Positions 1-64,000 of a stretch of 64,000 bases of DNA are shown one piece after another; positions within the stretch are counted from its first letter, which is position 1, and each line of letters starts with the position of its first letter. The notes below the pieces were generated by a model. That model searched no databases, was not told where the DNA came from, and saw only the letters and a program-made list of their open reading frames with translations. Source of the DNA: Candidatus Iainarchaeum sp. (GTDB lineage Archaea; Iainarchaeota; Iainarchaeia; Iainarchaeales; GCA-2688035). The stretch covers positions 16,137 through 80,136 of the forward strand of contig JAFCCO010000003.1 of NCBI GenBank assembly GCA_017610175.1. Direction: 5' to 3'. The position numbers and the translations under genes were made by a program.

Positions 1-11
1 CATGCCTGCTG

Positions 12-509
12 TTGCTCTATGCTTTTACGGAATTTGTGGAGGGGAGCGGTGCCATTGCCGCGCTTGCATTCGGGCTGGTGCTTGGAAATGCATTGCAGCT
101 GCAGAAAATGCTCAGGCTGGAGCAAAAAATAAGGCTGAATTCAAGGGTTGTTGAGTTCAACAGCCAGGTGAGCTTTTTTGTGAAGACATTTTTCTTTGCA
201 TTAATCGGGCTGCTGCTGTTTATTGAGACCGGAACACTTCTTGTTTCCATTGCGGTCGTTGCGGCGGTAACACTTGCAAGGCCGGTGGCGGTTTGGATTG
301 GAACAATCAGGGAAACCATCCCAAAAAAAGACAAGGCAATAGTAAATGGCCTGATTCCAAGAGGATTGGCTGCGGCGGTGCTTGCCATTCTTCCTGCAAG
401 TTATGGGCTGCCTGGAACGGAAGCATTCAGCGGAATAGTGTTCACAGTAATAATTGCCTCGATTGGAATTACAATGGTTTTGTTCTACATGAGAACAAAA
501 AAAATTTAG
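12..509 (+). CDS. Na+/H+ (cation/proton) antiporter, C-terminal fragment, 5'-truncated by the window edge
   Basis: Polytopic hydrophobic ORF running in from the window start. Its C-terminal motif 'IPRGLAAAVLAILPASYGL' resembles the C-terminus of the 14658..15938 antiporter-like protein, so it is probably a paralog. Confidence 0.45.
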   Translation: MLYAFTEFVEGSGAIAALAFGLVLGNALQLQKMLRLEQKIRLNSRVVEFNSQVSFFVKTFFFALIGLLLFIETGTLLVSIAVVAAVTLARPVAVWIGTIRETIPKKDKAIVNGLIPRGLAAAVLAILPASYGLPGTEAFSGIVFTVIIASIGITMVLFYMRTKKI

Positions 510-1630
510 TCAAGGTATTTTAGCACTGCATCTTTCGGGACCATTAAAGAAATCTTTCTTGTCCTGCCGCGCACGCCCTTTTCAGTGAATGCCGCCCTAA
601 TTAGGTTGAGCGATTCAAGCTTTGAAACCATTGCCCTAAAGCTTCGCTCAGTAAGCGGTTTTTCAACAGAGGAACTGTACTTCTTAAACAGTTCGCCAGT
701 GCTTGCCTGACCATTGCTTGGAACAAGCGAAAGCAGTGCCTTTTCGTGTTCTGAGAGTGATGAAACATATTTCTTTACGCCCGAGGCATCAACCTCCGCA
801 AAAACCTGCTGAAGGTGTTCGGGTGAAAGCTGCGAAGCATTTTCCTTTTCCGCAAGCCTGCCGGCTCGAAGCAGGCACTCGATTGCAATTCTTGCGTCCC
901 CCCCAAGCTTTGCGGCGTGGGCTGCGGCAACATTGATTGTTTCCTTTTCAATGGCAGAGTCAAAGAAAGCATACTGTGCACGCTCGCGCAGAATGTCCTT
1001 GAGCTGCTGCGGATTGTATGGTTCGAACAAAATTGTCTGGTGCGCAAGGCTGCTTTTAACACGCGAATCAAGTTTTGAGGAGAAAGAAAAATCGTTGCTG
1101 ATCAGAACAATGCCAAACCTTGCCTTCTCAAATTCAACAACGCGAAGCAGGTCATAGAAAAGCTTGCTTGCCTCATCAGCATACATAAGCTGGTCAACCT
1201 CGTCCAGCACAATAATCGGGGTAAACTTGGCGCGCTTCAAAGCGAAAAGAAGTTTTGTGTAAGCTTCATCAGTTGCAATTCCCCTGCGCGGGGTCGGCTC
1301 CCCCAAAAAATTGCTTATTTCGGTGAGGATTCCGTGCCTTGTGTTGAACTCAAAGCAGTTTAAGTAAAGGGCCTTTGCCCTGTCAGAGAATTCCTCAAGC
1401 TCCTTAACCACATATTTTACTGCAACGGTCTTTCCTGTCCCGCTTTTTCCAAGCACAAGGGAATTTTGCGGCTTTTTGCCCTCGGTAATTGGCTTTAAAG
1501 CAAAAACAAGGGAATCAATCTCTGCATCGCGGTGAGGCAGCTTCTCCGGAACAAATTCAGGGTAGAGAAAACGCTCGTCCCTGAAAATTGAGTTTTCCCG
1601 CGATTTTTTGGCAAAAATATTGGTTCCCAT
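506..1630 (-). CDS. orc1: Orc1/Cdc6 replication initiator (AAA+ domain plus winged helix)
   Basis: Walker A 'LVLGKSGTGKTVAVKYV', Walker B 'IIVLDEVDQL' and a C-terminal winged-helix-like region, giving the typical archaeal Orc1/Cdc6 architecture at 374 aa. Confidence 0.9.
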   Translation of the reverse strand: MGTNIFAKKSRENSIFRDERFLYPEFVPEKLPHRDAEIDSLVFALKPITEGKKPQNSLVLGKSGTGKTVAVKYVVKELEEFSDRAKALYLNCFEFNTRHGILTEISNFLGEPTPRRGIATDEAYTKLLFALKRAKFTPIIVLDEVDQLMYADEASKLFYDLLRVVEFEKARFGIVLISNDFSFSSKLDSRVKSSLAHQTILFEPYNPQQLKDILRERAQYAFFDSAIEKETINVAAAHAAKLGGDARIAIECLLRAGRLAEKENASQLSPEHLQQVFAEVDASGVKKYVSSLSEHEKALLSLVPSNGQASTGELFKKYSSSVEKPLTERSFRAMVSKLESLNLIRAAFTEKGVRGRTRKISLMVPKDAVLKYLD

Positions 1631-1690
1631 GCACTAAATTTAGGGCAGAAGTGGTTAAAATGTTTTGCAGAAAATAATTAAACTGGGAAA

Positions 1691-2512
1691 ATGGCATCAA
1701 AAATACTGTTTGGAACGGCAGGGGTTCCAATATCCACAAAATCAAGGGATTCTGTCTCAGGCATAAAGAGGGTTAGGGAGCTTGGGCTTGATGCAATGGA
1801 GCTTGAGTTTGTGCGGGGGGTTTCCATGGGACAGGAAACCGCCAAGAAAGTTGCAAAAACCGCAATGGAAGAGAACATTGTTCTGAGTGTGCACGCACCA
1901 TACTACATCAACCTAAACAGCGAGGACGCAAAGAAAAAGCAGGCAAGCAAGAAAAGAATTTGGGACTCAATGGAAATTGGAAACATATGCGGTGCACAGA
2001 CCGTTACATTTCACCCTGCGTTTTATGGAACAGGGTCAAAGGAAGAGTGCATGAAAGAAGTCGAGAATGCATTAAATGAGCTTGCGGACAAGGCAAGGGA
2101 GAAGGGGTTTGGGGTAAAACTCGCCCCTGAAACAACCGGAAAGAACAGCGTTTTTGGAAGCCTTGACGAAACCGTTGAATTGTGCAGGAGAGTTAAGGGG
2201 ATTTTGCCAATGCCGGACTTTGCGCATTTGCACGCAAGGTGCAACGGCTGTTTGAAGAAAAAGCAGGATTTTGTAAAGCTGATTGAAAAAATACCGCGCA
2301 AGTATTTGGGTGAACTGCACATGCATGCAAGCGGAATCAATTATTCTGAGAAGGGAGAGCGCAACCACCTCACAATGGAGGAAAGCGATTTCAATTACAA
2401 AGCAATGCTTGAAGCCTTGAAGGCAAAGAGGGTTTCGGGGGTAATAATCTGCGAAAGCCCAAACATTGAAAAAGACGCGCTCTTGATGAAAAAGTTTTGG
2501 GAAAAACTCTAG
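1691..2512 (+). CDS. nfo: Endonuclease IV (AP endonuclease family 2, TIM barrel)
   Basis: 273 aa with 'HAPYYINL', a 'LAPETTGK' segment and histidine clusters ('FAHLHA', 'ELHMHASGI') characteristic of Nfo / xylose-isomerase-like TIM barrels. Confidence 0.65.
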   Translation: MASKILFGTAGVPISTKSRDSVSGIKRVRELGLDAMELEFVRGVSMGQETAKKVAKTAMEENIVLSVHAPYYINLNSEDAKKKQASKKRIWDSMEIGNICGAQTVTFHPAFYGTGSKEECMKEVENALNELADKAREKGFGVKLAPETTGKNSVFGSLDETVELCRRVKGILPMPDFAHLHARCNGCLKKKQDFVKLIEKIPRKYLGELHMHASGINYSEKGERNHLTMEESDFNYKAMLEALKAKRVSGVIICESPNIEKDALLMKKFWEKL

Positions 2513-3402
2513 CCCTTGCTTCCCATAAACAGGCTTACCGCCAACCCTGTTACAAGCGCAACAAGCGAAGTTGATTGGAAGTATGCAAGGGACAGGAGCT
2601 GTTCAATTGGAATTTCGGCCCAAATGAATCCGAGCAATATGGAAAGTGAGCCGCCCACAACAAGCGCAATAATAAGGTGCCTTATCCCTGTAAGGTAATT
2701 GTGGTAAGTTGTTTTGATGAAGATGAATGCCGCAACCAGGAAAAGACCGAAGAAAATAATTCCAACCAGTTCGTTTGGGGCTGAAACTGTTACCCCACTG
2801 AACACACCGAACTGTGCAACAACCATGTAGCTTAGAACCGCGAGAAGGCTTCTGTCATGGAATGATTCAAGCAGTTTCCTAGGGGACAGAGCCTGTCTGG
2901 TAAGCATTGCAGGCGACTGCAATTGGGTCGGGGTAATTGCGGGCGCAGCCTTTGCCTCTTTTGCAAGTTCCTTCTGGAGCTCTGTTTCAACCGCTTCCTT
3001 AACATCCTCACGGATTTCACCCATTTTCAATGGCCTTGCCTTGGTCCACTCGCGCTTAACCGAAAGCAGGGAAATAATTAATGCCACAACCGCAAAAATT
3101 ACCCCGATTGTTCCAATCCCCAGAACAAAAAGATTTGGGGGGTCAATAAACAATTCAGACTGGAACCGCACAAAGAACGCAAGAAGTGAAGCCAGAACTA
3201 TCAGGAAAAGAATAAACCTTTTGATGAATGAGAGAAGCCAGGAGAACAATTTAATAACAATAATCAGCAGGACAAATGCAACAATAACAGTTATTCCCGC
3301 AATTGCAATCGCAGATGAATCAAGATTTATCAGCGCAGGCAGGAACTGCTGAAGAAAATAATTTACAGGGTCACTTATTATAGCGCCAATTTCAAGATTC
3401 AT
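2509..3402 (-). CDS. Hypothetical polytopic membrane protein
   Basis: 297-aa ORF with multiple long hydrophobic segments and a Lys/Glu-rich loop. No recognisable catalytic motif. Confidence 0.4.
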   Translation of the reverse strand: MNLEIGAIISDPVNYFLQQFLPALINLDSSAIAIAGITVIVAFVLLIIVIKLFSWLLSFIKRFILFLIVLASLLAFFVRFQSELFIDPPNLFVLGIGTIGVIFAVVALIISLLSVKREWTKARPLKMGEIREDVKEAVETELQKELAKEAKAAPAITPTQLQSPAMLTRQALSPRKLLESFHDRSLLAVLSYMVVAQFGVFSGVTVSAPNELVGIIFFGLFLVAAFIFIKTTYHNYLTGIRHLIIALVVGGSLSILLGFIWAEIPIEQLLSLAYFQSTSLVALVTGLAVSLFMGSKG

Positions 3403-3467
3403 CGTATTTTATAGGACCAAACCTATATTTATTTTTTTACTAACAAAAACGAAGGATATTTAAGCAC

Positions 3468-3782
3468 TTGAGCGTGAACTATGATATGGGGGATGATGCA
3501 AAGGAAGAGGCAAAGCCAATTGCTAAGGCATTAGGAACCATAGATAAGGCATTTGACAAATTCAGCAGTTACCTTAGTGACCGGATATCCACCTTTGTTG
3601 CATTTCTTTTTGTACTCATTGCAGTTGGGGCATTTTATGGTTATTTGGTGGTGCCAAGGTTTCCGGAAATTTCAATTTACCTGCTCCTTACCCCGCTTGG
3701 GCTTGCATTGGTTGCTTACTACAACAGGACCTTTGCAACAATTTTGTTTGCTGGGCTCTTGCTGATTACCGTTTTGCTGTGA
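3468..3782 (+). CDS. Small membrane protein (two predicted TM segments)
   Basis: 104-aa ORF immediately upstream of the ArsR-like gene, with hydrophobic stretches 'FVAFLFVLIAVGAFYGYLVV' and 'LGLALVAYY'. Confidence 0.3.
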   Translation: MSVNYDMGDDAKEEAKPIAKALGTIDKAFDKFSSYLSDRISTFVAFLFVLIAVGAFYGYLVVPRFPEISIYLLLTPLGLALVAYYNRTFATILFAGLLLITVLL

Positions 3783-3788
3783 TTTTAT

Positions 3789-4397
3789 ATGACTGATATA
3801 ATACTTGGAAACGTTGAGTTCAAGGCACTTGCATCAGAAACAAGGTCAGGCATTATTAAACTGCTTAATGAAAGGAACTACACCCTAAGCGAAATAAGCA
3901 AGAAAATGGAACTTGCCGCACCAACAATTAAGCAGCACCTTGCCCTGCTTGAGGGCGCAGGGCTTATTCAGCAAATGGACGAGGGCAGAAAATGGAAATA
4001 TTATTCACTTACAAAAAAAGGGATACGCATTCTCAACCCGGAAGCACCAACCAATGTGCTGATAATCCTTGGGCTTTCAGTAATTGGATTTTTGGGGGTT
4101 TTCTACAGCCTGTTTTCAAGAATCTCAATGCAAACCATGGTTTTAACCGCACCAGTAAACAAACAGATCAATGATCTGCCGCTTCTTGGAAAAGCAGCAG
4201 AATCAATAACAGAAGATGCTCTTGCAGTCGCCCCTGCAACGGCAGTTAACTGTGTTGCGGAGGCTGCACCAGTAATTGGAAGGGGAATTCCACTTCCCGA
4301 AGTGGTGGCACTTGTTGTCGCAGGAATCGCTTTGCTTGCAATAACCCTAATTTTTATGCCAACGCTGTTCAAAAAGAAAAAACGTTCTTCTTCCTAA
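3789..4397 (+). CDS. ArsR/SmtB-type HTH transcriptional regulator with C-terminal transmembrane anchor
   Basis: N-terminal 'LASETRSGIIKLLNERNYTLSEISKKMELAAPTIKQHLALLEGAGLI' is a winged-HTH of the ArsR type. The C-terminal half contains two hydrophobic helices and a terminal KKKKR tail. Confidence 0.55.
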   Translation: MTDIILGNVEFKALASETRSGIIKLLNERNYTLSEISKKMELAAPTIKQHLALLEGAGLIQQMDEGRKWKYYSLTKKGIRILNPEAPTNVLIILGLSVIGFLGVFYSLFSRISMQTMVLTAPVNKQINDLPLLGKAAESITEDALAVAPATAVNCVAEAAPVIGRGIPLPEVVALVVAGIALLAITLIFMPTLFKKKKRSSS

Positions 4398-5331
4398 GCT
4401 CGCCAATATAGTTTGGCTTGTGCGACGTTGTTTTCAAAAAAAGGTGGGAAACTGTGTTTGTTACAAAGCCCGCCCTGAAAGAAATCTTGCTTATGAGGGA
4501 ATAGAGCTCATCCACATTCTTTGTTCTGATTACCGAAAGAAAACTGTGCCCTGAAAGAAGAGCGTGGAGCTCGTGCACCTGAGGCAGGCCGCAAAGCATT
4601 AATGAAAAGCGGGCGCGGAATTCAGGGGGCACATCAAACAAAACCATTGTGCGCAAAGCCATGCCTGCATCAAAGTAGTTATCCGGATTAACAAGCGGGG
4701 ATTTTTTCAGCACAATCTTTGCCTTCCTCAGCTTTCTCCATCTTCTCGAAATTGTGTTCTTGTGTACCGATATCTCCTTGCCTATTTCGCGAAGCGTTTT
4801 GTCCGGATCAATCATTTTCTTGTCAAGCAGGCTTAGATCAATTTCGTCAAGATCAGCGGGGCCCTTATAGGTGCCGACACAGAGATTGTGTGTTTTGAAC
4901 TGGTCGGTAACAAAAAGAACCTCCGGTTGTTTAAGCACTTCACCGAATTTGGTTGTAAGCTCAAGAATTAATGCGTTTATGCTGGCAACATCCTTGCCCA
5001 CAATTTTGATTGCAAAATCCTTTTCACCGGTAATAAATGCGGCCACATGAACCTGTGGGAACTCAACAAGCTTTTTCATAAGCTCGCCCTGGTCCTCAAC
5101 TTCGCTACCTATTGAAAAAAGAACCCATGCAAGGCCGTTTAGCCCAAGCTTTCTGTAATCAATCTTATACCTAAAACCCTGGAAGACATTGTTCTTTCTC
5201 AGCTTGTTGATTGAATAGTTTGTTGTAGAGGACTTTAATCTGAGCTTTTTGGCAATTTCCTCATCCGAATAGTGCAGGCCGTGTTGAACGGCAAAATCAA
5301 GAATTTTCAAATCTACCGGATTTAAACCCAT
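4369..5331 (-). CDS. Lrp/AsnC-like transcriptional regulator with tandem HTH modules
   Basis: Two HTH-like segments are present ('LKILDFAVQHG...EIAKKLRLKSSTTNYSINKL' and 'LSLLDKKMIDPDKTLREIGKEISVHKNTISRRWRKL'), each followed by a RAM-like region. The 320-aa length is consistent with a double-Lrp. Confidence 0.5.
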   Translation of the reverse strand: MGLNPVDLKILDFAVQHGLHYSDEEIAKKLRLKSSTTNYSINKLRKNNVFQGFRYKIDYRKLGLNGLAWVLFSIGSEVEDQGELMKKLVEFPQVHVAAFITGEKDFAIKIVGKDVASINALILELTTKFGEVLKQPEVLFVTDQFKTHNLCVGTYKGPADLDEIDLSLLDKKMIDPDKTLREIGKEISVHKNTISRRWRKLRKAKIVLKKSPLVNPDNYFDAGMALRTMVLFDVPPEFRARFSLMLCGLPQVHELHALLSGHSFLSVIRTKNVDELYSLISKISFRAGFVTNTVSHLFLKTTSHKPNYIGELRKKNVFSF

Positions 5332-5459
5332 TTTACTGCCTCTAAATATACATAATCACAAACATAATTTAAACACTTTCGTGAAAATCACCTCAAAATA
5401 GGCAATTTTTGGTGATTTTTATCAAGACTTCTTATATCCTCGTAATGTTGCAAGTATAA

Positions 5460-5714
5460 TTGGGGTTAGAAATGGAGCGATATGCGGTGCTGAGAGCAAT
5501 AGGGATTGTAACGACACTTCTATCACTTTACAGAGGGCTAACTTCGTCAATTCCAGTGGACGACTTAATCGCAATGCTTGCAATAGCACTTGCAATAATA
5601 TGGCTTGGCAACGACCTCAAAAAAAATAAAGAAGTAAATGAGGTTGTTGAACAAGCACAAAAGCAAGAAACGGAGCTAGAGAAACTAATTACGGCGAACG
5701 GGTTGGGACTCTGA
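5460..5714 (+). CDS. Small membrane protein with C-terminal coiled-coil
   Basis: 84-aa ORF with two hydrophobic helices followed by a charged 'EVNEVVEQAQKQETELEKL' segment. A TATA-like 'AAGTATAATT' lies about 20 nt upstream. Confidence 0.3.
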   Translation: MGLEMERYAVLRAIGIVTTLLSLYRGLTSSIPVDDLIAMLAIALAIIWLGNDLKKNKEVNEVVEQAQKQETELEKLITANGLGL

Positions 5715-5780
5715 ATAAAATTCGGCAAAAGACGATAGCGGAAATTTGTTTAAAGAATTTTCCAAAGATGCTCTTTTTGA

Positions 5781-6308
5781 ATGCGCCGGATTAACAAACA
5801 AGGGTTCCTGTGTTTCCTTTTGGTAGCGGCATTTGTTTCACTTAGCCTGCAGGCTTCAAAAATTCCGGAAACTAAGAAGCTTTGGGAAGGTGAAGCGATT
5901 GCGATGGAAGCTGCGAATGCAAACTTCTTAAGAAGTGTGATTGAAGAAAATACAGACCTAATAGTTGCAAAAACAATTGCAATTGAAAGCGCAAGCTGCG
6001 AAACCAACCCGCACGAAGTGAAGCAAAAAATAAATGAAGCACTCATTCGATACTTTGATGGGATTGAGAGAAAAAGCAGCTTTGCACCAAAAGCCCTAAC
6101 AAACACCAATGAAAAAATTGGCCTGGTTTTTCTTAACGCAAACAGTTCACTGATTATAAAAAGAAATTTGCTGGGTTGTGAAGGCATTTACAGATTCCAC
6201 GGGGGCATCACAAAAAGCAACTTTGTAAAAGCGGAGATATCAGGAAAGAACTTCACGCAGGAATTCAGAATCCCAACAGGCTACACAATTACGGGAGGAT
6301 TTGCATGA
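5781..6308 (+). CDS. Secreted or pilin-like protein with N-terminal signal/anchor
   Basis: N-terminus 'MRRINKQGFLCFLLVAAFVSLSL'. It is the first of four co-directional genes whose stops and starts overlap. Confidence 0.35.
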   Translation: MRRINKQGFLCFLLVAAFVSLSLQASKIPETKKLWEGEAIAMEAANANFLRSVIEENTDLIVAKTIAIESASCETNPHEVKQKINEALIRYFDGIERKSSFAPKALTNTNEKIGLVFLNANSSLIIKRNLLGCEGIYRFHGGITKSNFVKAEISGKNFTQEFRIPTGYTITGGFA

Positions 6309-6661
6309 AAAACAGGGGCCAACTTCAGCTTGAAGCAACTATTTGCATCGCCCTGCTCTTCGCAATCACGGCGGCGGCACTCTCAACAGTTGCAGAAATT
6401 AAAACGCAACACCTTGAAAGCAATGAACTTCTTTTTGCTAAAGCAGGCGCACACAAATGCAGCCTTATTGCGGGAACAATTTTTGGCAACGGGAGTGGAA
6501 AAGTTGAAACAATGGAAAACTGTTTTGCCGCCGGAGAACACAAAGTTGTGTACAAATTTAACGACAAAGAAAAATCCAGCTACAGCCTGTCCCGCATTTC
6601 ATCAACCCAAACAGGCAGTCGTACAATCCTTGAGGCTGAGGTGAATGCCCATTACCAATAA
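6305..6661 (+). CDS. Class III signal peptide (prepilin-like) protein
   Basis: N-terminus 'MKNRGQLQLEATICIALLFAITAAAL' has a basic residue, then Gly, then a hydrophobic stretch. Its start overlaps the upstream stop (ATGA). Confidence 0.45.
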   Translation: MKNRGQLQLEATICIALLFAITAAALSTVAEIKTQHLESNELLFAKAGAHKCSLIAGTIFGNGSGKVETMENCFAAGEHKVVYKFNDKEKSSYSLSRISSTQTGSRTILEAEVNAHYQ

Positions 6662-7100
6662 GGGCTTTGCCCTATCCGCAGATACCGCATTGTCTGCAAT
6701 GGCAATGTTTGTGATGCTGTTTGTAATAACCGCACACACCGGTTCGGCGGCAAAAGAATCGGCAAACGCAATAAATGCGTTCGGGCTTGAGAAAAATGCG
6801 TTACTTATTGCAGATGCCCTTGTAAAAAACAAGTTCGAAAATCCCTTGCTTGGAAGCGCCGTATTCAATGAGGAAAAGCACAGGGTGGAAAGCAATGAAC
6901 TTAATTTGGAGAGATTTAGAAAGGCAAGAGCAATTGAATCGGACGAGTTCATTGTGAAAGAGATTTACATCAAAGAGAATGGGTTGGAGGAAAGAAAGCG
7001 GTTAAGCAAATTGGATGGGGTGAATTGCCTTGCGGTTGAAAGGCTTGTTTTGGTTAATGAAAAGAAGGCGATTGCAGGGGTTGTTGTGTGTGAAAAGTAA
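6645..7100 (+). CDS. Class III signal peptide (prepilin-like) protein
   Basis: N-terminus 'MPITNKGFALSADTALSAMAMFVMLFVITA' with a KG|F putative cleavage site. The gene overlaps its upstream neighbour. Confidence 0.45.
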   Translation: MPITNKGFALSADTALSAMAMFVMLFVITAHTGSAAKESANAINAFGLEKNALLIADALVKNKFENPLLGSAVFNEEKHRVESNELNLERFRKARAIESDEFIVKEIYIKENGLEERKRLSKLDGVNCLAVERLVLVNEKKAIAGVVVCEK

Positions 7101-7461
7101 CGGGCTTTTTGCAAGCATTGAAGCAACCCTGAGCCTGCTTATGTTGATAGCGGTTGTTGTTTCAATGCCAAGAACCGAACAGCCAAACCTTGAGACCCTG
7201 CATATTCTGCAAAAAGAACATGATCTTCTGCTTATTTGGGCAAAAACCTGGCCTGTGCAGCCCGATGAAATGGAAGGTGACTTTAGGAAATTATTCCCCG
7301 GAAAGAACGGGGCAGTGGAACTGAATACCGACTTGAGGGAAATTGGGGCACTGGAAGGAGAGATTGTTTCGTCCGAAATGCATTTTCTTGACCGGTCAGG
7401 AAACTGGAACAGGGTTGTTGTTTACGTGGTCAAGAAAAACAAGCCCATTTTCTTTTCTTAG
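7091..7461 (+). CDS. Pilin-like protein (putative GTG start)
   Basis: The ORF track shows 7030..7461. A putative GTG start at 7091 gives 'MKSNGLFASIEATLSLLMLIAVVVSM', which overlaps the upstream stop. Confidence 0.3.
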
Positions 7462-7830
7462 CAGAATGAATGACTTTTCAGATATCGACTGGCGCAATGA
7501 AGGAATTTCGTTTGGAAAAGTTAGGGGGATTGTTTTTTCCACGCCAAGAGCCTTGCTTTCCACCCTAAGAACAAGCTCGTGCCCATCTGATTCAATAAGC
7601 CATTCGTTTACCGGCCTGGCTTCAAGTTGAAAGGAAGAGCCGTTGCCAAGAAATGAAAGTTCCCCCGCACGCAGTTCAAGCGAGGAAGCGAAATTCTTTG
7701 CTGCAAGAACATCGCTTGCATAAAAAGCAAGCGAATAAGTCCTGTACATTAATGGCGCAAGGGCTGCAAAAAAGGAAAGCAGAATCGCCAAAAGCAGGAG
7801 ATATTCAATGCTTGCCTGAGCTCTTGCCAT
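7396..7830 (-). CDS. Archaeal type IV pilin-like protein
   Basis: N-terminus 'MARAQASIEYLLLLAILLSFFAALAP' follows the (R/K)(A/G)Q..EYLLL pattern also seen in the 29.5 kb pilins. Confidence 0.55.
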   Translation of the reverse strand: MARAQASIEYLLLLAILLSFFAALAPLMYRTYSLAFYASDVLAAKNFASSLELRAGELSFLGNGSSFQLEARPVNEWLIESDGHELVLRVESKALGVEKTIPLTFPNEIPSLRQSISEKSFILLRKENGLVFLDHVNNNPVPVS

Positions 7831-7835
7831 TCAAA

Positions 7836-8036
7836 TCAAATCTTATCGATTTCCTTGAATATCTTGTCACTCTTTTCCTGAATCAATTTTGTCCCCTCCT
7901 CGCTTGTTTCACGAAGTTGTGAAACAAAAAGCAGAACAAGGGCTACAACAGCCGCAAGCACAATAATCAATTCAATTGAAATTTGTGCCCTTTCACAGCC
8001 AACAGTTTCCAAAAACATAAAAAGAAACCTGCCCAA
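7836..8036 (-). CDS. Short pilin-like protein
   Basis: Contains 'ERAQISIELIIVLAAVVALVLLF'. It is 66 aa and tandem with 7396..7830. Confidence 0.5.
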   Translation of the reverse strand: MGRFLFMFLETVGCERAQISIELIIVLAAVVALVLLFVSQLRETSEEGTKLIQEKSDKIFKEIDKI

Positions 8037-8052
8037 AACGCATTAAAAAAGA

Positions 8053-8700
8053 TTGCGGGAATTCGTTGAAAAGCGAAAAAAAAGACAGGGCATTGTTTTT
8101 AATTATTTGCGGGCAAATGAGAGTAGTATGAAAGCAAAGGAAAGAAACGACCTCATAGTCAGCTGGCTTACGATCAGCGTAGCCTTTGCAATGCTTATTG
8201 GGCGGGGTTTCCTCAACATTGTTGCTTTTGTGGTTGCATTCCCAATAAGCGCAATAGTTGTCGGAACCGGATTTATTGCGCACGAAATGGCACACAGGCA
8301 GATGGCAAAAAGGTTTGGCGCGCACGCAGAATACAGGGCGTGGCAAATAGGCCTTATTTTTGCATTGATTTCCGCACTCTTTGGATTCATATTTGCCGCA
8401 CCCGGAGCGGTTTACATTTTTGGAAACATAACCAGAAAGCAGAATGGAATAATTTCACTCGCAGGGCCTGCAACAAATGTGGTCATTGCTATAGGATTCC
8501 TTATACTTGAGTGGTTTCAATTTAACAGCTGGACAAATGTCCTGGGAATGTTGGGCTTCCAAATAAACATGTTCCTTGCGCTTTTCAACATGCTTCCAAT
8601 CGGGCCCCTTGATGGGAAAAAAGTTTTTGTTTGGGATCCAAGAATTTGGGCATTGTTCTTTGTGCCGCTTGCGGTGGCATACCTAATTGGAATTATTTAG
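8053..8700 (+). CDS. Site-2 protease family (M50) intramembrane zinc metalloprotease
   Basis: 'HEMAH' (HExxH) sits in a TM helix, with a downstream 'LALFNMLPIGPLDG' motif (NxxPxxxLDG) typical of S2P/M50. The true start may be the internal Met. Confidence 0.6.
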   Translation: MREFVEKRKKRQGIVFNYLRANESSMKAKERNDLIVSWLTISVAFAMLIGRGFLNIVAFVVAFPISAIVVGTGFIAHEMAHRQMAKRFGAHAEYRAWQIGLIFALISALFGFIFAAPGAVYIFGNITRKQNGIISLAGPATNVVIAIGFLILEWFQFNSWTNVLGMLGFQINMFLALFNMLPIGPLDGKKVFVWDPRIWALFFVPLAVAYLIGII

Positions 8701-8702
8701 AA

Positions 8703-10901
8703 TCAGCCCACATAACTTGGCTTGTAGTTTGAATAGTTTTCCTTAAACTCATCGTATGCTTCCTCAGTCTCTTCTGAAATGCTTGGCTTCATCTTCTTGA
8801 GGATTGCATCAAAGTGCTTCTTTTCAACAGGCGTCGGTTTAAGGTTGTTTTCCTTTAAGATAAGTAATGCAGATTCACGCACTAAACCCTCTAAATCGGC
8901 TCCGCTGAAGCCCTCTGTTTTTCCTGCAATTTCCTCAAGGTCAACACTTTTATCAAGCATTTTTTTGGCTTCAATTCTTTTTGCGTGAACTTTAAGAATG
9001 CTCAACCTTGCCTTTTTGTCAGGAGCGCTTACCTTTATCAGTTTGTCAATCCTGCCCGGCCTCAAAAGCCCAGGATCCAAAAGATCGGGCCTGTTTGTTG
9101 CCGCAATAAACACAACATTACGTAACGCCTCTACCCCATCAAGCTCTGTAAGAAGCTGGTTGAGGACACGGTCACCTACATGGCTGCCTGTTGAGTCCCC
9201 CCTTCTTGTTGCAATGCTGTCAATCTCATCAAAGAAAACAATTGAGGGCGCAACCTGCCTTGCTCTTCTGAAAATCTTTCTGATCCCCTTTTCGCTTTCC
9301 CCAACCCACATGCTCAAAAGCTCAGGGCCCTTTATGCTTATAAAATTTGCCTCACTTTCGGTTGCAACCGCTTTTGCGAGAAGTGTTTTTCCACAGCCAG
9401 GCGGCCCAAATAAGAGAATCCCGCTTGGCGGCCTTATGCCCATTTTCTTGAACGCATCGGGCTTTTTAAGCGGCCATTCCACAGCCTGCTTTAGTTCGTC
9501 CTTCATGTTTTTCAAGCCACCAATGTCCTCCCATTTTATGTTTGGAATCTCTATTGCAACTTCCCTCAATCCAGAGGGCTGCACGTCCTTTAATCCGTTC
9601 AGAAAATCGCGTCGGTTTACTTCCAAAGTTTCAAGAACTTCAGGGGGAATTATTTCATCCTCAAGATTTATTTTAGGGAGATATCTACGCAATGCCTTCA
9701 TTGCAGCTTCCTTTGCAAGTGCTGCAATGTCCGCACCAACAAACCCGTGGGTTATTCCTGAAAAGTAATCCATGTCAACCTTGCGGTCCTCTTCCTTTGC
9801 AAGAGGCATTCCCCTTGTGTGAATTAGCAAAATTTCCTTTCGGGCTTTTTTGTCAGGGGCCGGGAACTCTATTTCGCGGTCAAAACGGCCTGGCCTGCGA
9901 AGGGCTTCATCAATGCTGTTTACACGGTTTGTTGCCGCAATAATAATTACGTTTCCCCTCGCTTCCAGCCCATCCATTGACGAAAGAATTTGTGCAACAA
10001 CTCTTCTTTCCACCTCACCAACAACGTCCTCGCGCTTTGGGGCAATAGCATCTAATTCATCAATAAAAATTATGCTTGGTGCGTTCTCCTCAGCCTCTTT
10101 GAATATTTGCCTGATTCTCTCCTCAGCCTCACCGACAAACTTGCTCATTATTTCAGGGGCATTAACCGAAATGAAATGTGCCCTTGTTTCGTTTGCAACG
10201 GCTTTTGCAAGAAGAGTTTTTCCCGTTCCTGGAGACCCGAATAACAGCACCCCCTTCGGGGGCGCAATTCCAAGCTTGCGGAAGAGCTCCGGATGCTTCA
10301 TGGGAAGCTCAATCATTTCCCTTACTTTCTGAATCTGTTCGTCAAGCCCTCCAATATCCTCATAGGCAATTCGCGGAATACCCTCAAGTTCACCCTTAAC
10401 AGGTTTTTCCTTCAACATAAACTGTGTAAAATCAGAAACCTTTACTGTTCCGCGCGGGATAGTTTCAACAACCTTGTATTCAAATCCCGAGCCAAAAATT
10501 GGGACCCAAACTTTGTCGCCCGAAGTTAACGGGCGGCCAAGAAAGCTTTTTTTGAGAATCCGGTCATAACCGCTTGCAACAATTCTCACTTCCTGTGTTG
10601 GCGCAAGAACAACTTTTTTTGCTTCTTTTATTTCAATCCTGCTGACCCTTACTTTTTCACCAAGACTGGCACCTGCGTTTTGCCTTATGAAGTGGTCCAT
10701 TCGGATTATTGCCCTGCCCTCATCCTCGGTCCTGGCAGGCCAGATTATTGCAGCGGTTCTGCGATTGCCGGATATTTCAATTATGTCCCCGCTTGTAACG
10801 CCCAAAGAAACCTTTGTTCTGCGGTCAAGAGTAACTATATTGCGCCCAACATGGGTTGGATCCGGCTCGTCAACCTTCAAAACAACTTCTTTTTCGGACA
10901 T
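8703..10901 (-). CDS. cdc48: CDC48/VCP-like AAA+ ATPase (two AAA domains)
   Basis: 732 aa with an N-domain and two AAA modules carrying Walker A motifs '[17 protein letters not shown]' and '[17 protein letters not shown]' plus second-region-of-homology motifs. Confidence 0.9.
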
Positions 10902-10940
10902 AATTAAATCATTCCCTGTAAAGCAATAAAAAACATTGCA

Positions 10941-11732
10941 TTACCTTTCCGCAACTGCCACATTTTCTGCGGGAATTGCACGAATCACCTCATCAAGACT
11001 TATAGTGAGTTGCTCCTTACTGCGCTTTTTAAGTGTTGAAACTATTTGCTTTGCTATGCCGCCTGCCTCCTTTTTTCCGTGGACGATTTCAACAGCACAA
11101 TTGTTTCCTGCAAAAACAGAGGGAGGCGCCCCCATAAGCTCGCCTTTCTTGTTTAGCCCAACAATAATCTTTAGCGGTGTTTTTCTGAACCACTTTCTCT
11201 TCCCGTAAATCATGAACGAACCGGTTCCAAGTGATGTGCCGCTTGGGGCCTTCTTGCTCACCTGTTCGGGGGGGACTGCGTATACATCAATCGCAGGCAG
11301 GGACTGTTTCCAGGCCTTGCTGAATACCGCGGCAAACTGCGCTGCCTCATTAAAGGTTGTTTCAGGAATTTCCTGCCTCTCTGCCTTGATTATGCAAACG
11401 CTTCCGCCCGGAATGTCGGCGTGGAGGAAATAGTCCCCCTCTTCAAGATGTTTTTTGACAAGCTGTTCGTTTCCCTTTGCGCTTCTTCCCCCAATCACAA
11501 GAAAATTGTCGGATGAAAAAAACCAGTGCAGGCTGTGAAACCACTGCTGCTTTTTCTTTTTGACCGGCTTTGCTTTCTCAGAGGGTTTTGACTCAATGCT
11601 TGAAATTAATTCTTTTGTGTGCTCGATTGCAATTTTGAGGCCGGTAAGTTTCTTTTTGGCTTTTTTTGCGCGCTCAAAGTGGAGGGAAGCGTTTTCCTCA
11701 ACGCTTTTTTCAAAATCAAGTTCGATTGTCAT
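10941..11732 (-). CDS. NFACT-R (DUF814) domain protein, Rqc2/Tae2-related short form
   Basis: 'WFHSLHWFFSSDNFLVIGGRSAKGNEQLVKKHLEEGDYFLHADIPGGSVCIIK' matches the DUF814 core, preceded by an N-terminal coiled-coil. Confidence 0.45.
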   Translation of the reverse strand: MTIELDFEKSVEENASLHFERAKKAKKKLTGLKIAIEHTKELISSIESKPSEKAKPVKKKKQQWFHSLHWFFSSDNFLVIGGRSAKGNEQLVKKHLEEGDYFLHADIPGGSVCIIKAERQEIPETTFNEAAQFAAVFSKAWKQSLPAIDVYAVPPEQVSKKAPSGTSLGTGSFMIYGKRKWFRKTPLKIIVGLNKKGELMGAPPSVFAGNNCAVEIVHGKKEAGGIAKQIVSTLKKRSKEQLTISLDEVIRAIPAENVAVAER

Positions 11733-12265
11733 TCAAGAGCCCGTTCCTTTTTGATGAGTTCAATTATTGATTTTGTCCTGCTTGCGTTCTTGAAAATCGG
11801 CTCCACTGAAAAGAAGCTCTGCGAATCCTTAACCAAATCATAGAAACCCGGAATTGAGCGGTATCTTTTCTGGCTTTCAGCATGGTAAGTTTCAATATCG
11901 CGATAAATGTGCCTGCTTAGGAAGTTCCAGTTCCCCCCTCCGACAACACTGCTTACCCAGTATACATGCGGGTCCTTTTCAATTTCCTCAAGGTACTTTT
12001 CAAATGCCTTTTGCGCACTCAAGTCTGCCTGAGTGAAACTCAGAACCTCAAGGTTGTAGCCAAGTTTCCTGAAATTAACCTTTGGGCCAAAGCCCTGAAG
12101 TACGCCTGCCTTCTCAAGGAAGTCGAGGCTGCTTTTAATTGTCGCCTTGTGGTAGCCGGTAATGCGCTTAATCTGCCTGATATTGGGCTGAACGGTCTTT
12201 GGCCCGAGTAAGGCCTCAAGTATATTGATTCTTATTTCATCGGTTACCTTCATTTGGTTTGCCAT
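11729..12265 (-). CDS. HTH transcriptional regulator (Lrp-like wHTH plus C-terminal domain)
   Basis: N-terminal 'IRINILEALLGPKTVQPNIRQIKRITGYHKATIKSSLDFLEKAGVL' is a winged-helix-like segment. Confidence 0.4.
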   Translation of the reverse strand: MANQMKVTDEIRINILEALLGPKTVQPNIRQIKRITGYHKATIKSSLDFLEKAGVLQGFGPKVNFRKLGYNLEVLSFTQADLSAQKAFEKYLEEIEKDPHVYWVSSVVGGGNWNFLSRHIYRDIETYHAESQKRYRSIPGFYDLVKDSQSFFSVEPIFKNASRTKSIIELIKKERALE

Positions 12266-12511
12266 GCGCCATACACCACTTTACTTTAAACTATACAAAA
12301 TATTACACCTTAATTAATTTAAGTGTATCGCATATGGCAGCAATAAGTTGATAGTTGTTATATATGTTGGACGCGTATACTTATTACAAGGAAACACCAC
12401 TAGGAGGGATTCAAGAGATTGTGAATCTTTGGTTGAAGAGAGGGATAGGCTCACCAGGCTAATACTATTAACAAAAAAAAATTGGCTTCTTTATGTATGT
12501 CTCTCTTCAAC

Positions 12512-14605
12512 CTACTTCTTCTTAGTTCCTTCTTTTTTATCTTTAGCTGTTTTCTTTGCAGCCTTTTCAGCGCTTCTTTTCTTCCACTCTTCTTTTGATG
12601 GGCAATTGTAGTCAATGCACATTTTAAACGACATGCGGGGCCCCTTAAGATGAATCATAATATTTCCGCACTCAGGGCAGCGCTCTTCAATCGGAGAAAG
12701 TGAGCCCTTTTGGGGAAGGGGGTATGTTGTTGTGCACTTTGGATAATTGCTGCAGCCAAGGAAACGCTTTCCCGTTGCCCTTCCCTTTCTAATCATAAGC
12801 TGTCCCCCGCACCCTTTGGTTGGGCAATCGCCAATTATTGAATCGGAAATAAGCGCTTTTCTCAAATGCGAACCAACATCGTTCTTGTGCTCTAAAAGTA
12901 TTTCAAGCGCCTTGGAGAGAGCTTCCCTGCTTTCATTGACAACATCCGGCTTCTTCTTTTTGCCGGCAGCAATAAAATCCATTTCCTTTTCAAGATCGGC
13001 AGTCATGTTAGGCTTTGAAATAACCGGGGCATGCTGTTCAAGAGACTCAATTACGGCAAAGGCAATCTTATTCGGCTCCAAAGTTGTCTTCCCAAAAATG
13101 TAGTTTCTTGCAAGAAGCTTTTGGATTATGTCCGCCCTGGTTGACTTTGTTCCAAGATTTAACTCAGACATCACCTTAAGCAAGGACCCCTGTGAATACC
13201 TTGGCTTTGGCTGGGTCTGTTTTGAGGCAAAGTTAAGGTCAACAAGATCAAGCACGTCCTTTTCGGCAAGCGAAGGCAGGAACACCTCTGTCGCCTTTGA
13301 GTAAGGGTAAACTTCCTTCCAGCCCTTCTTCACAAACACCTGCCCGGTTGCAACAAAGGGCTGTGCGTTCAAATCAATGTCAACCGAAAGGTTTTCGGTA
13401 ATCGCATCCTCGGCAAGGGTTGCAAGAAACCGCCTGCAAACCAACTCATAAACTTTCCAAACGTCGGGCTGGAGCTTTTCCCTTGCAACAGGAGCAACCG
13501 GATGAATTGGCGGATGGTCCTTTGAAACCTTTCCCGCAGACGGGGAAATCTTTCCAAGCGCAAGAATCTTCTGAACATCGGCCCTTAATTCAACCACATT
13601 CTCCAAAGACTTTAGGATTGCCTTAAGGTCAATTGTGGGAGGGTATGCAAGGTTGTCTGTTCGAGGGTATGAAATGAAACCGCTTTGGTAAAGTGATTCC
13701 GCAAGCCTCATTGCGCGGCCTGCAGTAAAGCCGATTGAAGTGGCTGCGGCAAGAAAAGAAGTTGTGTTGAACGGAAACGGTTTTTTTAGGGTGCGCTTTT
13801 TCTTCGTAACTTTTGTAACAATTCCTTTGGGGAGATTTTTGCAGTCAAATGCCTTCTCGGCTTCCTCTTTGTCCCAGAACTTTCCGTTTTTGTGTGAGGC
13901 CTCAAACTTTTTTGAGCCTTTGGAGAAAACCGCGGCAATCTCCCAAAAATCCTTTGGGTTGAATGCAAGCCTTTCCTTTTCCCGATTTACAATTAAGGCA
14001 AGGGTTGGGCCCTGAACACGGCCCATGCTAAGGAATTGTTTTCCAAGCCTGCCTGAAACAAGTGAAAGGAATCTTGTCAGAACCGCACCCCAAACAAGGT
14101 CAATCTCACGGCGCGAGTCGGCCGAGTCAGCCATGTTTTTGTCAGCATCCTCCAAAGAATCAAAAGCTGTGTCAATATCTTTCGGGGTTATTGCAGAGAA
14201 CAGGGCCCGCTTAACCTTAATCTTCGGGTTGCCCTCTTTCAAGGCATTTATTGCCTCAAAACCAATTGATTCCCCTTCACGGTCATTGTCGGTTGCAATA
14301 ATTACGAGCTCAACGTCTTTTGCAACTTTTCTCAAAAAATCAAGAATCGGCTTTTCCGTATCCCTGTACTCAATCTCCGCAACGGCAAGCTTTCGCAAAT
14401 CGGTTCCAAGCCAGTAGCTGTATTTCTTTGGAAAGTCAACATCTGAAACATGCCCACGGAGCGGAACGGTGATGTACTGCTCTGTCTTGTGCTCAAACAG
14501 GAAAAATTTTGCACCACCCTCCATCGAGGGCGAAACCTTCTTTTCCGCAAGAATTGTTGAAATTCTCTCTCCTGCAATGGCCTTTTCGGCAACAACTAGA
14601 ATCAT
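12512..14605 (-). CDS. topA: DNA topoisomerase I (type IA) with C-terminal zinc ribbons
   Basis: Toprim motif 'VIIATDNDREGESIG' and conserved type IA blocks are present. The C-terminus carries CxxC zinc-ribbon clusters and a Lys-rich tail. Start is taken as the internal ATG at 14605 ('MILVVAEKAIAG'); the ORF extends to 14788. Confidence 0.85.
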   Translation of the reverse strand: MILVVAEKAIAGERISTILAEKKVSPSMEGGAKFFLFEHKTEQYITVPLRGHVSDVDFPKKYSYWLGTDLRKLAVAEIEYRDTEKPILDFLRKVAKDVELVIIATDNDREGESIGFEAINALKEGNPKIKVKRALFSAITPKDIDTAFDSLEDADKNMADSADSRREIDLVWGAVLTRFLSLVSGRLGKQFLSMGRVQGPTLALIVNREKERLAFNPKDFWEIAAVFSKGSKKFEASHKNGKFWDKEEAEKAFDCKNLPKGIVTKVTKKKRTLKKPFPFNTTSFLAAATSIGFTAGRAMRLAESLYQSGFISYPRTDNLAYPPTIDLKAILKSLENVVELRADVQKILALGKISPSAGKVSKDHPPIHPVAPVAREKLQPDVWKVYELVCRRFLATLAEDAITENLSVDIDLNAQPFVATGQVFVKKGWKEVYPYSKATEVFLPSLAEKDVLDLVDLNFASKQTQPKPRYSQGSLLKVMSELNLGTKSTRADIIQKLLARNYIFGKTTLEPNKIAFAVIESLEQHAPVISKPNMTADLEKEMDFIAAGKKKKPDVVNESREALSKALEILLEHKNDVGSHLRKALISDSIIGDCPTKGCGGQLMIRKGRATGKRFLGCSNYPKCTTTYPLPQKGSLSPIEERCPECGNIMIHLKGPRMSFKMCIDYNCPSKEEWKKRSAEKAAKKTAKDKKEGTKKK

Positions 14606-14657
14606 GCAACTTATTTCTTGCATCAAAAAGAATAAAAACAATAAACGCCTTTCTTGA

Positions 14658-15938
14658 TTGAAAGACATGATTTCAGCCATCCCGCTAGCACAAATTCCAA
14701 CAATAGAGCTGTTGACGCAGATTGCAATAGTTCTCTTTTTGGGGGTTATGCTTAATTTTGGAAGCAAAAAAACAGGATTCCCCTTCATAGTCGCACTTAT
14801 ACTTGTGGGGACCGCCGGAGTTTCATTCGGCTTTCTGGATATGGGGAAGTGGATTGGCTTCAGCGAACTTATCAGAACACTTGCCCTGATAATTATTGTA
14901 TTCAGCGCGGGTTTTCATTTACAACTGCAGGAAATCAAAAAGGAATCAAAAATTATTCTCATGCTTGCAACTCTCGGGGTGTTAATAACCGCGTCATTCA
15001 TAACGGGGATAACATTCTACCTGCTCAGCATCCCGCTGATTACCGCCGCATTCCTTGGAACACTTCTTAGCGGAAGTGACCCTGCAGCAATATCCTGCGG
15101 CACAGGCAGCGAATGCAGCATAAAGGACAAGCTTTCAAGAATTATACTAAGTGAAAGCGTGTTCAACCAGCCACTCACACTAATACTGCCGCTGCTTCTG
15201 CTTGACTTTGTTACAAAACCAGAACTTGCATTGCTTAACATCCCAAAATTTTTCCTGATGATTGTGGTTGGAACAGCGGTGGGGGTTGTGGGTGCTGGGC
15301 TCGGGCAAAAAATACTTATTTCACTAAGAACAGAGCACGAAGAAATTGCGGGCCTGATGATTGCAATCTCATCATATGTAATTGCGGAAAACCTTTTTGG
15401 TTCAGGAATTCTTGCGGTTGCGGTAACGGCACTGCTTCTCAGCAGCAGAAACATTCCGGAAAAGGATGTTCTTGGAACATTTTCGGAACAGCTTGCTTTC
15501 CTGTTCACCGTGTTTGTGTTCATCCTGCTTGGAATGCAATTCTCATTCCAGCAGCTTATACAGCTTTCAATCACAAGATACGAAATAATTGCGGTTGTTG
15601 CCGCATTAATTATAGGGCGGCTGCTAAGCAGCATTATAGTTCTTTTCAGAACCCCGCTAAAACTCGTTGAGCGGATAAAAATTGGGCTGATTTCGCCCAA
15701 GGGAATTGGGCCCGCTGCCCTGGCTCCCCTGTTGATAGTGCACGGGGTCGTGGGAGGGGAAACGGTTGTGAAAATCGTTTACATTGCAATAATTGCAAGC
15801 ATCATTATCTCAAAGTTTTTCATGAGAATGAGTGTGGAACCAAGCCTGCCTGAGCTTGCAAAGGAAAAAACAAAGGCACACAAAATCGCAAATGGTCAGG
15901 CCAAAGAAAAAACCGGAAAGAACAAGCTCGAATCCTAA
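14658..15938 (+). CDS. Na+/H+ (cation/proton) antiporter, CPA family
   Basis: 426-aa polytopic protein of about 11-12 TM segments with the CPA1-like layout. Its C-terminal region resembles the 12..509 fragment. Confidence 0.6.
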   Translation: MKDMISAIPLAQIPTIELLTQIAIVLFLGVMLNFGSKKTGFPFIVALILVGTAGVSFGFLDMGKWIGFSELIRTLALIIIVFSAGFHLQLQEIKKESKIILMLATLGVLITASFITGITFYLLSIPLITAAFLGTLLSGSDPAAISCGTGSECSIKDKLSRIILSESVFNQPLTLILPLLLLDFVTKPELALLNIPKFFLMIVVGTAVGVVGAGLGQKILISLRTEHEEIAGLMIAISSYVIAENLFGSGILAVAVTALLLSSRNIPEKDVLGTFSEQLAFLFTVFVFILLGMQFSFQQLIQLSITRYEIIAVVAALIIGRLLSSIIVLFRTPLKLVERIKIGLISPKGIGPAALAPLLIVHGVVGGETVVKIVYIAIIASIIISKFFMRMSVEPSLPELAKEKTKAHKIANGQAKEKTGKNKLES

Positions 15939-16408
15939 AACCTTTTCTGCAGCGAACTTGAAGGAAGCGCTTTGCTTCGCTTTATCTCCGAAAGAACAAC
16001 AAGCGTTTTCAAATCAAGGATTCCATCAAGCAACCCAAGCCTGTTAATTACCTTTTCAGCATTGTCAAGGTCGTTGACCAGGATTTTTGCAAGCATATTG
16101 TATTCGCCCAAAACCTGGTGCAGTTCAACAATGTAGTCAAGTGCACAGAGCTTCTTAATCAGGTCCTTGTTCTTTGAGATTTCGGTTCTGATTTGGACAA
16201 AAATAGGGTTCTCAAAACCAAGAACCTTAAAGTTGATGTCCGCAGAGATTGCGGAAATAACGCCCTTTCTCTTAAGGCCCTCAACCCTTTTCTTTATTGC
16301 AACATCTGTAAGGTTTGTTTCCTTTGCAATACTGCTAAAGGATGCCCTGCCGTCCTCAATAAGCCTTTTAAGAATGGCCAAATCCACCTTATCCAATGAA
16401 ACCTGCAT
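15935..16408 (-). CDS. lrp: Lrp/AsnC family transcriptional regulator
   Basis: 'DKVDLAILKRLIEDGRASFSSIAKETNLTDVAIKKRVEGLKRKGVI' is a classic AsnC-type HTH, followed by a RAM domain. The likely start is the Met at 16408. Confidence 0.75.
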   Translation of the reverse strand: MQVSLDKVDLAILKRLIEDGRASFSSIAKETNLTDVAIKKRVEGLKRKGVISAISADINFKVLGFENPIFVQIRTEISKNKDLIKKLCALDYIVELHQVLGEYNMLAKILVNDLDNAEKVINRLGLLDGILDLKTLVVLSEIKRSKALPSSSLQKRF

Positions 16409-16506
16409 AAAAAAACTCCCCCTCAAAACATTAAACAAATATACATTAATATTTCAAATAAAACTTTATTAAAAAGTTTGCTTTCTGAAAGAAAGGGTTA
16501 ATAATT

Positions 16507-18126
16507 TTGCAAAACCTAATTAATCACATGGAGGGAAGGAACGGAGGCAAACCAATAGCTTCTGCAGTTGAAAAAATCGCCAAAGAATGCGAGAATGCAG
16601 GCTGCTCAACCTGGACAGTAACAAAGATAATCAAGGAAATCTCAAAGGAAGAAACGGGCTCTGAAGCAAAGCTTCGGAAAAATGCGCTTGTGCTCCTCTC
16701 CAAACTCGACCCGGCCGCAGCCCAAGTTTTTGCAAGCTTCCAGCGAATGCTTGTCAGGACAAGCAAGCAAACAATTGAACACTTTGATCGGGGAAACATA
16801 ATTCGCTCCCTGTTAAAGGAAACAGATGTAACAAGAGGTGTTGCCGAGAAGATCGGGCACGAGGTCGAGGAAAAAATAAAGGACCTGGAAATAAGCGCAA
16901 TATCAACCGCACTAATTAGAGAAATGGTAAATGTAAAGCTGCTTGAATACGGGCACGAAAATATTAGGAACCAGTATGCAAGGGCTGGCCTTCCGGTTTA
17001 CGATGTGATGAAAAAAGTGAAAAGGTTTCCCTACAGCAACAAGGAGGTCCTTGCAGACTTTAACCTGCTTAAGGCGATTCCAAAAAAATTCGGGGATATG
17101 CACCTTAACTCCAGCATATTTATTGCAAACATTGAGGACTTCTCAACCAAGCCAATTGCATTCTGCCACCAATTCGAAGAAAAAAACAACATTGAGGAAA
17201 CGATATTTTCAAACCTTAAGCGAATGAACGAATTAAGCAGGCTTGTCTCCTGGCCGGTGAATGCAAACAACGTTAACCTTGCGCTTATGCAACACGCAAG
17301 CAAGAGAAGCGTGGGAAAGACCGTAAAGCTTTTCGCAAGCGCGTTTAATGCCGTGTTCCCCCAGGCGCAAAGCATTCCACGCAACATAGGAATCAGCCTG
17401 TTTATTCCAGATGAATTTGAGGGCGTTGACCGGGAATTACTTGCAAGCAGCGCAGGCGTTTTCATGAAAGAGTGGAAGCGTGAAAAAACCAATTCCACCC
17501 TCGTTCTTTCACTTGACACAAAATACAAACTGAAACTGCTTAAGGAATTAAGAGGGGCAATGCTTTTGAACAACAGCGAAAACAAGCTTAACCCATTAAA
17601 CGGAATTGCCTCGGAAAAAAACATCTGCTCGCTCTTTGGATTAAACCTTGCAAAATTCGCAAGCGGTGGAAAAGAAGACAAATTTTACGAACGGCTTGGG
17701 GAAAGCATAAAGGCAGTGAAAGAGCTTGCGAAAATCAAGATGGCAATACTCTCCAAAAGGGAGTATCACTCAAAAGCAGGAATCAATCCAAAGGAAATGG
17801 TTGATGTTGCCGGGCTTTACGGTTTGGCTTACGCAGCACAGGAAATTGCGGGAGAGGGAAAGGAAGCCGTTAGGTTTGCCGAACGCACCGTCGCCTCAAT
17901 CTCAAAAGAACTGGGGAACGGATTCATAATAACAGAGCTGTTGAACAAGGTTGGAAGAAATCGGTTTGAAGAAAATTTAAAAGACCGCGAAAAAGGCGGG
18001 CTTTCAAAAAAATTCCGCGAAAGCGATTCGCTCAGAAAAAGAATGCAGCTTGTAATGAAAGCGGAAAATAAGAGGGAAGCAAGCGAGTTAATTGATTCAG
18101 GGTCTGAACTTATAGAGATTCACTGA
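16507..18126 (+). CDS. Hypothetical 539-aa protein with N-terminal ATP-cone-like segment
   Basis: Residues about 85-170 ('IEHFDRGNIIRSLLKE...ISTALIREMVNVKLLEYGHENIRNQYARAG') resemble an ATP-cone. The remainder is unassignable by eye and lacks a glycyl-radical or NrdR zinc ribbon. The start may be the ATG at 16528. Confidence 0.35.
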   Translation: MQNLINHMEGRNGGKPIASAVEKIAKECENAGCSTWTVTKIIKEISKEETGSEAKLRKNALVLLSKLDPAAAQVFASFQRMLVRTSKQTIEHFDRGNIIRSLLKETDVTRGVAEKIGHEVEEKIKDLEISAISTALIREMVNVKLLEYGHENIRNQYARAGLPVYDVMKKVKRFPYSNKEVLADFNLLKAIPKKFGDMHLNSSIFIANIEDFSTKPIAFCHQFEEKNNIEETIFSNLKRMNELSRLVSWPVNANNVNLALMQHASKRSVGKTVKLFASAFNAVFPQAQSIPRNIGISLFIPDEFEGVDRELLASSAGVFMKEWKREKTNSTLVLSLDTKYKLKLLKELRGAMLLNNSENKLNPLNGIASEKNICSLFGLNLAKFASGGKEDKFYERLGESIKAVKELAKIKMAILSKREYHSKAGINPKEMVDVAGLYGLAYAAQEIAGEGKEAVRFAERTVASISKELGNGFIITELLNKVGRNRFEENLKDREKGGLSKKFRESDSLRKRMQLVMKAENKREASELIDSGSELIEIH

Positions 18127-18908
18127 ATTCTTTTGGATGCTTCGGAAAGGTCCTTGCTTTCAACCTGCTCTTTTCTTTTGTTGTCGCCAACAAGCTGCGG
18201 CGACTTAATCAAATCAAACTTCAGCATGAAAATATATGTTTTCATAATCTCCACAAATGGCAAAACAAATACAAGAGTCAAAAGAAGAGAAATGTATGAC
18301 CCTACAAAATAAAACCCGTCAAGCAGATGCCCGACAACTGAAACCACCGCAAGCAAAACAGAGCCCATAACCAGAATCTGAATTGTTCTCTTTGGATGCT
18401 TCACAATGAATTCTGCACTGTTCATTATTGAATGGTCCACCCCCTCTTCATCAACCACAATTGACTGCGGGGCAAACATTGTTGCAACGGAAATTACAAG
18501 CAAAGCAAGCGAAACAGGAATTGCCCCGAAGCCAAGCCAAACCATTGCGATTACTGCCGCAAACGAAAATGTGGAAAACAAAACATAGAAAATGAAAATT
18601 TTCAAGGTAAACTTCTGAATCATCTCATGCAGGTAAAACTGAAGCTTAAGCTTGCTCAGGCTCTTTCTGACTGAGAAAATTATTACCGAAATCAGGAAAG
18701 AATAAAACACAAGAAAAACAAGCATTATGGGAGCAAGAAAAACCGCTTCAGAAACCGCATTTGCATTGTAATCAACAAGCATTGTCCCGGTGCTTGCAAA
18801 AACGTTCTCAAAGAATGAAAAAGCGGGCACAAAAACAAGCAAAAGGGCAAAAGCCAGTGCGGCCTTGATATTGCGGCTGTAGTGCTCAAACACCTTGTTT
18901 AAAATCAT
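18120..18908 (-). CDS. Hypothetical polytopic membrane protein
   Basis: 262-aa ORF with about 6 hydrophobic helices and a charged C-terminus. Confidence 0.4.
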   Translation of the reverse strand: MILNKVFEHYSRNIKAALAFALLLVFVPAFSFFENVFASTGTMLVDYNANAVSEAVFLAPIMLVFLVFYSFLISVIIFSVRKSLSKLKLQFYLHEMIQKFTLKIFIFYVLFSTFSFAAVIAMVWLGFGAIPVSLALLVISVATMFAPQSIVVDEEGVDHSIMNSAEFIVKHPKRTIQILVMGSVLLAVVSVVGHLLDGFYFVGSYISLLLTLVFVLPFVEIMKTYIFMLKFDLIKSPQLVGDNKRKEQVESKDLSEASKRIQ

Positions 18909-18953
18909 CCAATCCCCAAAACTATATTGTTAGGATTGTTCTTAAAAACCATT

Positions 18954-20210
18954 CTAAAGTACGGTACCCGTTGAATATGTGGCAAATGCCCTGTCTATTT
19001 TTACCACTGCAAATTCCCCAAGAAGATTCTGTTCAACCACAACCGCCTTGTAGCCACCGGTTCTTCCCACAAAGTTCCCCTTTGAACCCTGCTCTGAAAC
19101 AAATATTTCCTGCTCTGTCCCGACAAAAAGCATGTGCCTTGCAAGTGAAGCTTTGCCCTGCAAATCCAGAAGAACACGGCTCCGCTTATTCATTACGCCC
19201 CCATGTATCTGATCTTTCATAAAAAAAGCCGCAGTATTGGGGCGCGCTCCAAACTTTGAGACATTAATCACATCGGGCTGGATTTCCCTGACAAAATCAA
19301 GAGTTTCCCCAAAATCCTCTTCGCTTTCACCCGGAAACCCAACAATTATATCTGTCGCGATTGAAGCCTTTGGAATGTCAGCCCTAATTTTCCTGCAAAG
19401 GGCCAGCGCTGTTTTTGCCGAGTACTGCCGGTTCATTGCATTAAGCACACGGTTGGAGCCGCTTTGGATGGGAATGTGAAAAAACTTGTACAGCCTGGGG
19501 TCATCAAACAATGCAATGTACTCGCCGTAAAATTTCTCAAGGTGATTGGGATTCATCATTCCGACACGCAGCCTGAATTTTTTGTTTGTTAAAGCCAGAA
19601 GCTTTTGGATGAGTTCAGGAAGGGAAGTTTCAATATCAAAACCGTAACAGCCAGAGTCCTGCGCAGTAATCCAAATTTCTTTCCCCTGCGAAACGGCTTC
19701 AAGAAACTTTGCCTCAATTAGTTCAGGTGAATGGCTTTTTAGTTCGCCCCTTGCATTCTTAACCGCGCAATAAGCGCATTTCCCCAAACAACCCTCTGCA
19801 ATTGGGATTATTGAAATGAATTCGCTGAAAGAAACCTCTTTGACCGCAAGCACACTGTCGGGGGAATCCATGCCAAGCGCAGAGGCAAGCTCGTCCAAAG
19901 AGGGACCGACAAGGATTGCGTTTTTGGAAACATCTTTCAAAGCGTCTGCGTTTACTTTGGGCAGGCAACCGCACACAACAAGCGTTGATTTTAATTCTTT
20001 TGACACGGCAGTAAGTTCCTTCAGGCGGCGAACCATCTTGTGCTCGGTCTTGGTTTTTACCGCGCAAGAGTTCATCAAAATCAATGATGCTTTCTCAGGG
20101 CTTTCAACCCTCGAATAGCCCCTGGATTTTAGCAGGCCTGCAATTGCCCCCCCTCCAGCCTGATTCAGGCTGCAGCCATAGCTCTCCAGATAAAAAGTTT
20201 TGTTCTGCAT
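18954..20210 (-). CDS. MiaB-like radical SAM tRNA methylthiotransferase (e-MtaB/CDKAL1-like)
   Basis: N-terminal MTTase domain 'FYLESYGCSLNQ', radical SAM 'CLGKCAYCAV' and a C-terminal TRAM-like region. The likely start is the internal Met ('MQNKTFYL'). Confidence 0.75.
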   Translation of the reverse strand: MQNKTFYLESYGCSLNQAGGGAIAGLLKSRGYSRVESPEKASLILMNSCAVKTKTEHKMVRRLKELTAVSKELKSTLVVCGCLPKVNADALKDVSKNAILVGPSLDELASALGMDSPDSVLAVKEVSFSEFISIIPIAEGCLGKCAYCAVKNARGELKSHSPELIEAKFLEAVSQGKEIWITAQDSGCYGFDIETSLPELIQKLLALTNKKFRLRVGMMNPNHLEKFYGEYIALFDDPRLYKFFHIPIQSGSNRVLNAMNRQYSAKTALALCRKIRADIPKASIATDIIVGFPGESEEDFGETLDFVREIQPDVINVSKFGARPNTAAFFMKDQIHGGVMNKRSRVLLDLQGKASLARHMLFVGTEQEIFVSEQGSKGNFVGRTGGYKAVVVEQNLLGEFAVVKIDRAFATYSTGTVL

Positions 20211-20237
20211 AAAAAAGAACCTGGCCCGCAAGGTTTC

Positions 20238-20765
20238 TTATAGCTTTATTTTTTCAAGCGCAACCCTTGAAACCCATCCAAGAAGCCCTGAAAGAACAAA
20301 CAAGTAGAATGCACTTGTTCTCCAGCGCATGAAGAAAAGCCTTGTGGCCTCATCCAAGGTCATTACGCGCCCCGCAAGCTGCGCATAATTTCCAATATAC
20401 CAGAAGATGGCAATGTAAAACGCAGCCATGGATAACGCCAAGAAAAGAACAGGAAGTAAAACTGAAAACCCCGGTTTCTTCTCAAAGTAATCGTTTATCC
20501 AGTCAATTAGGAAAAACATTAAGAAAAATCCAACAACAGGCAAAAGGAAGTACATCGGGCTTGTGAATTCGGGAACCGGAAGGAAAATGTTTGCAAAGGG
20601 AATTTCATTCACCATCTCCCCGATTGCCTTGTTTGCCATACCCAGCGAGAACAAAAGACCGTAGCCCAAAACGAAAAGGAATGCCGCAATCACATTCCTG
20701 TTTGCGCCTGAAACCACTGAATCGCCTGAGTGATTTTCTCCCGCTTGCTCTTTTTCATTTGCCAC
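20238..20765 (-). CDS. Hypothetical membrane protein
   Basis: Hydrophobic ORF. The start is uncertain: the ORF extends to 20939 and overlaps rfcS on the opposite strand, and a possible GTG start lies at 20765. Confidence 0.3.
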   Translation of the reverse strand: MANEKEQAGENHSGDSVVSGANRNVIAAFLFVLGYGLLFSLGMANKAIGEMVNEIPFANIFLPVPEFTSPMYFLLPVVGFFLMFFLIDWINDYFEKKPGFSVLLPVLFLALSMAAFYIAIFWYIGNYAQLAGRVMTLDEATRLFFMRWRTSAFYLFVLSGLLGWVSRVALEKIKL

Positions 20766-20862
20766 AAAAACAGCCCCTTTCCAATCAGTAAGAGATAGTG
20801 CACTATTATGTTTATAACGGTTTTCTTGCCCTAAATAATTTAAATCTGTTTTGGTGAGAAAA

Positions 20863-21825
20863 ATGGCGATAGAGCTTCCGTGGATTGAAAAATACAGGCC
20901 AAAATACCTAAAAGAGGTAATTGGGCAAAAAGACACCATGGCCAGGCTAAAGAGTTATGTGAAAAGCAGAAACTGCCCGCACATGATGTTTTCAGGCCCT
21001 GCAGGGGTTGGAAAGACCTCTGCCGCCGTTGCACTTGCCCGCGAATTTTTTGGGGATGACTACGAGCGCAATTTTCTTGAACTAAACGCAAGTGACGAGC
21101 GTGGAATAGATGTTGTAAGAAACACAATCAAGGACTTTGCAAGAACACTTGCATTCAATGCCGAATTCAAAATAATTTTTCTTGACGAGAGTGACGCGCT
21201 TACAAGCGACGCACAGCAGGCGCTGAGAAGGACAATGGAAAAGTACACAAAGACCTGCCGCTTTGTCCTAAGCTGCAATTACAGCTCCAGAATTATTGAA
21301 CCCATTCAAAGCAGGTGCGTTGTGTTCAGGTACAAGCCGCTTTCAAGCAAGGAAATAGAGGCAAGGCTTGATGAAATAGCAAAGCTTGAAAATGTGACAT
21401 TCGATAAGAAGGCACTTGAAGCAATAATTTACGTAAGCTCAGGGGACATGCGAAAAGCGGTTAACGTACTGCAGGCAACATCCTCTTTGGAAAAGAACGT
21501 TACAGAAGAAAACGTTTTCAACGTAAGCAGCAGGGCAAGGCCTGCCGAAATAAAAGAAATGATTTCATTTGCATTCAAAGGGGATTTTTTGGAAGCAAGA
21601 AAAAGGCTTGACTCACTGATGTACGAGTACGGAATGTCGGGCGAAGATGTTATTATGCAGATGTTTCGCGAACTCATGGCAATGCCGGAGGAAGAAATTG
21701 ACTCCAAGGCAAAAATCGGGTTGGTTGATGTGATTGGAGAATACAATTTCAGGCTGGTGGAAGGGGCAAACGAAAGAATTCAGCTTGAAGCCCTGCTTGC
21801 ACAGTTCATGAAATTCAAGAAATAA
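20863..21825 (+). CDS. rfcS: Replication factor C small subunit
   Basis: 'ELPWIEKYRPKYLKEVIGQ', Walker A 'GPAGVGKTSAAVALAREF', 'DESD' Walker B and an 'SRC' motif ('IQSRCVVFRY'). Confidence 0.9.
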   Translation: MAIELPWIEKYRPKYLKEVIGQKDTMARLKSYVKSRNCPHMMFSGPAGVGKTSAAVALAREFFGDDYERNFLELNASDERGIDVVRNTIKDFARTLAFNAEFKIIFLDESDALTSDAQQALRRTMEKYTKTCRFVLSCNYSSRIIEPIQSRCVVFRYKPLSSKEIEARLDEIAKLENVTFDKKALEAIIYVSSGDMRKAVNVLQATSSLEKNVTEENVFNVSSRARPAEIKEMISFAFKGDFLEARKRLDSLMYEYGMSGEDVIMQMFRELMAMPEEEIDSKAKIGLVDVIGEYNFRLVEGANERIQLEALLAQFMKFKK

Positions 21826-21826
21826 A

Positions 21827-22132
21827 TCAATCTAATTTTGACAGCTTGCCCGGACGCCTTGCGCCCTTGCTTTTTCCAAGGAAAAAATAAAAGAATGCAA
21901 AAATTGAGTGCTCAACAAGGTAAAGCACAACCATCCCTGAAATGAAATAAAATTTGCTTTCCTCCGTAAGGAAATCAAACGTAGGATTTGAAGCCTCAAC
22001 AGACTCCCCTAAAATGGATGTGCGAATCTGGCCCGCAAAATTGAACAGGAAAAATATGACCACAACAGTTACTGCAAAAGCAAGAACTATTGAGAGAAGA
22101 TACTCAAACTGCACCTGAGCACGCGAATCCAT
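21827..22132 (-). CDS. Archaeal type IV pilin-like protein
   Basis: N-terminus 'MDSRAQVQFEYLLSIVLAFAVTVVVIFFLF'. Confidence 0.5.
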   Translation of the reverse strand: MDSRAQVQFEYLLSIVLAFAVTVVVIFFLFNFAGQIRTSILGESVEASNPTFDFLTEESKFYFISGMVVLYLVEHSIFAFFYFFLGKSKGARRPGKLSKLD

Positions 22133-22157
22133 GGCAAAAAATAGGGATTCCGACTAT

Positions 22158-23435
22158 TTAAAACCATTGGCTTAAGGTTCTTTGGTGCTTCAAGTGGTCC
22201 AAAAGCCTGCTTGTTTTGTTGTAGTCGCGCATTGGAATTTTTAATTTGCGTGAAAGAAACGAAAGGGAAAGGGAAAGGGAAGAAAACGAAAGCGGTTTGC
22301 CCTGAAGTGCGTGCCTGACATTTTCCCTAATCTGCCACACCCCAAGCGGAACCTTGTAGTCCTTTCCAATCTCCCTGAAAACAATTACCGCCGCCTGGCG
22401 CTTCTTTAAAGCAAGGTATTCTGCAACCGCAAGCCTTGCGGCATAATATGCCCCCTCAGTATTGCTTGCATAGGTTTTGCGCCCGCCGTAAAACTCGTGG
22501 TCCTGAATTATTGTAAAAGATTTTGCATTCACTGCCCAGCTTCCCCCTGGAAGCCAGCACTCAAGCTGCTCAAACGCCCACGAGCCCGGGACAAGCAAAA
22601 CCCAAAAGTCGTTGTCAAGATAATTGCTGTGGAAAAGCATGAACTCGGAAATTTGCTGAAAACCCTTTACCTTTTCATCAATTATTTCCCCGCTAATGTT
22701 GCTGTCAACCGCAGTAATTGCCCACCTTGTCGGGACAAGCTTTCTCTTCTTCTTAACGCCAAGCGTTCCCGCCGAGAGGAGCTTGTGCAGTGAGTTTACG
22801 GGGATTCCTGAGGAATAAAGTTCAAGCATTGCGGTCTTGCTCTTTGCATTCGTATCCGAAACAAGATAATCAACCTTTTTTGGAATCTTTGGATTGCCCT
22901 CAAGCGAGAACTTTTTCAAAAATCCAACAGGCCCCATAGGGGCAACCCCCTCATCAAACAAAAGATTCGGGGAAAGCTTCTTGCTCAAGTCTATGTTTAC
23001 TGTGACCGGCTCGGAGGACATGGCAAGCTCCTGAATCTCAACCAAGCCATAGGATGGATTGCTTGCCTCGGTTGCATCAATCATCTTGTTTGGGCGGATA
23101 AGCTGCTGCCTCATTGAAATTATTCTCTCCTGCGGCAGGCCAAACCAGCGCTCAGGGGAATCAAGCAACGAAGTGTCATTGAGAATTGGGGGGCTTAAGG
23201 GCGCAATTGAAACCTTGGGATATGATTTCCAGCCAACAAAAACGGACGGAGGGGAATTTCCCGAAAAATTTGTTCCCTTAATTGTGTTCGCGGAGCTCTT
23301 GAAAAAATTCTGCTTTTCCAGAATGGGACAGCTTTTCAGGCCGCATAACAGCTTTCCCTTGCATTTAATGCACAGCTTGGGGGAAATCATAAAATAGTAT
23401 TTGGCAAGGAAACGAGTTAAAGCTTTGCAGGGCAA
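22158..23435 (-). CDS. Nre-family (NreA-like) putative DNA repair protein
   Basis: N-terminal zinc-finger-like 'LCIKCKGKLLCGLKSCPIL' and a 425-aa size typical of the archaeal Nre (DUF650/DUF651) family. A C-terminal 'LSLSLSLSF' encoded repeat is present. Confidence 0.4.
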   Translation of the reverse strand: MPCKALTRFLAKYYFMISPKLCIKCKGKLLCGLKSCPILEKQNFFKSSANTIKGTNFSGNSPPSVFVGWKSYPKVSIAPLSPPILNDTSLLDSPERWFGLPQERIISMRQQLIRPNKMIDATEASNPSYGLVEIQELAMSSEPVTVNIDLSKKLSPNLLFDEGVAPMGPVGFLKKFSLEGNPKIPKKVDYLVSDTNAKSKTAMLELYSSGIPVNSLHKLLSAGTLGVKKKRKLVPTRWAITAVDSNISGEIIDEKVKGFQQISEFMLFHSNYLDNDFWVLLVPGSWAFEQLECWLPGGSWAVNAKSFTIIQDHEFYGGRKTYASNTEGAYYAARLAVAEYLALKKRQAAVIVFREIGKDYKVPLGVWQIRENVRHALQGKPLSFSSLSLSLSFLSRKLKIPMRDYNKTSRLLDHLKHQRTLSQWF

Positions 23436-23543
23436 TTTTCCACTATTATTGATTCATTTATATAAGGAACGGCAATTGCGGAACACAGAAAAGGGTTTTA
23501 TTCTTTATTCTGCCTGAATTAATGCATAGGGGGAGTAAAAACT

Positions 23544-25283
23544 ATGAAAAAAATTGACTGGAGCAATGAAGAGGAAAGACACAGGTTCTGGCACAGCAGC
23601 AGCCACGTGCTTGCGGCAGCGGTGAAAAAACTTTATCCCGGCGTTAAGTTTGCAATCGGCCCCCCGATTGAAAACGGATTCTACTACGACTTTGATGTTG
23701 AAAAGCCATTCACTCCGCAAGACCTTAAGAAAATCCAGAAACAGGCAAAGAAGTTTGCAGGCGGAAGCCACAAATTCGAGCACAAGGAAATTGGATTTGC
23801 AGAAGCCGAAAAAATGTTTAAAGACCAGCCATACAAGCTTGAGTTGATTAATGATTTGAAAAATGCAGGCGAGAAAAAATTAAGCATTTATACAAGCGGC
23901 GATTTTGTTGACTTATGCAAGGGACCGCACCTTAAAGGAACCGAAGAAATTAAGGCAATAAAATTGCTGAAGGTTGCAGGCGCATACTGGAAAGGCAGCG
24001 AGAAAAACAAGATGCTGCAGAGAATTTATGGAATTGCATTCCCTGAAAAAGAAATGCTTGAGGTTTGGGTGAAGCAAAGGGAAGAAGCGGCAAAAAGAAA
24101 CCACCTCAAAATAGGAAAAGAACTTGACCTGTTCAGCATGCATGAGGAAAGCCCGGGAATTCCTTTCTTCCACGGCAAAGGAATGGTTGTGTGGAACGAA
24201 CTTGCAAAGCTGTGGAGAGAAGAGCACGCAAAGCGCGGTTATGAGGAATTGAACACCCCAATAATTCTGAAAAAAATCCTGTGGGAACAAAGCGGACACT
24301 GGGACCACTACAAGGAAAACATGTATTTTACAAAAGTAGATGACGAGGATTACGCAATAAAGCCAATGAACTGCCCGGGTGGAATACTGATATTCAAAAC
24401 AGCCAGGCACAGCTACAAGGACTTGCCGATTAGGGCAGGGGAAATGGGAGTGGTTCACAGGCATGAGCTCAGCGGAGTGCTGAACGGGCTGTTTAGGGTT
24501 AGAAAATTCACGCAGGACGACGCACACATATTCTGCACAGAGGAGCAGATTGCACAAGAAATTGTGGGTGTAATAGACCTTGTTGATTTCTTCTACACAA
24601 AAATATTTGGATTCGAATACCACGTTGAACTAAGCACCATGCCTGAAAATGCACTTGGAAGCAAGGAAACATGGGACACTGCAGAGAACGCATTAAAGAA
24701 AGCCATGACCTCGAAGAAAATGAATTTTAAAGTGAACGAGGGAGATGGAGCATTCTACGGGCCAAAAATTGACTTCCACATAAAGGATTCGATGGGAAGG
24801 ACCTGGCAGTGCGCAACAATCCAGCTGGACTTTGCAATGCCTGAAAAGTTCTCGCTTGAATACATTGGGAAGGATGACAAGCCGCACAGGCCAGTAATGA
24901 TTCACAGAGTAGTATATGGAAGCATGGAACGCTTTATGGGAATCCTAATAGAGCACTATGCGGGCGCGTTCCCGCTCTGGCTAAACCCTGTTCAGGTTGC
25001 GATTGTTCCAATTGCCGACAGGCACGCGGATTACGCGGAAAAAGTTGGGGCAGAAATGCTGGACAAGGGAATAAGGGTTGAAGTCGATTCAAGAGGGGAA
25101 AGTGTCGCATACAAAATAAGGCACTGGCAGAAGCTTAAAGCCAACTACATCTTAGTCATTGGAGACAACGAAAAGAAGAACAAGACGGTGAATGTAAGGA
25201 CACGCGATGGAAAAGTCCTTGGCGAAAAGAATGTAAAGGAATTTATTGAAGAAACCATGGAAAAAACCTGCAAAAGGGAATAA
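23544..25283 (+). CDS. thrS: Threonyl-tRNA synthetase (bacterial-type N2 editing, catalytic and anticodon-binding domains; no TGS/N1 domain)
   Basis: 'HSSSHVLAAAV' matches the editing-site HxxxH, class II motifs such as 'FRVRKFTQDDAHIF' are present, and there is a C-terminal anticodon-binding domain. The protein is 579 aa. Confidence 0.9.
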   Translation: MKKIDWSNEEERHRFWHSSSHVLAAAVKKLYPGVKFAIGPPIENGFYYDFDVEKPFTPQDLKKIQKQAKKFAGGSHKFEHKEIGFAEAEKMFKDQPYKLELINDLKNAGEKKLSIYTSGDFVDLCKGPHLKGTEEIKAIKLLKVAGAYWKGSEKNKMLQRIYGIAFPEKEMLEVWVKQREEAAKRNHLKIGKELDLFSMHEESPGIPFFHGKGMVVWNELAKLWREEHAKRGYEELNTPIILKKILWEQSGHWDHYKENMYFTKVDDEDYAIKPMNCPGGILIFKTARHSYKDLPIRAGEMGVVHRHELSGVLNGLFRVRKFTQDDAHIFCTEEQIAQEIVGVIDLVDFFYTKIFGFEYHVELSTMPENALGSKETWDTAENALKKAMTSKKMNFKVNEGDGAFYGPKIDFHIKDSMGRTWQCATIQLDFAMPEKFSLEYIGKDDKPHRPVMIHRVVYGSMERFMGILIEHYAGAFPLWLNPVQVAIVPIADRHADYAEKVGAEMLDKGIRVEVDSRGESVAYKIRHWQKLKANYILVIGDNEKKNKTVNVRTRDGKVLGEKNVKEFIEETMEKTCKRE

Positions 25284-25318
25284 GGCAAAACCCCCTCGGA
25301 AAGGTTTAAATAAAACAA

Positions 25319-27232
25319 TTGCCTTCTTTATCTGATTTTTCTATGCCTAAAACGGATTACTTAAAGGAACTTATGGAGAAAGTGAAGGCGGCTAAAAAAA
25401 AGCAGCCAGTGGAAGCTCCTGAAAAAGAAGAAGAAGCACCAGTAGAGGAATTTGAATCCCCTAAAGACGTACCCGCCCCAATCCAACAAATCGAAAGTAT
25501 TCCAACAGTTTCTGAAAAAGACAAGATTTCACAGGAAATGGAGGATTTGCTTAAGCAGCCCACCCCCCAACCAAAAGCTGTTGCAGAACCGATTCCAGAA
25601 CCTGCGAAAACAGTCCCTGTGGCAGTACCCGAACCAACCCCTGCAACAGCTCCAATTGAAGAGCCTGTTGTCGCAACAAGGGATGAAGTTCAGGCAAAGG
25701 AAAGTGTGGCTGAAGGGGTTGCGGAGATTCCAAAAGAAGAGCCTGTTGAGAAAAAAAGCGAAGCAGAAAAAGACATAGAAAAGGCTGGGAAAAAAATTGA
25801 GGTTGCAAGCTACGGCGATGTAAAAATTTACAAGATTCCCGGAAAGCCACTTCTTTACTACTTTATTCCAGTCCCGCGATCCACTGGGGCGGAAAAAACA
25901 ATAATCAACACAATAAAAGAAGCCGCAACAAGGCTAATCACAATCTCACCCTACAAAATAAGGGAACCAGAGCAAAGAAGGGCGGTTTACAAGCAAAAGA
26001 TTATGGAAATTCTCAGGGGAAGCCCGGAACTGCGGATTCCTGAAAGAAGATTTGAATTTTACACAGATGCTGTTGTAAGGGAAATGGTCGGCTATGGCAT
26101 AATAGACCCGCTTGTAAGGGACGATAAGCTTGAGGAAATTATGGTCATAGGCCCAAAGAAGCCTGTTTACCTATTCCACAGGGATTATGAAATGATGACC
26201 TCAAACATTGAGTTTTACAACGATCAGGAAATTATTGATTTGATAAACAGAATTGCAAGGGAAATAGGTAGAAGGGTTGACATAAGCTCGCCGCTGCTGG
26301 ATGCACGCCTGCCTGACGGCAGCAGGGTCAACGCCACAATCCCCCCGGCTTCCGTCGCAGGTTCAACAATTACAATCAGAAAATTCAGAAAACAGCCATA
26401 CAGCGTAATTGACCTTATTAATATGAACACGCTTTCAGCGGAATGCGCTGCCTTCCTCTGGCTTGCGGTTGAAGGGCTTGGAGTGAAACCGGCAAACGTG
26501 CTGATTGCAGGGGGGACCGGTTCAGGAAAAACCACCCTGCTCAACGTCCTTGCATCATTTGTTCCGGAAAATGAAAGAATTGTCACAATTGAAGACACCG
26601 CCGAATTGAATTTGCCGCTCAAGCACCTAATCCGCATGGAAGCAAGACCGCCTGGGCTTGAGGGAAAGGGTGAACTGACACTGGACATTCTGACAAAAAA
26701 CAGCCTCAGGATGAGACCCGACAGGATATTGGTTGGGGAAATAAGGCACGACGAAGCATTCAGCCTGTTCACCGCAATGAACACAGGCCACGCAGGAAGC
26801 ATGGGAACGGTGCACGCAAACAGCGCGCAGGAAACACTTATCAGAATAAAAAGCCCCCCAATGTCCGTTCCGGAAGTAATGCTCAGCGGACTGGATCTTA
26901 TCCTAATAGAGCACAGAATCCACGACAAGAAAAAGGGAACAATAAGAAGGCTTACTGAAATTGCAGAAGTGACAGGCGTGCTTGTGGGAAAGGCACAAAC
27001 GCAAACAATTTTCGAACGCGACCCTGTGGAAGACTCAATAATCAAAACAAACGTTCCAATAAGCTATCTCAAAGAACTGCAGGACTTTTCCGGATTCAGC
27101 AGAAAGCAAATTGACGCAGAACTCAATGACAGAGCAGCACTGCTAAATACCCTGGTTAAAAAAAATATACACTTAATGGAAGACGTGCACAAAGAAATGC
27201 AAAACTATTTGTTGAAAAAGAAGGAAGCTTAA
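25319..27232 (+). CDS. Type IV pilus/archaellum assembly ATPase (TadA/FlaI/GspE family) with a long disordered N-terminal extension
   Basis: Walker A 'IAGGTGSGKTTLLNVL', 'LIRMEARPPG', Walker B 'RILVGEIR' and His box 'MNTGHAGSMGTVHANS'. The first roughly 160 aa are Pro/Ala/Glu/Val-rich and low complexity. Confidence 0.85.
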   Translation: MPSLSDFSMPKTDYLKELMEKVKAAKKKQPVEAPEKEEEAPVEEFESPKDVPAPIQQIESIPTVSEKDKISQEMEDLLKQPTPQPKAVAEPIPEPAKTVPVAVPEPTPATAPIEEPVVATRDEVQAKESVAEGVAEIPKEEPVEKKSEAEKDIEKAGKKIEVASYGDVKIYKIPGKPLLYYFIPVPRSTGAEKTIINTIKEAATRLITISPYKIREPEQRRAVYKQKIMEILRGSPELRIPERRFEFYTDAVVREMVGYGIIDPLVRDDKLEEIMVIGPKKPVYLFHRDYEMMTSNIEFYNDQEIIDLINRIAREIGRRVDISSPLLDARLPDGSRVNATIPPASVAGSTITIRKFRKQPYSVIDLINMNTLSAECAAFLWLAVEGLGVKPANVLIAGGTGSGKTTLLNVLASFVPENERIVTIEDTAELNLPLKHLIRMEARPPGLEGKGELTLDILTKNSLRMRPDRILVGEIRHDEAFSLFTAMNTGHAGSMGTVHANSAQETLIRIKSPPMSVPEVMLSGLDLILIEHRIHDKKKGTIRRLTEIAEVTGVLVGKAQTQTIFERDPVEDSIIKTNVPISYLKELQDFSGFSRKQIDAELNDRAALLNTLVKKNIHLMEDVHKEMQNYLLKKKEA

Positions 27233-28414
27233 ATGGCAAACCTCAATTTTCTGAAGAAAAAGATTTCCGAAAAAAACAAGCAAAAGAAACAGAACTTAGG
27301 CGAGCCCAAAGACGCAAAAGAAGAAGCCGTGGACATGGACCGCGTTGAACAAATTGTAAAGACAATGAAGAAAAAGTACAAGGAACAGGGAATCGAATTT
27401 GAAGAAGTCGGCGGGAGATTAAGGGAACTGCGCGGAATAATAGCAGAGGGACGCACGGGGGAAATTGAAATACAAAAAGTTGAAGCCCTTCCCGACATGA
27501 AAAATCCAATTGTCAAAACGGTCGGCAATGTTTACATCAAAATGAGAAAAATTTTCGAGCCCATCACAAAGCTCGCAATCAGGCTTCCACAATTTGATAT
27601 GCTTGCATTCTACCTTTATTCCGCAAACATGAGATATTCCGCAAGGCAATATCTTGCATTATCGGTTACAGGCGCGGGAATAATTCTTGCATTTGCATTT
27701 TTTATAATAAGCATTATCATTGCATTGCTTGACATCCCACTAATCACAAAGGTTCTGCTAATTCCGCTTGTGTCAGTGTTTGTATTCTTCTTTTCACTCA
27801 TAGTACTGCTGCTTATTCCAAGCCAAAAGGCAAAAGAAAGGGGCGCTGCAATAAGCATAGAACTTCCGTTTGCACTGCGGCACATGGCAACAGAACTTAG
27901 GGCGGGAATAGGTCTGTACAGGACAATTCAAGCTATTGCCACCGCAGGCTATGGTGCGCTAAGTGAAGAGTTTGCACGCACAATAAACGAAATTGAAGAG
28001 GGGACAGACACAAAAGATGCACTAAGGCACCTTGCACTAAGAACACAAAGCCAGGCACTAAGAAACGCACTCATGCACATAATCAGGGCACTTAAAACAG
28101 GCGGAAACCTAAGCGAAATAATGAACGATATCGCAGAGGATGTTGCATTTGAGCTAAGAATGAGCACAAGGGATTTTGCCGCCAAAATGAACTTTTTTGG
28201 GGTAATATTCATTTTTGCAGCCATAGTAATGCCAGTTATAATTGCCATACTTGGCGGAATAAGAAACAGCCCGATCGGGGAATCAGGGGGAGTAAGCTTT
28301 AAGGACATGCTTCCGCTTGGGCCTGAAGTAATTGCGGGAATATACCTAATACTAATGCCCCTTATGCTGCTCATGTTTATACTGTACATAAAAGCTTCTC
28401 AACCAAAGGTGTAA
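27233..28414 (+). CDS. TadB/TadC (FlaJ)-like polytopic pilus platform protein
   Basis: Cytoplasmic N-domain, then T2SSF-like segments 'LPFALRHMATELRAGIGLYRTIQAIA' and 'ALRHLALRTQSQALRNALMHIIRALKTGGNL', with flanking TM helices. Confidence 0.7.
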   Translation: MANLNFLKKKISEKNKQKKQNLGEPKDAKEEAVDMDRVEQIVKTMKKKYKEQGIEFEEVGGRLRELRGIIAEGRTGEIEIQKVEALPDMKNPIVKTVGNVYIKMRKIFEPITKLAIRLPQFDMLAFYLYSANMRYSARQYLALSVTGAGIILAFAFFIISIIIALLDIPLITKVLLIPLVSVFVFFFSLIVLLLIPSQKAKERGAAISIELPFALRHMATELRAGIGLYRTIQAIATAGYGALSEEFARTINEIEEGTDTKDALRHLALRTQSQALRNALMHIIRALKTGGNLSEIMNDIAEDVAFELRMSTRDFAAKMNFFGVIFIFAAIVMPVIIAILGGIRNSPIGESGGVSFKDMLPLGPEVIAGIYLILMPLMLLMFILYIKASQPKV

Positions 28415-28418
28415 CAAG

Positions 28419-29351
28419 ATGGCTAGACAAAATTTGATTAAAAAACTGCTGGAAAAATACAAGTGGTATTTGAAAAGGGCAGACTTCAATATCCCTGTAG
28501 AAGTCTGGGTGCCGGTTTCGTTCGGCCTGGCAATAGCCTCCGCCGTAATCCTGTTCCTGTTTATTGCCCTGTTAAATTTGCCTGTAAGCCCACTAATGTC
28601 GCTTATAATTTTCCTGGTTGTAGTTGACTTAATGCTTGGATACCCCTACATAAAGGCAACTTCAAGAATTGATGCAATGGAAGCCGCCTTGCCGGATGCA
28701 CTAAAGCAAATGGCGGACACACTCAAAGCAGGCGGAACATACGAATACGCACTGCGTGAAATTGCAACATCACAATACGGGCCGCTTACAAAGGAAATGG
28801 GCCTTGCATTGAGAAAACTAGAGGAGGGTGAAACCCTTGAAAACAGCCTCAAAACTTTTGCAGACAACATAGGGTCAAGGCTAATAAGCAGAAGTGTTGC
28901 GGTAATAATTGACAGCATAAAGGCAGGAGCCGGGCTTGCAACAGTCCTTGATGAAATTGCAGAAGACATAAGGGCAATGCACAGAATAGGGCGTGAAAGA
29001 AGAAGCGGAACCGCCCTCCAAGTAATGTTTATGGTTGCGGCAGGAAGCCTTGTTGCCCCAATAATTCTCGGACTAGTTTCAAGCATAATTGGGCTCTTTA
29101 TTCAGGCTTCAGCAGCACTTGACATAACCGCCGCGCAAAAAGCCCAAGCACTGAGCGTAAAAGACATGATTGTGTTTCTGATGCAATCATACATCCTAGT
29201 TGAGGTAACTGCCTCAGGAGTTATGGTATCTTTAATGCGAAACGGAAACATAAGCAAAAGTATTATATACATCCCTATCCTCTTACTAGTAGCGTATATT
29301 ACATACTATACCTCGTCATTTGTATCAATGATAGCAATTGGAGGAGTTTAA
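28419..29351 (+). CDS. TadB/TadC (FlaJ)-like platform protein, second paralog
   Basis: T2SSF-like repeats 'ALPDALKQMADTLKAGGTYEYALREIA' and 'ATVLDEIAEDIRAMHRIGRERRS', plus TM helices. Confidence 0.7.
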   Translation: MARQNLIKKLLEKYKWYLKRADFNIPVEVWVPVSFGLAIASAVILFLFIALLNLPVSPLMSLIIFLVVVDLMLGYPYIKATSRIDAMEAALPDALKQMADTLKAGGTYEYALREIATSQYGPLTKEMGLALRKLEEGETLENSLKTFADNIGSRLISRSVAVIIDSIKAGAGLATVLDEIAEDIRAMHRIGRERRSGTALQVMFMVAAGSLVAPIILGLVSSIIGLFIQASAALDITAAQKAQALSVKDMIVFLMQSYILVEVTASGVMVSLMRNGNISKSIIYIPILLLVAYITYYTSSFVSMIAIGGV

Positions 29352-29518
29352 TGAATTTTGCAGAGGAAGAAAAAGCCCAGGGTTCAATGGAATACCTCAT
29401 AATATTGGCAGGCACCGTATTTGTAGCGGTTGCAGTAGGATTGTATCTTAAAAGTGTTCCGTCACAAACAGAACACAGAGTAGCTCAAGAAACACATGCA
29501 GCAATTCACGGTTTTTAA
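29351..29518 (+). CDS. Short Flp-like archaeal pilin (class III signal peptide)
   Basis: 'MNFAEEEKAQGSMEYLIILAGTVFVAVAV', 55 aa, with GGAGG-like SD upstream. Confidence 0.55.
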   Translation: MNFAEEEKAQGSMEYLIILAGTVFVAVAVGLYLKSVPSQTEHRVAQETHAAIHGF

Positions 29519-29537
29519 AAAAAATGGAGGAAATAAG

Positions 29538-29714
29538 ATGGATGAAAAAGCACAAGGAGCACTAGAATACCTACTCCTAATAGGAGGCGCAGTACTAGTA
29601 GCAGCAATCGTCCTCACACTCGTCACAGGACTTGCCACAACAGGACAACACACAACACATGTAGGTGGCACAAAGGTCAGTGGCCAGCTAAACGCGCTTA
29701 ATGCACTGTCATAA
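29538..29714 (+). CDS. Short Flp-like archaeal pilin
   Basis: 'MDEKAQGALEYLLLIGGAVLVAAIVLTLV' with SD 'GGAGG'. The first 74 nt are identical to 29746..29819. Confidence 0.6.
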   Translation: MDEKAQGALEYLLLIGGAVLVAAIVLTLVTGLATTGQHTTHVGGTKVSGQLNALNALS

Positions 29715-29745
29715 ATATTATATTAATACGCGGAGGTGCAAAAAA

Positions 29746-29925
29746 ATGGATGAAAAAGCACAAGGAGCACTAGAATACCTACTCCTAATAGGAGGCGCAG
29801 TACTAGTAGCAGCAATCGTAATTGTTCTGCTTTCAGGACTGACAGGTACACCGCTCCACGCAAGCGAACAAGCAAATGCAAAACTGAACATAGGGTACTC
29901 AAGCCTTAACGCCCAGGCAAAATAA
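29746..29925 (+). CDS. Short Flp-like archaeal pilin (tandem duplicate)
   Basis: 'MDEKAQGALEYLLLIGGAVLVAAIVIVLL'. The 5' 74 nt are identical to the upstream copy and the C-termini diverge. Confidence 0.6.
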   Translation: MDEKAQGALEYLLLIGGAVLVAAIVIVLLSGLTGTPLHASEQANAKLNIGYSSLNAQAK

Positions 29926-29951
29926 TTGCCTGGCAAAAAGAGGATCTAAAC

Positions 29952-30107
29952 ATGGACGAAAAGGCTCAGGGGGCAATAGAATACTTGCTTTTGATAGCGG
30001 GAGCAGTGCTAGTAGCAGCAGCAGTTCTTGCATTTATGACATTTATAGTGCCGCAAACAAAGAATACCGCTAATACAAAACTGGTAAATTTCCTCCACGC
30101 CATCTGA
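29952..30107 (+). CDS. Short Flp-like archaeal pilin
   Basis: 'MDEKAQGAIEYLLLIAGAVLVAAAVLAF', 51 aa. It is below the length cut-off of the ORF track. Confidence 0.55.
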   Translation: MDEKAQGAIEYLLLIAGAVLVAAAVLAFMTFIVPQTKNTANTKLVNFLHAI

Positions 30108-30143
30108 GCCAAATTATTTTTACTTAAAAACAAAGGTTTTTGC

Positions 30144-30317
30144 ATGGAAGAAAAAGCACAGGTTGCATTTGAATATCTCTTAACCGCCCTTTTTGGAATA
30201 GTGCTTGCAATATCCGCAGCAATACTGGTTGACACCATAAGGGGAATCTCACTGGTAGCGCAAGGTGAAATACTTGAGTACAGGGATGACACAATTTCTG
30301 CATTGATGCAGGGCTGA
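30144..30317 (+). CDS. Short Flp-like archaeal pilin
   Basis: 'MEEKAQVAFEYLLTALFGIVLAISAAILV', 57 aa. It is not in the ORF track. Confidence 0.5.
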   Translation: MEEKAQVAFEYLLTALFGIVLAISAAILVDTIRGISLVAQGEILEYRDDTISALMQG

Positions 30318-30326
30318 GGTGTTCCA

Positions 30327-31412
30327 ATGCCCTGGAATCAAATTCTCGTTCTCATTTCCATAGCAGGATTAGGGATTGCAACATACACTGATTTAAAGCA
30401 AAGAATGGTTAGGAACTGGCTCACCTATTCCCTTATTGCAGGGGGGCTTGCAGGAAACCTTGTTCTTGCAATAATCGAATCACGCCCCGAAATATTCATA
30501 CTGTCCGCAATAGCAACAGTGTTCGGATTTGGCTTTGCATACCTACTGTGGAAAATGGGCGTGTGGGCCGGAGGAGATGTAAAGCTGTTTACCGGTTTGG
30601 CCGCACTTAACCCGGTTGCCCCGCTTGCATTTGGCTGGATCTCACTATTCCCAATTGCACTTTTTGTGTTCTCCATTTTCGCAGTACTCCCCTACGGAAT
30701 AATTATTGCACTGCACGGCCTGATGAAACGAAATGAAGAAAGGAAGAAAGTAATCAAAGACTCGGCAGTGAAAGTAAAGCAAACAATTCAAATCGGGCTT
30801 GCAATAGTGGGGCTTTCATGGATTCTGGGAATGTTCAACATACCCGCACTAGCCATAATCCCCATATTAATCGTGTTTGGAATGATAAAAAACGCAAAAG
30901 CAATGTGGGCAATTGCCACATTGCTATTTGCGGCAAGTGCATTTAATGCCCCGATTGCAAGCATTACAAATTTCGTTGTAATCTTTGCCCTGTTCTTTGG
31001 ATTCTACCTATTCATAAAACTTTACACAGTATCCAAAATAATCCTGAGGGAAGAGAAAAAAATAAGTGAACTGGAAGAGGGGGACATTCCTGTTGAATCA
31101 ATAATTGAATTGGATGGAAACGTAAAAAGAGTAGCCCCCCTGGAAATAAAAACAATTATTAACTACCTCGCGAATAATAAAGTACAGGAACTGCTGCAAT
31201 TACTGCAGTCAAAAGGGAGGGTGATTGCAAACAACAAGAGAGCAAGAGGGCTTACGGACGAGGAAATAGAAGAGCTCAACGGGCTTGTTAAAAGCAAAAA
31301 GTTGAGCAATCTGCTTCAGGTGAAGCTTTCTGCACCGTTTGTTCCCGCATTGTTAATTGCATATATCACACTTTACTTGATTGGAGATTTTGTATGGGCT
31401 TTGGTCTTATGA
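30327..31412 (+). CDS. Prepilin/preflagellin peptidase (A24 family; PibD/FlaK/TadV-like) with C-terminal extension
   Basis: First catalytic Asp in TM1 ('IATYTDLKQRMVRN') and second Asp in 'WAGGDVKLF', in a polytopic membrane core. A roughly 110-aa charged, coiled-coil-like region and a final TM helix follow the core. Confidence 0.7.
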   Translation: MPWNQILVLISIAGLGIATYTDLKQRMVRNWLTYSLIAGGLAGNLVLAIIESRPEIFILSAIATVFGFGFAYLLWKMGVWAGGDVKLFTGLAALNPVAPLAFGWISLFPIALFVFSIFAVLPYGIIIALHGLMKRNEERKKVIKDSAVKVKQTIQIGLAIVGLSWILGMFNIPALAIIPILIVFGMIKNAKAMWAIATLLFAASAFNAPIASITNFVVIFALFFGFYLFIKLYTVSKIILREEKKISELEEGDIPVESIIELDGNVKRVAPLEIKTIINYLANNKVQELLQLLQSKGRVIANNKRARGLTDEEIEELNGLVKSKKLSNLLQVKLSAPFVPALLIAYITLYLIGDFVWALVL

Positions 31413-31888
31413 AAAACAGGAAAGGACAAATATCTATTGAGTTTATACTCATAATACTCATCGTTCTTGTATACATAACTTCCGTTATTCAGCCAACGGT
31501 AAAAATAGCCACCGAAACAACCTGGGACATTACAAGGCTTTCTGAGACAAAATTTGCAGCACAAAAACTTGCAGCCGCAATAAACCAGCTTGAAGCAAGC
31601 GGCGGAGACGGGAAAAAAACAATAAGCCTGTTTGTCCCAAAAGGCGCGGTGGTTGAATGCACCGGCATAGCATCAATAGACTTCACAGCGTCACTGGGCA
31701 GCTTGTCAGTTCCCCCTGTGTGCGATCCTATTGGAAGGGAATGCGCCGGATCAATTGAACTCGTTTCAGGAATAAGCGGCCTTAACTGTTTTGGAGGAAG
31801 CCCAATTGATGCAAGTGCAAGCAACATCTTTAGAAAAGTTGAAGTTATAAAGGACATAACCGGAATTAGGGTTGCTTATGCCTCTTAA
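31409..31888 (+). CDS. Pilin-like protein with class III signal peptide and a globular C-terminal domain
   Basis: 'MKNRKGQISIEFILIILIVLVYI'. The start overlaps the peptidase stop, and the Cys-containing C-terminal domain is about 130 aa. Confidence 0.5.
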   Translation: MKNRKGQISIEFILIILIVLVYITSVIQPTVKIATETTWDITRLSETKFAAQKLAAAINQLEASGGDGKKTISLFVPKGAVVECTGIASIDFTASLGSLSVPPVCDPIGRECAGSIELVSGISGLNCFGGSPIDASASNIFRKVEVIKDITGIRVAYAS

Positions 31889-32225
31889 CAAAAAAGGGCA
31901 GGTGAGCTTTGAACTGTTAATGCTGACAGCCATCATTTTTGTAACCGCCATCTGGACAAGCGGATACTACCTAGATATAAAGGATTCAACACTGGCAATA
32001 CAATTATCAAAAGCCCAGTCAATTCTGGAAATTGAGGAAGAAGACGACCTCTACACAATTGAAAAAATAGAATTTGTGGAAGTAACGAACGAACAAATAG
32101 ATATTACAGTAAGATTCTGCCCGGACTCAACAATTGATTTTGATGAAGGGGCGCTTGCAACGAAGATAACACAAAACACAAAGTACACCACCGCAAACAT
32201 TGGAGTGGTGGACGGCTCCTGCTAA
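31872..32225 (+). CDS. Pilin-like protein (class III signal peptide)
   Basis: 'MLMPLNKKGQVSFELLMLTAIIFVTAIW'. The gene overlaps its upstream neighbour. Confidence 0.45.
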   Translation: MLMPLNKKGQVSFELLMLTAIIFVTAIWTSGYYLDIKDSTLAIQLSKAQSILEIEEEDDLYTIEKIEFVEVTNEQIDITVRFCPDSTIDFDEGALATKITQNTKYTTANIGVVDGSC

Positions 32226-32258
32226 ACGTTCTTCGACGAAAAGAAAACCTGTTTTTAA

Positions 32259-32645
32259 TTGTTTTTCAAACAAGCACATGCTATGCTTAAAGAAAGACAC
32301 CTCGCAGCCACTGCCGCTTTGATTGCAGTGTGCGGCATTGCACTAATAGCAGCAGCAAACGCATTGGTCGAATACAAAGAAACAAGCATTGCGGAAATTG
32401 ATGGCGGCAGCATAGGAAAAAGAGTACTGGTTTTTGGGCACATTGAGTGGGCTCTGCAAAAAGACAACTTTGTTCTGCTCACACTAAACGACGGGGCAAA
32501 AATAAAAGTAGTAGCTTTCTCTCCGACTAAAGAAGAGCGGGCAATTCTTGCACGCGGAGCATATGTCTCAGTCAAGGGAACAGTGAAACAATACAAAAAC
32601 GAGATTGAAATTGTCGCAGAGGAAGTGAATGAGTGGAAGGGATAA
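32259..32645 (+). CDS. Membrane-anchored OB-fold-like protein
   Basis: An N-terminal TM ('LAATAALIAVCGIALIAAANAL') is followed by 'RVLVFGHIEWALQKDNFVLLTLNDGAKIKVVAF...YVSVKGTVKQYKNEIEIVAEEV', which reads as beta-rich, possibly OB-like. Confidence 0.35.
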   Translation: MFFKQAHAMLKERHLAATAALIAVCGIALIAAANALVEYKETSIAEIDGGSIGKRVLVFGHIEWALQKDNFVLLTLNDGAKIKVVAFSPTKEERAILARGAYVSVKGTVKQYKNEIEIVAEEVNEWKG

Positions 32646-33835
32646 TGCTGGCCGTGGTTGCGGGCTGCATTATTGGAACTGTAACAGGGCTGGTTCCCGG
32701 ATTGCATGTGAACACAGTTGCAGTGCTTGCAGTCTCCATTCTCAGAGAAAACGCAGGCTTTGAAACCGTAATATTAATCGCAAGTGCGGGCATCGTGCAC
32801 ACCTTCCTTGATTTTATCCCAAGCATCTGCCTGGGCGCACCAAGCGATGAAAGCTTTCTGTCAGTACTGCCAGGACAACGATTTTTTCTCAAAGGAAAAG
32901 GCCATTACGCGGTGTCACTAACTGTTTGGGGTGGGCTGGCAGCAGGAACTATGGCAATTGCATTTGCCCCCCTGTTCATAAAGTTTGTGCAAGCAAATGT
33001 CACAACCATAAACTCAATTCTGCCTTTTGTGCTGCTGTCTGTCATCGCACTAATGGTTTTTGACGAAAAGGGATTTAAAAGAAAAGGCATTGCACTCACT
33101 GTTGTAGTTTTTTCCGCAGTGTTGGGGGTTGTGGTGTTGCGCGAGACAAGCATTGTGAAAAACCCTCTTTTGCCGCTCGTTTCAGGCTTCTTTGGAGCCG
33201 CACCCCTGCTTCACACAATAAAAAGCAAGCCAATTGCAAGAAAACAAGTGACTGAATTTGTTAAAACACGTTTCGCGCTGGTTTCAAAAAACTCAGCAAT
33301 TGGATTGGCTGGAGCGGCATTTGTCTCACTCTTCCCCGGAATCGGGCCAAGCCAAGCCGCACTCACCATAAAAACAACAGCCGGAAAAATTAAGGCAAAT
33401 GAATACCTTGTTGTACTGGGTGGAATAAATACTGCAAACATGCTTTTTTCAATCGCAGCACTCTATGCAATCGGAACAACAAGAACGGGAATTGCCGCAG
33501 CAATAAAGCAAGTTATTGAATTGGATTCAGTGCACTTGCCATCCCTTGCAGGCGCATCACTTGCAGCAATCGCATTCGGTGCAATTGCAACAATTATTAT
33601 TTCAAAAAAATTCATTAATGTAATTTCCGGCATTGAATATGCACGAATCAACGAAACCGTGCTGGTGATTCTTACCGCAAGCGTTTTTATGCTCTCCAAT
33701 TTCCCGGGGATGATTGCATTTGCAAGCGCAACCGCAATAGGCTTTGCGGCAATTTCACTCAAAGTCAAAAGAAGTAATTGTATGGCCTTCCTTATGGTGC
33801 CTGCAATCCTTCAGTACACAAGTCTATTCATTTGA
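32633..33835 (+). CDS. TctA-like (DUF112) polytopic membrane protein
   Basis: Duplicated Gly/Pro-rich half-motifs ('GTVTGLVPGLHVNTVAV' and 'FVSLFPGIGPSQAALT') in a protein of about 11 TM segments. Confidence 0.45.
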   Translation: MEGIMLAVVAGCIIGTVTGLVPGLHVNTVAVLAVSILRENAGFETVILIASAGIVHTFLDFIPSICLGAPSDESFLSVLPGQRFFLKGKGHYAVSLTVWGGLAAGTMAIAFAPLFIKFVQANVTTINSILPFVLLSVIALMVFDEKGFKRKGIALTVVVFSAVLGVVVLRETSIVKNPLLPLVSGFFGAAPLLHTIKSKPIARKQVTEFVKTRFALVSKNSAIGLAGAAFVSLFPGIGPSQAALTIKTTAGKIKANEYLVVLGGINTANMLFSIAALYAIGTTRTGIAAAIKQVIELDSVHLPSLAGASLAAIAFGAIATIIISKKFINVISGIEYARINETVLVILTASVFMLSNFPGMIAFASATAIGFAAISLKVKRSNCMAFLMVPAILQYTSLFI

Positions 33836-33846
33836 CTGCAAATGAC

Positions 33847-34386
33847 TTAATGCTTAACCCCAACAACCAATTGGTTGCCGCCAAACAAGAATTGCCTACT
33901 CTTTACCACGTCGAAACCAGCACTCTCAATTATTGAGACAAGATCGTCAATTGAAAAAATATTTTTATGGTCTTGAGCGTCGTGAGCCGATGTCAAACCC
34001 AATTTTGCAAGGTAATGATGCAAAGCATTTCCCGCTTTAGATGGAGTGGTGACAACCAACACCCCTTTCTTGTTAAGACAGGCATAAAGATTTAACAGAA
34101 GTGAATTACAATCAGATACGTGTTCAATAACCGCCAGGAGGGCAATCGAATCAAACTTACCCAAGTCAGACAGATTATTCAAAGCACTGCGCCTAAAAAA
34201 AGAAAAATCGTCTGCCGGTTGCTGCAGCACATCAATTCCAACATATTTAGAGGAGTCAGCCAAATAATGCCTCAACCCCCCTTGTCTGCACCCAACATCC
34301 AAAACCTTTCCGCTCAGAAAGGATTTAGCTATCTTAAACCTCTGCTTTTCAAGAAATCCACTTAACATGCCCCGTTTCCTCGCCAT
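33847..34386 (-). CDS. Class I SAM-dependent methyltransferase
   Basis: Motif I 'VLDVGCRQGG', a post-I acidic residue ('IDV') and motif II 'FDSIALLAVIEHV'. Confidence 0.6.
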   Translation of the reverse strand: MARKRGMLSGFLEKQRFKIAKSFLSGKVLDVGCRQGGLRHYLADSSKYVGIDVLQQPADDFSFFRRSALNNLSDLGKFDSIALLAVIEHVSDCNSLLLNLYACLNKKGVLVVTTPSKAGNALHHYLAKLGLTSAHDAQDHKNIFSIDDLVSIIESAGFDVVKSRQFLFGGNQLVVGVKH

Positions 34387-34407
34387 CCCAGATCACAACA
34401 CGCGCAA

Positions 34408-35289
34408 TTATTTTGATTTAGTACTCATATCTGCCAGAAAGCCAAAAAGGATTACCTGCAACCCTGAAATCAGCAGAAGAAGCATTAACAAAAGCAGTCC
34501 TGTGTGCCCCTGGATCCCGCTAGTAAAATGGAGAAAAGTAAAATATAAACCAAGAACAAAACCTGTTGCGAACAATGCAGCTCCAATAGAGCCAAAAAAT
34601 TTAAGCGGCGCAAAATCGCGGTATACGCGAAGCAGGTTAATGCCCGCCCTTACTGCATATTCCAGTGGATGTGCAATGAGTCTGCTCTCGTCATTGCGCT
34701 TTGCAAAATAAGCGGGAATTTCGACTACTGCAAAATTGTTTCGCACAGCACGCACCACTTGCTCTTGAGTATAAGTGTGGTTGGAAATTATTGCAAGCCG
34801 GGCTATGTCTGTATTAAATGCCCTAAACCCTGTTTGCGGGTCCGTTATCTTCCTGTGAACAATCTGAGAAATTACTTTTGCAAACGCAATATTTCCAAGT
34901 CTCTTAAGAAAAGGCATCTGCTCGATTGTCCCCAAAAACCTGCTTCCCAATACAAGATCGTTTCCCTCCTTCATCTTCTCAAGCAAGGAAGGAATTTCAT
35001 CGGCACGGTATTGCAAATCAGCATCAATATGAACAATAGCATCGGCGTTAAGCTTGAGCACCTGTTGCATTTCAGTGCGAAAAGTTGATGCAAGGCCCAT
35101 ATTACGCCTGTGGCTGAAGACCTTCGCTCCTGCGGCCCTTGCAAGGCTTGCCGTGCGGTCTGTGGACCCGTCATCAACAACCAGAATAGAAAAGTCGGTT
35201 CCCGACATCGCATCCTTAATTTCTGCAATTTGCCGGGATATTGTGCCTTCTTCATTAAAAGCCGGTATTGACACAACAATTTGTCCCAA
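34408..35289 (-). CDS. Family 2 glycosyltransferase (dolichyl-phosphate sugar synthase-like) with C-terminal TM helices
   Basis: 'VVSIPAFNEEGTI', 'VVDDGSTDRT' and 'HIDADLQ' (DxD) are present, and two C-terminal hydrophobic helices match the Dpm1/GtrB-like topology. Confidence 0.75.
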   Translation of the reverse strand: MGQIVVSIPAFNEEGTISRQIAEIKDAMSGTDFSILVVDDGSTDRTASLARAAGAKVFSHRRNMGLASTFRTEMQQVLKLNADAIVHIDADLQYRADEIPSLLEKMKEGNDLVLGSRFLGTIEQMPFLKRLGNIAFAKVISQIVHRKITDPQTGFRAFNTDIARLAIISNHTYTQEQVVRAVRNNFAVVEIPAYFAKRNDESRLIAHPLEYAVRAGINLLRVYRDFAPLKFFGSIGAALFATGFVLGLYFTFLHFTSGIQGHTGLLLLMLLLLISGLQVILFGFLADMSTKSK

Positions 35290-35362
35290 AGAGATCCCCT
35301 ATAAATTATAACCCAACAAGTATTAATAAGTTTAGTTTAGAAGACAATTAGGTGTTGATTTT

Positions 35363-37120
35363 TTGTTTGGGCTTTTGCTAACAATCATTATTTACACGCT
35401 TCCGGGATTTCTTATTTTGGAATGCTTCAAATTCAAGGGAGCAAACAAAATTCTGCTTGGAACCGCGGTCTCCCTTGCAGTGACCCCAGCCATTATGTAC
35501 AGCCTATCGCTCGTGGTGCCGATTAACACAGTTGCAGTCACATTGTACTCCCTTGCCCTGCTTGCACTTGCCTATTCAAAAAGAAAATCCCTTAGACTCG
35601 AATTGGGGGCAATCCTTCAGACTCACACACCAAGCAACGCTTTGGAAAAAACCGCTCTTGTCCTTATGTTTGCTATAATTACAGTCATTAGCACATACCT
35701 TATTTTGGCGCCACCTGTTTACTGGGACGACCTCACATACCATGTGCCCTTAATTAATGATTTTGCAGAAGATGGGCAATTTGAAACCTATGCGCAGCCA
35801 AAAAATGACTTCGAGCTTCGATCAAATCGCTATCCCCTTCTCTTTGAAACAGCAGTCGGCATCCCAAAAATGCTTTCCCCTTTCCCTGCATGGAAACTTG
35901 TGCCAGCCATTGCATTTGCTCTCGCAGCATACACCATATTTCTTCTCTCCAAGGAAGCCAAAAAACCCACTGTCTGGGGGGCGGTGCTGTTTGTTTCAAC
36001 CATTGAAATCCTATGGCACTCCGCCGCCTCATTCTATGTCGACATCTACCTGAGCATGCTTATTGCGGGAGCGGTGTATTTTGCACTAAGATTCTTAAAG
36101 GAACGTCAGAAAGCCCTTCTCTTCGCAAGCAGCTTGTTCATTGGAACCGCAATACTTACAAAATTTACAGGAATAATTTTTGCAGCCCTGCTCATTGCCT
36201 TCATCGCCTTTAAAACCAGAAAAATAAAAACAGGCCTTTGCGCCGCACTAAGTGCACTGGCGGTAAGCGCAGCATATGCAGTAAGTCAGCTGCTGAGTTA
36301 CGGCTTTAACACAAATGTTGGCATAGCAAACTATGGCACAATTTCAGAAAATGGAATTGCCCACTCTTTTTTGAGGAATATTTCAATGACTGCATCAATA
36401 CTGGGAAACTTTTTGCTAACATTTAGGTTTTCACCGGTAGTGCTGGTTTTATTTGCTGCATCGATTGTAAAAAATCGCAAAAACACTCAGGCTCTTTTAA
36501 ACCACGCAACGCTTTTGCTGGGAATCGGTTTCTTGTTGGCAACATTTTTTTCAAAGGCATTCCCCACCCCCACCGGCCTGCCAAGATACCTGTTTCCAAT
36601 TTATGGGCTTTCATGCGCTTCGGCTGGAGCTTACATAACCTCAATAGACAGAGGGTTGATGAAAAAAATCGTAATGGCAATGGCTCTTGTGAGTATACTG
36701 CTTGGGTTCTTTGTCATTGTTGACGAGTTTGGCCCAAAAATTGAATATTACAGTGCACAAGGCCCAGAATTGTCATCAGGGGGAATGCCAATTCCAAATG
36801 AAAAAGGGATTCGTGTTTTTTTCCCAATTTCCAATGCTTTTGTCCTAGGGCTTGAAAAAACAGACCTACGTGACTTTCAGTCCTACAAACATATTGACTC
36901 AAATGTGTGTCGCTTTCTAACGGAGCAAGAAATAGACTATGTTGTTCTAGCGGCATTTGACCTGTGGAAAAGTGAAACAACACGCTTTGGAACTACACGC
37001 CTTGGTGTCACGAAAGTCGAATTTGTAAAAAATCTTGAGATTGAAATGGAAAAAAAGGGCTGCATAGAAATTATCGGTGGGCAAAATAGGTTTACTACAA
37101 CACTAAAGGTAAGGAGATAG
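35363..37120 (+). CDS. Large polytopic membrane protein, putative GT-C type glycosyltransferase (ArnT/PMT-like)
   Basis: 585 aa with about 12 TM helices. An early extracytoplasmic loop carries an acidic 'WDDLTYHVPLINDFAEDG' motif reminiscent of GT39/83 DE motifs. It is adjacent to the GT2 gene. Confidence 0.4.
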   Translation: MFGLLLTIIIYTLPGFLILECFKFKGANKILLGTAVSLAVTPAIMYSLSLVVPINTVAVTLYSLALLALAYSKRKSLRLELGAILQTHTPSNALEKTALVLMFAIITVISTYLILAPPVYWDDLTYHVPLINDFAEDGQFETYAQPKNDFELRSNRYPLLFETAVGIPKMLSPFPAWKLVPAIAFALAAYTIFLLSKEAKKPTVWGAVLFVSTIEILWHSAASFYVDIYLSMLIAGAVYFALRFLKERQKALLFASSLFIGTAILTKFTGIIFAALLIAFIAFKTRKIKTGLCAALSALAVSAAYAVSQLLSYGFNTNVGIANYGTISENGIAHSFLRNISMTASILGNFLLTFRFSPVVLVLFAASIVKNRKNTQALLNHATLLLGIGFLLATFFSKAFPTPTGLPRYLFPIYGLSCASAGAYITSIDRGLMKKIVMAMALVSILLGFFVIVDEFGPKIEYYSAQGPELSSGGMPIPNEKGIRVFFPISNAFVLGLEKTDLRDFQSYKHIDSNVCRFLTEQEIDYVVLAAFDLWKSETTRFGTTRLGVTKVEFVKNLEIEMEKKGCIEIIGGQNRFTTTLKVRR

Positions 37121-37122
37121 TT

Positions 37123-37491
37123 ATGAGTCTGAAATTAAAACGCCAAACACTTGAAACCATCTGCGAGGCCTCAAAAAACGTTTACCCAAAAGAATTCATT
37201 GCAATGCTTGGAATGAGTGAAGGAAAAGCAATTGATGAAATAGTGGTATTGCCGGCAACCTTTGGAGAAAACTTTTCATCAATTCGCACAGACTTGCTCC
37301 CTGTTGATGCAAGCGTCGTGGGTTCAGTGCATTCACACCCCTCACCCCACCCTTATCCAAGCGGAGCAGATTTAAATGTTTTCAGAAAAACAGGAAAAAT
37401 ACATTTAATAATTGCTTACCCCTTTTCTTTTAAGAGCGTAAGGGCATTTGATGCAAAGGGCATTGAATTACAGCTGGAAGTGGTTGAGTGA
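37123..37491 (+). CDS. JAMM/MPN+ metalloprotease
   Basis: 'VGSVHSHPSPHPYPSGADL' gives H-x-H-x7-S-x2-D (JAMM), with the upstream Glu in 'YPKEFIAMLG'. Confidence 0.7.
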   Translation: MSLKLKRQTLETICEASKNVYPKEFIAMLGMSEGKAIDEIVVLPATFGENFSSIRTDLLPVDASVVGSVHSHPSPHPYPSGADLNVFRKTGKIHLIIAYPFSFKSVRAFDAKGIELQLEVVE

Positions 37492-39008
37492 AAAAAGTAA
37501 TCTTTGTAATAAGGGACGGGTGGGGCTACAGGAAAAGCAAGGAAAACAATGCAATAGCAAAAGCAAATACCCCTAATACAGACCGTTTAATGCGCGAATA
37601 CCCAAATACCCTGCTTGGATGCACTGGAAAAGCCGTCGGACTGGCAGACGGATTTCAGGGAAATTCAGAGGTCGGGCACTTGACGATTGGGGCGGGGAGG
37701 ATTATTTTCCAGCCAATGGAGAGAATAAACAAATCAATTGAAGACGGTGATTTCTTTGAAAACAAGGCATTTCTAGAGGCTGTTGAAAACTGCAAGCGCA
37801 ACAAAACAAGCCTGCACCTGATTGGATTGCTGCAAAGCGAAGGGGTGCATGCACACGAAAAGCATCTTTATGCCCTGCTTGAGCTATGCAAGAGAGAGAA
37901 CCTTGAAAACATACGGGTTCACGTGGTTACCGATGGGCGGGATGCGCCGGTAAACGACGGAATAAAACATGTGAGAAAATTAAAGGAAAAAATGAAAGAG
38001 CTTGGGATTGGAAAAATTGCCACACTCTCAGGGCGATACTTTACAATGGACCGTGATAAGCGATGGGACCGCACAAAAAAAGCATATGACTGCATTGTAA
38101 ATGCAGAATGCGGTGAGTTTGGGGAAATAGAAAAAAAGATAGGGGAAAATTATGCAAAAGGCGAGACAGACGAGTTTGCAGAACCCGTTAAGACAAAAGA
38201 TTATTTGGGAATTAAGGAAAATGATTCAGTTATATTCTTCAACTTCAGAACAGACAGGCCAAGGCAGTTGACCCAGGCAATAGTTGAAAAAAAATTCGAC
38301 GGCTGGAAAAGGAAAGCGATGAACGTTTTCTACGTTGGAATGACCTCTTATTATAAGCCAATGAATGCAAAAGTCGCATTTGGGAACATAAAAATTGAAA
38401 ACCTACTTGGGCAAGTTGTGAGCGAGTCTGGAATAAAACAGCTCCGCATTTCTGAAACCGAAAAGTATGCACACGTAACCTTCTTCTTCAACGGGCAAAT
38501 AGAAAAACCGGCCAAGGGGGAGGATCGCCTGCTTGTGGCTTCACCAAAAGTTGCGACCTATGATTTAAAGCCTGAAATGAGCGCTTTTGAAGTTACAGAA
38601 AAGCTGGTTCGGGAAATAAAAAAAGACAAATACGGCTTCATTGTTGTGAACCTTGTGAACTGCGACCTTGTTGGGCACACGGGCAAAGAAAAAGCTTCAT
38701 TGAAAGCCGCTGAAACTGTTGACAACTGTGTTGGGCAAATTGTGAGTGCCGGGCTTGAAAAAGATTATGTGCTCTTTATATTTGCGGACCACGGGAACCT
38801 TGAGGACCAAAGCGACGAGTGGAGAACATCACACACAAAGAACAAAGTACAGTTTATGCTTATTTCCAATGCCCCTGAGCTAAAAAATGCAAAACTTATT
38901 GAAGGAAAGGGCTTGCAGGACATTGCACCAACCGCAATTGAGCTGATGGGATTGGAGAAACCGGCTGAAATGACAGGTAAAAACCTTGTATCAACGAGCC
39001 GACACTAA
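37488..39008 (+). CDS. gpmI: 2,3-bisphosphoglycerate-independent phosphoglycerate mutase (iPGM)
   Basis: 506 aa. 'IRDGWG', 'NSEVGHLTIGAGR', 'HLIGLLSEGVHAHEKHL', 'VTDGRDAP' and 'FADHGN' are characteristic of GpmI. Confidence 0.85.
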   Translation: MKKVIFVIRDGWGYRKSKENNAIAKANTPNTDRLMREYPNTLLGCTGKAVGLADGFQGNSEVGHLTIGAGRIIFQPMERINKSIEDGDFFENKAFLEAVENCKRNKTSLHLIGLLQSEGVHAHEKHLYALLELCKRENLENIRVHVVTDGRDAPVNDGIKHVRKLKEKMKELGIGKIATLSGRYFTMDRDKRWDRTKKAYDCIVNAECGEFGEIEKKIGENYAKGETDEFAEPVKTKDYLGIKENDSVIFFNFRTDRPRQLTQAIVEKKFDGWKRKAMNVFYVGMTSYYKPMNAKVAFGNIKIENLLGQVVSESGIKQLRISETEKYAHVTFFFNGQIEKPAKGEDRLLVASPKVATYDLKPEMSAFEVTEKLVREIKKDKYGFIVVNLVNCDLVGHTGKEKASLKAAETVDNCVGQIVSAGLEKDYVLFIFADHGNLEDQSDEWRTSHTKNKVQFMLISNAPELKNAKLIEGKGLQDIAPTAIELMGLEKPAEMTGKNLVSTSRH

Positions 39009-39041
39009 TTTTAAATAGTAGCTAAGGCTTAATACTAGCGC

Positions 39042-39446
39042 ATGAAACGCGGCCAAGTTAGCTTTGACTTTATCCTTGCAGTAATCGTTGCACTGGTTTT
39101 CATTTCAGGCCTGCAGCTTCTCAATACAGAAATACAGCAAACACAGAAATTTGCAGCAGTGAGAAACCAGGAAAAGGCAATTGCCCTGCAGGTTCACGGA
39201 ATAATTTCAACCGCGAAAATTCTTGACGAAGCGGGTGCAATTGTAGACATAGAATATGAAACTGTAAAAATGCTTGTCCCAGGGGAAGCAATACTAAGCG
39301 GCTGCACAATAGACCTGCAAAACAAACAAGTGATATACAATCTTAATGGAACAAATGTAGTTACGAACATCCCGGATTTTGATGCAGGCAATTTAATAAT
39401 CCCAAACCAGGTTGACTGCGGGGACATGTTATCAATAACAAAATGA
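39042..39446 (+). CDS. Pilin-like protein (class III signal peptide)
   Basis: 'MKRGQVSFDFILAVIVALVFISGL' with an RG|Q site. Confidence 0.5.
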   Translation: MKRGQVSFDFILAVIVALVFISGLQLLNTEIQQTQKFAAVRNQEKAIALQVHGIISTAKILDEAGAIVDIEYETVKMLVPGEAILSGCTIDLQNKQVIYNLNGTNVVTNIPDFDAGNLIIPNQVDCGDMLSITK

Positions 39447-39946
39447 TTGGATTGATTGAATTGAACAAAAAAGGGCAGATATTTTCACTGGATTTTCTAA
39501 TTTCATTGATAGCGGTAACACTCGCGATAGGGCTGTTGCTGCAAATGAGCGAGCTAAAGGCTTACAATGAAAAAGAGGAAGCCGCATGGCAAAAATTAAA
39601 GCAGCTGGGTGAAACCGCTTCAAGGCTCCTTGTAAACAACCCGGACATAATATGCGACGTTGACAACGGCGCAAGCGATTTTGTCATAAGCAACTGCATT
39701 GACTCAACAAAAACAATTAACAGGGCAGCCCTTGGTCTGCCTTTAGATATTGGGTTTTCAGTTAAAAGCCACGGCCCTGTTCCAGCCATAGATGAAAGCT
39801 CCGGTGCCCGCGGAGTGGATGCCGACTATTACTCGGTTAAGAGAACAGTTGTTGTAAACAACAGCCAGGTTTCAAAAGCAAATTACCTCAATCAGACATT
39901 CACAGAGGGTCCGTATGAAATAGTTTTGGCGGTGTGGAAAGAATGA
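39443..39946 (+). CDS. Pilin-like protein (class III signal peptide)
   Basis: 'MIGLIELNKKGQIFSLDFLISLIAVTLAIGLLL'. The start overlaps the upstream stop. Confidence 0.5.
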   Translation: MIGLIELNKKGQIFSLDFLISLIAVTLAIGLLLQMSELKAYNEKEEAAWQKLKQLGETASRLLVNNPDIICDVDNGASDFVISNCIDSTKTINRAALGLPLDIGFSVKSHGPVPAIDESSGARGVDADYYSVKRTVVVNNSQVSKANYLNQTFTEGPYEIVLAVWKE

Positions 39947-40257
39947 ATAGAGGGTTTATCTTTACCATAGACGCGGCACTTAGCCTGATTTCAGTAATGA
40001 TACTTGCGCTTCTCTTTACTTCCTACTTTGATACCGCGGAACCAAAAACAGATTTATACGAAAAGGTGGAAATCAAAGCAAGCGATGCGGCAATTGTTGG
40101 AAACCACCTTAACCGGGACGCAGTTGGAATGGGTGTTTCCGCAAGTATGCCTGCAAACAGTGAATTTGTTGCATGCCGCAAGTCATACAGGTTTAATGCA
40201 GGATCCCCAACATCTGTTACTGAAAACAAATATTGCGTGGGGTCGGCGACGCCATGA
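39934..40257 (+). CDS. Pilin-like protein (class III signal peptide)
   Basis: 'MERMNRGFIFTIDAALSLISVMILALLF'. Overlaps its upstream neighbour. Confidence 0.45.
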   Translation: MERMNRGFIFTIDAALSLISVMILALLFTSYFDTAEPKTDLYEKVEIKASDAAIVGNHLNRDAVGMGVSASMPANSEFVACRKSYRFNAGSPTSVTENKYCVGSATP

Positions 40258-40748
40258 AAAAAGGACTTTATTCAGGAATAATAGCGCTTAGCGCACTTGT
40301 GCTGGCGGTGGCACTTACATCAAGCGCAAGCCAGGCAATTGCCGCGAAAGATGCCGCAATTTATGAAAATGCAATAGTTGACGTTAAAACAAGCTGGCAA
40401 AATGCACGCGCGGTACTTGATGAACTCACAAGCGAATCAATTGCCGAGCACATTGAAACCAATGGCTGCTTATACAGTGACCCATCAGCCCAGCTAAGTG
40501 CGGATTACTTCACTGCGCTTGACAATATGTGGGATGGCAAATGCACTTTCATAAGCGCAAACGCAATTGAAACAGTGCCCGGACAGGTGGATGTAGATGC
40601 AAGATTTTCATGCGCCCTTATTTTTGGAACCAAATTCAGCGCGCTCTACGACCAAAGAACAACATTCAGCAAAAGCTATGATACAAGCGGCCTCTGTGTT
40701 ACTGTGACAGATATTGCGTCCGGCAGGGTTGAGGCAACCAGACCATAG
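40233..40748 (+). CDS. Pilin-like protein (class III signal peptide)
   Basis: 'MKKGLYSGIIALSALVLAVAL' from a possible internal start at 40254. Overlaps its upstream neighbour. Confidence 0.45.
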   Translation: MRGVGDAMKKGLYSGIIALSALVLAVALTSSASQAIAAKDAAIYENAIVDVKTSWQNARAVLDELTSESIAEHIETNGCLYSDPSAQLSADYFTALDNMWDGKCTFISANAIETVPGQVDVDARFSCALIFGTKFSALYDQRTTFSKSYDTSGLCVTVTDIASGRVEATRP

Positions 40749-42518
40749 CTATTGGTAATAGTACTTTCCCTTCTTTTTCTGTTCAACGTCTTTCTGGCTT
40801 CCCAACTTGTTTGCACGGGGTCTGCCTGTGCTTGGGTCGCGCCTGAATGACATGCCCATTTCCCGGAGGAAACGGTTCATTCCAACCTTCTTTTCAAGAG
40901 GGGCTGAAGCAATACCATGCTTTGCAGACTCACCGGAAAAGACAATCAGGCTGTCGCTTACATAATCCTGGAAAAGAATGTCGTGGTCAACAACCAAGGC
41001 GACCTTGCTTTTCACAGCAACAACGCTCTTGATTGCGTCCGCAACCCTCAGCCTGTCCTCCACATCAATGAATGCAGACGGCTCATCAAGAAGCAATAGG
41101 TCACTTTCAAGAGCAAGATTGTAGGCAACACTTACTTTTTGCAGCTCACCGCCACTCAGTTCAAAAAGGGGCTTTTCAAACAAGCGCTTTACCTTAAGCC
41201 TTCGTTCAATTTCAAGTTCAAAAAGATCCTTATCAATTCCGGATTTAAACAGGCTTGAAACAAGGGAATCATTTGGTTTTAGGTATTGTGGCTTGTAAGC
41301 AACCTTTAAGGAAAAATCAAGCTGGGCATTGTCCGGCTTAATCTCTGACGCAAACATTTTCACAAGAGTTGTCTTTCCAATGCCGTTTGGGCCCATTAGG
41401 CCAATTACCTCTCCCTTTCCAAGGTCTCCGGCCTCAACCTCGAGTGAAAAGTCCCCTAGTTTTTTCTCCAAAGCAGGGTATTTTGCAATCGTTTCCTTCT
41501 CAGTTTCCTCTGTCGCAGCACGCACACTGAAATGAAGTTCCTTTTCCCTGAAACGCATGTTTTCATCTCGGAGGAAACCGTCTAGGAACTCATTAATTCC
41601 GTTAAGTGTGCTTTTTGGATTTCCAACAATCCCGTAGACCGCAGGGGTTCCGTAAATTATGTAAATAATGTCGCTCAAATAATCGAGAACGGCAAGATCG
41701 TGCTCTACAACCACAACGTGTTTGCCTGATTCCGCCACCGTTCGGATAAGTTTTGCCGCATTGAGCCTCTGTCTGACATCAAGATAGGAAGATGGCTCGT
41801 CAAGGAAGTAAACGTCCGCGTCTTTCAGCAGGCAGGCCGCAATTGCAATTCGCTGCAACTCCCCGCCTGAAACCTTTGAAATTTCGTGGTCGAGAACAGC
41901 TGCAATCTCAAGCTCTTTGGAAAGGGGACCAAGCTTTGAGCGTTCATCAACTTTTGAAAGCAAATCGCGGACAGTTCCGCTGAATTTTTCAGGAATTACA
42001 TCTACATTCTGCGGCTTGTAAGAAAGTTTTAAACCACCCCTGGCAAGTGAAGTGAAGAAAGCCTGCTCTTCCCTGCCCTTAAAAAACTGGATTACGCGTT
42101 CATAATCCGGGTCTTCATTAAATTTTCCAAGGTTTGGAACAATCGCGCCTGAAAGAATGTTGAGAACCGTGCTCTTTCCGATTCCGTTTCGACCAAGGAT
42201 TCCGGCAACCGCCCCCTTCTTTGGGGCAGGCAAGCCGTAAAGCCTGAAAGTGTTTTCGCCAAACTGGTGCAATGGCGGGGTTTTTCGCTCCGATGCTAGA
42301 TTGATTACGGTTATGCAGCCGGTTGGGCATTTTTTAGGGCAAATTCCGCACCCAATGCAAAGTTCCTCACTTATAACCGGCTTATTTTCTTCATTCAAAA
42401 CAATGCATTCCTTCCCCGAACGGTTAACCGGACAGACGCCTCCGCAAATGAAGGAGCAGCCCTCCCCGTTAATGCACCTTTCCCTGTCAATTACCGCTAT
42501 TCTCTGCATAAAAAACAT
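40749..42518 (-). CDS. abcE1: ABCE1 (RNase L inhibitor / Rli1) ribosome-recycling ATPase
   Basis: N-terminal 4Fe-4S ferredoxin cysteine clusters 'CINGEGCSFICGGVCPV' and 'CIGCGICPKKCP', followed by two ABC NBDs with Walker A and signature 'LSGGELQ' twice. Confidence 0.9.
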   Translation of the reverse strand: MFFMQRIAVIDRERCINGEGCSFICGGVCPVNRSGKECIVLNEENKPVISEELCIGCGICPKKCPTGCITVINLASERKTPPLHQFGENTFRLYGLPAPKKGAVAGILGRNGIGKSTVLNILSGAIVPNLGKFNEDPDYERVIQFFKGREEQAFFTSLARGGLKLSYKPQNVDVIPEKFSGTVRDLLSKVDERSKLGPLSKELEIAAVLDHEISKVSGGELQRIAIAACLLKDADVYFLDEPSSYLDVRQRLNAAKLIRTVAESGKHVVVVEHDLAVLDYLSDIIYIIYGTPAVYGIVGNPKSTLNGINEFLDGFLRDENMRFREKELHFSVRAATEETEKETIAKYPALEKKLGDFSLEVEAGDLGKGEVIGLMGPNGIGKTTLVKMFASEIKPDNAQLDFSLKVAYKPQYLKPNDSLVSSLFKSGIDKDLFELEIERRLKVKRLFEKPLFELSGGELQKVSVAYNLALESDLLLLDEPSAFIDVEDRLRVADAIKSVVAVKSKVALVVDHDILFQDYVSDSLIVFSGESAKHGIASAPLEKKVGMNRFLREMGMSFRRDPSTGRPRANKLGSQKDVEQKKKGKYYYQ

Positions 42519-42606
42519 CTCTGTTGATTCAATAACAGAATAAGCATTAATATAGATATTTTATTCAAAAAAGCATTTAAAACTGTTTAGATGCCATTAA
42601 TTTTAC

Positions 42607-43650
42607 ATGCGCATTCTCAAAATCGACTACAAAACCAAAGAGCTGAAGGTTGTCCCGGAAATTAACGATGACCTATGGCATTTGGAGAGAATAATCGAAC
42701 CGCACGATTTGGTTAGCGGAAGCACTAACCGCAAGATAAAGCCAAAGGAAGAGGGCTCAAAGCAAATCAGGGTTAACCTATTTTTAACAATTGATGTTGA
42801 AAAAATCGATTTTCGAAGGGAAACAGGAAATTTGCGCGTTACGGGAAACATTCTTGAGGGAAAGCCCGCAGAACTTATTGAAACCGGAGCCTCGCACAGC
42901 ATAGAAATCGAGCTTGGAAAGGAACTCTCAATTAAAAAAAAGGAGCTGAAAAAGTTTCAAATTGAAAGGCTTGAGAAAGCAAAGAAGGCAAGCACTCAGG
43001 GAAAGGTATTGCTTGTTGTGCTGGATGACGAACAGGCGGATTTTGCTTTGCTAAAAGAATTCGAGCTCGAACGAAAAGGAATGTTGAAAAGCGGCAAGAC
43101 AGGAAAGATGTACGAAACAGAGCCTGTGAGGGGCAACTATTTCAGTGACATAATTAAAAGAATTGAGGAAGCAAAGCCTGAGAAAGTTGTCGTTGCAGGC
43201 CCGGGCTTTGCAAAGGAAAAGCTTCACAAATTAATCGATGAAAAAAAGCCGAAGGGAATCCAGTTTTTTTACGGCGCAACAAACAGCACGGGAATTACAG
43301 GACTGCAGGAACTAATTAAGGCAAAAGGCTTTGAAAAGATAATTCAGGAAATGCAGCTGGTGAAGGAAACAAAAATTGTTGAAAGCATTTTTGCAGAACT
43401 TGGAAAGGGCTCAGGGCTTGTGGAATACGGTTTTGAACAGGTGAAGAATGCGGTTGAAGTCGGTGCTGTAAAGGAATTGCTGGTGGTTGATACCCTGATG
43501 CTTGATAAGAGGAGCGAAGTTGAGCCCCTAATGGAAAAAACCGAGCAGATGAAGGGCGAGGTTCACCTTATTGACGCCGAAAATGACGCGGGAAAGAAGC
43601 TTGAGTCAATGGGCGGGATAGTTGCATTTTTAAGGTACAGGCTGAATTAA
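42607..43650 (+). CDS. pelA: Pelota/Dom34 ribosome rescue factor
   Basis: 'MRILKIDYKTKELKVVPEINDDLWHLERII' N-domain, an eRF1-like central domain ('VVAGPGFAKE') and a C-terminal domain ('GFEQVKNAVEVGAVKELLVVD'). Confidence 0.85.
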   Translation: MRILKIDYKTKELKVVPEINDDLWHLERIIEPHDLVSGSTNRKIKPKEEGSKQIRVNLFLTIDVEKIDFRRETGNLRVTGNILEGKPAELIETGASHSIEIELGKELSIKKKELKKFQIERLEKAKKASTQGKVLLVVLDDEQADFALLKEFELERKGMLKSGKTGKMYETEPVRGNYFSDIIKRIEEAKPEKVVVAGPGFAKEKLHKLIDEKKPKGIQFFYGATNSTGITGLQELIKAKGFEKIIQEMQLVKETKIVESIFAELGKGSGLVEYGFEQVKNAVEVGAVKELLVVDTLMLDKRSEVEPLMEKTEQMKGEVHLIDAENDAGKKLESMGGIVAFLRYRLN

Positions 43651-44010
43651 CTACCTTATCCTGAATTCCAGCCACTCGATTTTTTTCTGATTTACAAGGC
43701 CCTTAATCTTCTGCTGCAGAGGGGAGAGGGTGCTGTTTGCCGCCTTGAATTCACAAAAAATTATCGAGTCCTCGTTGAATGCAACCCCGTCAATTGGGCT
43801 TCCGAGAAAACGGAAGTTCTCGGCATTGAACGGAATGTCCTCAATGAACGGCACAAACTGCTCGGTCATCTTCCCGTATTTTACGGACTGGCTTTTTTTG
43901 CTGAACTCAAGCTCTTCAACACGCAATTCAAGGGCGGTTGCTTTTCTAAAAAAAATGAACGCAAGAATTGCAAGCAATACAACAAACAGTGTAAGGATTA
44001 GTTCAAGCAT
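43651..44010 (-). CDS. Membrane-anchored PD-(D/E)xK nuclease-fold protein (Hjc-like core)
   Basis: An N-terminal TM ('LILTLFVVLLAILAFIFF') is followed by a small domain with 'PIDGVAF...IIFCEFKA' (D...ExK spacing). Confidence 0.35.
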   Translation of the reverse strand: MLELILTLFVVLLAILAFIFFRKATALELRVEELEFSKKSQSVKYGKMTEQFVPFIEDIPFNAENFRFLGSPIDGVAFNEDSIIFCEFKAANSTLSPLQQKIKGLVNQKKIEWLEFRIR

Positions 44011-44021
44011 TTGAAATCGCT

Positions 44022-44369
44022 TTAGTAATATTTTGTGCCCTCGCCGGTTAAGACAACAAGCTTGAATGTTTTTTTGGATTCCTTCAAAGCGGCGAGAAGA
44101 GCCATGTGCTCCTTGCCCGAACCGCTGATTATTGAAACCGCAAGCTCTTCCTTTGGAATGCCTGCCTTAATTTCTTCCTTTACAACTTCGAAACTTGCCC
44201 GGTTGTTGATTATTACCCACTCAACATCTTTTTGAAGTGAAAAGTTTTCCTTACTCCACTCACTCCCCACAAGAATTATACGGCCCCACTCTTCCTCCGC
44301 AATAAGCCTTCCAACATGCCCCCATGTCCCCTTTCCGATTCCAAGCAATGCAATTAAAGCTTTTCCCAT
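44022..44369 (-). CDS. Hypothetical small protein (115 aa)
   Basis: Gly-rich N-terminus 'ALLGIGKGTWGHVG' and an alternating beta/alpha pattern. No assignable family. Confidence 0.3.
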   Translation of the reverse strand: MGKALIALLGIGKGTWGHVGRLIAEEEWGRIILVGSEWSKENFSLQKDVEWVIINNRASFEVVKEEIKAGIPKEELAVSIISGSGKEHMALLAALKESKKTFKLVVLTGEGTKYY

Positions 44370-44408
44370 AAAAAAACCTAATAAAATTGTGCTAATAATG
44401 CTTAAAAG

Positions 44409-44717
44409 CTATTCTATTGTAAAGCTCTCCCTTGCCCTTGCATAGATCTTAAGCAAATCGTGCCCTTTTTCAGTGAGGGAATACATATACTGTTGGGCAA
44501 TAAAAAGCCTTGTAACAAGGCCTGTGTCAATTAGAGACTGGATCATAACCCGCAAATCCTTATCGTCAACCCTTGGAAAACTGGAATTAATCTTGTCTTC
44601 AGGAATTGAACCCTCTTTTAAGGCATTCAGCAAAGAAATGAAAAGCTCTGATTTGGCAAGCTCGTTAAGCTCGGGGTGTTTTTCGATGAAAAGAATGAAT
44701 TCATCTTTTGCAGGCAT
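44409..44717 (-). CDS. Hypothetical small protein, possible winged-helix
   Basis: 102 aa. 'LRVMIQSLIDTGLVTRL...YSLTEKGHDLL' resembles a wHTH recognition helix and wing. Confidence 0.3.
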   Translation of the reverse strand: MPAKDEFILFIEKHPELNELAKSELFISLLNALKEGSIPEDKINSSFPRVDDKDLRVMIQSLIDTGLVTRLFIAQQYMYSLTEKGHDLLKIYARARESFTIE

Positions 44718-44737
44718 AAAGAAATAAACTGCTTTGC

Positions 44738-46321
44738 CTAATTTAAAGGTTTGGATACAAAAACTCCGTCCCTCTCAAAACCCTGCGAAAAGTAATACTG
44801 CTTTGTTCCAAGCGAACTAATTACAAGAAGCTTCTTTGCATTAAATTCGTCAACGGCGATTTCCTCAGCCATTTGCAAAAGCCTTTTTCCAAAACCACTG
44901 TGCTGAATCTCGTTAAATTCGTGCTTTCCCAGCGGGAGCGCCTTGCCAAAAACACGAAGCTCACGCACTATTGCAGTGTCCCTTGAAATTTCTTTTCGAA
45001 AAGGGGTGTTTGGAAAACGCATCCTCAAAAATCCAAAAAGATTTTCCCGCTGCTTATCCTCAAATGAAATGAATTTTTCAGTTCCACCGCTTGCATCATA
45101 GCCCTCAACAAACTCCTTTGGAGCCCCAGGACTTTTACTCTTAGAATTTCTTAAACGCAATCCGACTTCACGGCAGCGAATGCACGAACACTTTATCCCG
45201 CGCTTTTCAGCCTCAAACTGCGCCATCTGCCGCAGGTTTGTTCGGTCAACCCCTGCAGAAACAACAGTGCTTGGAATGTCCCTTTGGATTCTCATTATTC
45301 TTGCCCAGTAAGGCACAAACTTTTTGAGCTTCAGAACAAGCTCAATTGCCTGTGCGGTATCAATTGGTTCAAAACGACCGGCCCTCCAGTCCCTGAAAAG
45401 CTTTGTGTTGGGCATAACAAGGCAGGGATAAAGCTTAAGCGAATCTGGCTTGAAATCAGGATTTGAAAAAAGTTCCCTCAAAGAATCAATATCCTGGTCA
45501 AGACTTGTGCCGGGCAAGCCGGGCATAAAATGATATGTAACTTTGAATGCGCTGTCCTTTAGCAAAGCGGTTGCATTTACAACATCTTTAACGCTGTGCC
45601 CTCTTTTAATGAGCTTGTAAACGCGGTCGCTAATTGTTTGAACCCCGAGTTCACACCTGGTCCCGCCAAAACCAAGCATTGAATTAATCTCTTTTTTGCC
45701 GCAATAATCCGGCCTTGTTTCAAAAGTAATCCCCGTTATTCTGCGCTCGGAAGTTAGGGCGGCATCCCTTGCAGAATCAATCTTTCTGGCCCTGGAACCT
45801 GTAATTGCATTAATGCATGAAACCATAAACTTTTCCTGGAATTTTGCGGGCTGGGAAAGAAAGGTTCCGCCCATCACAACCAGCTCAATCTTTTCCGTTG
45901 AATGCCCTGTTTCATACAACTGCTTAAGCCGGCTTTTGGCCTGTGTTGTCGGATTAAAATCAGCGCTGACCGCGCGCATGGCGGCAGGCTCCATCCCAGT
46001 ATAACTTTTGGGAAGGTCTTTTCCCTCAAGCAAAGACCCGGGGCAATAAATGCATTTGCCCGGGCATTTGTGGGGTTTTGTCATGACCGCAACAACCGCA
46101 ATCCCTGAAAGGCTTCTGGTGGGCTTAAGCATAAGAAATTTAAGGTGCTTTGAATTCCGATTCTTTGAAAACGAAAGAATTGTGGGGTTGGACGGCGTGC
46201 CTTGAAGCCGGTGTTTTTCAGCAAGCCTGTTTTTTGTTCTGCCCAATGCGTCCCTGTCTTTTATCTTGCCCTGCTCAAGCAGTTCAAGCAGTTCTTTTGA
46301 AAAAGATTCTATTTTGTCCAT
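44738..46321 (-). CDS. elp3: Elp3 (radical SAM plus GNAT) tRNA wobble uridine modification enzyme
   Basis: Radical SAM 'CPGKCIYCPG', a central Elp3 core and a C-terminal GNAT 'HSGFGKRLLQMAEEIA'. The likely start is the internal Met ('MDKIESF'); the ORF extends to 46363. Confidence 0.85.
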   Translation of the reverse strand: MDKIESFSKELLELLEQGKIKDRDALGRTKNRLAEKHRLQGTPSNPTILSFSKNRNSKHLKFLMLKPTRSLSGIAVVAVMTKPHKCPGKCIYCPGSLLEGKDLPKSYTGMEPAAMRAVSADFNPTTQAKSRLKQLYETGHSTEKIELVVMGGTFLSQPAKFQEKFMVSCINAITGSRARKIDSARDAALTSERRITGITFETRPDYCGKKEINSMLGFGGTRCELGVQTISDRVYKLIKRGHSVKDVVNATALLKDSAFKVTYHFMPGLPGTSLDQDIDSLRELFSNPDFKPDSLKLYPCLVMPNTKLFRDWRAGRFEPIDTAQAIELVLKLKKFVPYWARIMRIQRDIPSTVVSAGVDRTNLRQMAQFEAEKRGIKCSCIRCREVGLRLRNSKSKSPGAPKEFVEGYDASGGTEKFISFEDKQRENLFGFLRMRFPNTPFRKEISRDTAIVRELRVFGKALPLGKHEFNEIQHSGFGKRLLQMAEEIAVDEFNAKKLLVISSLGTKQYYFSQGFERDGVFVSKPLN

Positions 46322-46340
46322 AGATAAAGACCGTTTGGGT

Positions 46341-47129
46341 TCAGAGCAACGCAAGGAATGCATTTACAAGAAGCTGGGGGAAAAGGGATATTGTGAAAAA
46401 TGGCAGTCCAAACATGGGTGCTAAAAATTTACCACGAATGCTTGAAATTACAGCCAACTCGGCTGCAAAGTTGCTGCTAAAATCGTTGAGTTCGGATTTA
46501 ACGCTGAATGAGAAATTTCTCTGCCCATAGTTTGCGGGATAAACCAAAAGATTAACGTCAAGCGTTTGAAGAGGCTCCACCTCAAAAGAGGCAGACTCAA
46601 ACCAATAATTTGGAAGCGAGGACTTAACACTGATTCTTTGTGGCGCTATTGACTCATTGTTGATGATAAGCTTGAATTTTGTGGCAACCCCAACCTCGGA
46701 CTCCTGCTTGAGCCCCTCCATGCTTGCACTCAAAAGATTTTTCTTAACTGTAACGTAAACAGAAAAGTTTTCTTTGGAAACGGGAGATGCATTGCTCTCC
46801 AAAGTAAATGAAATGCGCTGAATGCTTTCAGCTGCATCCTTTGGAATCTTAAATATGGCAATTATTGTCTTGTCCTGCAGTTCAAAGGATGCGTCCCATC
46901 CGGAGAGCAAGGTTGAATTGTCAAAAGAAATTTTGTCCCACTGAAAGCCTGTGCCGCTTTGGCGCTGCATCACAACACGAATTGTTTCACCGCGGGCCAC
47001 ATTGCCCAATTCGGCAGAATCGCCTGATTTAAGGCTGCCTGAAATAGGCTCTATGAGAAATGCATCGGCTGATGCTTGGGTTGTGAACACAACCAGGACC
47101 AATAGCAATGCAAGTGCTTTTTTAAACAA
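46341..47129 (-). CDS. Secreted beta-rich protein with Sec signal peptide
   Basis: 'MFKKALALLLVLVVFTTQASADA' signal peptide. The mature part is Ser/Thr/Asn-rich and beta-strand-like with no TM. Confidence 0.4.
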   Translation of the reverse strand: MFKKALALLLVLVVFTTQASADAFLIEPISGSLKSGDSAELGNVARGETIRVVMQRQSGTGFQWDKISFDNSTLLSGWDASFELQDKTIIAIFKIPKDAAESIQRISFTLESNASPVSKENFSVYVTVKKNLLSASMEGLKQESEVGVATKFKLIINNESIAPQRISVKSSLPNYWFESASFEVEPLQTLDVNLLVYPANYGQRNFSFSVKSELNDFSSNFAAELAVISSIRGKFLAPMFGLPFFTISLFPQLLVNAFLALL

Positions 47130-47173
47130 ATAAACCCTCTGTATTATTTGCGTTCAAAGAAAATTAAAAGGTT

Positions 47174-47809
47174 ATGCAAATGAGGGTATTGGCGTTAAGT
47201 GATGTTCACAGCGGGACAGAAATGGCTTCAAAGCTCGCAAAACAGGCAGGAAAGGTAGATTACGCGATTTTTCTCGGCGATTTGACAAATTATGGCGACA
47301 AAAAAGCGCTGGAAATCATAAATTCTGTTGGTGCCGAAAAAAACCTTGCCATTCCGGGAAACCTTGATTCGTGGGAAATTCTTGATGAAATTGAGAAAGA
47401 GGGTGTTTCACTGCATATGAAAAGCGTTGAAATCGCTGGATTCAACTTTGTCGGGTGCGGAGGGGGGTTGCACAACAACCCGGGGCAAGTGCTTTATTCT
47501 GAAAAAGAGATTTTCGAAAAGATTGTGCCATTGATGGGGTCGGGAAAAAGCGTTCTGGTGACACATTTGCCGCCATTGAACACAGAAATAGACCTTGCGG
47601 GAAACGGAGTGCATATTGGAAGTGCAGCCGTGCGGGAATTGATTGAAAAGTTCCAGCCAGTGCTTCACTTGTGCGGACATGCACACAAGGCAATGGGGGA
47701 AACAATTATTGGAAAAACAAGATGCATTAACGCAGGGCCAACAAAAGAGGGAAACGGGCTCCTGCTTGAACTTGGAAAAACAATTGAAGTAACAAGACTG
47801 AGGGTGTGA
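47174..47809 (+). CDS. Calcineurin-like metallophosphoesterase
   Basis: 'VLALSDVHSG', 'FLGDLTNYG', 'GNLD' and 'CGHAH' metallophosphatase motifs. Confidence 0.65.
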   Translation: MQMRVLALSDVHSGTEMASKLAKQAGKVDYAIFLGDLTNYGDKKALEIINSVGAEKNLAIPGNLDSWEILDEIEKEGVSLHMKSVEIAGFNFVGCGGGLHNNPGQVLYSEKEIFEKIVPLMGSGKSVLVTHLPPLNTEIDLAGNGVHIGSAAVRELIEKFQPVLHLCGHAHKAMGETIIGKTRCINAGPTKEGNGLLLELGKTIEVTRLRV

Positions 47810-47812
47810 AAA

Positions 47813-48403
47813 GTGAAACAAAGCAGGTTTGAGATGCTGAAAAAGCATAACGATGAACAGTTTGGGGAAGCAGTAAATGAGGGGAAGGCAGACGACAGGA
47901 TGAAAAGTATCTGCCGATTTCTAAACTCAACAAAGAATTTTTTTACAAGCAGCAGTTGCGCAGGACGAATTACTCTGCTCTCGGTAAAAAGTATAGGTAA
48001 AAAGCAGCCAAACGCATTTCATCGAAAATGGCACAGAAAAGTTTCACTCAAAGAAGTGTTAGAGGGAATAGATGAGAAGGCCTCTGAAAAGGAACTGTGG
48101 TTTAAACTTGACCCATTCATTTTGCATGTTGGAGCCCGTGATTTGGAAAATGCAAGAAGGGTGCTTAAATGCATGCGCCTTGCGGGGATAAAACGCGGAG
48201 GCATAATGCTTGCAAAGGAAGAGAAATTTATAATAGAACTCCAGGGAACCAATGTAATATCCCTTCCTGTAAAAAGTGACGGAGAACTTCTTGCTGACAA
48301 GAAATATATTTCATTTATATTGAAACAGGCAAATACAAAACTTGCAGACAACTACAAAAGGCTTAAGCGGTTCGAAAAGATCTGCAGGGCAGAGCTGAAA
48401 TGA
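47813..48403 (+). CDS. taw3: Taw3/TYW3-like tRNA wyosine-derivative methyltransferase
   Basis: Conserved 'FFTSSSCAGRITLL' motif of the TYW3 family, at the archaeal Taw3 size of 196 aa. Confidence 0.55.
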   Translation: MKQSRFEMLKKHNDEQFGEAVNEGKADDRMKSICRFLNSTKNFFTSSSCAGRITLLSVKSIGKKQPNAFHRKWHRKVSLKEVLEGIDEKASEKELWFKLDPFILHVGARDLENARRVLKCMRLAGIKRGGIMLAKEEKFIIELQGTNVISLPVKSDGELLADKKYISFILKQANTKLADNYKRLKRFEKICRAELK

Positions 48404-48945
48404 ACAAGCAGAAAAGACTATTTTTTGCCGTTAACCTGCCTGACAAAGTGAAAGAAGAAATTTCAAAAACAATTCTTCCAAAAATTCCGAAAGAAAAGTG
48501 GAGAACTGTCAAGAAAGAAAATCTCCACATAACAATGCGGTTTCTTGGGCATCTCCCTGAACAAGCAATTGGGGAATTGCAGGAAAAAACAAACGTTGTT
48601 GGGAACAGTGAAGAGTTTTATGCAGAACTAAAGGGTGTTGGGCATTTCAAAAACCGCATTCTGTGGATTGGAACAGGGGAAGGGACAAATGAATTCAACC
48701 TGCTTAGCAAAAAACTGTGTGAAGCGCTTGGGGTTTTGGACAAAAGGTTCCACGCACATATAACAATTGCAAGAAACAGGGGATCAAAACCAAAAGAAAC
48801 GGACGAATTAATCGAGGGGCTTCGCAAACAGAAGTTTGAAAGGAGAATAACCGTAAGATCGGTTGACTTAATGGAATCAATTCTTCACAAAGCTGGCCCG
48901 GAATACAAAAAGGTTTTTTTAACAGAACTTAAATCTCGCCTGTAA
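48400..48945 (+). CDS. 2H phosphoesterase (LigT/ThpR 2'-5' RNA ligase / 2',3'-cyclic phosphodiesterase)
   Basis: Two H-x-T-x motifs ('HITMRFLG' and 'HAHITIAR') and the start 'RLFFAVNLP'. Confidence 0.7.
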   Translation: MNKQKRLFFAVNLPDKVKEEISKTILPKIPKEKWRTVKKENLHITMRFLGHLPEQAIGELQEKTNVVGNSEEFYAELKGVGHFKNRILWIGTGEGTNEFNLLSKKLCEALGVLDKRFHAHITIARNRGSKPKETDELIEGLRKQKFERRITVRSVDLMESILHKAGPEYKKVFLTELKSRL

Positions 48946-50464
48946 GTTTTTCCAAAAGCTCCTGCGGCCTTGCATAATATTCAAGAATAATTTTCTCAAC
49001 ATCATCCCTGTCCTTGACTCCGTTCTCAAGCATCCACTCAAGTATGCGCTGCCTTACAAGCATCTCGCCCTTAAGCTGATTTTTGGTCAAGCCAACCCGT
49101 TCAGAGAGGCTCTCCAAAACCCCGCTTGGAACCGTTGTTTTCTCCACAAGCCCCTTCTTTGTATTAAGTTCAAAAATATTGCTTAGCAGAACCGTGTCCT
49201 CCATGCGGCCAACCTCTGCAACCTGCTTCACCCTTCTTATCATCCCGCTTTCCTTGCGGTAACTGCGCTGCATGACAACAATGAGATCAAGAAGCGGCAG
49301 CATTGATTCGGGAACGTCCATTGGACTGCTTTTGAAACGCAGCAGCATTTCACGGGCTGAATTGCTATGCACGGTCCCAAGTATGCCCCTGTGCCCTGTG
49401 TCCATCGCAACGAACATTGTTTGGGCTTCGCTTCCGCGAACTTCCCCAACCAACAACCTGTCAGGGCGCATTCTCAAAGAGTTCTTAAGCAAGTCATCCA
49501 TTTTAACTTCGGACAAGTCCTTCATCTTGGGCTTGCTCTCCATCTGGATCCAATTATCGCGCTCGCCCAAATCAAGCTCAAGCGTGTCCTCAATGCTTAT
49601 AATGCGGTGGCTAAATGGAATAAACGAAGCAAGAATGTTGAGCAAAGTTGTTTTTCCACTGCCGGCACCGCCCGTGACAATTATGTTCATTGGATCGACA
49701 TTAAGGCCCTCCACCATTAACCACAGGAAGGCAGCAAGTTCCACACTAAGGGTATTGTTCTCAACCAAATGAACTATGGAAAGGGGCATCTTGGAAAATT
49801 TTCTTATTGTAAGTGAATGCCCAAAGGGGGTAACATAGGAAAAAGTGGCGTTTGCCCTGCTGCCGTCAGGCAAGCGCGCATCAAGCAGGGGGTGGGCGTC
49901 ACTGAATTGCTTACTGACGGTGTTTGCAATCCTCATTATAAGCTCTACAACAAAACCCCTTTCCTTTGCCACAACATTTGTTTTGCACATTCCATGTTTT
50001 TTGTGGAAGACAAATACATTTCTATCAAAGCCGTTAATCATAATTTCCTCAAGATTCTCGTCCGACATCATTTCCGCAATCTGCCTGAAACCAATTGACT
50101 TATCAAGCACATATTTTGCAAACTTTGTGGGTGAGGCAACGCCCATGCTTCTGGCAATTGCAGCAAGCGCAAGGCTTACTCCCGCAAAGTCTGCCGGCAG
50201 GGGAAGCTTTTGAATCATTCCAATTGAATCAATCGGCTGTATTACGGTTTCGCGAAAGGCAGTGGCGAGTTTTGCGGTTGGCAAAATTCTCTGCAACTCT
50301 GCAACCGAACCCTGGCGCATTATAATCCTAATAAAGCTTTGGGCAAGCGCATCCTCTTTGGGGGGCAAAGTTGGCTTTGAGACCTCGTATATGTTGTGTG
50401 GAAAGCCCTCAAATATGGAAACCCGGCCATAGGAATCAAGTTTCTTTCCCTTAAATTCTTTCAT
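48929..50464 (-). CDS. Second FlaI/TadA/GspE-family secretion ATPase (orphan paralog)
   Basis: 'HPLLDARLPDGSRANATF', Walker A 'VTGGAGSGKTTLLNILASF', 'RDNWIQMESKP', 'RLLVGEVRG' and 'MDTGHRGILGTVHSNS', closely paralleling the 25319..27232 ATPase. No adjacent platform gene. The ORF extends to 50572. Confidence 0.8.
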   Translation of the reverse strand: MKEFKGKKLDSYGRVSIFEGFPHNIYEVSKPTLPPKEDALAQSFIRIIMRQGSVAELQRILPTAKLATAFRETVIQPIDSIGMIQKLPLPADFAGVSLALAAIARSMGVASPTKFAKYVLDKSIGFRQIAEMMSDENLEEIMINGFDRNVFVFHKKHGMCKTNVVAKERGFVVELIMRIANTVSKQFSDAHPLLDARLPDGSRANATFSYVTPFGHSLTIRKFSKMPLSIVHLVENNTLSVELAAFLWLMVEGLNVDPMNIIVTGGAGSGKTTLLNILASFIPFSHRIISIEDTLELDLGERDNWIQMESKPKMKDLSEVKMDDLLKNSLRMRPDRLLVGEVRGSEAQTMFVAMDTGHRGILGTVHSNSAREMLLRFKSSPMDVPESMLPLLDLIVVMQRSYRKESGMIRRVKQVAEVGRMEDTVLLSNIFELNTKKGLVEKTTVPSGVLESLSERVGLTKNQLKGEMLVRQRILEWMLENGVKDRDDVEKIILEYYARPQELLEKLTGEI

Positions 50465-50538
50465 AGGCATCTGGAAATCACAACCAGTATTATAAACACC
50501 ATTTACATATATAAATAAGTTTTGATAGAGTTGATTGC

Positions 50539-51924
50539 ATGCAGGGAACAAGGGAAATTCTGCAAACTGCACTGAAAAAAATAACGCCTACGAATAAGGA
50601 AAAGGCTGCCCAAAAAAAGCTTGCAGAAAAGATAATCTCAGACATAATGAAAAGCGAGGGCAAACACATTGATGTTGTGCTCTGCGGCAGCATTGCAAGG
50701 GACACCCACCTGCGCGGGGATAATGACCTGGATATATTTGTTTTATTCCCCGAAAAGCTTTCAAGAGCGGAATTTGAAAAAGAAGGGCTTAGGATTGGCA
50801 AAAAAGTGTTCCGTGGCAAGAAATGGGAAAAGGCTTTTTCAGAACATCCATACATTCGCGGGGTAATTAACGGTTTTGATGTTGAAATAGTGCCCTCCTA
50901 CAAAGTAAGCAGTGCTGAACTGTTGCAGAGCGCTGTGGACAGAAGCCCTTTTCACAACAAATACCTTCTTGGAAAAATGAGCACAAGCGACAGAAAGGAA
51001 GCCAGGCTTCTGAAACAGTTTCTCAAAGGAATAAAGGCATATGGGGCGGACATAAAAGCAAGCTCCGTTCCAGGGTATGTTGTTGAACTCTTAATTTTAA
51101 GGTACGGCTCGTTTACAAAAACACTCAAGGCGATTGCGGAATGGAAACAGGGGCAAGTAATAGACCTTGAAAGAAGGCTTGATGAAAAAGTTTCAAAGAA
51201 AAAGTTCAAAGACGCTCCGTTAATAATTGTGGACCCTGTTGACAAGAACCGGAATGTTGCAGCAGCGCTTTCGCTTAACCAATTTTCAAGAATAATTGCG
51301 GCTGCACGCTCTTTCAACAGAAAACCGGAATTAAAATTCTTTTTTGGGAAAAAGCAAAAGCCGTGGGCCATTGGAAAACTCAGAAAAATGCTTCAGAAAA
51401 AAGAGCTTATTGCAGTAAGGCTGGGCTATCCAAAGGGGGCGCTTTCGGATATTGTTTGGGGGCAGATTCAAAGGTTTGCAAAGAAAACCGCAAAGCACAT
51501 TGAGATGAATGAGTTTCGGGTTTTAAGGAGTAAGGCCTGGACTGATGAGAAAAACGCAATAGTTCTTGTGTTTGAAGTTGAAAGCAGGATGCTGCAAAAA
51601 AGCACCAGGAAGGCAGGCCCGTTTGTAACGGATGAAAAGAACAGTGAGGCATTTCTTGCAAAGCACCCGCTGCTTGTTGCGGGACCGAGAATTGAAAACG
51701 GGCGATGGGTTATAGAAGTTTTGAGAAAGTTCACAAGAGTAGAGAATGTGCTTAAGGCATTTTTGAAAAAAGAAAAAAGGGTTGAGAAGAACTACTTAAA
51801 GAAAGCAATAAACAAGGGCAGCAGAGTTTTAGAGGAAGAGAATCTTGTAAAGCTGTTTAAGCAGAACCGTGAGTTTGCGGAATTCTTTACAACATACTTA
51901 AAGGGTGAAGAAGAATTCCTTTGA
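50539..51924 (+). CDS. cca: Archaeal class I CCA-adding tRNA nucleotidyltransferase
   Basis: 'VVLCGSIARDTHLRGDNDLDIFVLF' Pol-beta-like NT motif, at the archaeal CCA size of 461 aa. Confidence 0.85.
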   Translation: MQGTREILQTALKKITPTNKEKAAQKKLAEKIISDIMKSEGKHIDVVLCGSIARDTHLRGDNDLDIFVLFPEKLSRAEFEKEGLRIGKKVFRGKKWEKAFSEHPYIRGVINGFDVEIVPSYKVSSAELLQSAVDRSPFHNKYLLGKMSTSDRKEARLLKQFLKGIKAYGADIKASSVPGYVVELLILRYGSFTKTLKAIAEWKQGQVIDLERRLDEKVSKKKFKDAPLIIVDPVDKNRNVAAALSLNQFSRIIAAARSFNRKPELKFFFGKKQKPWAIGKLRKMLQKKELIAVRLGYPKGALSDIVWGQIQRFAKKTAKHIEMNEFRVLRSKAWTDEKNAIVLVFEVESRMLQKSTRKAGPFVTDEKNSEAFLAKHPLLVAGPRIENGRWVIEVLRKFTRVENVLKAFLKKEKRVEKNYLKKAINKGSRVLEEENLVKLFKQNREFAEFFTTYLKGEEEFL

Positions 51925-52160
51925 AAAAAAGAGCCAAAAGAAAGGGGCTTGGGTTGGGAACCGCAAGCAAAACGCCCATGCCAATGTCCGCTGCAAGTGA
52001 ATTAAGGCACGAACTAAAAACAATTAGGGCAAAAGCGCAGAGGCAGACGTTAACGCTTAAGGAAAGGCAGCGCCAGGAAACAATATGGAAACATTTAGTG
52101 AAGAAAAACTGGCACAGGTACTTCCCAAAAAAAGTGCTTTCAGGATGGAAAACGAAATGA
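51921..52160 (+). CDS. Small basic hypothetical protein
   Basis: 79 aa, Lys/Arg-rich. The stop abuts the tRNA on the opposite strand, and coding status is uncertain. Confidence 0.2.
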   Translation: MKKRAKRKGLGLGTASKTPMPMSAASELRHELKTIRAKAQRQTLTLKERQRQETIWKHLVKKNWHRYFPKKVLSGWKTK

Positions 52161-52230
52161 GCCCGGAGGGATTCGAACCCTCGATCTCTCCGTCCGAAGC
52201 GGAGTGCCTTATCCAAACTGGGCTACGGGC
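52160..52230 (-). tRNA. tRNA-Arg (anticodon UCG)
   Basis: The reverse complement GCCCGTAGCCCAGTTTGGATAAGGCACTCCGCTTCGGACGGAGAGATCGAGGGTTCGAATCCCTCCGGGC folds as a cloverleaf. It has a 7-bp acceptor stem, a D-arm 'AGCCCAGTTTGGATAAGGC', anticodon stem CTCCG/CGGAG with loop CTTCGGA (anticodon TCG) and a T-arm 'GGTTCGAATCC'. CCA is not encoded. Confidence 0.8.
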
Positions 52231-52231
52231 C

Positions 52232-52262
52232 CATCGAGAATGTTTATAATTATTGCGTTATA
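52232..52262 (-). promoter_or_regulatory. Putative TATA/BRE promoter for tRNA-Arg
   Basis: On the minus strand 'AATAATTATAAACA' lies about 20-25 nt upstream of the tRNA 5' end, which is the typical archaeal TATA spacing. Confidence 0.3.
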
Positions 52263-52310
52263 GAATTTAATTAACCTATTTATTTAAAAGACAAGGATTA
52301 AGTGGTTAAA

Positions 52311-52466
52311 ATGAAGGTTTGTAGTACATGCAATAAAGAAGTCACAACTGACTATACGGAATTCAAATGCCCCAAATGCAGCAAGTCACGCATTGTAAGG
52401 TGTGAGGGCTGCAGAAAGAACGCAAAACCATACAAATGCGCTGAATGCGGCTTTGTAGGGCCATAG
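52311..52466 (+). CDS. Zn-ribbon protein (COG2888-like, usually linked to aEF-1beta)
   Basis: 51 aa with four CxxC pairs 'CSTC...CPKC...CEGC...CAEC'. It is immediately upstream of aEF-1beta, a conserved archaeal gene pair. Confidence 0.55.
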   Translation: MKVCSTCNKEVTTDYTEFKCPKCSKSRIVRCEGCRKNAKPYKCAECGFVGP

Positions 52467-52475
52467 GTGAGCTAA

Positions 52476-52736
52476 ATGGGCAAAACACTCGTAATTTACA
52501 AGATTAACATAACAGATATGGAAAAGATTGATGACGCGCTTGAGTCCCTGAAAACCGTGAAAAGCGGTGAATACAGGGATGCAAAAAAAGAGCCAATCGG
52601 CTTTGGCATTGAGATTCTTAAAGCGGCTTTTACCGTTCCTGAAAAGGACGACAAGGCAGTTGAGATCCTCACAAAGGAACTCAATGAGCTTGAGCTTGTG
52701 GAAGAGGCAGAAATGCGCGAAATGACCCTGCTCTAA
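52476..52736 (+). CDS. ef1b: Elongation factor 1-beta (aEF-1beta)
   Basis: 86 aa, with 'TLVIYKINITDME' at the N-terminus and a C-terminal 'IGFGIEILKAAFTVPE...ELELVEEAEM' guanine-nucleotide-exchange domain pattern. Confidence 0.75.
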   Translation: MGKTLVIYKINITDMEKIDDALESLKTVKSGEYRDAKKEPIGFGIEILKAAFTVPEKDDKAVEILTKELNELELVEEAEMREMTLL

Positions 52737-52816
52737 GGGCCAACTTCTACATAATTATTCTTCTTTTCAGCTCCCTTTAACAAAGTTTTTCCACTAATTA
52801 GTGCAGGGGGAGCAAA

Positions 52817-54880
52817 TTGATTAAAACAATTGAGCTGCAGAACTGGAAAACCCACCTGAACAGCAGGTTTGAATTTTCAAACGGAACCAATTTGCTTGTT
52901 GGGGCAATGGGCTCCGGAAAAACAAGCGTAATGGACGCCATCTGCTTTGCACTATTTGGAACTTTCCCAAGCCTGCAACAGAGAAAGCTGAGCCAGCAGG
53001 AAATAATAATGGCAAAGCCGAACAAAATGGACTTTGCAAGGGTAAAGCTTGAGTTTGACTACAATGGGCAAGAGTACGCTGTTGAGCGCGTGATAAAGGA
53101 GAAGGGCGGAACAGAAGCAAAGTTTTACATTTCCAAAAAGTTTACAGCAGGGCCAAAACCAAACGATGTAAACAAGGCGATTGAGAACGCGATTGAAATA
53201 AACTACAACCTATTTAGCCGTGCGGTATATTCCGAACAAAACCAGATCGACCACTTCCTAAGGCTTTCCCCCGGACAGCGCAAGGAAAAGTTTGATGAAC
53301 TGCTTGAACTTGACAGGTATGAAAAAGTGAGAAGCAGTGCTGTTAGCACACAAAACAGGCTGAACGGAATTATGACGGACAAAAGCGCATGGCTTGGAGA
53401 ACTTAAAAAAGAATTTAAGGGAAGCGACGCAAAAGAGCTTGAGAAAAAAAAGGAAGAGAAAGAAAAGCTGCTCAAGGAACTTAATGAAAAGGAAAAATCG
53501 CTCGCAAAGGAAACCGAGAGCCTTAAGAAAGAGGTAAGCGAGCTTGAGCAAAAAGAAAAGGAATTTAGGGAGCTTAGTGAAAGTGTTTCAAAGAAGTCCT
53601 ATCTGGCAGAGCAACTTGCAAAAGAAGTGGGGAACACAGGAAAAGAGCTTAAGGGTCTGGATGCCGAAGTGATTGAGAAAAGCATTGAGGGAAGGAATGA
53701 GGAACTGAAAAAGAAACGCAGTGAAATCGACGGGCTTGAGAAAAAAGAAAAGGAAATTATTGAAAAAGCCAGTGCGGCAAAGCAAGAAATTAAGGGGAAT
53801 GAACTCAAGGTTAAGGAGCTAAAGGAACAAACCGCCGGAGTAAAGGGAGTTGAAGGAAACTGCCCGGTCTGCAAAACACTGCTTGACAAAGGTAAAAAAG
53901 AGCACATTGAAAAAGAAAACAGGGAACTTGAGGAAAAATTAGGGGAAAAAAACAAAAAGATAAGCGAAGAAATTGAAAAATTTGAGAAAGAGCAGGAAAA
54001 GCTTGGAAAGGAAAGGGGCGCCGCGGAAAAAGAGGAAAGCGCAGTTGAGGAAAAGGTCGTGGAATTAAAGAGGCTTTTGGAGCTTGCAAAAAAGCTTGGT
54101 GAAAAGAAAGTGCAGGCGGAAAAGCTTGGAAAGGAAGCAAAAGACACAAGGGCAAGAATCGAAAAGCTTGGGTTTGACGAGGCAAAAGCAAAGAAAGCAA
54201 AGGATGACGCAATTCGCACAGAATCCGCGGTTGGGTCCTGCAAAAAAGAACAAGCAAGCGTGAAAGAGATTCTTGCATTTGTCGAAAACGAAATTGAAAA
54301 GTCAAAGAAAAACGAGGAACAAATCAAAGAACTTGAAGCAAGCGTGAAAGCAATTGAAAAAAGTTTGGAAAAGCTGAATTTGTTTGTGAATTCTTTAAGG
54401 GAAACGCAGGCTCAGCTAAGGGAGAGCCTGATTGAAACAATCAACGAAGCAATGGACCAAATATGGCAGGACATTTACCCATACAAGGACTACTCTTCCG
54501 CAATGATGGCGGTTGAAGACGGAAACTATGAACTTGTTGTTAAAAACAGGGAAGGGAATTGGGAGCGGGTTGAAGGAATTTTAAGCGGAGGGGAAAGGTC
54601 ATCCGCAGCAATCTGCATCAGAATAGCGTTCTCGCTTGTTCTGACAAGAAACCTTTCGTGGATGATTCTGGACGAGCCAACACACAACCTTGACACAACC
54701 GCAGTAAGCTGTTTGAGCAAAATGATGCGTGAATCCCTCCCTAAAATAATCGAGCAGGTTTTTGTGATAACACACGATAAAGAAATGGAGAAAGCCGCAT
54801 CCGGCACGCTCTATGTGCTAAACAGAAATAAAAGTGTGGACGGGCCAACAAAAGCGGAATCAATTGCTTTAGAAAGTTAG
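52817..54880 (+). CDS. rad50: Rad50 DSB repair ATPase (SMC-like, zinc hook)
   Basis: Walker A 'LLVGAMGSGKTSVMDAI', a long coiled coil with the central hook 'CPVCKT', signature 'LSGGERS' and D-loop 'MILDEPT'. A TTG start is called. Confidence 0.85.
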   Translation: MIKTIELQNWKTHLNSRFEFSNGTNLLVGAMGSGKTSVMDAICFALFGTFPSLQQRKLSQQEIIMAKPNKMDFARVKLEFDYNGQEYAVERVIKEKGGTEAKFYISKKFTAGPKPNDVNKAIENAIEINYNLFSRAVYSEQNQIDHFLRLSPGQRKEKFDELLELDRYEKVRSSAVSTQNRLNGIMTDKSAWLGELKKEFKGSDAKELEKKKEEKEKLLKELNEKEKSLAKETESLKKEVSELEQKEKEFRELSESVSKKSYLAEQLAKEVGNTGKELKGLDAEVIEKSIEGRNEELKKKRSEIDGLEKKEKEIIEKASAAKQEIKGNELKVKELKEQTAGVKGVEGNCPVCKTLLDKGKKEHIEKENRELEEKLGEKNKKISEEIEKFEKEQEKLGKERGAAEKEESAVEEKVVELKRLLELAKKLGEKKVQAEKLGKEAKDTRARIEKLGFDEAKAKKAKDDAIRTESAVGSCKKEQASVKEILAFVENEIEKSKKNEEQIKELEASVKAIEKSLEKLNLFVNSLRETQAQLRESLIETINEAMDQIWQDIYPYKDYSSAMMAVEDGNYELVVKNREGNWERVEGILSGGERSSAAICIRIAFSLVLTRNLSWMILDEPTHNLDTTAVSCLSKMMRESLPKIIEQVFVITHDKEMEKAASGTLYVLNRNKSVDGPTKAESIALES

Positions 54881-55068
54881 TTTGCCTTATCAGCCATCTT
54901 CCTTGTAATGAATCCGGCAATAAGGTTTCTGTCGACCTTTGAAAACTGCACGTCAAAAGAGTCGATGACGCGCTTGTTTTTTTCAAAGTCTCTTGAAAAT
55001 TTTTCAGGCAAGAGCCTAATCAAAGTATTTGCCCTCATCTTAATTGCCCGTGGAACTGCTTTACCCAT
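54877..55068 (-). CDS. rps17e: 30S ribosomal protein S17e
   Basis: 'MGKAVPRAIKMRANTLIRLLPEKFSRDFEKNKRVIDSF...NLIAGFITRKMA' parallels S17e ('[21 protein letters not shown]...FHTNKRVCEEIA...NKIAGYVTHLM'). Confidence 0.7.
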   Translation of the reverse strand: MGKAVPRAIKMRANTLIRLLPEKFSRDFEKNKRVIDSFDVQFSKVDRNLIAGFITRKMADKAN

Positions 55069-55081
55069 TAAATCACCTTAA

Positions 55082-55360
55082 TTATTCGCCAAGAAGCTCT
55101 GTCTTACCATTAGGATAAACACGTTTAATTGAAAGCGGCAGAACTCCTTTCTCAAACTCCTCTTTTGCAAGCAAGTAAGCTGAAGCGCCCTTTCCCGGTT
55201 TAACGAGAGGGGGTGCACCCAAAGCCAACTGCAGAGATCTGGCTGAGATTACTCTTGCACGTTCAAATCTTGTAATTTTTTGCAAATTCAACACCTTAAA
55301 AAATAGGGATTGTATAATTAAACTAGAAAAGCAATATTTATAAACCAATTCTAAAAGCAC
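55082..55360 (-). CDS. rpoK: DNA-directed RNA polymerase subunit K (Rpb6/omega family)
   Basis: 'ITRFERARVISARSLQLALGAPPLV' is the conserved Rpb6/RpoK core. The true start may be downstream of the annotated Met. Confidence 0.6.
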   Translation of the reverse strand: MLLELVYKYCFSSLIIQSLFFKVLNLQKITRFERARVISARSLQLALGAPPLVKPGKGASAYLLAKEEFEKGVLPLSIKRVYPNGKTELLGE

Positions 55361-56862
55361 TATTTGCGGGTTTTAACGCGCGAAACAACGGCGGGAACAC
55401 GCTCGCGCCTTGAAAACTCCTCTGCAATAGACATGGGGTTTTTTGCCCTAATAAAAGCGGTTTCATGGTTTTTGCACATAATTCGGCCATTTCGCTCCAT
55501 TACAAGCTTGCTGAAGCGATTAAGCGCCGAAGCCTGAACCGCCACAATTGAGTCAGCAACCTGTTTTGAAAAGAATTTGCTGTGCTGGTTTGTTAAATGC
55601 CCCGGTAATGCCCTGTAAATTGAAAGCATTGCCCTGCAAAGGGCCTTTCTGAAAACAAAAGAGGAATCCTTTAAAAGTGCTTCCTGAGAAGCAAGGCCGT
55701 GTTCCTGAAGTGCGTCTTTTTCAACAGAAGAAATTTTTGCAGAAAGAAATGCAATTTGCTCATTCAGCGCGCAGAGGGCTTTTGACAAAAACGATTCTCT
55801 GCGCAAGCAAAACCAATGCAGTTGGGTTGTTGAAACCAGCTCTGCCTTCCCCCCTGACGCTTGGTTGAGTGCATCGCAAAGCAACAGTTCAACTTCCTGA
55901 TTCCTTGCAAAAGGCCCTACAGGGAAATAATTGAGATAAAACTCTTTTTTCAGACGCTCCCTGCTTTCCTTATGCAAAGCCTGTTCGTGGAACTGCTGTT
56001 CAAAGCCTGGAATAAGCGACTCGAAATAGAAGCCCTCTGAAAGCACCCTTGCATTAACTGTTGAATGCGGCAAAACGTTTCTGTCAAAAAGACTGTTTGG
56101 ACTACAGCAACTGCAATCAATTGATTCAAAGCCAAGATTGTAAAATGGCTTTGTGAAAAGAGTTGGCCAAAGCATTGAGAAGTCCATTTCAATTGAGTTC
56201 GGGGGAACGGGGCTTTTGCGGCAGGGTCTCTGCGGCACATCCTGAGAAGATGGGGCATCAAAACCGTGTGAAAAAAACAGGTTTTCAAGAAAGGTTTCCA
56301 ATGCAACAAACTGCTCGGTTGGACTGTTCTCAGGGTGAATGCAAAGCAGTTTGGAAACTGCAATCGAATTGATGAATTCATTTGCAGACTCATTGTCATG
56401 TTCAAGAAGCTCTTTTGCAACCTCATTAAGGGAGGCAAGCCCGTTCCACAATGCATTTGGAAAATCGGTGCACTCAATCTTTTGAGGAAACTTGCCGGCA
56501 AGATCAAAGGAATCAAAGTAACTCCAGTTGTTGGCTGCAAGAAACTGCCGCTCTGGCTCAATCAAGACAGGCCTTTTTCCAAAGGAATTAAGACAAAGGT
56601 TTGCAAGGCACTTGAGGTCAAAAAAAGTTGATGCTTTAACCTCAAACGAGTTTTCGTGCTCAATTATTTCAAACTTCTGCGGATTGTAATTGCAAAGAAG
56701 CTTGCTTAGTTCACCTGCCGGAATTTTTTTCTCAAAAAAGAAAGAGGGAAAGAAGGGAAAACTCTTTGATTTCTTCCCACCAAAATTAGCGAACTCTAAG
56801 GTTATGCGATGCTTGGCTTGCGCATACTCTATTCCTGTAAGCGTGTGTGTGTTGGAAGTCAT
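55360..56862 (-). CDS. Hypothetical 500-aa protein inside the rad50/herA/nurA neighbourhood
   Basis: Long ORF lying immediately after herA and on the same strand. It contains a Cys cluster 'SIDCSCCSPN' and has no Mre11 phosphoesterase motifs or other assignable motif. Confidence 0.4.
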   Translation of the reverse strand: MTSNTHTLTGIEYAQAKHRITLEFANFGGKKSKSFPFFPSFFFEKKIPAGELSKLLCNYNPQKFEIIEHENSFEVKASTFFDLKCLANLCLNSFGKRPVLIEPERQFLAANNWSYFDSFDLAGKFPQKIECTDFPNALWNGLASLNEVAKELLEHDNESANEFINSIAVSKLLCIHPENSPTEQFVALETFLENLFFSHGFDAPSSQDVPQRPCRKSPVPPNSIEMDFSMLWPTLFTKPFYNLGFESIDCSCCSPNSLFDRNVLPHSTVNARVLSEGFYFESLIPGFEQQFHEQALHKESRERLKKEFYLNYFPVGPFARNQEVELLLCDALNQASGGKAELVSTTQLHWFCLRRESFLSKALCALNEQIAFLSAKISSVEKDALQEHGLASQEALLKDSSFVFRKALCRAMLSIYRALPGHLTNQHSKFFSKQVADSIVAVQASALNRFSKLVMERNGRIMCKNHETAFIRAKNPMSIAEEFSRRERVPAVVSRVKTRK

Positions 56863-56956
56863 TGCTGACCAATAAAAAAAGGGGTTTTGGGCGCATTTAA
56901 AGGATTAGAAGGAGAGTGGGTTTCCACTGTTATTTTAAGGGCAAAAATTTCCGCTA

Positions 56957-58507
56957 TTACAGCAGTTCCCTTGTTTCATCATCTTTTTCGCTTGAATTCC
57001 GCTCAAAGTCAACTGCAGCCTGTTCAAGCGAAATCTCGTGCCTTGACTCCTGACTCTTTCTCTTGCGCACCTTAAAGAAGAGAGGGTAATGTGTTGCCTC
57101 GCCCACAAGAAGCGCTTCCCCCACACGAAGTGAGGTAATCATCTCAATGCTTTTGCTGTCCAAACCCTCTGAACTTTCCCCTATGTGCTTTAAGTCATAG
57201 GGATTTGTGATTCGCAGAATTATATGGGTATTACACTGGGAAAGGGCTGTTGTGTCAAGCTGCACAGGCCTCTGTGAAATAAGGCAGAGCGAGGCCCCAA
57301 ACTTTCGCCCCTCTCTTGCAATTGTTCTAATTATTGAGCGGCAGATTGCCGAGTCCTTTCCGGCCTTTTCAGGAACAAACTGGTGAGCTTCTTCCAGAAC
57401 AAGGAGGAAAGGGGGAATTGTCTTTCTTCTTCGCTCGTAAAAAAGCCTTTGGGCAAAGTAACTCACAATAATCTGCTTCTTTTTTGTGTTGATTACGTCA
57501 CCCAAATCAATAATTGTGAGGTTGCCTGACTTAAGCAAATCGGAAATTGGTGGTGAATCTGTTTTTCCAAACAAATTGAGTTCCATCAGGCTTACAATCC
57601 ACCCACCCAATGCAACCTTTGTGTTCTCCTTAATTTCAGGGGTTGAGTTTAACGTGTCAAGGACGTCGTGCAAGTCAAACGGGCCAAGACCTGATTTCAT
57701 CTCGGCTCTCAGCTTTGAAATTATTTTTCCAAGGTCCCTCTTCTGCGGACTGCTTAAGCCCGGAATAATTCCCGAAAGGATTCCAACACTTAGTTTGGGA
57801 ACACCAATCTGAATCTCGTGGGCCTTAACGATTTTTGTTCTTGAAGAGTAATCTGTTTTGCTTTTGTCCAAAACAGGCTCTGCAAAGGAACTGTATTCCC
57901 CGTGCGGGTCAAGAACAATTGTTGCAATTCGGCCCGCTTCCTTCTTCCTGTCCAAAAGCTCCTCAAACAAAACGCTTGTAAGGTAGCTTTTTCCGGCACC
58001 GCTTAATGCAAGAATTGCAAGATGCTTTTTCAAAAGGGCCGACATGTTTAGCTTTACAGGCAAGTCATGGTGATCGACCTGGCCAAGCTCAAGCCCGTGT
58101 TCGGTATCGAAATGCAAAAATTTTGTGAGGTTTTCCTTTGCCGCAAGCCTCACCTTTGTTCCGGGGCTTGGGGGATAGGTTGCACGCTTTGTGAGATTAT
58201 CGGAGAAAACCCCAAGCGGCCTTGTTTTTGCAATAAGGTACTCCCACTCAGAGGTTGGAAATTGCTCAAAGAGCGCGGAACCGTTTGCCTCAAATTCTTT
58301 TACTGAATCCGCCCGCTCAAAGTAACGGTTTGTTTTGATTACATCGGTCACAAGCGCAATCATTGTGCCCTCGCTGTAGTCAAGCTCAACAAACTGGCCG
58401 CGGTGCAGCACTCCCGAGGTAACAACAAAGTCTAGGGCTGCAGGGCTTGGGCCATCAGGGGTTGACACAACAGTTCCAAGTTCCTTTTCAGCCATTTGAT
58501 CCACCAA
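56957..58507 (-). CDS. herA: HerA-like FtsK/HerA-family DNA helicase/translocase
   Basis: N-terminal HAS-barrel-like region, Walker A 'LALSGAGKSYLTSVL' and Walker B 'FLLVLEEAHQF', at the HerA-typical size of 516 aa. Confidence 0.8.
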   Translation of the reverse strand: MVDQMAEKELGTVVSTPDGPSPAALDFVVTSGVLHRGQFVELDYSEGTMIALVTDVIKTNRYFERADSVKEFEANGSALFEQFPTSEWEYLIAKTRPLGVFSDNLTKRATYPPSPGTKVRLAAKENLTKFLHFDTEHGLELGQVDHHDLPVKLNMSALLKKHLAILALSGAGKSYLTSVLFEELLDRKKEAGRIATIVLDPHGEYSSFAEPVLDKSKTDYSSRTKIVKAHEIQIGVPKLSVGILSGIIPGLSSPQKRDLGKIISKLRAEMKSGLGPFDLHDVLDTLNSTPEIKENTKVALGGWIVSLMELNLFGKTDSPPISDLLKSGNLTIIDLGDVINTKKKQIIVSYFAQRLFYERRRKTIPPFLLVLEEAHQFVPEKAGKDSAICRSIIRTIAREGRKFGASLCLISQRPVQLDTTALSQCNTHIILRITNPYDLKHIGESSEGLDSKSIEMITSLRVGEALLVGEATHYPLFFKVRKRKSQESRHEISLEQAAVDFERNSSEKDDETRELL

Positions 58508-58527
58508 TAAAATAAATAACCGTTTGC

Positions 58528-59685
58528 CTAAAAAGGCCTATAGTCCCGCCTCATTTTAATGCGAATATTCCTGCCCAGTTTGTCCATTATTTTGTCGTAA
58601 ACAAGGTTTATTTCGTCAGGATTGAGCTTTGCATGCAAATCCGCCTCAATCAAAACGGTTGGATAAGCGTATTCGCGGTGCATGCAGGAAGAAGCATAAA
58701 CAATTGGCGCAATCTTATTTACATGCTCTGAAATGTCCCCCTTGCTGTGAAGGAATTCAATGCGCAATGGCCTGTCAAACTCACAGGGCCTTAAGTAGAA
58801 TGCGTGAATGCTTTTTGCCCAGCGCTCCTCAAAGTCTGAAAGTATGGGGTGGGGCCTTTTTGCGTCCTCCCCACTGTAAGTGAAAGCCATGCTTCGCTCT
58901 CCCTTGGCAAGAAGGTAATCAAGCAAAATTGTGTCATAGCAATTGTCAAGCGGTTTTGAATTAATTGAGGCCCCCATAATCTTTTCCTGCAGAATTGACC
59001 TGAAGCGCGAGCCCCTGCTGTCCTCAACGCAGGCAACAAGCTCTGTTCCCTGCTTTTCCGCGGTCTTGTAGAGAAGCTGAAATTCGTTAACCAAATGCCT
59101 GTAAAACTCATGAATTGTGCTTTCATTCCTTGGCTTGTCGGCATACTGCGGAACAATGCTTCCGTCAATAAAACAGTAGTCCGGGGAATGCTCTTCAATA
59201 ATCTGCCTTGTTGTTCCAACCTCCTTTAACAGCCTTTGAAGGGATTTGCTTATCTGGAATTCATCACTTTCAAGGGCTGAACTGCTTAGGTTGGGCTCTG
59301 GAAAAGAGTAAAAGGAAGGGAAGTACTTTGCTTTCTCAAGCTTGCCCTGCTTGTAGTCAAAAACAACGCCAACGCAGCGCACAAGAACCAGGTTAAAGGC
59401 AAGCAGGTCCTTTCCCACAAAGCCTGAGTCGACCCCCGCAAGCGTTCCATTCAACTGCTTTTTTTCAACCGTTGAAATAAGGTTTTCCTCAAGCAAATCG
59501 CGCCCGTCCACCTTAACCGGTTTTTTTGTAAGAGGCATTATAGAGGAAACAAGGGTTTTGCGGGTTTTGTGCATTCCGCTGATGCTGTTAACAGCCTCGT
59601 CAATTAATCCGGTTAAGTTCATCCCTATAATTGGGAAAAGCTGGTTTAAAAGACTATTTGGAGAGCGGGTTTCCGGTAATATCAC
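58528..59685 (-). CDS. nurA: NurA 5'-3' nuclease
   Basis: 'LAGVDSGF' catalytic Asp motif near the N-terminus, at the NurA size of 385 aa, directly downstream of herA on the same strand. Confidence 0.55.
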   Translation of the reverse strand: MILPETRSPNSLLNQLFPIIGMNLTGLIDEAVNSISGMHKTRKTLVSSIMPLTKKPVKVDGRDLLEENLISTVEKKQLNGTLAGVDSGFVGKDLLAFNLVLVRCVGVVFDYKQGKLEKAKYFPSFYSFPEPNLSSSALESDEFQISKSLQRLLKEVGTTRQIIEEHSPDYCFIDGSIVPQYADKPRNESTIHEFYRHLVNEFQLLYKTAEKQGTELVACVEDSRGSRFRSILQEKIMGASINSKPLDNCYDTILLDYLLAKGERSMAFTYSGEDAKRPHPILSDFEERWAKSIHAFYLRPCEFDRPLRIEFLHSKGDISEHVNKIAPIVYASSCMHREYAYPTVLIEADLHAKLNPDEINLVYDKIMDKLGRNIRIKMRRDYRPF

Positions 59686-60404
59686 ATTCTGCGTCTTCGA
59701 ATCTTGTGCAATGGTTCTTTCCTAATGTTGCCCATTGCCCTTTTCTTGCCCTCAACAAGGTGGGACTCCCTTGCATAAACATGCCCGTCCGGTGCGATTA
59801 TGGTTGCAGGCTTGGTCCCGCCCGATTTTCCGCGTTCCCAGTAACCAAGATAAGTCTTGGCTTTGGGCAGGCCGTACTTTCTAAGCAAAGCTCTTTCGCT
59901 TTGCCTCGGAGCTGCGCTTGCACAAAAACCCAGTTCAAGCATTCCCTTTTTTGGCTCAACCTTAAGCAGGTTCTGCACGCGGCTCTTTAATTCTGCCGCG
60001 CCCCCCTTCAGGCTTCTTGCGTGAAAATCGTCAACAGAAACCCGAAGCAGTATCGGAACGCCTGCCTTTGTTGCCATCGCATTCATTCTGGCCAAAAATT
60101 CCTTCGCCGCCCTCTGCGTCTTTGAGAAAGCAAAACCGTTTGTGATTACCTGCATCCAGCCTGGTTTTCTTGCGGCAACCATTTCAATCATTTTCCAAAA
60201 TTTTGGATGAATTGTCGGCTCACCGCCGGCAATTGTAATCTCGTGAAAGTGCCCGATTGATTTGGATGCTTTTGTAAACGTTTTCATTGGCATGTGCATT
60301 TTTCCAAGCATTTTTTCATAAACACAGCCAGGGCACTTTGCATTGCAGTTCCATGTAATCAGAAGCATCATCTGTTCGTCAGGGCTTTTCTTCCAGGGAC
60401 TCAT
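59682..60404 (-). CDS. Small radical SAM protein (QueE/NrdG-activase-like)
   Basis: 'CNAKCPGC' (Cx3Cx2C) and 'ITIAGGEPT' (GGE SAM-binding motif), 240 aa. Its start overlaps the nurA stop. Confidence 0.5.
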   Translation of the reverse strand: MSPWKKSPDEQMMLLITWNCNAKCPGCVYEKMLGKMHMPMKTFTKASKSIGHFHEITIAGGEPTIHPKFWKMIEMVAARKPGWMQVITNGFAFSKTQRAAKEFLARMNAMATKAGVPILLRVSVDDFHARSLKGGAAELKSRVQNLLKVEPKKGMLELGFCASAAPRQSERALLRKYGLPKAKTYLGYWERGKSGGTKPATIIAPDGHVYARESHLVEGKKRAMGNIRKEPLHKIRRRRM

Positions 60405-60522
60405 AAGGTATTAACACATTGCCGCTTTATAAAATTTTGCCAAAAATTGCCCCTGAAAAAAGAAAAGAATTTAAACCTGCTACGCCTATTGTTAATAGCG
60501 ATTTTCAAAGGAGTACAGTAAA

Positions 60523-60849
60523 ATGAAGAGAGCCGTTTTTATACTCAAAACAATAGTAAGCCCTTGGAAACCCCCTTTCACCAAAAAAATCGGAATAGAG
60601 GACTATGACGTTACAGTCGGGCAGGAATTTGACACAATAGAGCGGGAGCCCAAAAAAATCTTTAAATTGGTTAAATGCAATGCAGAAACCTGCCTTGTTG
60701 AATTCTCGGAAAAATTTACGCTAAAAGGGCACGAGCACCCCGGAAACAGGCAGATTGAAATAGGGTCAGACCCCACCAGCTTCAGCTATTTGTGGGGAGA
60801 AGACGGAATAACCAAAAAGCTCTCACTAAAACAAATTTACGAAAGCTAA
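60523..60849 (+). CDS. Hypothetical protein
   Basis: 108-aa ORF with an SD-like sequence upstream ('aaaggagtacagtaaaATG'). No motifs. Confidence 0.3.
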   Translation: MKRAVFILKTIVSPWKPPFTKKIGIEDYDVTVGQEFDTIEREPKKIFKLVKCNAETCLVEFSEKFTLKGHEHPGNRQIEIGSDPTSFSYLWGEDGITKKLSLKQIYES

Positions 60850-60858
60850 AATTAGGAA

Positions 60859-61182
60859 TTACTTGCCCCGAAGAATTCTCTTAAGGTCAATTTTTCGATC
60901 CTCAGCGTTAATGTTCTTGCTGCTGCACTTATCCTCGGCACAATTGCTCATGTAACGCTTGCAATAACTCTTTCCGGACATCTGCTTTAGGTGTTTGCAC
61001 TCTCTCCAAACGAGTTTTTTCTCAATCGCTGCGTTTTCAAGCTCTGAAGAGAAATCAAGAACCCGCTTAACCTCTTTCTTAATCTGGGTCGGTTCAAGAT
61101 TGGAGACCGATTCCTCAATTAGCGCGGTGCGTTTCCGGGCCGCTGTGACAAGACCGGTTAAAGGCATGTTAACTAAATGCAC
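60859..61182 (-). CDS. Hypothetical protein with C-terminal Cys cluster
   Basis: 107 aa, with Cys in 'RECKHLKQMSGKSYCKRYMSNCAEDKC'. Confidence 0.3.
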   Translation of the reverse strand: MHLVNMPLTGLVTAARKRTALIEESVSNLEPTQIKKEVKRVLDFSSELENAAIEKKLVWRECKHLKQMSGKSYCKRYMSNCAEDKCSSKNINAEDRKIDLKRILRGK

Positions 61183-61277
61183 CTAAGTTAAATAAAAAGC
61201 TTTCCCCCTTCGCACAAGATTTTGGTGCAAAAGTGCGCAAGGAAAACTTTAAAAACATTATATGAAAGTATATTCAT

Positions 61278-61598
61278 ATGAATAAGAATTCAGTTCCATA
61301 CCACCTCTGCCTTGAAACACTTGGAAACGAGCTCAGGGTAAAGGTGCTTGAGGCACTCAAAGAAGACCCCAAAACCGTTAGCGGGCTTGCTTTTGCAACA
61401 AAAGTCGAGCAAAGCAGGCTTTCCCACAGCCTCAAGGCACTGAAACAATGCAATTTTGTGAAAAGTGAGGCAAGGGGAAAGGAAAGAGTGTACAGCTTAA
61501 CCGAATCCTTTGTGAAGGAAATGCCAAAATCAAAGAACATCTTCGAAGCGCTTGAAAAGCACTTCAAAAAGTTCGGATGCAACTGCTGGAGGCAATAA
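61278..61598 (+). CDS. ArsR/SmtB-family HTH regulator, possibly Fe-S cluster related
   Basis: 'LETLGNELRVKVLEALKEDPKTVSGLAFATKVEQSRLSHSLKALK' is an ArsR-type wHTH. It has a C-terminal CxC ('GCNC') and lies immediately upstream of iscS-iscU. Confidence 0.55.
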   Translation: MNKNSVPYHLCLETLGNELRVKVLEALKEDPKTVSGLAFATKVEQSRLSHSLKALKQCNFVKSEARGKERVYSLTESFVKEMPKSKNIFEALEKHFKKFGCNCWRQ

Positions 61599-61600
61599 AA

Positions 61601-62806
61601 ATGAAGCGAATTTACCTTGACCATGCGGCAACAACCCCGCTCGATGCGCGCGTGCTAAAAGAAATGGAACCGTACTTTTTGGAAAACTACGGAAATGCAT
61701 CCTCACTCCACTCATTTGGAAGAGAGGCAAGGGAAGCCGTTGAAAAAAGCAGGGAAGCCGTTGCCAAAATCCTCAACGCAAAGCCTGACGAGATTGTGTT
61801 CAACAGCGGAGGCACAGAGGGCGACAACACAGCGCTCAGGGGCGTAATCAAGGCAAGCAAAACAAAAAGGATTGTGACAAGCAAAATAGAGCACCACGCA
61901 GTAGAGCACACATCAAAAGAGCTTGAAAAAGAGGGCGCAGAAGTTGAATTCGTTGAGGTGGACAGCGAAGGGTTTGTTGACGTTGCAGCCATTGAAAAAG
62001 CGCTTGCAAAAGAAACCGCAATCGCAAGCATAATGCACGCAAACAACGAAATCGGAACAATCGAACCGATTGCGGAAATCGGAGAAATGTGCAGGGAAAA
62101 GGGAACGATTTTCCACACAGACGCAGTTCAAAGTGTCGGCAAGGAAAAAATTGACGTTGAAAAAATGAACATTGACCTCTTGAGTGCCTCAGGGCACAAG
62201 TTCTACGGCCCCAAAGGGGTTGGCTTTATGTACATCAAAAAAGGAACCAAGATACTGCCAATTCTGCACGGCGGAGGCCACGAAAAAGGAATGCGCTCCG
62301 GAACAGAGAACGTTGCCGGAATAGTTGGGCTTGCAAAAGCACTTGAAATAGCCGAAAATGAAAGGGAAAAGGAAACTGCCAGGGAAAAAAAGCTTGCAGA
62401 AAGGCTTGTGAAAGGAATCTCGGAAATTGGAAACAGCTGGGTGAACGGGCCGGAAATCGGAAGCAAAAGACTGAGCAACAACATAAACCTCGGGTTTGAC
62501 TTTGTAGAAGGGGAAAGCATGGTTTTTATGATGGATGAGAAAGGAATTGCCTGCAGCACCGGGTCTGCGTGCTCAACCAAGGACCTTAACCCAAGCCATG
62601 TGCTAATGGCAATTAACCTGAAACCATGGAAAGCGCACGGGTCGCTGAGAATAACAACCGGCCGGGGCACAACAGAGAAAGACATAGATTATGCCGTTGA
62701 AAGCATTTCCGAAATTGTGAAAAGGCTGAGGGAAATAAGCCCGCTTAGAAAGGGAAAGGACATAAGCAAGTTTGAAAAAGGGTTTGAGGAAAGGCATAGC
62801 CACTGA
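61601..62806 (+). CDS. iscS: Cysteine desulfurase (IscS/NifS class)
   Basis: 'MKRIYLDHAATTPLD...NASSLHSFGREAR', the PLP-lysine region 'LSASGHKFYGPKGVGFMY' and the active-site loop 'GSACS'. Confidence 0.9.
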   Translation: MKRIYLDHAATTPLDARVLKEMEPYFLENYGNASSLHSFGREAREAVEKSREAVAKILNAKPDEIVFNSGGTEGDNTALRGVIKASKTKRIVTSKIEHHAVEHTSKELEKEGAEVEFVEVDSEGFVDVAAIEKALAKETAIASIMHANNEIGTIEPIAEIGEMCREKGTIFHTDAVQSVGKEKIDVEKMNIDLLSASGHKFYGPKGVGFMYIKKGTKILPILHGGGHEKGMRSGTENVAGIVGLAKALEIAENEREKETAREKKLAERLVKGISEIGNSWVNGPEIGSKRLSNNINLGFDFVEGESMVFMMDEKGIACSTGSACSTKDLNPSHVLMAINLKPWKAHGSLRITTGRGTTEKDIDYAVESISEIVKRLREISPLRKGKDISKFEKGFEERHSH

Positions 62807-62815
62807 GGTGAGAAA

Positions 62816-63199
62816 ATGTATTCGAACAAAGTAATGGATTTGTTCAAGCACCCAAGGAACATCGGTGAAATCAAGGATGCGGACGCAATCGGAAAAGTGG
62901 GAAACCCCATTTGCGGCGACCTAATGTGGGTCTACTTAAAAATTGAAAAGAACAAGAAAGGTGAAGAGTTCATTAAGGACATTAAGGTAAAAACGTTTGG
63001 ATGCGTTGCGGCAATAGCAACAAGCTCAGCCCTTACAGAAATAGCTAAGGGAATGACCCTTGATGAGGCTGAAAAGATTTCAAAACAGCAGGTTGCAGAC
63101 TATGTTGGAGGACTGCCCCCTCCAAAGCTCCACTGCAGCGTTCTTGCCACAGACGGGCTGAAAAATGCAATAGAAGGCTATAAAAAGAAGAAACACTAA
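62816..63199 (+). CDS. iscU: Fe-S cluster scaffold IscU/NifU N-terminal domain
   Basis: 'HPRNIGEIKDADAIGKVGNPICGDLM', 'FGCVAAIATSS' and 'KLHCSVLA' conserved Cys triad. Confidence 0.85.
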   Translation: MYSNKVMDLFKHPRNIGEIKDADAIGKVGNPICGDLMWVYLKIEKNKKGEEFIKDIKVKTFGCVAAIATSSALTEIAKGMTLDEAEKISKQQVADYVGGLPPPKLHCSVLATDGLKNAIEGYKKKKH

Positions 63200-63210
63200 A
63201 ATGATTCTGA

Positions 63211-63552
63211 ATGAATTTGAAACAAGCAATAATTGTAAGAACAGACCTTGGAATGGGAAAGGGGAAGATAGCCGCACAGGCAAGCCACGCCTCTGTTTCA
63301 GTTCTCGAAAAGGTTGATTCAAAAGACATAAAGGAATGGAAATCACAGGGAATGAAAAAAATAGTCCTGAAAATTTCAGGAAAAAAGGAATTGCTTGAAC
63401 TCTTTGAAAAAATGAAAAAACTTTTCCCAACAGCCCTGATTAAGGACGCAGGGCTTACACAGATAACCCCTGGAGAGCCGACATGCATTGCGATTGGCCC
63501 AGCGAACGAAATAGAGCTTGACAAATTTTTAGGTGACCTGAAGCTTCTTTAG
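63211..63552 (+). CDS. pth2: Peptidyl-tRNA hydrolase, archaeal Pth2 type
   Basis: 'KQAIIVRTDLGMGKGKIAAQASHAS' and 'KIVLK...DAGLTQI...PTCIAIGP' match the Pth2 family, at 113 aa. Confidence 0.85.
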   Translation: MNLKQAIIVRTDLGMGKGKIAAQASHASVSVLEKVDSKDIKEWKSQGMKKIVLKISGKKELLELFEKMKKLFPTALIKDAGLTQITPGEPTCIAIGPANEIELDKFLGDLKLL

Positions 63553-63926
63553 GTTTCGAAAAAATCGATTCCCATTCTTGCCAAACAATCGGTTCTGATT
63601 GTTTCGTCAACAATCTTTTCACAAATTGACTCGTACTGGTAAGCGTAAGCAACTTCTGCAAGGCAAATGTCCCGCTCAAAGTCGTGGAGCTCAAGGCACT
63701 TCTCCTCAGAACCGGCCTCGATTGCCGCACGCTTCAGGCAGGATTCCCTCCAATTGATTTGAGGTATTTTATTGCAAACGGCTTCAACCTCGCCCCAGCA
63801 AGCCTGCTCCCATCTATCACCCCCAAAATCAAGGCAATCACTCCCATAAAACAGCTCAAGAGCGACGTCGGAGATGCACTGGTACTTAACGTTTGAATTG
63901 TCAGAACCAAAAGCGCTCTCCATCAA
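63549..63926 (-). CDS. Cysteine-rich hypothetical protein (possibly 5'-extended beyond this ORF)
   Basis: 125-aa ORF with many Cys spaced through acidic sequence ('CISDV...CLDF...CWGE...CNK...CLK'). It may continue toward the window end. Confidence 0.25.
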   Translation of the reverse strand: MMESAFGSDNSNVKYQCISDVALELFYGSDCLDFGGDRWEQACWGEVEAVCNKIPQINWRESCLKRAAIEAGSEEKCLELHDFERDICLAEVAYAYQYESICEKIVDETIRTDCLARMGIDFFET

Positions 63927-64000
63927 ATCACAAACACCAGTATCCTGGCTCTCACGTGCAACTGCGGTAATGCAATTGTTCTTAATCCAAAGCTCTGAAA

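Follow-up and report, generated by a model that had tools for sequence, protein, structure and literature searches.

What function does a type IV pilus have in a DPANN archaeon when its operon ends with an OB-fold gene and a TctA-like gene? This question is raised by a block of 14 co-directional genes at 25.3-33.8 kb of the window (the whole stretch of 64,000 nucleotides analysed here), in which every gap is of 36 nt or less and five overlaps occur. By its layout the block forms one operon in an archaeon of the Iainarchaeota/Diapherotrites type, the organism being a relative of the Iainarchaeota (Diapherotrites). It contains a complete Tad-like type IV pilus together with the OB-fold and TctA-like genes, which are its last two, and the gene downstream of it is convergent. 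All the elements of the co-directional pilus locus listed in an earlier note, made from the sequence alone, were found in place, as were the two larger pilin-like proteins, the membrane-anchored OB-like protein and the TctA-like protein. A candidate TATA box is localised inside the 35-nt spacer between the ThrRS and ATPase genes, 31 nt upstream of the ATPase ATG. GGAGG-like sites are present 6-10 nt upstream of most pilin genes and, together with the DNA repeat family formed by the pilin genes and the gene order conserved in relatives, they argue that the block is not due to chance. The features are the following:

25305-25312, + strand, candidate archaeal TATA box of the operon, TTTAAATA, read from the sequence and putative in function
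25343-27232, + strand, pilus assembly ATPase, CpaF/TadA/EpdL type (T2SSE, E 6e-48)
27233-28414, + strand, platform protein 1, one T2SSF domain (E 5e-20)
28419-29351, + strand, platform protein 2, one T2SSF domain (E 7e-16)
29351-29518, + strand, short pilin 1, 55 aa, predicted cleavage EEKA/QGSMEY (Class_IIIsignal, E 9e-6; GGAGG upstream)
29538-29714, + strand, short pilin 2, 58 aa, MDEKA/QGALEY (Class_IIIsignal, E 4.5e-7)
29746-29925, + strand, short pilin 3, 59 aa (Class_IIIsignal, E 4e-7)
29952-30107, + strand, short pilin 4, 51 aa (Class_IIIsignal, E 1.2e-6)
30144-30317, + strand, short pilin 5, 57 aa, MEEKA/QVAFEY, divergent (Class_IIIsignal, only E 0.14)
30327-31412, + strand, long-form archaeal prepilin peptidase of the EppA kind (Peptidase_A24, E 1e-12; Arc_PepC, E 6e-13)
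31409-31888, + strand, larger pilin-like protein 1 (Class_IIIsignal, E 8e-7)
31878-32225, + strand, larger pilin-like protein 2 (Class_IIIsignal, E 1e-3, under the Pfam cut-off)
32283-32645, + strand, single-TM OB-fold protein of the nucleic-acid-binding type (PF01336, E 1.5e-7)
32645-33835, + strand, TctA-like polytopic membrane protein, 396 aa (PF01970, E 2.6e-38, full model length)

The mechanical ORF of the ATPase begins at TTG 25319, the true start being likely ATG 25343, which gives a protein of 629 aa, the length that the public record P0001 has; the N-terminal region of about 160 aa is of low complexity and rich in E, P and K. When compared with solved structures, the ATPase scored higher with CpaF (260 bits) than with afGspE (230 bits) and FlaI (205 bits). 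Its homologues are named 'CpaF family' or 'TadA' in source annotations, and many of them 'flagellar protein FlaI' in those of JGI. The two platform proteins are separate and have a single T2SSF domain each, as the earlier note had proposed, and the gene of the first one follows the ATPase gene with zero gap. They are paralogues (29% identity, E 1e-20). Platform protein 1 matches positions 37-253 of the 484 of the UpsF model, and platform protein 2 matches positions 195-458 of the 465 of ArlJ and 266-437 of the 484 of UpsF; by these alignments they would correspond to the N-terminal and C-terminal halves, respectively, of the fused FlaJ/UpsF-type platforms.

A split platform and short pilins define the Epd-like/Tad clade (Denise 2019, PMC6668835), and we consider it highly probable that the locus encodes a complete type IV pilus of the Epd-like kind (archaeal System 1/Clade 1), sister of the bacterial Tad pilus. 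This type is already known, System 1 having been reported in DPANN. Since Tad is thought to derive from an archaeal Epd-like lineage (PMC6668835; bioRxiv 10.64898/2026.04.22.720090), the 'archaeal context' stressed in the earlier note is no oddity, although the locus is indeed archaeal and Tad-like. The Epd (EppA-dependent) pilus of Methanococcus maripaludis, which is the archaeal TFF System 1/Clade 1 (Makarova 2016; Denise 2019; Sivabalasarma & Albers 2026), likewise has a CpaF-family ATPase, two single-T2SSF platform genes (the window ones being EpdJ/EpdK-like), a dedicated long-form A24 peptidase and very short major pilins lacking a globular domain, with Q at +1 and accompanied by several minor pilins. 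In contrast, the Epd genes of M. maripaludis are scattered (epdJKL, an eppA/epdA cluster, epdE for the major pilin, which stands by itself, and the OB/TctA pair) and those of the window form one operon, in which the pilins are tandemly amplified. The window peptidase, moreover, scored far under the cut-offs of the equivalog models (EppA, 41 bits with a cut-off of 450; FlaK, 35 bits), and the window yielded neither a FleN/MinD-type ATPase nor a DUF2341 adhesin. With the bacterial Tad/Flp pilus (CpaF/TadA, TadB, TadC, Flp and TadV) the locus shares CpaF as the closest solved ATPase, the split platform, helix-only pilins of about 50 aa in which E5-Y6 follow the cleavage site, and one ATPase. Unlike the bacterial locus, it is without secretin (RcpA/CpaC), TadZ, TadD and TadE/F/G, its pilins stand outside the Flp Pfam family and have the predicted cleavage after K-A or K-G, Q being the +1 residue, its peptidase bears an archaeal C-terminal domain, and the order of its platform genes is N-half then C-half.

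The five short pilin ORFs (55, 58, 59, 51 and 57 aa) lie within 29351-30317 and constitute a DNA repeat family with a spacing of 175-208 nt (D1), whose reference copy is the gene of short pilin 2, a likely major pilin. Short pilin 3 showed 88% DNA identity to it across 101 nt, as would be expected of a recent tandem duplicate, and the loci of relatives have four short pilins versus the five present here. The description of all five as Flp-like class III pilins stood in part. Four of them passed the Class_IIIsignal cut-off of Pfam (E 4e-7 to 9e-6), whereas the fifth, probably a minor pilin, was weak but keeps K(-2), Q(+1), E(+5) and the K-A-Q-x-x-x-E-Y motif of the others; an ORF of 56-57 aa, its counterpart, occupies the same position in the loci L001 and L003. 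They are Flp-sized and have no globular domain, but none of them matched Pfam's family of bacterial Flp pilins, even with E values up to 10 allowed. The K(-2), Q(+1) and E(+5) residues are invariant in the seven pilins, that is, the five short and the two larger ones. The peptidase contains both TDLKQR and GGDVKLF, on which its earlier identification as an A24 enzyme had been based, and both Asp align with the catalytic Asp of FlaK (PDB 3S0X). The larger pilin-like protein 1 (an ORF of 164 aa; 159 aa counted from MKNRKG/QISIEF) is conserved in the loci of Iainarchaeota and Hydrothermarchaeota, and protein 2 (117 aa; 115 aa counted from MPLNKKG/QVSFEL) in those of Iainarchaeota; each one is a probable minor pilin.

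The OB-fold and TctA-like genes had been treated as incidental in the earlier note, and they are the best functional clue of the locus. The mechanical ORF of the OB gene begins at 32259, but its homologues align from an internal Met, which makes ATG 32283 the likely start. The protein has a single N-terminal TM helix (residues 13-39), preceded by a net positive and followed by a net negative charge, a distribution that predicts an N-in topology with the OB domain outside. PF01336 was matched by all 41 members of the OB family (41/41), and the best solved relatives of the family profile are ssDNA binders (RPA32, Stn1, YhaM and ExoVII). The TctA-like gene starts at ATG 32645 (396 aa in the public record P0121) and shares 1 nt with the stop codon of the OB gene (TAATG). 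Its product is a candidate DNA importer; the AF2 model (pLDDT 90) has no close solved fold and looks like a transporter, not like a DNA pore.

By Pfam families, architecture, adjacency and some 8-10 terminal residues read from primers, the two proteins appear to be the counterparts of MMJJ_13020 and MMJJ_13030 of M. maripaludis (Fonseca et al. 2023, PMC10133366). In both pairs a single-TM PF01336 OB protein is followed by a PF01970 TctA-like protein of about 400 aa, with coupled stop and start codons (TAATG in the window; TAA/ATG in M. maripaludis, primer DF1-226). The MMJJ_13030 terminus TILYFLKI, derived from a primer, matches the C-terminal TIL-aromatic motif of the window TctA family (PTIL[FY][YF]L), and the primer-derived termini, with which the comparison was made instead of the full length, also fit the invariant G11 of this family. 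Unlike the methanogen pair, that of the window is embedded in the pilus operon. In-frame deletion of either MMJJ_13020 (single-TM OB-fold, nucleic-acid-binding) or MMJJ_13030 (TctA-like, 11 TM), whose genes adjoin each other, abolished transformation in a complementable way, a TctA homologue of Methanoculleus thermophilus is likewise essential for transformation, and the Epd pilus of M. maripaludis is required for natural transformation (PMC10133366). The same transformation screen picked up epdA, eppA and epdJ/K/L, as well as nuclease, DprA-like and MinD/FleN genes (PMC10133366), none of the last three kinds being found in the window.

Taken as a whole, the locus is best read as a pilus of competence type combined with a candidate module for DNA import, with a probability of about 0.55; the DNA-uptake role of the pilus and OB/TctA operon we rate at even odds. 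Because the pilus and the two membrane proteins required for DNA uptake in methanogens share one operon, the pilus would probably work in DNA uptake, adhesion not being its only role, the window proteins presumably doing the same job as their M. maripaludis counterparts. The A24/EppA-type peptidase would cut after K-[A/G] and remove a leader of 5-9 residues from the pilins. Five helix-only pilins of 46-54 aa would result, which, like the two larger minor pilins, would start with Q (+1) and have E at +5; the larger ones may prime or cap the filament. A CpaF-like hexameric ATPase on the split TadB/TadC-like platform would assemble these pilins into a thin filament, and would probably retract it also. 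The filament could then catch extracellular DNA and carry it to the membrane, where the outward-facing, membrane-anchored OB-fold protein would bind it and the TctA-like polytopic protein would help to move it into the cell, perhaps as the conduit itself. For an archaeon of reduced genome, the imported DNA may be a source of genes and, possibly, of nucleotides as nutrients. This logic is like that of bacterial competence (Com pilus/T4P, ComEA and ComEC), with a retractile filament, a membrane-anchored extracellular DNA binder and a polytopic importer. The likeness is an analogy only: the DNA-handling parts are without homology, the OB protein not being ComEA (HhH) nor the TctA-like protein ComEC. 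ComEC also has an OB fold.

The gene order of the whole block is kept in relatives with an ATPase 64-70% identical, and the fusion of pilus, OB and TctA genes is found again in 10 or more genomes of Iainarchaeota (full order in L001, L003, L006-L009, L014, L022 and L023; in L011 up to the contig end). This conserved position speaks against a pure adhesion or host-attachment pilus with an unrelated transporter pair at the operon end, which we consider unlikely. Adhesion was the function proposed in the earlier note, whose interpretation is thus only partly supported: it is not the best-supported function, given that the counterparts of the OB and TctA-like proteins, like the pilus itself, are required for transformation in M. 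maripaludis. Epd pili do aid attachment in this methanogen, Tad pili are adhesins, and DPANN pilus loci have been discussed as candidates for host interaction (PMC11291902). Furthermore, most other DPANN genomes (Woesearchaeota, Pacearchaeota and Nanoarchaeia) have the OB-TctA pair among housekeeping genes, with no pilus genes within 10 kb, and in one Hydrothermarchaeota genome a lone TctA gene lies some 250 kb away from the ATPase operon, so the linkage is lineage-specific. Against adhesion alone, the OB gene lies at most 57 nt from the preceding pilus genes and overlaps the TctA gene, no TctB or TctC partner that could form a tricarboxylate transporter was found in the window, and the pair joins pilus genes in another phylum: in three Hydrothermarchaeota genomes the peptidase gene, 3-4 pilin-like genes and the OB and TctA genes make up a block, apart from the ATPase/platform operon. 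The literature searched, among it the archaeal pilus censuses of 2016 and 2026, contained no report of a physical linkage of pilus and OB/TctA genes.

Slightly less probable still is that the OB-fold and TctA-like proteins are factors of pilus biogenesis or anchoring (pilin handling, platform stabilisation or energisation), transformation being lost through loss of the pilus. In Iainarchaeota and Hydrothermarchaeota the pair clusters specifically with the genes of the prepilin peptidase and of minor pilins, which is consistent with this reading, as is the transporter-like fold of the TctA-like protein. In addition, the MMJJ_13020 and MMJJ_13030 mutants were scored for transformation and not for piliation (PMC10133366), and therefore the effect could be indirect. 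However, the OB domain is of the nucleic-acid-binding class throughout its family, with ssDNA binders as nearest solved relatives, and the pair is widespread in DPANN in non-pilus contexts; the reviews consulted on M. maripaludis pilus genetics name neither gene for piliation, which is absence of evidence only. Finally, we regard it as most improbable that the locus encodes an archaellum (motility), intact or degenerate, because the top NCBIfam model of the ATPase, FlaI, reached 299 bits with a cut-off of 550 (TadA, 242 with a cut-off of 373) and the weak ArlJ/FlaJ matches of the platform proteins at most 65 versus 400-570, CpaF surpassed FlaI among solved structures in spite of the JGI label, the platform is split, the filament proteins have 51-59 aa versus the roughly 200 aa of archaellins, and FlaB and FlaC-H are absent among the scanned window ORFs of at least 110 aa, as the earlier note had claimed.

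Returning to the competence-type pilus, pilin-like genes are also present outside the interval 25319-33835 reported initially, where four overlapping candidates span 39042-40748:

39042-39446, + strand, candidate pilin-like gene
39443-39946, + strand, candidate pilin-like gene
39934-40257, + strand, candidate pilin-like gene
40233-40748, + strand, candidate pilin-like gene

A Pfam scan of 39042-39446, 39443-39946 and 40233-40748 gave no match for any of the three. The N-termini of the four products consist of [KR]G followed by a hydrophobic stretch, and these genes, as candidates only, are probably the distal part of the same pilus system; their homologues are localised on the same strand, 2-4.5 kb downstream of TctA, in Iainarchaeota L006-L014 and L022.

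The co-directional pilus block that the earlier note had placed at 25319-33835 was borne out. It comprises 14 genes, all on the + strand between 25.3 and 33.8 kb, with gaps of at most 36 nt and overlaps in five gene pairs, and it contains one T2SSE, two T2SSF, class III signal and A24 peptidase matches. The operon ends at 33835 and the next gene, a methyltransferase, is convergent. A TTTAAATA box was found at 25305-25312, 31 nt 5' of the ATPase ATG at 25343, and because the public ATPase record (629 aa) begins at this ATG, the mechanically called TTG start at 25319 is unlikely to be used. A scan for bacterial sigma-70 promoters and terminators gave no excess over shuffled sequence, the model being a bacterial one with no bearing on an archaeon.

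The operon is flanked by archaeal genes (for Nre, the RFC small subunit, an ABCE1-like protein, Cdc6, CDC48, aRF1 and HerA/NurA/Rad50). Its ATPase and TctA-like protein have their closest named relatives in "Candidatus Diapherotrites", Iainarchaeum and archaeon GW2011_AR10, which all belong to Iainarchaeota, a phylum of the DPANN kingdom Nanobdellati. The ThrRS gene directly upstream of the operon (23544-25283) scored far higher with the bacterial-type model (703 bits with thrS TIGR00418) than with the archaeal-type one (202 bits), and two metagenomic relatives (L001 and L003) likewise have Nre, ThrRS and the pilus operon in this order. Glycosylation genes, among them those for GT2 and for a PMT_2/PTPS_related membrane glycosyltransferase of the GT-C type, repeatedly adjoin the pilus loci of Iainarchaeota and Hydrothermarchaeota, which hints at glycosylation of pilins or surface proteins:

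33847-37120, window, glycosylation genes together with a methyltransferase
12703-14184, metagenomic relative L003, glycosylation genes
17001-18659 and 21249-21962, Hydrothermarchaeota locus L004, glycosylation genes
17105-19394, Hydrothermarchaeota locus L005, glycosylation genes

The profile searches that the earlier note had proposed gave T2SSE at E 6e-48 for the ATPase, T2SSF at E 5e-20 and 7e-16 for the two platform proteins, and a Peptidase_A24 match. Compared with solved structures, the ATPase scored highest with CpaF, the bacterial Tad motor (260 bits), with lower scores for Archaeoglobus GspE (230) and for FlaI, the motor of the archaellum (205), and its homologues are labelled 'CpaF family' or 'TadA' in their source records. 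Its scores with the NCBIfam models FlaI (299 bits, cut-off 550) and TadA (242 bits, cut-off 373) were both far under the cut-offs. The platform proteins (393 and 310 aa) have a single T2SSF domain apiece and are paralogues (29% identity, E 1e-20); the first resembles the N-terminal half and the second the C-terminal half of the fused UpsF/ArlJ models, as would be expected if a FlaJ-like gene had split in two. Residues 1 to ~160 of the ATPase (25343-25830) form an E-, P-, K- and A-rich region that is probably disordered. Its Hydrothermarchaeota homologues are ~1050 aa long and carry an additional PF23989 domain, and several Iainarchaeota homologues contain inteins (PF14528/PF14890).

The five short pilin ORFs encode 55, 58, 59, 51 and 57 aa. 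Class III N-termini had been read in all five in the earlier note; four of them passed the Pfam cut-off for the class III signal (PF04021), and the fifth reached only E 0.14 but keeps the motif common to the other four. The operon also encodes two larger class III proteins, and in the alignment of all seven, K(-2), Q(+1) and E(+5) are invariant. Cleavage is predicted to follow K-A in the short pilins and K-G in the two larger proteins, with leaders of 5-9 residues, which would leave mature short pilins of 46-54 residues starting with Q-x-x-x-E-Y. The short pilin genes constitute a DNA repeat family with a spacing of 175-208 nt, and a GGAGG-like site precedes most of them by 6-10 nt. Between pilins 2 and 3 the DNA identity is 88% over 101 nt, which points to a recent tandem duplication; relatives have four short pilins instead of five. 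A search with the short pilins against solved structures gave no sequence match. The prepilin peptidase (361 aa) combines Peptidase_A24 with the archaeal C-terminal Arc_PepC domain. The strings TDLKQR and GGDVKLF, by which it had been recognised, were both found, and the two catalytic Asp of FlaK (PDB 3S0X) align with the Asp residues in them.

We consider it very probable that this is an Epd-like type IV pilus of archaeal System 1 (Clade 1). Clade 1, as described by Makarova et al. 2016, combines an ATPase of the CpaF family (arCOG01819) with two TadC-like genes, an EppA peptidase of the long form (arCOG02300) and major pilins of ~70 aa; the Epd-like/Tad clade of Denise et al. 2019 (PMC6668835) is defined by the split platform and short pilins; and methanogens, Thermococcales and DPANN are the groups in which the census of Sivabalasarma and Albers 2026 records "System 1". 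The operon has a CpaF/TadA-like ATPase, as judged from its T2SSE match, its solved relatives and the source labels, two separate single-T2SSF platform genes, and short pilins (ORFs of 51-59 aa). The peptidase scored 41 bits with the EppA equivalog model (cut-off 450), and the pilins lie outside the Flp Pfam family, so that the membership holds at the level of system type and not as orthology with the M. maripaludis proteins. A FleN/MinD (TadZ-like) ATPase, another feature of these systems, was not found among the scanned window ORFs; in other archaea this gene usually stands alone, and here it may be located beyond the 64 kb.

The pilus type is thus already known, recorded in DPANN and routinely annotated as CpaF/TadA. 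The earlier note had stressed the archaeal context of this Tad-like pilus; the bacterial Tad system has been argued to come from such an archaeal one (PMC6668835), making the archaeal form the ancestral condition and no oddity. The likeness of the pilins to bacterial Flp holds for their size and E5-Y6 motif only, with no Flp_Fap Pfam match in the five short pilins at E up to 10, and none of the other bacterial Tad parts (secretin RcpA/CpaC, TadZ, TadD, TadE/F/G pseudopilins) was found in the locus or the scanned window ORFs. An archaellum, already set aside in the earlier note, was rejected on the FlaI score and on ArlJ scores of at most 65 bits against cut-offs of 400-570, and neither archaellins nor Fla accessory genes turned up in the scan of window ORFs of at least 110 aa.

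What appears to be new, judged from the papers searched, is the operonic fusion of this pilus with a gene pair associated with natural transformation:

32283-32645 (+), single-TM OB-fold protein
32645-33835 (+), TctA-like membrane protein

The earlier note had listed both genes as accessory parts of the pilus. In the transposon screen of Methanococcus maripaludis JJ by Fonseca et al. 2023 (PMC10133366), the genes for an OB-fold protein (MMJJ_13020) and a TctA-like protein (MMJJ_13030) were needed for transformation, as shown by in-frame deletions that could be complemented, and Methanoculleus thermophilus likewise depends on a TctA homologue. The M. maripaludis screen also found epdA, eppA and epdJ/K/L, and its authors proposed the TctA-like protein as the DNA transporter because archaea lack ComEC.

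The window pair has the arrangement of this transformation pair: a single-TM PF01336 OB gene immediately 5' of a TctA-like gene whose product is a PF01970 protein of ~400 aa without TctB or TctC. The stop codon of OB and the start codon of TctA overlap as TAATG in the window, and in M. maripaludis the stop of MMJJ_13020 abuts the start of MMJJ_13030 (TAA/ATG; primer DF1-226 of the Fonseca supplement). The comparison with the M. maripaludis pair is based on the termini derived from the Fonseca primer table. As read from these primers, MMJJ_13030 begins M-INNLFFLIF, followed by a codon fragment GG- that places Gly on the invariant G11 column of a 25-sequence alignment, and its end, TILYFLKI, fits the C-terminal motif of the family, P-T-I-L-[FY]-[YF]-L. 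Searches with the window TctA and with a Hydrothermarchaeota bridge protein gave DPANN, Hydrothermarchaeota and metagenome proteins among the best 120 matches, with no named Methanococcus.

The TctA-like protein (396 aa) matched PF01970 over model positions 1-422 of 423 (132 bits, E 2.6e-38). A tricarboxylate transporter was rejected, since neither TctB nor TctC is encoded in the window and the gene lies in a pilus operon. Its structural model was confident (pLDDT 90, pTM 0.88); a fold search with it retrieved no close solved relative, the weak neighbours being secondary transporters and not channels. Members of the OB family are built alike, with a short, basic stretch at the N-terminus, a single TM helix and an OB domain of ~90 aa, and PF01336 was matched in 41 of 41. 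The nearest solved relatives of the family profile were the ssDNA binders RPA32, Stn1, YhaM and the ExoVII large subunit. The single-sequence fold model of the window protein reached a pLDDT of 50 with the topology beta1-3/alpha/beta4-5, and the OB domain is predicted to face outward from the way charges are distributed on the two sides of the TM helix.

In order to follow the linkage, GTDB species representatives were scanned with the TctA-like alignment, which yielded 80 loci that were annotated by phmmer and jackhmmer. Of the 73 loci with room for an OB gene, 32 had one directly 5' of TctA and on its strand, and 45 had one within 10 kb. Iainarchaeota loci L006-L009, L014, L022 and L023 have the full order from pilus to TctA, as do the metagenomic relatives L001 and L003, and L011 has it up to the contig end; the Iainarchaeota loci L010, L012 and L013 have pilin-like genes downstream and no upstream pilus core. 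Two Hydrothermarchaeota loci (L004 and L005) hold the ATPase, two platform genes and an ORF of short-pilin size in one operon, and three others (L018, L038 and L081) have a separate block of A24 peptidase, three to four pilin-like genes, a ~245-aa protein, OB and TctA. The linkage varies among Hydrothermarchaeota: one 706-kb contig carries TctA alone, ~250 kb from the ATPase operon and with no OB upstream. The ~245-aa protein is conserved between the minor-pilin genes and OB, and has no counterpart in the window:

5327-6073, Hydrothermarchaeota locus L018
8906-9634, Hydrothermarchaeota locus L038
8903-9658, Hydrothermarchaeota locus L081

The pair is surrounded by housekeeping genes (PolD-, tRNA synthetase- and Lon-like by N-terminal sequence) in Woesearchaeota, Pacearchaeota and Nanoarchaeia. 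Across the 80 genomes, the recurrent neighbours of OB-TctA were housekeeping genes and, for Iainarchaeota, pilin-like genes, and no nuclease, DprA-like or HhH gene recurred. Judged from this survey of Iainarchaeota, Hydrothermarchaeota and other DPANN, the pair is a widespread archaeal module that has been placed beside pilus genes in at least two lineages.

The gene context makes a competence-type machine the best-supported reading, and we put the probability that the operon serves in DNA uptake at about 0.5. The Epd-like filament would capture DNA, the outward-facing OB protein would bind it at the membrane, and the TctA-like protein would take part in import. We propose more tentatively that OB and TctA are the archaeal DNA import apparatus and form a physical unit with an Epd-like pilus, a partnership fixed in one operon in Iainarchaeota and some Hydrothermarchaeota. 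By locus tags, the pilus and transformation genes of M. maripaludis lie at no fewer than three loci (0828x, 1056x-1058x and 1302x-1303x), in contrast to the one operon of the window. Alternatively, the pair could be required for building or anchoring the pilus instead of importing DNA; against this, it also occurs among housekeeping genes, and its OB family is nearest to ssDNA binders. The adhesion role favoured in the earlier note may apply as well, Epd pili also mediating attachment. No TctA-like component is mentioned in the pilus censuses searched, and neither is the operonic linkage of pilus and OB/TctA, nor its recurrence in Iainarchaeota and Hydrothermarchaeota, in the literature searched.

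The only prior lead on archaeal DNA import was one genetic screen in a methanogen, which pointed to a TctA-like protein and its OB-fold partner. With the operon of a distant phylum (DPANN) and a related Hydrothermarchaeota block, comparative evidence now independently supports a functional link between this pair and the pilus, and bears on the identity of the archaeal DNA importer. Small-genome archaea may, from this gene context, be naturally competent; if the import-apparatus reading is true, the uncultured lineages that have fixed the partnership would be so, with pilus-driven uptake for nucleotides and genes. The pili of small-genome archaea may serve DNA acquisition and nucleotide scavenging besides attachment. 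The operon also offers a compact gene signature to predict competence in uncultured archaea, and its minimal set of ~14 genes is a natural choice for reconstitution or structural work.

Elsewhere, the window contains a DNA end-resection set and a resolvase-like gene:

47174-47809, Mre11-like metallophosphoesterase
52817-54880, Rad50-like SMC_N ATPase
56957-58507, HerA (DUF87)
58528-59685, NurA
43651-44010, Holliday-junction-resolvase-like endonuclease

A second T2SSE ATPase (48929-50572, - strand, 547 aa), 44% identical to the operon ATPase over 390 aa, lies next to a LigT-like phosphoesterase and a CCA-adding enzyme with no adjoining platform or pilin gene; it could power a second filament or share the operon platform, for example in retraction.

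Three minus-strand ORFs have the [KR]-A-Q-x-x-x-E motif of the operon pilins (the slash marks the putative cleavage site):

7396-7830 (-), 144 aa, MARA/QASIEYLLLL
7836-8018 (-), 60 aa, ..CERA/QISIELIIVL, Class_IIIsignal E 0.003 and a weak Flp1_like match (0.028)
21827-22132 (-), 101 aa, MDSRA/QVQFEYLLS, no Pfam match

Facing the pilin-like genes at 7396-8018 are four consecutive small ORFs at 5781-7461 (+; 175, 118, 151 and 143 aa) without Pfam matches, several with pilin-like N-termini (MKNRG/QLQLEATICIAL; MPITNKG/FALSADTAL), suggesting a second pilin gene cluster. An M50-family peptidase gene (8053-8700, +) lies beside these minus-strand genes; the M50 peptidase gene MMJJ_13210 was also found by the M. 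maripaludis transformation screen (PMC10133366), which may be a coincidence. Four overlapping ORFs at 39042-40748 (+) have N-termini of [KR]G followed by a hydrophobic stretch, the three scanned (39042-39446, 39443-39946 and 40233-40748) giving no Pfam match. Their homologues in other Iainarchaeota lie on the same strand 2-4.5 kb 3' of TctA, and in the window the glycosylation genes, a JAB-domain gene and iPGM are inserted between them and TctA.

Follow-up and report, generated by a model that had tools for sequence, protein, structure and literature searches.

The type IV pilus (Tad/Epd-like) assembly ATPase encoded in this 64,000-nucleotide stretch of Candidatus Iainarchaeum DNA (hereafter the window) carries an N-terminal extension of 156 amino acids (25343-25810) that consists of three parts: a tip helix (aa 1-19), a disordered linker (aa 20-136) and a pre-core helix (aa 137-156). 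The same three-part layout is present in all 77 close homologues, which come from Iainarchaeota/Diapherotrites MAGs. We hold this anatomy of the N-terminal module and its family-wide occurrence to be nearly certain, and the long disordered tail is an old feature of the family. A preliminary description of the sequence had considered a recent insertion, which does not agree with a module found in 77/77 close homologues and, in a short form, in Micrarchaeota. It had also reported a low-complexity extension of about 160 aa; the extension is real, at 156 aa, but its low complexity is confined to aa 20-136.

Results

To define the protein we examined the open reading frame at 25319..27232 (+, 637 aa), which encodes a T2SSE-family ATPase with a long N-terminal region upstream of the conserved 'YGDVKIYKIPGKP'. 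Pfam PF00437 matches aa 259-527 with an E-value of 6e-48 and 163.7 bits against a curated cut-off of 24.9. All of the catalytic motifs (Walker A P-loop, Walker B, Asp box and His box) are present, and the sequences GTGSGKTT, RPDRILVGEIR and NTGHxGxxGTVHA in the translation are invariant across the homologue alignment. By profile and catalytic motifs, the protein is a PilT/VirB11-like secretion ATPase. Its best sequence matches in the PDB are to CpaF (8RKD and 9E24, E 3e-76 to 7e-76), with further matches to Archaeoglobus fulgidus GspE (4e-67), FlaI (2e-59) and T2SS GspE (~1e-5 to 1e-6), and its database relatives carry the name 'CpaF family protein'.

The preliminary description had the extension begin at 25319, which is a TTG. 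Sequence comparison instead assigns the true start to ATG 25343, giving a coding sequence of 629 aa plus stop (25343..27232, +; Pfam T2SSE, PDB and Foldseek matches), because an identical protein in the public database (P0001) is 629 aa long, because homologues begin with M-x(1-4)-DYL, and because of the placement of a TATA-like box. This pattern is the N-terminal beginning of all the ATPase homologues, with an uninterrupted reading frame to the core in 77/77 of the close ones. The box, TTTAAATA (25305..25312, +), was read from the sequence and lies 38 nt 5' of ATG 25343, whereas TTG 25319 is only 7 nt 3' of it; in this window and about 11 homologous loci such a box is found 28-42 nt 5' of the conserved ATG. 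Its interpretation as a promoter element follows from general knowledge of archaeal promoters, and its position implies a leaderless or very short-leader mRNA. A start further downstream, for example at a Met near residue 190, had also been envisaged. No usable one exists, since the protein has no Met from aa 66 to aa 221, a position that three conserved residues (S139, K151 and Y157) precede. Codon usage scores 0.377 bits/codon in the ATPase frame versus ≤0.077 in the five other frames, and translation of the N-terminal tail is well supported by these sequence features. About 20 further loci, beyond the 77 homologues, carry the tip motif.

The linker (25400..25750, +; aa 20-136, 117 aa) is rich in Pro, Glu, Val, Ala and Lys (18%, 20.5%, 12%, 11% and 8.5%, respectively) and has a net charge per residue of -0.15. 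It contains the most disorder-prone 100-aa segment among 12,449 such segments from the 64 putative genes of the window, with a TOP-IDP score of 0.381 vs 0.081 +/- 0.071 for the window genes and a Pro fraction of 0.19 vs a mean of 0.041. We obtained AlphaFold2 models of the window ATPase and of one short-linker homologue, both as monomers. In the former, pLDDT falls below 50 at aa 20-59, 78-81, 86-92 and 94-134, with most of the linker at 35-46; the quality of the models is limited, because a conserved catalytic stretch also scores low pLDDT in both. The preliminary description was thus right about a long tail, in that the peptides it quoted are present and the segment is translated and disordered, and both the pLDDT profile and the TOP-IDP ranking bear out the disorder. 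Its statement that the segment has no secondary structure holds for most of the linker but not throughout the extension, where three short helices are predicted (aa 6-19, 59-69 and 140-147).

The second of these helices, DKISQEMEDLL (25517..25549, +; aa 59-69), has a pLDDT of about 64 and lies within the linker. Its alignment occupancy is ~90% with 20-50% identity, and an amphipathic mid-linker pattern occurs in 17 of 77 linkers against 8.9 expected from shuffled linkers. We considered it as a second conserved motif and rejected it, given an enrichment of only about twofold over shuffled linkers; its conservation appears weak and is uncertain. At the nucleotide level, Tandem Repeats Finder reported no tandem repeat at 25200-26000, and so the tail is not a repeat expansion. 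The in-frame repeat structure raised in the preliminary description is limited to one imperfect in-frame direct repeat, PIEEPVV/PKEEPVE (25651-25688 and 25729-25766, +, spacing 78 nt), with 74% identity over 38 nt and a 13-nt exact core. On its sequence, this pair may be a trace of linker growth via duplication.

The tip helix, MPKTDYLKELMEKVKAAKK (25343..25399, +; aa 1-19), is amphipathic and basic, with a hydrophobic moment of 0.48, and is predicted by AlphaFold2 as a helix at aa 6-19 (pLDDT 59-69). The family pattern is MxxxDYLKDLIKKVKxAKK; among 65 sequences K15 is invariant and M1, Y6, L7 and L10 are each at least 90% conserved. The motif occurs once in the 64-kb window, and Micrarchaeota relatives keep it as M-x-Y-L-x-x-L-x-x-K-A-K. 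As judged from this conservation, the tip helix is under selection. Homologues might have begun at the same Met with a structured domain; what they have is a short helix followed by disorder. In the model of the homologue with a 29-aa linker, the tip helix reaches a pLDDT of 61-75 vs 84-93 for the domain, suggesting that it is not confidently docked in cis even on a short linker; monomer models would not reveal docking in trans on a neighbouring subunit or at the nucleotide pocket. When the tip-motif profile was searched against the PDB, neither FlaI nor CpaF was matched, and only chance matches (E 0.18-9) to coiled-coil or helical peptides were returned (ATF4 zipper, viral phosphoprotein, designed helix). 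The conserved N-terminal cap motif, the informative part of the extension, was absent from the preliminary description.

The extension ends in a conserved pre-core helix, KKSEAEKDIEKAGKKIEVAS (25751..25810, +; aa 137-156), with the consensus KSxxEKELEKAxKKxEIxS, at least 90% conservation of S139 and K151, and an AlphaFold2 helix at aa 140-147 (pLDDT 60-84). The folded core comprises a FlaI/GspE-type N-terminal domain (25796..26380, +; aa 152-346; pLDDT 83-93), in which the model shows a small beta sheet followed by a bundle of three helices and an N2 subdomain, and a C-terminal ATPase domain (26405..27229, +; aa 355-629; Pfam T2SSE) with the Walker A sequence GTGSGKTT. The top Foldseek matches are FlaI 4II7 (E 1.4e-30) and 4IHQ, with 475-496 aligned columns; for FlaI and A. 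fulgidus GspE together the range is 470-496. By this structural comparison, the modelled N-terminal domain has a FlaI-type fold.

Comparison of the 77 homologues revealed that the linker varies from 26 to 146 aa (median 77) and is not alignable. Its composition follows lineage, being K/E-rich, S/P-rich, N/Q-rich or P/A/E/V-rich, and a spacer-like make-up (high charge or high Pro, few hydrophobics) is kept throughout, with a charged-residue fraction of 0.41 and 10% Pro. Selection on the linker thus appears to act on its role as a spacer, not on its sequence. In the sister lineage Micrarchaeota the helix is kept and the spacer is only ~15-30 aa, and in both the Micrarchaeota proteins and FlaI the tip motif lies ~35-41 residues from the first beta strands. 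Because Micrarchaeota keep the helix with a short spacer, the linker is an expansion specific to this lineage, placed between the N-terminal domain and a tip element that is older. A literature search found no earlier description of such a tail for pilus ATPases of archaea or of DPANN; the N-terminal domains mentioned by Makarova et al. 2016 are Cys-rich ones only and belong to other clades.

Its gene content identifies the locus as a complete type IV pilus operon of the Tad/Epd-like kind: it encodes two platform proteins of one domain each, small Flp-like pilins, an A24 prepilin peptidase and one ATPase only. The TadB-like platform protein (27233..28414, +) has one T2SSF domain (Pfam 5e-20) and a cytoplasmic N-terminal extension of ~110 aa; related loci share its N-terminal block VEKIVxxMKKKYxxEGxEFEEVxGxLxELRGII, and the protein is a candidate docking partner. 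The TadC-like platform protein (28419..29351, +) also has one T2SSF domain (Pfam 7e-16). Four tandem genes for small Flp-like pilins (29538-29714, 29746-29925, 29952-30107 and 30144-30317, +) encode proteins of 50-60 aa, each beginning M(D/E)EKAQ(G/V)A(L/I/F)EYLL; pilins 1 and 2 were identified with Pfam Class_IIIsignal, and pilins 3 and 4 by visual inspection of the N-termini in the translated ORFs. The prepilin peptidase (30327..31412, +; Peptidase_A24 1e-12) has an archaeal C-terminal domain (Arc_PepC 6e-13). Two more pilin-like genes with class III signal peptides are found at 31394-31888 (+; Class_IIIsignal 8e-7, 29.2 bits) and 31872-32225 (+), the latter a weak match (1e-3, 19.4 bits, with the curated cut-off at 23.7 bits). 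Inspection of 22-37 kb showed no FlaH/KaiC-like gene. The ATPase was not filed as FlaI, because it is flanked by a platform split over two T2SSF proteins and by Flp-like pilins of 50-60 aa, where a FlaI gene would be associated with FlaH, a single two-domain FlaJ and archaellins.

The TadB- and TadC-like proteins carry basic N-terminal helices of their own (MANLNFLKKKISEKNKQKK and MARQNLIKKLLEKYK), which we weighed as the partner or as a shared motif. The TadB-like helix looks similar to the ATPase motif and recurs in some loci; it is not an obligate partner, because it is absent in loci L002-L004 and L006, which retain the ATPase motif.

A paralogous T2SSE ATPase (48929..50470, −; ~513 aa; tblastn E 8e-101, ORF translation) begins MPMKEFKGKKLDSYGRVSIF and is 44% identical in the core. 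It lacks both the N-terminal helix and the linker and so serves as an internal control. Within the window, the N-terminal module is thus specific, on sequence evidence, to the motor of the pilus operon.

Discussion

The preliminary description held that cytoplasmic secretion ATPases normally lack such tails, which was overstated. A disordered region of 79 aa is present at the N-terminus of class II CpaF, and in class III CpaF an FHA domain is fused to the disordered region (PMC12019362; PMC11300603). The class II region is the closest precedent. The class II CpaF of Caulobacter crescentus and the ATPase described here are members of one ATPase family (CpaF is the best PDB sequence match, 3e-76). 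Both work with a two-protein platform, small Flp-like pilins and an A24 peptidase, and both have an N-terminal tail (in CpaF NTD0/IDR, aa 1-79) that is predicted to be disordered and holds a short helix. The class II arrangement of a disordered region ahead of a helical bundle is shared as architecture only, since the search detected no similarity in sequence between the two tails. With 136 aa ahead of the pre-core helix, the tail here has about twice the length of that in CpaF and is capped by a conserved tip motif for which the profile search found no CpaF counterpart. In addition, the folded part is a FlaI-type N-domain with a beta sheet instead of a three-helix bundle alone, and the host, being an archaeon, lacks an outer membrane, a secretin and CpaE/TadZ.

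For the folded part, the best structural match is FlaI (ArlI) of Sulfolobus acidocaldarius (4IHQ/4II7). The N-terminus of FlaI, MSFVEDYLTKLQERP, shares the D-Y-L-x-x-L pattern, its Tyr is invariant in 8 FlaI-like sequences, and the spacing from motif to first strands matches that of the Micrarchaeota pilus ATPases. FlaI, unlike this ATPase, has no disordered linker, and its gene accompanies those of FlaH, FlaJ and FlaX in an archaellum operon, whereas the ATPase here is in a pilus operon. Alignment of the tip motif with a single FlaI sequence using hhalign was not significant (E 0.12-0.35). When Micrarchaeota N-termini were compared with FlaI 1-76, FlaI 1-225 and a FlaI-like alignment, the profile-profile comparison with the last of these aligned only the beta/PxP region (E 0.011). 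A database search with FlaI 1-76 gave no matches, and one with FlaI 1-225 returned 37 proteins only, mostly fragmentary. At the sequence level the tip motif and the FlaI N-terminus therefore show a resemblance only, with homology statistically unsupported.

In GspE/EpsE of the bacterial T2SS, a long flexible linker connects the motor with the N1E domain, the part that docks on the cytoplasmic domain of GspL, and the GspE-GspL complex (PDB 4PHT) was among our structural matches. The design principle of docking element, flexible linker and motor (N1E, linker, N2E-CTE) is shared. Unlike the tip helix, N1E is a folded domain of ~80 aa and not a single helix; the linker of GspE is shorter and the sequence relation remote. 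The two-domain fold recurs in A. fulgidus GspE (2OAP), likewise a secretion ATPase from an archaeon (Foldseek E 2e-29). Its sequence match begins at query aa 184, and this 511-aa protein has ~58 residues ahead of the aligned region and lacks a long N-terminal tail.

These data allow us to propose a mechanism in which the tip helix docks to the platform or membrane and the linker is a flexible tether, a reading that rests on analogy and to which we give an even chance of being correct. The flexible tether or interaction arm suggested in the preliminary description is the best-fitting interpretation of a conserved tip helix on a linker that varies in length and sequence; strong conservation of the tip next to a freely drifting tether speaks for docking as its function. 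By analogy with FlaI, whose N-termini form the crown tips and are proposed to lock into loops of the platform FlaJ (PMC4307647), the tip helix would be an autonomous docking element facing the platform. As cited in PMC12019362, the first 29 residues of FlaI are required for motility and not for assembly. The tip helix may bind the TadB/TadC-like platform on its cytoplasmic side, or else the membrane, and the linker would provide a tether with a contour length of up to ~35 nm. With six tethers on each hexamer, the motor would stay at high local concentration near its platform during engagement, disengagement or reversal of the catalytic ring. Such a tether would parallel the disordered N-terminus of CpaF, a region that promotes extension and retraction and is dispensable for ATP hydrolysis: CpaF without this region shows lower frequencies of pilus extension and retraction, with ATPase activity unaffected (PMC12019362).

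A first alternative is that the expansion has no function of its own, with the tip helix packing on the N-terminal domain of its own or a neighbouring subunit in a FlaI-like crown, and the linker drifting as, at most, an entropic bristle. The ~35-41 residue spacing in Micrarchaeota and FlaI would fit such packing, and an unconstrained linker sequence that follows genome composition, with a trace of in-frame duplication, would fit drift. Pure drift, however, predicts losses, and none of the 77 Iainarchaeota-type homologues has lost the linker (minimum 26, median 77 aa); a spacer-like composition is maintained, and AlphaFold2 leaves the helix undocked even with a short linker. We consider this alternative doubtful.

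It is less probable still, and in our view unlikely, that the tail is an allosteric gate whose helices reach their own or a neighbouring nucleotide pocket and tune nucleotide access and direction of rotation. Such a gate or 'gear switch' was proposed by Hohl et al. for helix H0 within the disordered NTD0 of CpaF. The tail here likewise contains helices (aa 6-19 and 59-69), and a single ATPase in the operon makes a bifunctional motor plausible. A later study of CpaF found extension and retraction to be equally reduced and most CpaF orthologues to lack the disordered region, and its authors oppose a switch role (PMC12019362). Neither helix here is confidently placed by AlphaFold2, the mid-linker helix is poorly conserved, and a linker of 26-146 aa far exceeds the length needed to reach the pocket in cis.

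A role as a regulatory hub, with the disordered region serving as a substrate or scaffold for, e.g., phosphorylation read by FHA or vWA proteins, is very improbable: class III CpaF does combine an FHA domain with a disordered region (PMC12019362) and linkers are Ser/Thr/Pro-rich in some lineages (loci L008, L010 and L022), but the linker of the window ATPase has few Ser/Thr, none at a conserved position, and kinase, phosphatase and FHA genes were not seen in the operon. Finally, an annotation or assembly artefact, with a downstream start and the low-complexity stretch as untranslated leader or misassembly, is effectively refuted: although other frames are open in this low-complexity DNA (ORFs 25452-25778, +, and 25551-25850, −) and P0001 probably derives from the same assembly and is not independent evidence, the motif and open frame are kept in the 77 homologues from many independent assemblies and at the ~20 further loci, conserved residues lie ahead of the next Met (aa 221), and TATA box placement and codon usage favour the ATPase frame from ATG 25343.

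Returning to the docking mechanism, a broader and more tentative form of it, which we think would probably not hold, is that archaellum and pilus ATPases share the 'DYLxxL..K.K' helix as an ancient, autonomous module for docking to platform or membrane, and that in Iainarchaeota a disordered tether of tunable length uncoupled it from the motor. If true, a hexamer leashed to its platform during disengagement of the ring would let one motor switch between extension and retraction or serve several platforms, and the family would constitute a natural separation-of-function experiment on the N-termini of FlaI and CpaF.

The module is an elaboration of a known architecture and not a new kind of machine. 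The role of N-terminal tails in single-motor type IV filament ATPases is debated, and two recent papers disagree on the CpaF region; this DPANN family, in which tip element and motor can be cleanly told apart, offers peptides and length variants for testing that role. DPANN cells are tiny and mostly host-attached, and pili are thought to matter to them. If the way of anchoring the pilus motor at the membrane has changed in this lineage, the change may bear on the host-attached lifestyle of these archaea.

The pilus motor gene and its start

The PilT/VirB11-like secretion ATPase (ORF listed as 25319..27232, + strand; Pfam T2SSE at aa 259-527, E 6e-48) is encoded by the first gene of a complete archaeal type IV pilus operon. 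By sequence it matches CpaF best among PDB entries (3e-76), ahead of A. fulgidus GspE (4e-67) and FlaI (2e-59), and a Foldseek search with the folded part returned FlaI (4II7, E 1.4e-30) as the best hit, followed by A. fulgidus GspE and then CpaF. The operon continues on the + strand with two single-domain platform genes (Pfam T2SSF; 27233-28414 and 28419-29351), four tandem Flp-like mini-pilin genes (29538-30317; precursors of 51-59 aa) and an A24 prepilin peptidase with an archaeal C-terminal domain (30327-31412), after which come two further pilin-like genes assigned by Pfam, the second on a weak match. The near-identical mini-pilin leaders, M(D/E)EKAQ(G/V)A(L/I/F)EYLL, recall bacterial Flp prepilins with a G/xxxxEY site. 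ThrRS and an Nre-family gene lie upstream. Close relatives of the ATPase come from MAGs labelled Diapherotrites, Iainarchaeum, 'ainarchaeum' or Nanoarchaeota, which makes a DPANN archaeon of the Iainarchaeota type the most likely source of the window.

The ORF search listed TTG 25319 as the first possible start, and the preliminary description had counted the N-terminal extension from there. Three findings favour ATG 25343: the public protein of identical sequence has 629 aa, every close homologue has the N-terminus M-x(1-4)-DYL, and a TTTAAATA box lies 38 nt upstream of this ATG (25305-25312, +). In about 11 related loci the conserved ATG is likewise preceded, at a distance of 28-42 nt, by a similar box. 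Given general knowledge of archaeal promoters, the position of the box implies a leaderless or near-leaderless mRNA and places TTG 25319 upstream of the transcription start. A true start further downstream is not viable: after aa 66 the next Met is at aa 221, and S139, K151 and Y157, which are conserved, all precede it.

A three-part N-terminal module

Alignment of 77 close homologues (core identity 60-83%) resolved the extension into a tip helix, a linker and a pre-core helix. The tip (aa 1-19) follows the motif M-x-x-x-D-Y-L-K-D-L-I-K-K-V-K-x-A-K-K, in which K15 is invariant and M1, Y6, L7 and L10 are conserved in at least 90%. AlphaFold2 (AF2) models aa 6-19 as a helix, with a hydrophobic moment of 0.48 and a hydrophobic face of Y6/L7/L10/M11/V14. 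The pre-core helix (aa 137-156; KSxxEKELEKAxKK) is also conserved and leads into the folded domain. The linkers between them are unalignable and range from 26 to 146 aa (median 77). A fraction of about 0.41 of their residues is charged, yet net charge is near neutral; Pro makes up 10%, and hydrophobic residues are few. Their flavour varies by lineage (K/E-rich, S/P-rich or N/Q-rich, and P/A/E/V-rich in the window's ATPase), and a predicted mid-linker helix at aa 59-69 is weakly conserved; none of the 77 homologues has lost the linker.

The low-complexity region of the preliminary description is real, its best-defined part being aa 20-136 of 629 (25400-25750; Pro 18%, Glu 20.5%, Val 12%, Ala 11%, Lys 8.5%; net charge per residue -0.15). 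Among 12,449 sliding 100-aa windows across the 64 putative genes, the linker has the highest disorder-propensity score (0.381 vs 0.081 +/- 0.071) and the highest Pro content (0.19 vs 0.041). The runner-up for disorder propensity is in a Rad50/SMC-like ATPase (52907-54880, +; SMC_N, AAA_23, SbcC Walker B), which has a CPVC motif and a coiled coil rich in K and E. AF2, run with a 65-sequence alignment, gave pLDDT <50 at aa 20-59 and 94-134 vs 83-93 for the domain from aa 152 on. Very low values (26-46) also occur at aa 433-509 of this model and aa 343-420 of that of a homologue, P0056. This stretch is the highly conserved Walker B to His box of the ATPase domain, and a shallow, closely related alignment and a monomeric, nucleotide-free prediction are probably responsible. 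Inteins interrupt the catalytic domain of many close homologues (P0057, P0082, P0094, P0096, P0099, P0104, P0112, P0113, P0117, P0118, P0120), all with Intein_splicing, all except P0117 with a LAGLIDADG domain and some with HTH; the window's copy has none.

The linker region codes in the ATPase frame, where codon usage gives 0.377 bits/codon against at most 0.077 in the other five frames and 0.283 in the core. Of the rival readings, an annotation artefact is the only one effectively excluded. GC by codon position is 0.73/0.40/0.32 in the linker vs 0.52/0.37/0.49 in the remaining gene; third-position GC is clearly lower, and Glu, Pro, Ala and Lys have codons ending in A. No tandem repeat was found in the linker region, where the one repeat is an imperfect in-frame pair (25651-25688 and 25729-25766), which hints at growth through local duplication.

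Distribution and origin of the module

The window encodes a second T2SSE protein (48929-50470, - strand; core identity 44% to the pilus motor), which begins MPMKEFKGKKLDSYGRVSIF and has neither tip helix nor linker. No platform or pilin genes are adjacent; its neighbours presumably encode LigT-like and CCA-adding enzymes, as guessed from sequence. The module is specific to the operon-encoded pilus motor rather than general to the fold or to this genome's proteins. 'EIFEDYP'-type proteins akin to the paralogue occur in loci L078 and L080.

The suggestion of a recent insertion in this genome does not hold. Micrarchaeota ATPases begin M-[GSAT]-Y-[LF]-[DE]-x-L-x-x-K-A-K, with 'KVLIDSYGDVKIY' only about 15-30 residues beyond, and their motif Tyr lies about 41 residues from the 'VKIY' strand. 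In Iainarchaeota-type proteins the distance to the 'YG.VKIY' anchor, just before that strand, is 59-178 residues (median 110.5; 151 in the window's ATPase). Since Micrarchaeota keep the motif with short spacing, the tip helix is older, and the linker was expanded in the Iainarchaeota-type lineage.

Farther relatives also carry disordered N-terminal tails, with other short hydrophobic motifs: MKDKRKEILRDLLGEF plus an acidic tail in Methanobacteriales (L040-L069), SWIDEIL with repeated DILG/LLGEIL or (D/E)ILG in Thermococci (L027, L059, L074, L079) and MAYDFL...GGLLG in Hydrothermarchaeales. TadB-like neighbours in the Thermococci and Methanobacteriales loci begin with FLxRLGGKT or FFNKIGNLTV motifs, a hint that ATPase/TadB-like motif pairs may be lineage-specific. 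Hydrothermarchaeales and further archaea have relatives of ~1,050 aa (P0002-P0012 and similar; L030) that are tandem T2SSE fusions, two ATPase units joined via a PilB3_C domain (PF23989) behind the N-terminus MAYDFL...KKKKK...GGLLG.

Relation to FlaI and CpaF, and a possible function

The N-terminus of S. acidocaldarius FlaI reads MSFVEDYLTKLQERP. The motif Tyr is invariant in 8/8 FlaI-like sequences (e.g. KYVEEIEKKM, EYLESLE) and lies 35-39 residues ahead of the first conserved strands (n=8), a pattern and spacing matching those of Micrarchaeota pilus ATPases. Comparison by hhalign gave no significant match between tip motif and FlaI (E 0.12-0.35), and the profile-profile match to FlaI-like sequences covers the beta/PxP region only (E 0.011); the resemblance, not statistically demonstrable, serves as a lead. 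The crown tips of FlaI consist of its N-termini, for which locking into FlaJ cytoplasmic loops has been proposed (PMC4307647), and, as cited in PMC12019362, its first 29 residues are required for motility and not for assembly.

We infer that the tip helix would dock on the platform's cytoplasmic face or on the membrane, with the linker as a flexible tether; its 117 residues would give a contour length of up to about 35 nm, and a hexamer would carry six tethers. This tether-and-dock reading rests on selection for the helix and for the linker's spacer character rather than its sequence, on retention of the linker in all homologues, and on the orphan paralogue without the module. The TadB-like platform protein encoded next to the ATPase has its own cytoplasmic N-terminal extension of ~110 aa (27233-27600, +; TadB-like genes of L001-L024), with a conserved block, VEKIVxxMKKKYxxEGxEFEEVxGxLxELRGII, and in some loci a basic N-terminal helix, LxxLKKxIEEKxKKKK, resembling the ATPase tip motif.

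The module could alternatively be an allosteric gate. An earlier study of CpaF proposed a gear switch in which a helix of the disordered region gates the nucleotide pocket (PMC11300603); truncating that region reduced extension and retraction and left ATPase activity intact, and the authors speculate that it mediates protein-protein interactions (PMC12019362). A further rival is loop expansion without function, in which the helix would pack onto the crown. AF2 does not confidently dock the helix on the ATPase's own domain, not even where the linker of a homologue is as short as 29 aa (tip pLDDT 61-75), which also favours tether-and-dock. The module might also be a regulatory scaffold.

The premise that secretion ATPases normally lack such tails was overstated, because disordered N-terminal regions exist in CpaF of classes II and III. 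The C. crescentus protein, a 'class II' Tad motor, has such a region of 79 aa, which class I lacks and to which class III adds an FHA domain (PMC12019362). No description of the module was found in the archaeal pilus literature searched. Together, these data describe a translated, conserved, tripartite module with a disordered middle part, an elaboration of known designs: class II CpaF, the FlaI tip and the GspE N1E-linker architecture.

Follow-up and report, generated by a model that had tools for sequence, protein, structure and literature searches.

The 64-kb stretch of DNA analysed here (the window) comes from an archaeon of the Iainarchaeia (Diapherotrites, DPANN), and its block of pilin genes sits in a chromosomal Epd-like/Tad-like type IV pilus operon. 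Two neighbouring pilin genes of this operon, p2 and p3, begin with the same 74 nucleotides and continue into diverged tails, and the most probable origin of this identity is gene conversion limited to the conserved head of these old paralogs. Taken together with about 85 related loci, our data show concerted evolution of the heads of tandem pilin paralogs, which separates the assembly-constrained part of these proteins from the part that faces the environment.

The pilus operon and its five pilin genes

The genes follow each other on the forward strand in the order ATPase, two single-domain platform genes, five pilins, A24 prepilin peptidase and two larger pilin-like genes. The assembly ATPase (25319..27232), a TadA/FlaI-like secretion ATPase (Pfam T2SSE, 163.7 bits), reaches 299 bits against the FlaI model and 242 bits against the TadA family of NCBIfam, both below the equivalog cut-offs. 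It is followed by a TadB-like membrane platform gene (27233..28414) with one T2SSF stretch (Pfam PF00482, 72 bits) and by a second, TadC-like platform gene (28419..29351) with one T2SSF domain (PF00482, 58.7 bits), whose homologs in Diapherotrites/Iainarchaeum MAGs carry the names TadC, FlaJ or T2SS F family. The stop codon of the latter overlaps the start of the first pilin gene in the sequence TAATG. At the other end of the pilin array, 9 nt downstream of p5, begins the gene of the prepilin (class III signal) peptidase (30327..31412, + strand), which combines an A24 domain (Peptidase_A24, 48.5 bits) with an archaeal C-terminal domain (Arc_PepC, 49.4 bits), both above the Pfam cut-off, and whose translation contains both catalytic-type motifs (YTDLKQR and GGDVKLF). 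Its NCBIfam scores are weak (EppA NF053826, 41 bits at a cut-off of 450; FlaK, 35 bits at a cut-off of 330), which places it outside the EppA orthologs and leaves the general A24 and Arc_PepC domains only as the basis of its assignment. The last two genes encode larger class III signal proteins, both candidate minor pilins. The first (31394..31888, +; 164 aa, or 159 aa from 31409; RKG/QISIEF, where the slash marks the putative cleavage site here and below) matches PF04021 with 29.2 bits and is kept downstream of the peptidase in related loci. The second (31872..32225, +; 115-117 aa; KKG/QVSFEL), recognised by its motif, scores 19.4 bits, below the cut-off, and its position is likewise kept.

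The Epd-like/Tad clade is defined by two single-domain platform genes together with short pilins (PMC6668835) and corresponds to the archaeal system 1, DPANN included (bioRxiv 10.64898/2026.04.22.720090). In the window, 27233-28414 and 28419-29351 are separate genes with one PF00482 stretch each, and the prepilins are short (51-59 aa) and without a globular C-terminal domain. The locus belongs to the archaeal Epd-like "system 1", the sister group of bacterial Tad/Flp. A general Pfam scan of flanking ORFs showed neither a secretin nor TadZ. With the Epd pilus of M. maripaludis (archaeal TFF system 1) it shares the clustering of an ATPase, two one-T2SSF platform genes, a dedicated A24 peptidase and several short pilins, as well as the motif [K/R][G/A]/Q with glutamine at +1 (PMC4371748; PMC6668835; bioRxiv 10.64898/2026.04.22.720090). 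In contrast to that system, the host is a DPANN archaeon, the peptidase and the ATPase score far below the NCBIfam equivalog cut-offs for EppA, FlaI and TadA, all pilins, among them the likely major ones, lie in the operon right after the platform genes, and the heads of one pilin class (slot B, see below) carry E+5/Y+6 and hardly vary across the class. The bacterial Tad system, which is regarded as a descendant of an archaeal system of the Epd-like type (PMC6668835), resembles the locus in its very short, helix-only pilins with a G/A/xxxxEY arrangement, its split TadB/TadC-like platform and its tandem pilin paralogs in one operon, whereas the window is part of an archaeal chromosome, its peptidase has the archaeal C-terminal domain and none of its five pilins matches the bacterial Flp/Fap model (Pfam PF04964) at E <= 0.1.

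An earlier note on this DNA had described five short head-to-tail pilin genes of 51-59 aa, and five such ORFs on the + strand indeed span 29351-30317. Four of them, p1 to p4, pass the cut-off of 23.7 bits for PF04021 (Class_IIIsignal; DUF361/UPF0333). The slot-A pilin p1 (29351..29518; 55 aa; 26.0 bits) has the leader MNFAEEEKA/Q and a conserved '..VGLYLKS..HGF' body, and its orthologs occupy the first position after TadC in most related loci. The slot-B pilins comprise p2 (29538..29714; 58 aa; 30.1 bits), which reads MDEKA/QGALEYLLLIGGAVLVAAIV and continues into a variable tail, p3 (29746..29925; 59 aa; 30.1 bits) with the p2 head and a different tail, and p4 (29952..30107; 51 aa; 28.7 bits), whose tail type '..VPQTK..AN.KL.NFL..I' is conserved, with orthologs in related loci. 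Orthologs of p2 with 58 aa occur in L002, L003, L081, L082, L085, L090 and L091, and the p3 tail has orthologs in P0122 of L088/L090 (18/31 identical) and P0124 of L087. The slot-C pilin p5 (30144..30317; 57 aa; MEEKA/QVAFEYLLT..) is without a Pfam match; its family aligns with the slot-B profile over the head in hhalign (probability 96.9%, E 1.4e-10) and is conserved over the full length in an alignment of 30 sequences from across the class. The earlier identification as pilins is supported for all five, which are archaeal pilins. Since the host is a DPANN archaeon and its locus Epd-like/Tad-like, "Flp-like" expresses evolutionary and functional analogy only.

The leaders and putative sites read EEKA/QGSME, DEKA/QGALE (twice), DEKA/QGAIE and EEKA/QVAFE, each followed by about 20 hydrophobic residues. 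The translations show the class III signal pattern, in which a short, charged leader closes with [K/R][G/A/S] and gives way to Q at +1, an acidic +5 residue and hydrophobic sequence. All five pilins have E+5 and Y+6, and the residue at -1 is Ala here and Gly in many relatives (KG/QGALEY). The predicted local sites KAQG, KAQV, KGQI and KGQV match those at which the Epd pilins of M. maripaludis are processed (RAQI, KGQV, KGQL, KGQI; PMC4371748). The earlier claim that each gene has its own GGAGG-like ribosome-binding site is correct for p1, p2 and p3, where GGAGG lies 7-12 nt upstream, and too generous for p4 (GAGGA) and p5 (AAGG only).

AlphaFold2 models p2 as a single helix (residues 3-57, pLDDT 88). 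Foldseek found no match for this single-helix model in the PDB, a PDB sequence search with p2 returned spurious transmembrane matches only, and NCBIfam holds no family for p2-p5. The slot-B profile aligns weakly over nearly the full length with two solved Tad pilins, the PilA structure 8U1K (E 0.53) and the Flp-family pilin 8U2B (E 1.6) from the PDB, neither of which is significant. From what is known of the family, the prepilins would be inserted into the membrane and cut by the adjacent A24 peptidase at [K/R][A/G]/Q, which in p2 and p3 would give MDEKA/QGALEY with Glu at +5 and Tyr at +6. The ATPase and the two half-size platform proteins would then polymerise the product, an essentially all-helical subunit of 46-54 residues. 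As p2, p3 and p4 combine an invariant head with fast-evolving exposed tails, they are likely the filament subunits, and p5 is probably a minor, initiating or priming pilin; the roles proposed for p1 and p5 are read from conservation patterns.

The shared head of p2 and p3

The 74-nt block runs from the start codon to codon 25 in p2 (29538..29611, +) and in p3 (29746..29819, +). As the earlier note stated, the two copies are identical at 74/74 positions; the match starts right at the ATG, stops at the second position of codon 25 and extends no further in either direction. This identity is far beyond chance, and the block does not occur elsewhere in the window. Also in agreement with that note, the block encodes the leader and the hydrophobic core, PF04021 spanning residues 4-26. 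A repeat finder reports 88% identity over 101 nt for the p2/p3 pair and only 67% against p4, whose head has not been homogenised with the other two (18/74 nt differ).

Beyond the block, the nucleotide identity of p2 and p3 falls from 100% to about 41% within a few bases (53/90 positions differ), and 5 of the 9 tail codons for the same amino acid are different. Complete divergence of the C-termini, as had been proposed, is nevertheless not what the proteins display: the tails are of equal length, align without gaps with about 28-30% amino-acid identity (9/32) and belong to the same pilin class that is found at this position in related genomes.

Comparison of the pilin repertoires, which the earlier note had recommended, revealed that the layout of the array is kept across the 80 loci compared and in closer relatives, and that identical heads on diverged tails recur. 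The common order is slot A, slot B, slot C, peptidase and two larger pilins, where a slot-A pilin of the p1 type precedes one to four slot-B pilins with the QGALEYLLLIGGAVLVAAIV head and hypervariable tails (p2-p4 in the window), followed by the slot-C pilin. Across the class the slot-B heads, with E+5/Y+6, are nearly invariant, and the tails diverge fast even between orthologs. This gives a class-wide picture of the Iainarchaeia pilin array with three conserved classes, a near-invariant head, hypervariable tails and a variable copy number.

The tandem of p2 and p3 with orthologous tails is also present in two other lineages, L088/L090 and L091, both with the orthologous p3 tail and conserved sequence upstream of p3, so that the duplication is old. 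p2 and p3 are old paralogs, with which a recent duplication does not fit. Exact 5' runs of 57-98 nt joined to diverged tails are found in seven other genomes (L007, L017, L030, L055, L062, L072, L082), and this recurrence, together with the age of the duplication, makes gene conversion the best explanation. Between p2 and p3, the number of head differences is 10/74 in L091, 3/74 in L090 and 0/74 in the window. The heads of p2 and p4, likewise old paralogs, are only 2/74 nt apart in L082, as against 18-20 in the window, L003, L085 and L090. Within loci, 11 of 49 slot-B pairs differ at no more than 3 of 63 head positions, and between loci about 60% of the codons for the same amino acid differ.

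From these sequence patterns we infer a process in which protein-level constraint would preserve enough similarity between the two heads to permit homologous recombination, and gene conversion would wipe out their synonymous differences from time to time. The converted tract would end where the similarity ends, upstream at the ATG and downstream near codon 25, and conversion together with unequal crossing-over would produce the slot-B copy number of one to four seen among relatives. Of the earlier alternative "recent duplication or gene conversion", it is the second half that stands. On gene conversion among pilin paralogs, the literature offered nothing specific to archaeal pilins. A search of JGI metagenome contigs with a 30-mer of the block gave no matches, and exact look-ups of p2, the peptidase and the TadC-like protein in the contig index found none on record. 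The p3 heads of L088 and L090 differ by three SNPs, for which a donor was sought in vain; the p4 gene on the same contig lacks them, and coverage there is only 2-3x.

Identity of the head across lineages and alternative origins

The block differs at 0-2 nt (97-100% identity) from its counterparts in L088/L090, although the peptidase of these loci is only 58% identical to that of the window, about half of the same-amino-acid codons are different in p4, p5, the peptidase and the gene that follows it, and the neighbouring genes are saturated at synonymous sites. This near-identity between distantly related genomes is an unexplained oddity, for which intragenomic conversion alone does not account. 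In addition, 72% of the block codons end in A compared with 28% genome-wide, and CTA, which accounts for 6% of the Leu codons in the window, encodes 4 of the 5 leucines of the block. Based on the cross-lineage identity and the outlying codon usage, some nucleotide-level force may also act on the block beside conversion. Optimisation towards common codons was rejected as the cause of the synonymous identity, the block using the rarest Leu codon of the genome four times, and RNA structure was rejected as the cause of a frozen block, the minimum free energies lying within about 1.4 sd of shuffled sequences. A speculative reading, to which we give a low but real chance, is that the 74-nt head is a nucleotide-level unit common to diverged Iainarchaeia lineages, either as a homology arm for the exchange of tail cassettes or patches between co-occurring populations or frozen by an unrecognised requirement at the level of mRNA or translation. 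If true, it would cover both the 97-100% islands that the window and L088/L090 share in a saturated background and the aberrant codon usage of the block.

Nucleotide-level selection could even have fixed the block in both paralogs and in the orthologs with no recombination needed, the selected feature being A-ending or specific head codons that could serve the expression level, co-translational membrane targeting or an unstructured 5' mRNA. The persistence of the block in L088/L090 and its extreme codon usage speak for such selection, as do two further observations: among L001-L086 and the window, no other pair of loci under 78% TadC identity comes within 5 differences over 63 nt, and A-ending four-fold codons are more frequent in slot-B genes (0.48) than in the TadC gene of the same locus (0.32; 93/114 genes, p = 1e-14). 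We still consider it rather improbable, as the window is 5-15 of 59 nt away from relatives whose heads have an identical amino-acid sequence, the p2 and p3 heads of L091 are 10/74 nt apart, L081 has G/C-ending codons throughout, the folding of the block with its leaders is unremarkable (z-scores -1.4, -1.0 and -0.55) and the A-ending bias in the window is limited to the head and absent from the tails.

Exchange of heads between lineages would explain several of the same features. Here, the head would be a portable homology arm by which patches or tail cassettes move between co-occurring Iainarchaeia before they spread by conversion, a population-level version of the "recombinational surface variation" put forward in the earlier note. 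The window and L090 are 100% identical in two islands, against a background of 30-75%, and the distances between heads depart from those between genomes: L001, L087 and L081, with TadC identities of 71-73%, have heads 15-18 nt away, yet those of L082 and L002 (TadC 65-70%) are 6-9 nt away. The hypervariable tails, the variable slot-B copy number and the codon usage foreign to the genome would also fit. However, no donor was found, other lineages contain no near-identical tail (the best p3 tail has 58% amino-acid identity), and both crossovers would have to fall inside the 74-nt segment, in two genes and in both lineages, so that this scenario is decidedly unlikely. A search of JGI metagenome contigs with a 30-mer of the block gave no matches, and exact look-ups of p2, the peptidase and the TadC-like protein in the contig index found none on record.

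The remaining two origins compare poorly with gene conversion. In the first, one pilin gene would have been duplicated in tandem only recently, and very fast diversifying selection would then have acted on the tail. This has its precedent in L029, where two pilin copies are identical at 291/291 nt and are truly recent whole-gene duplicates, and would profit from the fast divergence of slot-B tails; it is contradicted by the orthologs of p2 and p3 in the same order in L090 and L091, by p3-type tails in L087 and P0128 and by the sharp drop in identity with its differing tail codons, which point mutation cannot generate while sparing 74 nt, and is very hard to believe. That two strain alleles of one pilin gene were joined in tandem across a shared 74-mer is a legitimate worry for a metagenome-assembled contig, but hardly credible with the same p2-p3 tandem in three independent assemblies from other samples (L088, L090, L091), unique spacers on both sides of p3, upstream sequence of p3 conserved in L090 and a repeat shorter than a standard read.

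Comparison with other pilin repertoires

A dependence on contact with other cells is assumed for DPANN archaea, and pili are therefore likely central to their lifestyle. The concerted evolution of the heads directs the search for host or surface specificity to the slot-B tails. The suggestion of the earlier note that the assembly interface is kept while the exposed tail varies agrees well with the family-wide pattern. Biologically, the locus is an expected variation on known Epd/Tad systems rather than a system of a new type. A new question would arise only from the cross-lineage identity of the block, provided that further genomes confirm it.

Recombinational surface variation as a programmed system, by contrast, finds no support: each copy is a whole gene with its start codon, silent or partial cassettes are absent from the window, and crossing-over between the direct repeats would change the copy number only. 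The array resembles Neisseria pilE/pilS in having conserved 5' and variable 3' pilin parts and, by the proposed conversion, homologous recombination between copies. It differs in that the local copies are all complete, with start codons and mostly recognisable ribosome-binding sites, and in that the homogenised part is the head and not the variable tail. Neither silent cassettes nor further copies of the head and of both tails were detected in the 64 kb by blastn and tblastn, and cassette-based antigenic variation of the pilE/pilS type was rejected, since all five genes are complete and silent donors are missing from the 64 kb. A diversity-generating retroelement was discarded as well, as the tails have no template-like nucleotide similarity and no reverse transcriptase is among the ORFs scanned against Pfam, which cover part of the window.

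A parallel in protein design is offered by PilA1-PilA6 of Haloferax volcanii, paralogs with an almost completely conserved hydrophobic head and differing C-terminal parts, each of which can be the major pilin and whose head is essential for assembly (PMC4371748). The paralogous pilins of the window likewise join a conserved head to different C-terminal parts, whereas the Haloferax genes lie scattered, show no co-regulation with the genes for assembly and represent another pilin family.

Pilin array and pilus cluster

Five short pilin genes (p1 to p5: 29351-29518, 29538-29714, 29746-29925, 29952-30107 and 30144-30317, + strand) stand head to tail over 29351-30317 and encode 55, 58, 59, 51 and 57 aa, as the earlier note had described. 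They are part of a tightly packed pilus cluster, entirely on the + strand, which comprises i) a T2SSE ATPase (25319-27232), ii) two platform genes with a single T2SSF domain each (27233-28414 and the TadC-like 28419-29351, whose stop overlaps the p1 start; Pfam for all three genes), iii) the pilins with intergenic spacers of 19-36 nt, iv) an A24 prepilin peptidase with archaeal C-terminal domain 9 nt after p5 (30327-31412) and v) two larger class III signal proteins (~31394-31888 and ~31872-32225). Since the flanking genes (RFC small subunit, Nre and ThrRS upstream, a TctA transporter downstream) are housekeeping genes, the pilus locus is chromosomal. TadC-like homologs occur in Candidatus Iainarchaeum/Diapherotrites MAGs, the nearest being 72-73% identical. 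A GGAGG-like ribosome-binding site for each gene was an overstatement: GGAGG is clear upstream of p1, p2 and p3 only, while p4 has GAGGA and p5 only AAGG. The spacers after p1 (29519-29537) and after p4 (30108-30143) contain T5 runs, and those before p3 (29715-29745) and p5 (30108-30143) are A/T-rich with TATA-like stretches; judged by sequence, these could be partial archaeal terminators or internal promoters tuning pilin stoichiometry.

Pfam assigned p1-p4 to PF04021 (Class III signal peptide), each above the gathering score, and found no match for p5 and none to the bacterial Flp/Fap family among p1-p5, so that the former label "Flp-like pilins" holds for pilins but not for the bacterial family. 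By hhalign, the p5 family (30 loci aligned) fits the profile of the p2-p4 family along its first 36-39 residues (probability 96.9%, E 1.4e-10). All five pilins begin with a short, charged leader whose last two residues are K-A; Q comes next, with an acidic residue at position +5, Tyr at +6 and a stretch of ~20 hydrophobic residues. Because these leaders parallel the proven EppA substrate sites of Methanococcus maripaludis (RAQI, KGQV, KGQL, KGQI; PMC4371748), we infer cleavage at A/Q, which would leave mature subunits 46-54 residues long. In the AlphaFold2 model of p2 (63-sequence alignment), residues 3-57 form one helix, with a mean pLDDT of 88.

Besides, two class III signal-like ORFs on the - strand, 7396-7830 (144 aa, MARA/QASIEYLL) and 7836-8018 (60 aa, ..CERA/QISIELII), both with PF04021 at ~18 bits and below cut-off, adjoin a Cdc48 ATPase gene, with no assembly genes nearby. 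Between the RFC small-subunit and Nre genes lies an ORF of 101 aa whose head resembles that of p5 (21827-22132, -; MDSRA/QVQFEYLLS; no Pfam match). The sole RNA gene detected in the window is a tRNA-Arg (TCG; 52157-52233, -), on which Rfam and ARAGORN agree.

Two single-domain platform genes and short pilins are hallmarks of the Epd-like/Tad clade (PMC6668835), which corresponds to "system 1", reported from methanogens, Thermococcales and DPANN (bioRxiv 10.64898/2026.04.22.720090). The window locus has the structure of this clade and, by analogy, should work in the manner of the Epd pilus of M. maripaludis and the Tad/Flp pilus of bacteria. The peptidase and the ATPase have diverged too far from EppA and TadA to rank as equivalogs. 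The pilins lie outside the Flp Pfam family; a full-length profile match, weak and not significant, is all that connects them to solved Tad pilins. Haloferax PilA1-6 likewise combine a conserved head with divergent pilin bodies (PMC4371748). The 74-nt observation is thus correct and largely an ordinary feature of a known pilus type, to which we add, modestly, that head-specific concerted evolution recurs in DPANN pilin arrays and that one head block shows an unexplained cross-lineage identity.

Age of the tandem and origin of the identical heads

The 5' ends of p2 (29538-29611) and p3 (29746-29819) match at 74/74 positions, confirming the reported identity, which runs from the A of the ATG to the second base of codon 25 and not one base further on either side; there is no further copy of this block, or head, anywhere in the 64-kb window. 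Past it, nucleotide identity drops immediately to ~41% (53 differences in the 90 positions that follow). The complete C-terminal divergence claimed before goes too far, as the remaining parts, or tails, are equal in length and align ungapped at ~28-30% amino-acid identity.

A motif-based survey of 80 related loci from species-representative genomes and eleven contigs found via exact protein look-up revealed a single conserved layout of the pilin repertoire. The TadC-like gene is followed by slots A, B and C, the peptidase and two larger pilin-like proteins. Slot A (p1) carries the motif ..KEEKAQGSxEYL..VGLYLK..; slot B (p2, p3, p4) holds one to four pilins per array with the near-invariant head QGALEYLLLIGGAVLVAAIV and tails that are highly variable and roughly 25 to 110 residues long; slot C (p5) is a pilin conserved over its full length, 55-58 aa long apart from one ORF called at 62 aa. 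In most close relatives (L002, L003, L081, L082, L085) the small pilins number four and p3 is missing.

A protein search with p3 found p3-type tails in other organisms (P0122, P0124, P0128). Contigs L088 and L090, one population (99.7% identical) from another project, carry p2, p3, p4, p5 and peptidase in the window's order; their p3 tail is identical to the window's at 18/31 residues, and the p3 upstream sequence is also conserved. In a third lineage (L091, TadC 72.5% identical) p2 is followed by a p3-type gene. The duplication is therefore older than the split of these lineages, and p3, judged from its homologs, did not arise by recent duplication. Three independent assemblies show the same tandem, which makes an assembly artefact unlikely. 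The window has 0/74 nt differences between its p2 and p3 heads; L090 has 3/74 and L091 10/74.

L090 has an extra 55-aa slot-B-headed pilin before p2 (95-262), giving four slot-B-type genes; its tail end ..HILHGIS resembles the slot-A end ..HGF, and the gene may be a head/tail chimera. L088 and L090 show three differences in 987 nt, all between -4 and +21 of p3 (180-350 in L088, 478-648 in L090), which, at a coverage of only 2-3x, could reflect errors or else a short patch of recombination.

Head-only identity recurs across loci. Within loci, 11/49 slot-B pairs have at most 3/63 head differences; between loci, ~60% of same-amino-acid codons differ. Exact 5' runs of 57-98 nt on diverged tails occur in L007, L017, L030, L055, L062, L072 and L082. 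p2 and p4 are old paralogs, each with its own orthologs in numerous genomes; their heads differ at only 2/74 nt in L082, and at 18-20 in the window, L003, L085 and L090. In contrast, the tandem 96-aa pilin genes of L029 (7289 and 7673), identical at 291/291 nt, are a genuinely recent duplication of an entire gene within this family. Recurrent identical heads bear, at the sequence level, the signature of gene conversion, which would be restricted to the segment held similar by protein-level selection. Of the two origins proposed earlier, we therefore retain only one: recent duplication conflicts with the tandem in L088/L090 and L091, and gene conversion is our preferred, sequence-derived reading of the p2/p3 identity. 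The p4-type gene of L082 (6331-6486) has TTG where other slot-B genes have ATG; our survey start is 6331, and the contig's gene caller starts nine bases upstream (6322; 54-aa product).

The proposed role as a substrate for recombinational surface variation was not borne out: all pilin copies in the window are complete genes, silent copies of heads or tails are absent from the 64 kb, and nothing in the window points to a system for programmed variation. Direct-repeat recombination would only delete or duplicate genes, matching the copy-number variation among relatives.

Head block across lineages

The near-identity of the block in L088/L090 and the window is an unexplained extra. The window block and the heads of p2 and p3 in this lineage are 0-2 nt apart, yet the lineage is no nearer to the window than other relatives (identity: peptidase 58%, p4 78%, p5 79%, next gene 53%). 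Of the identical-residue codons, roughly half differ in p4, p5, peptidase and next gene, as do 12/18 in the p3 tail, and a sliding comparison of the window with L090 gives two 30/30 identity islands on a background of 30-75%. Among L001-L086 and the window, locus pairs with at most 5/63 head differences have TadC identities that never fall below 78% and mostly reach 89% or more; the distance of heads from the window does not track TadC distance.

Across the class, slot-B genes use A-ending codons more than TadC does, so that selection on codons is at work to some extent, which favours nucleotide-level selection on the head in the window's sub-clade. However, relatives with the window's amino-acid head still differ from it at 5-15/59 positions. 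As the origin of the p2/p3 identity we consider this explanation unlikely, and an exchange of head segments between lineages slightly less probable still. For the cross-lineage near-identity we prefer neither of the two over the other, and even jointly a frozen or an exchanged head is a doubtful account. Gene conversion remains preferred for the p2/p3 identity.

No unusual RNA structure is predicted for the block. Its codons end in A in 72% of cases (window mean 28%), CTA makes up 4/5 of its Leu codons (6% in the window), and it has two CTAG sites, a tetranucleotide ~nine-fold under-represented in the window (28 sites observed; base composition predicts ~240 and a second-order model 47). Ten of the 28 sites cluster at 28423-30009 in the TadC-like gene and pilin array, four of them in the two 74-nt blocks. 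Among large ORFs, CTA-Leu is highest in the two platform genes (22% and 17%, median 5%).
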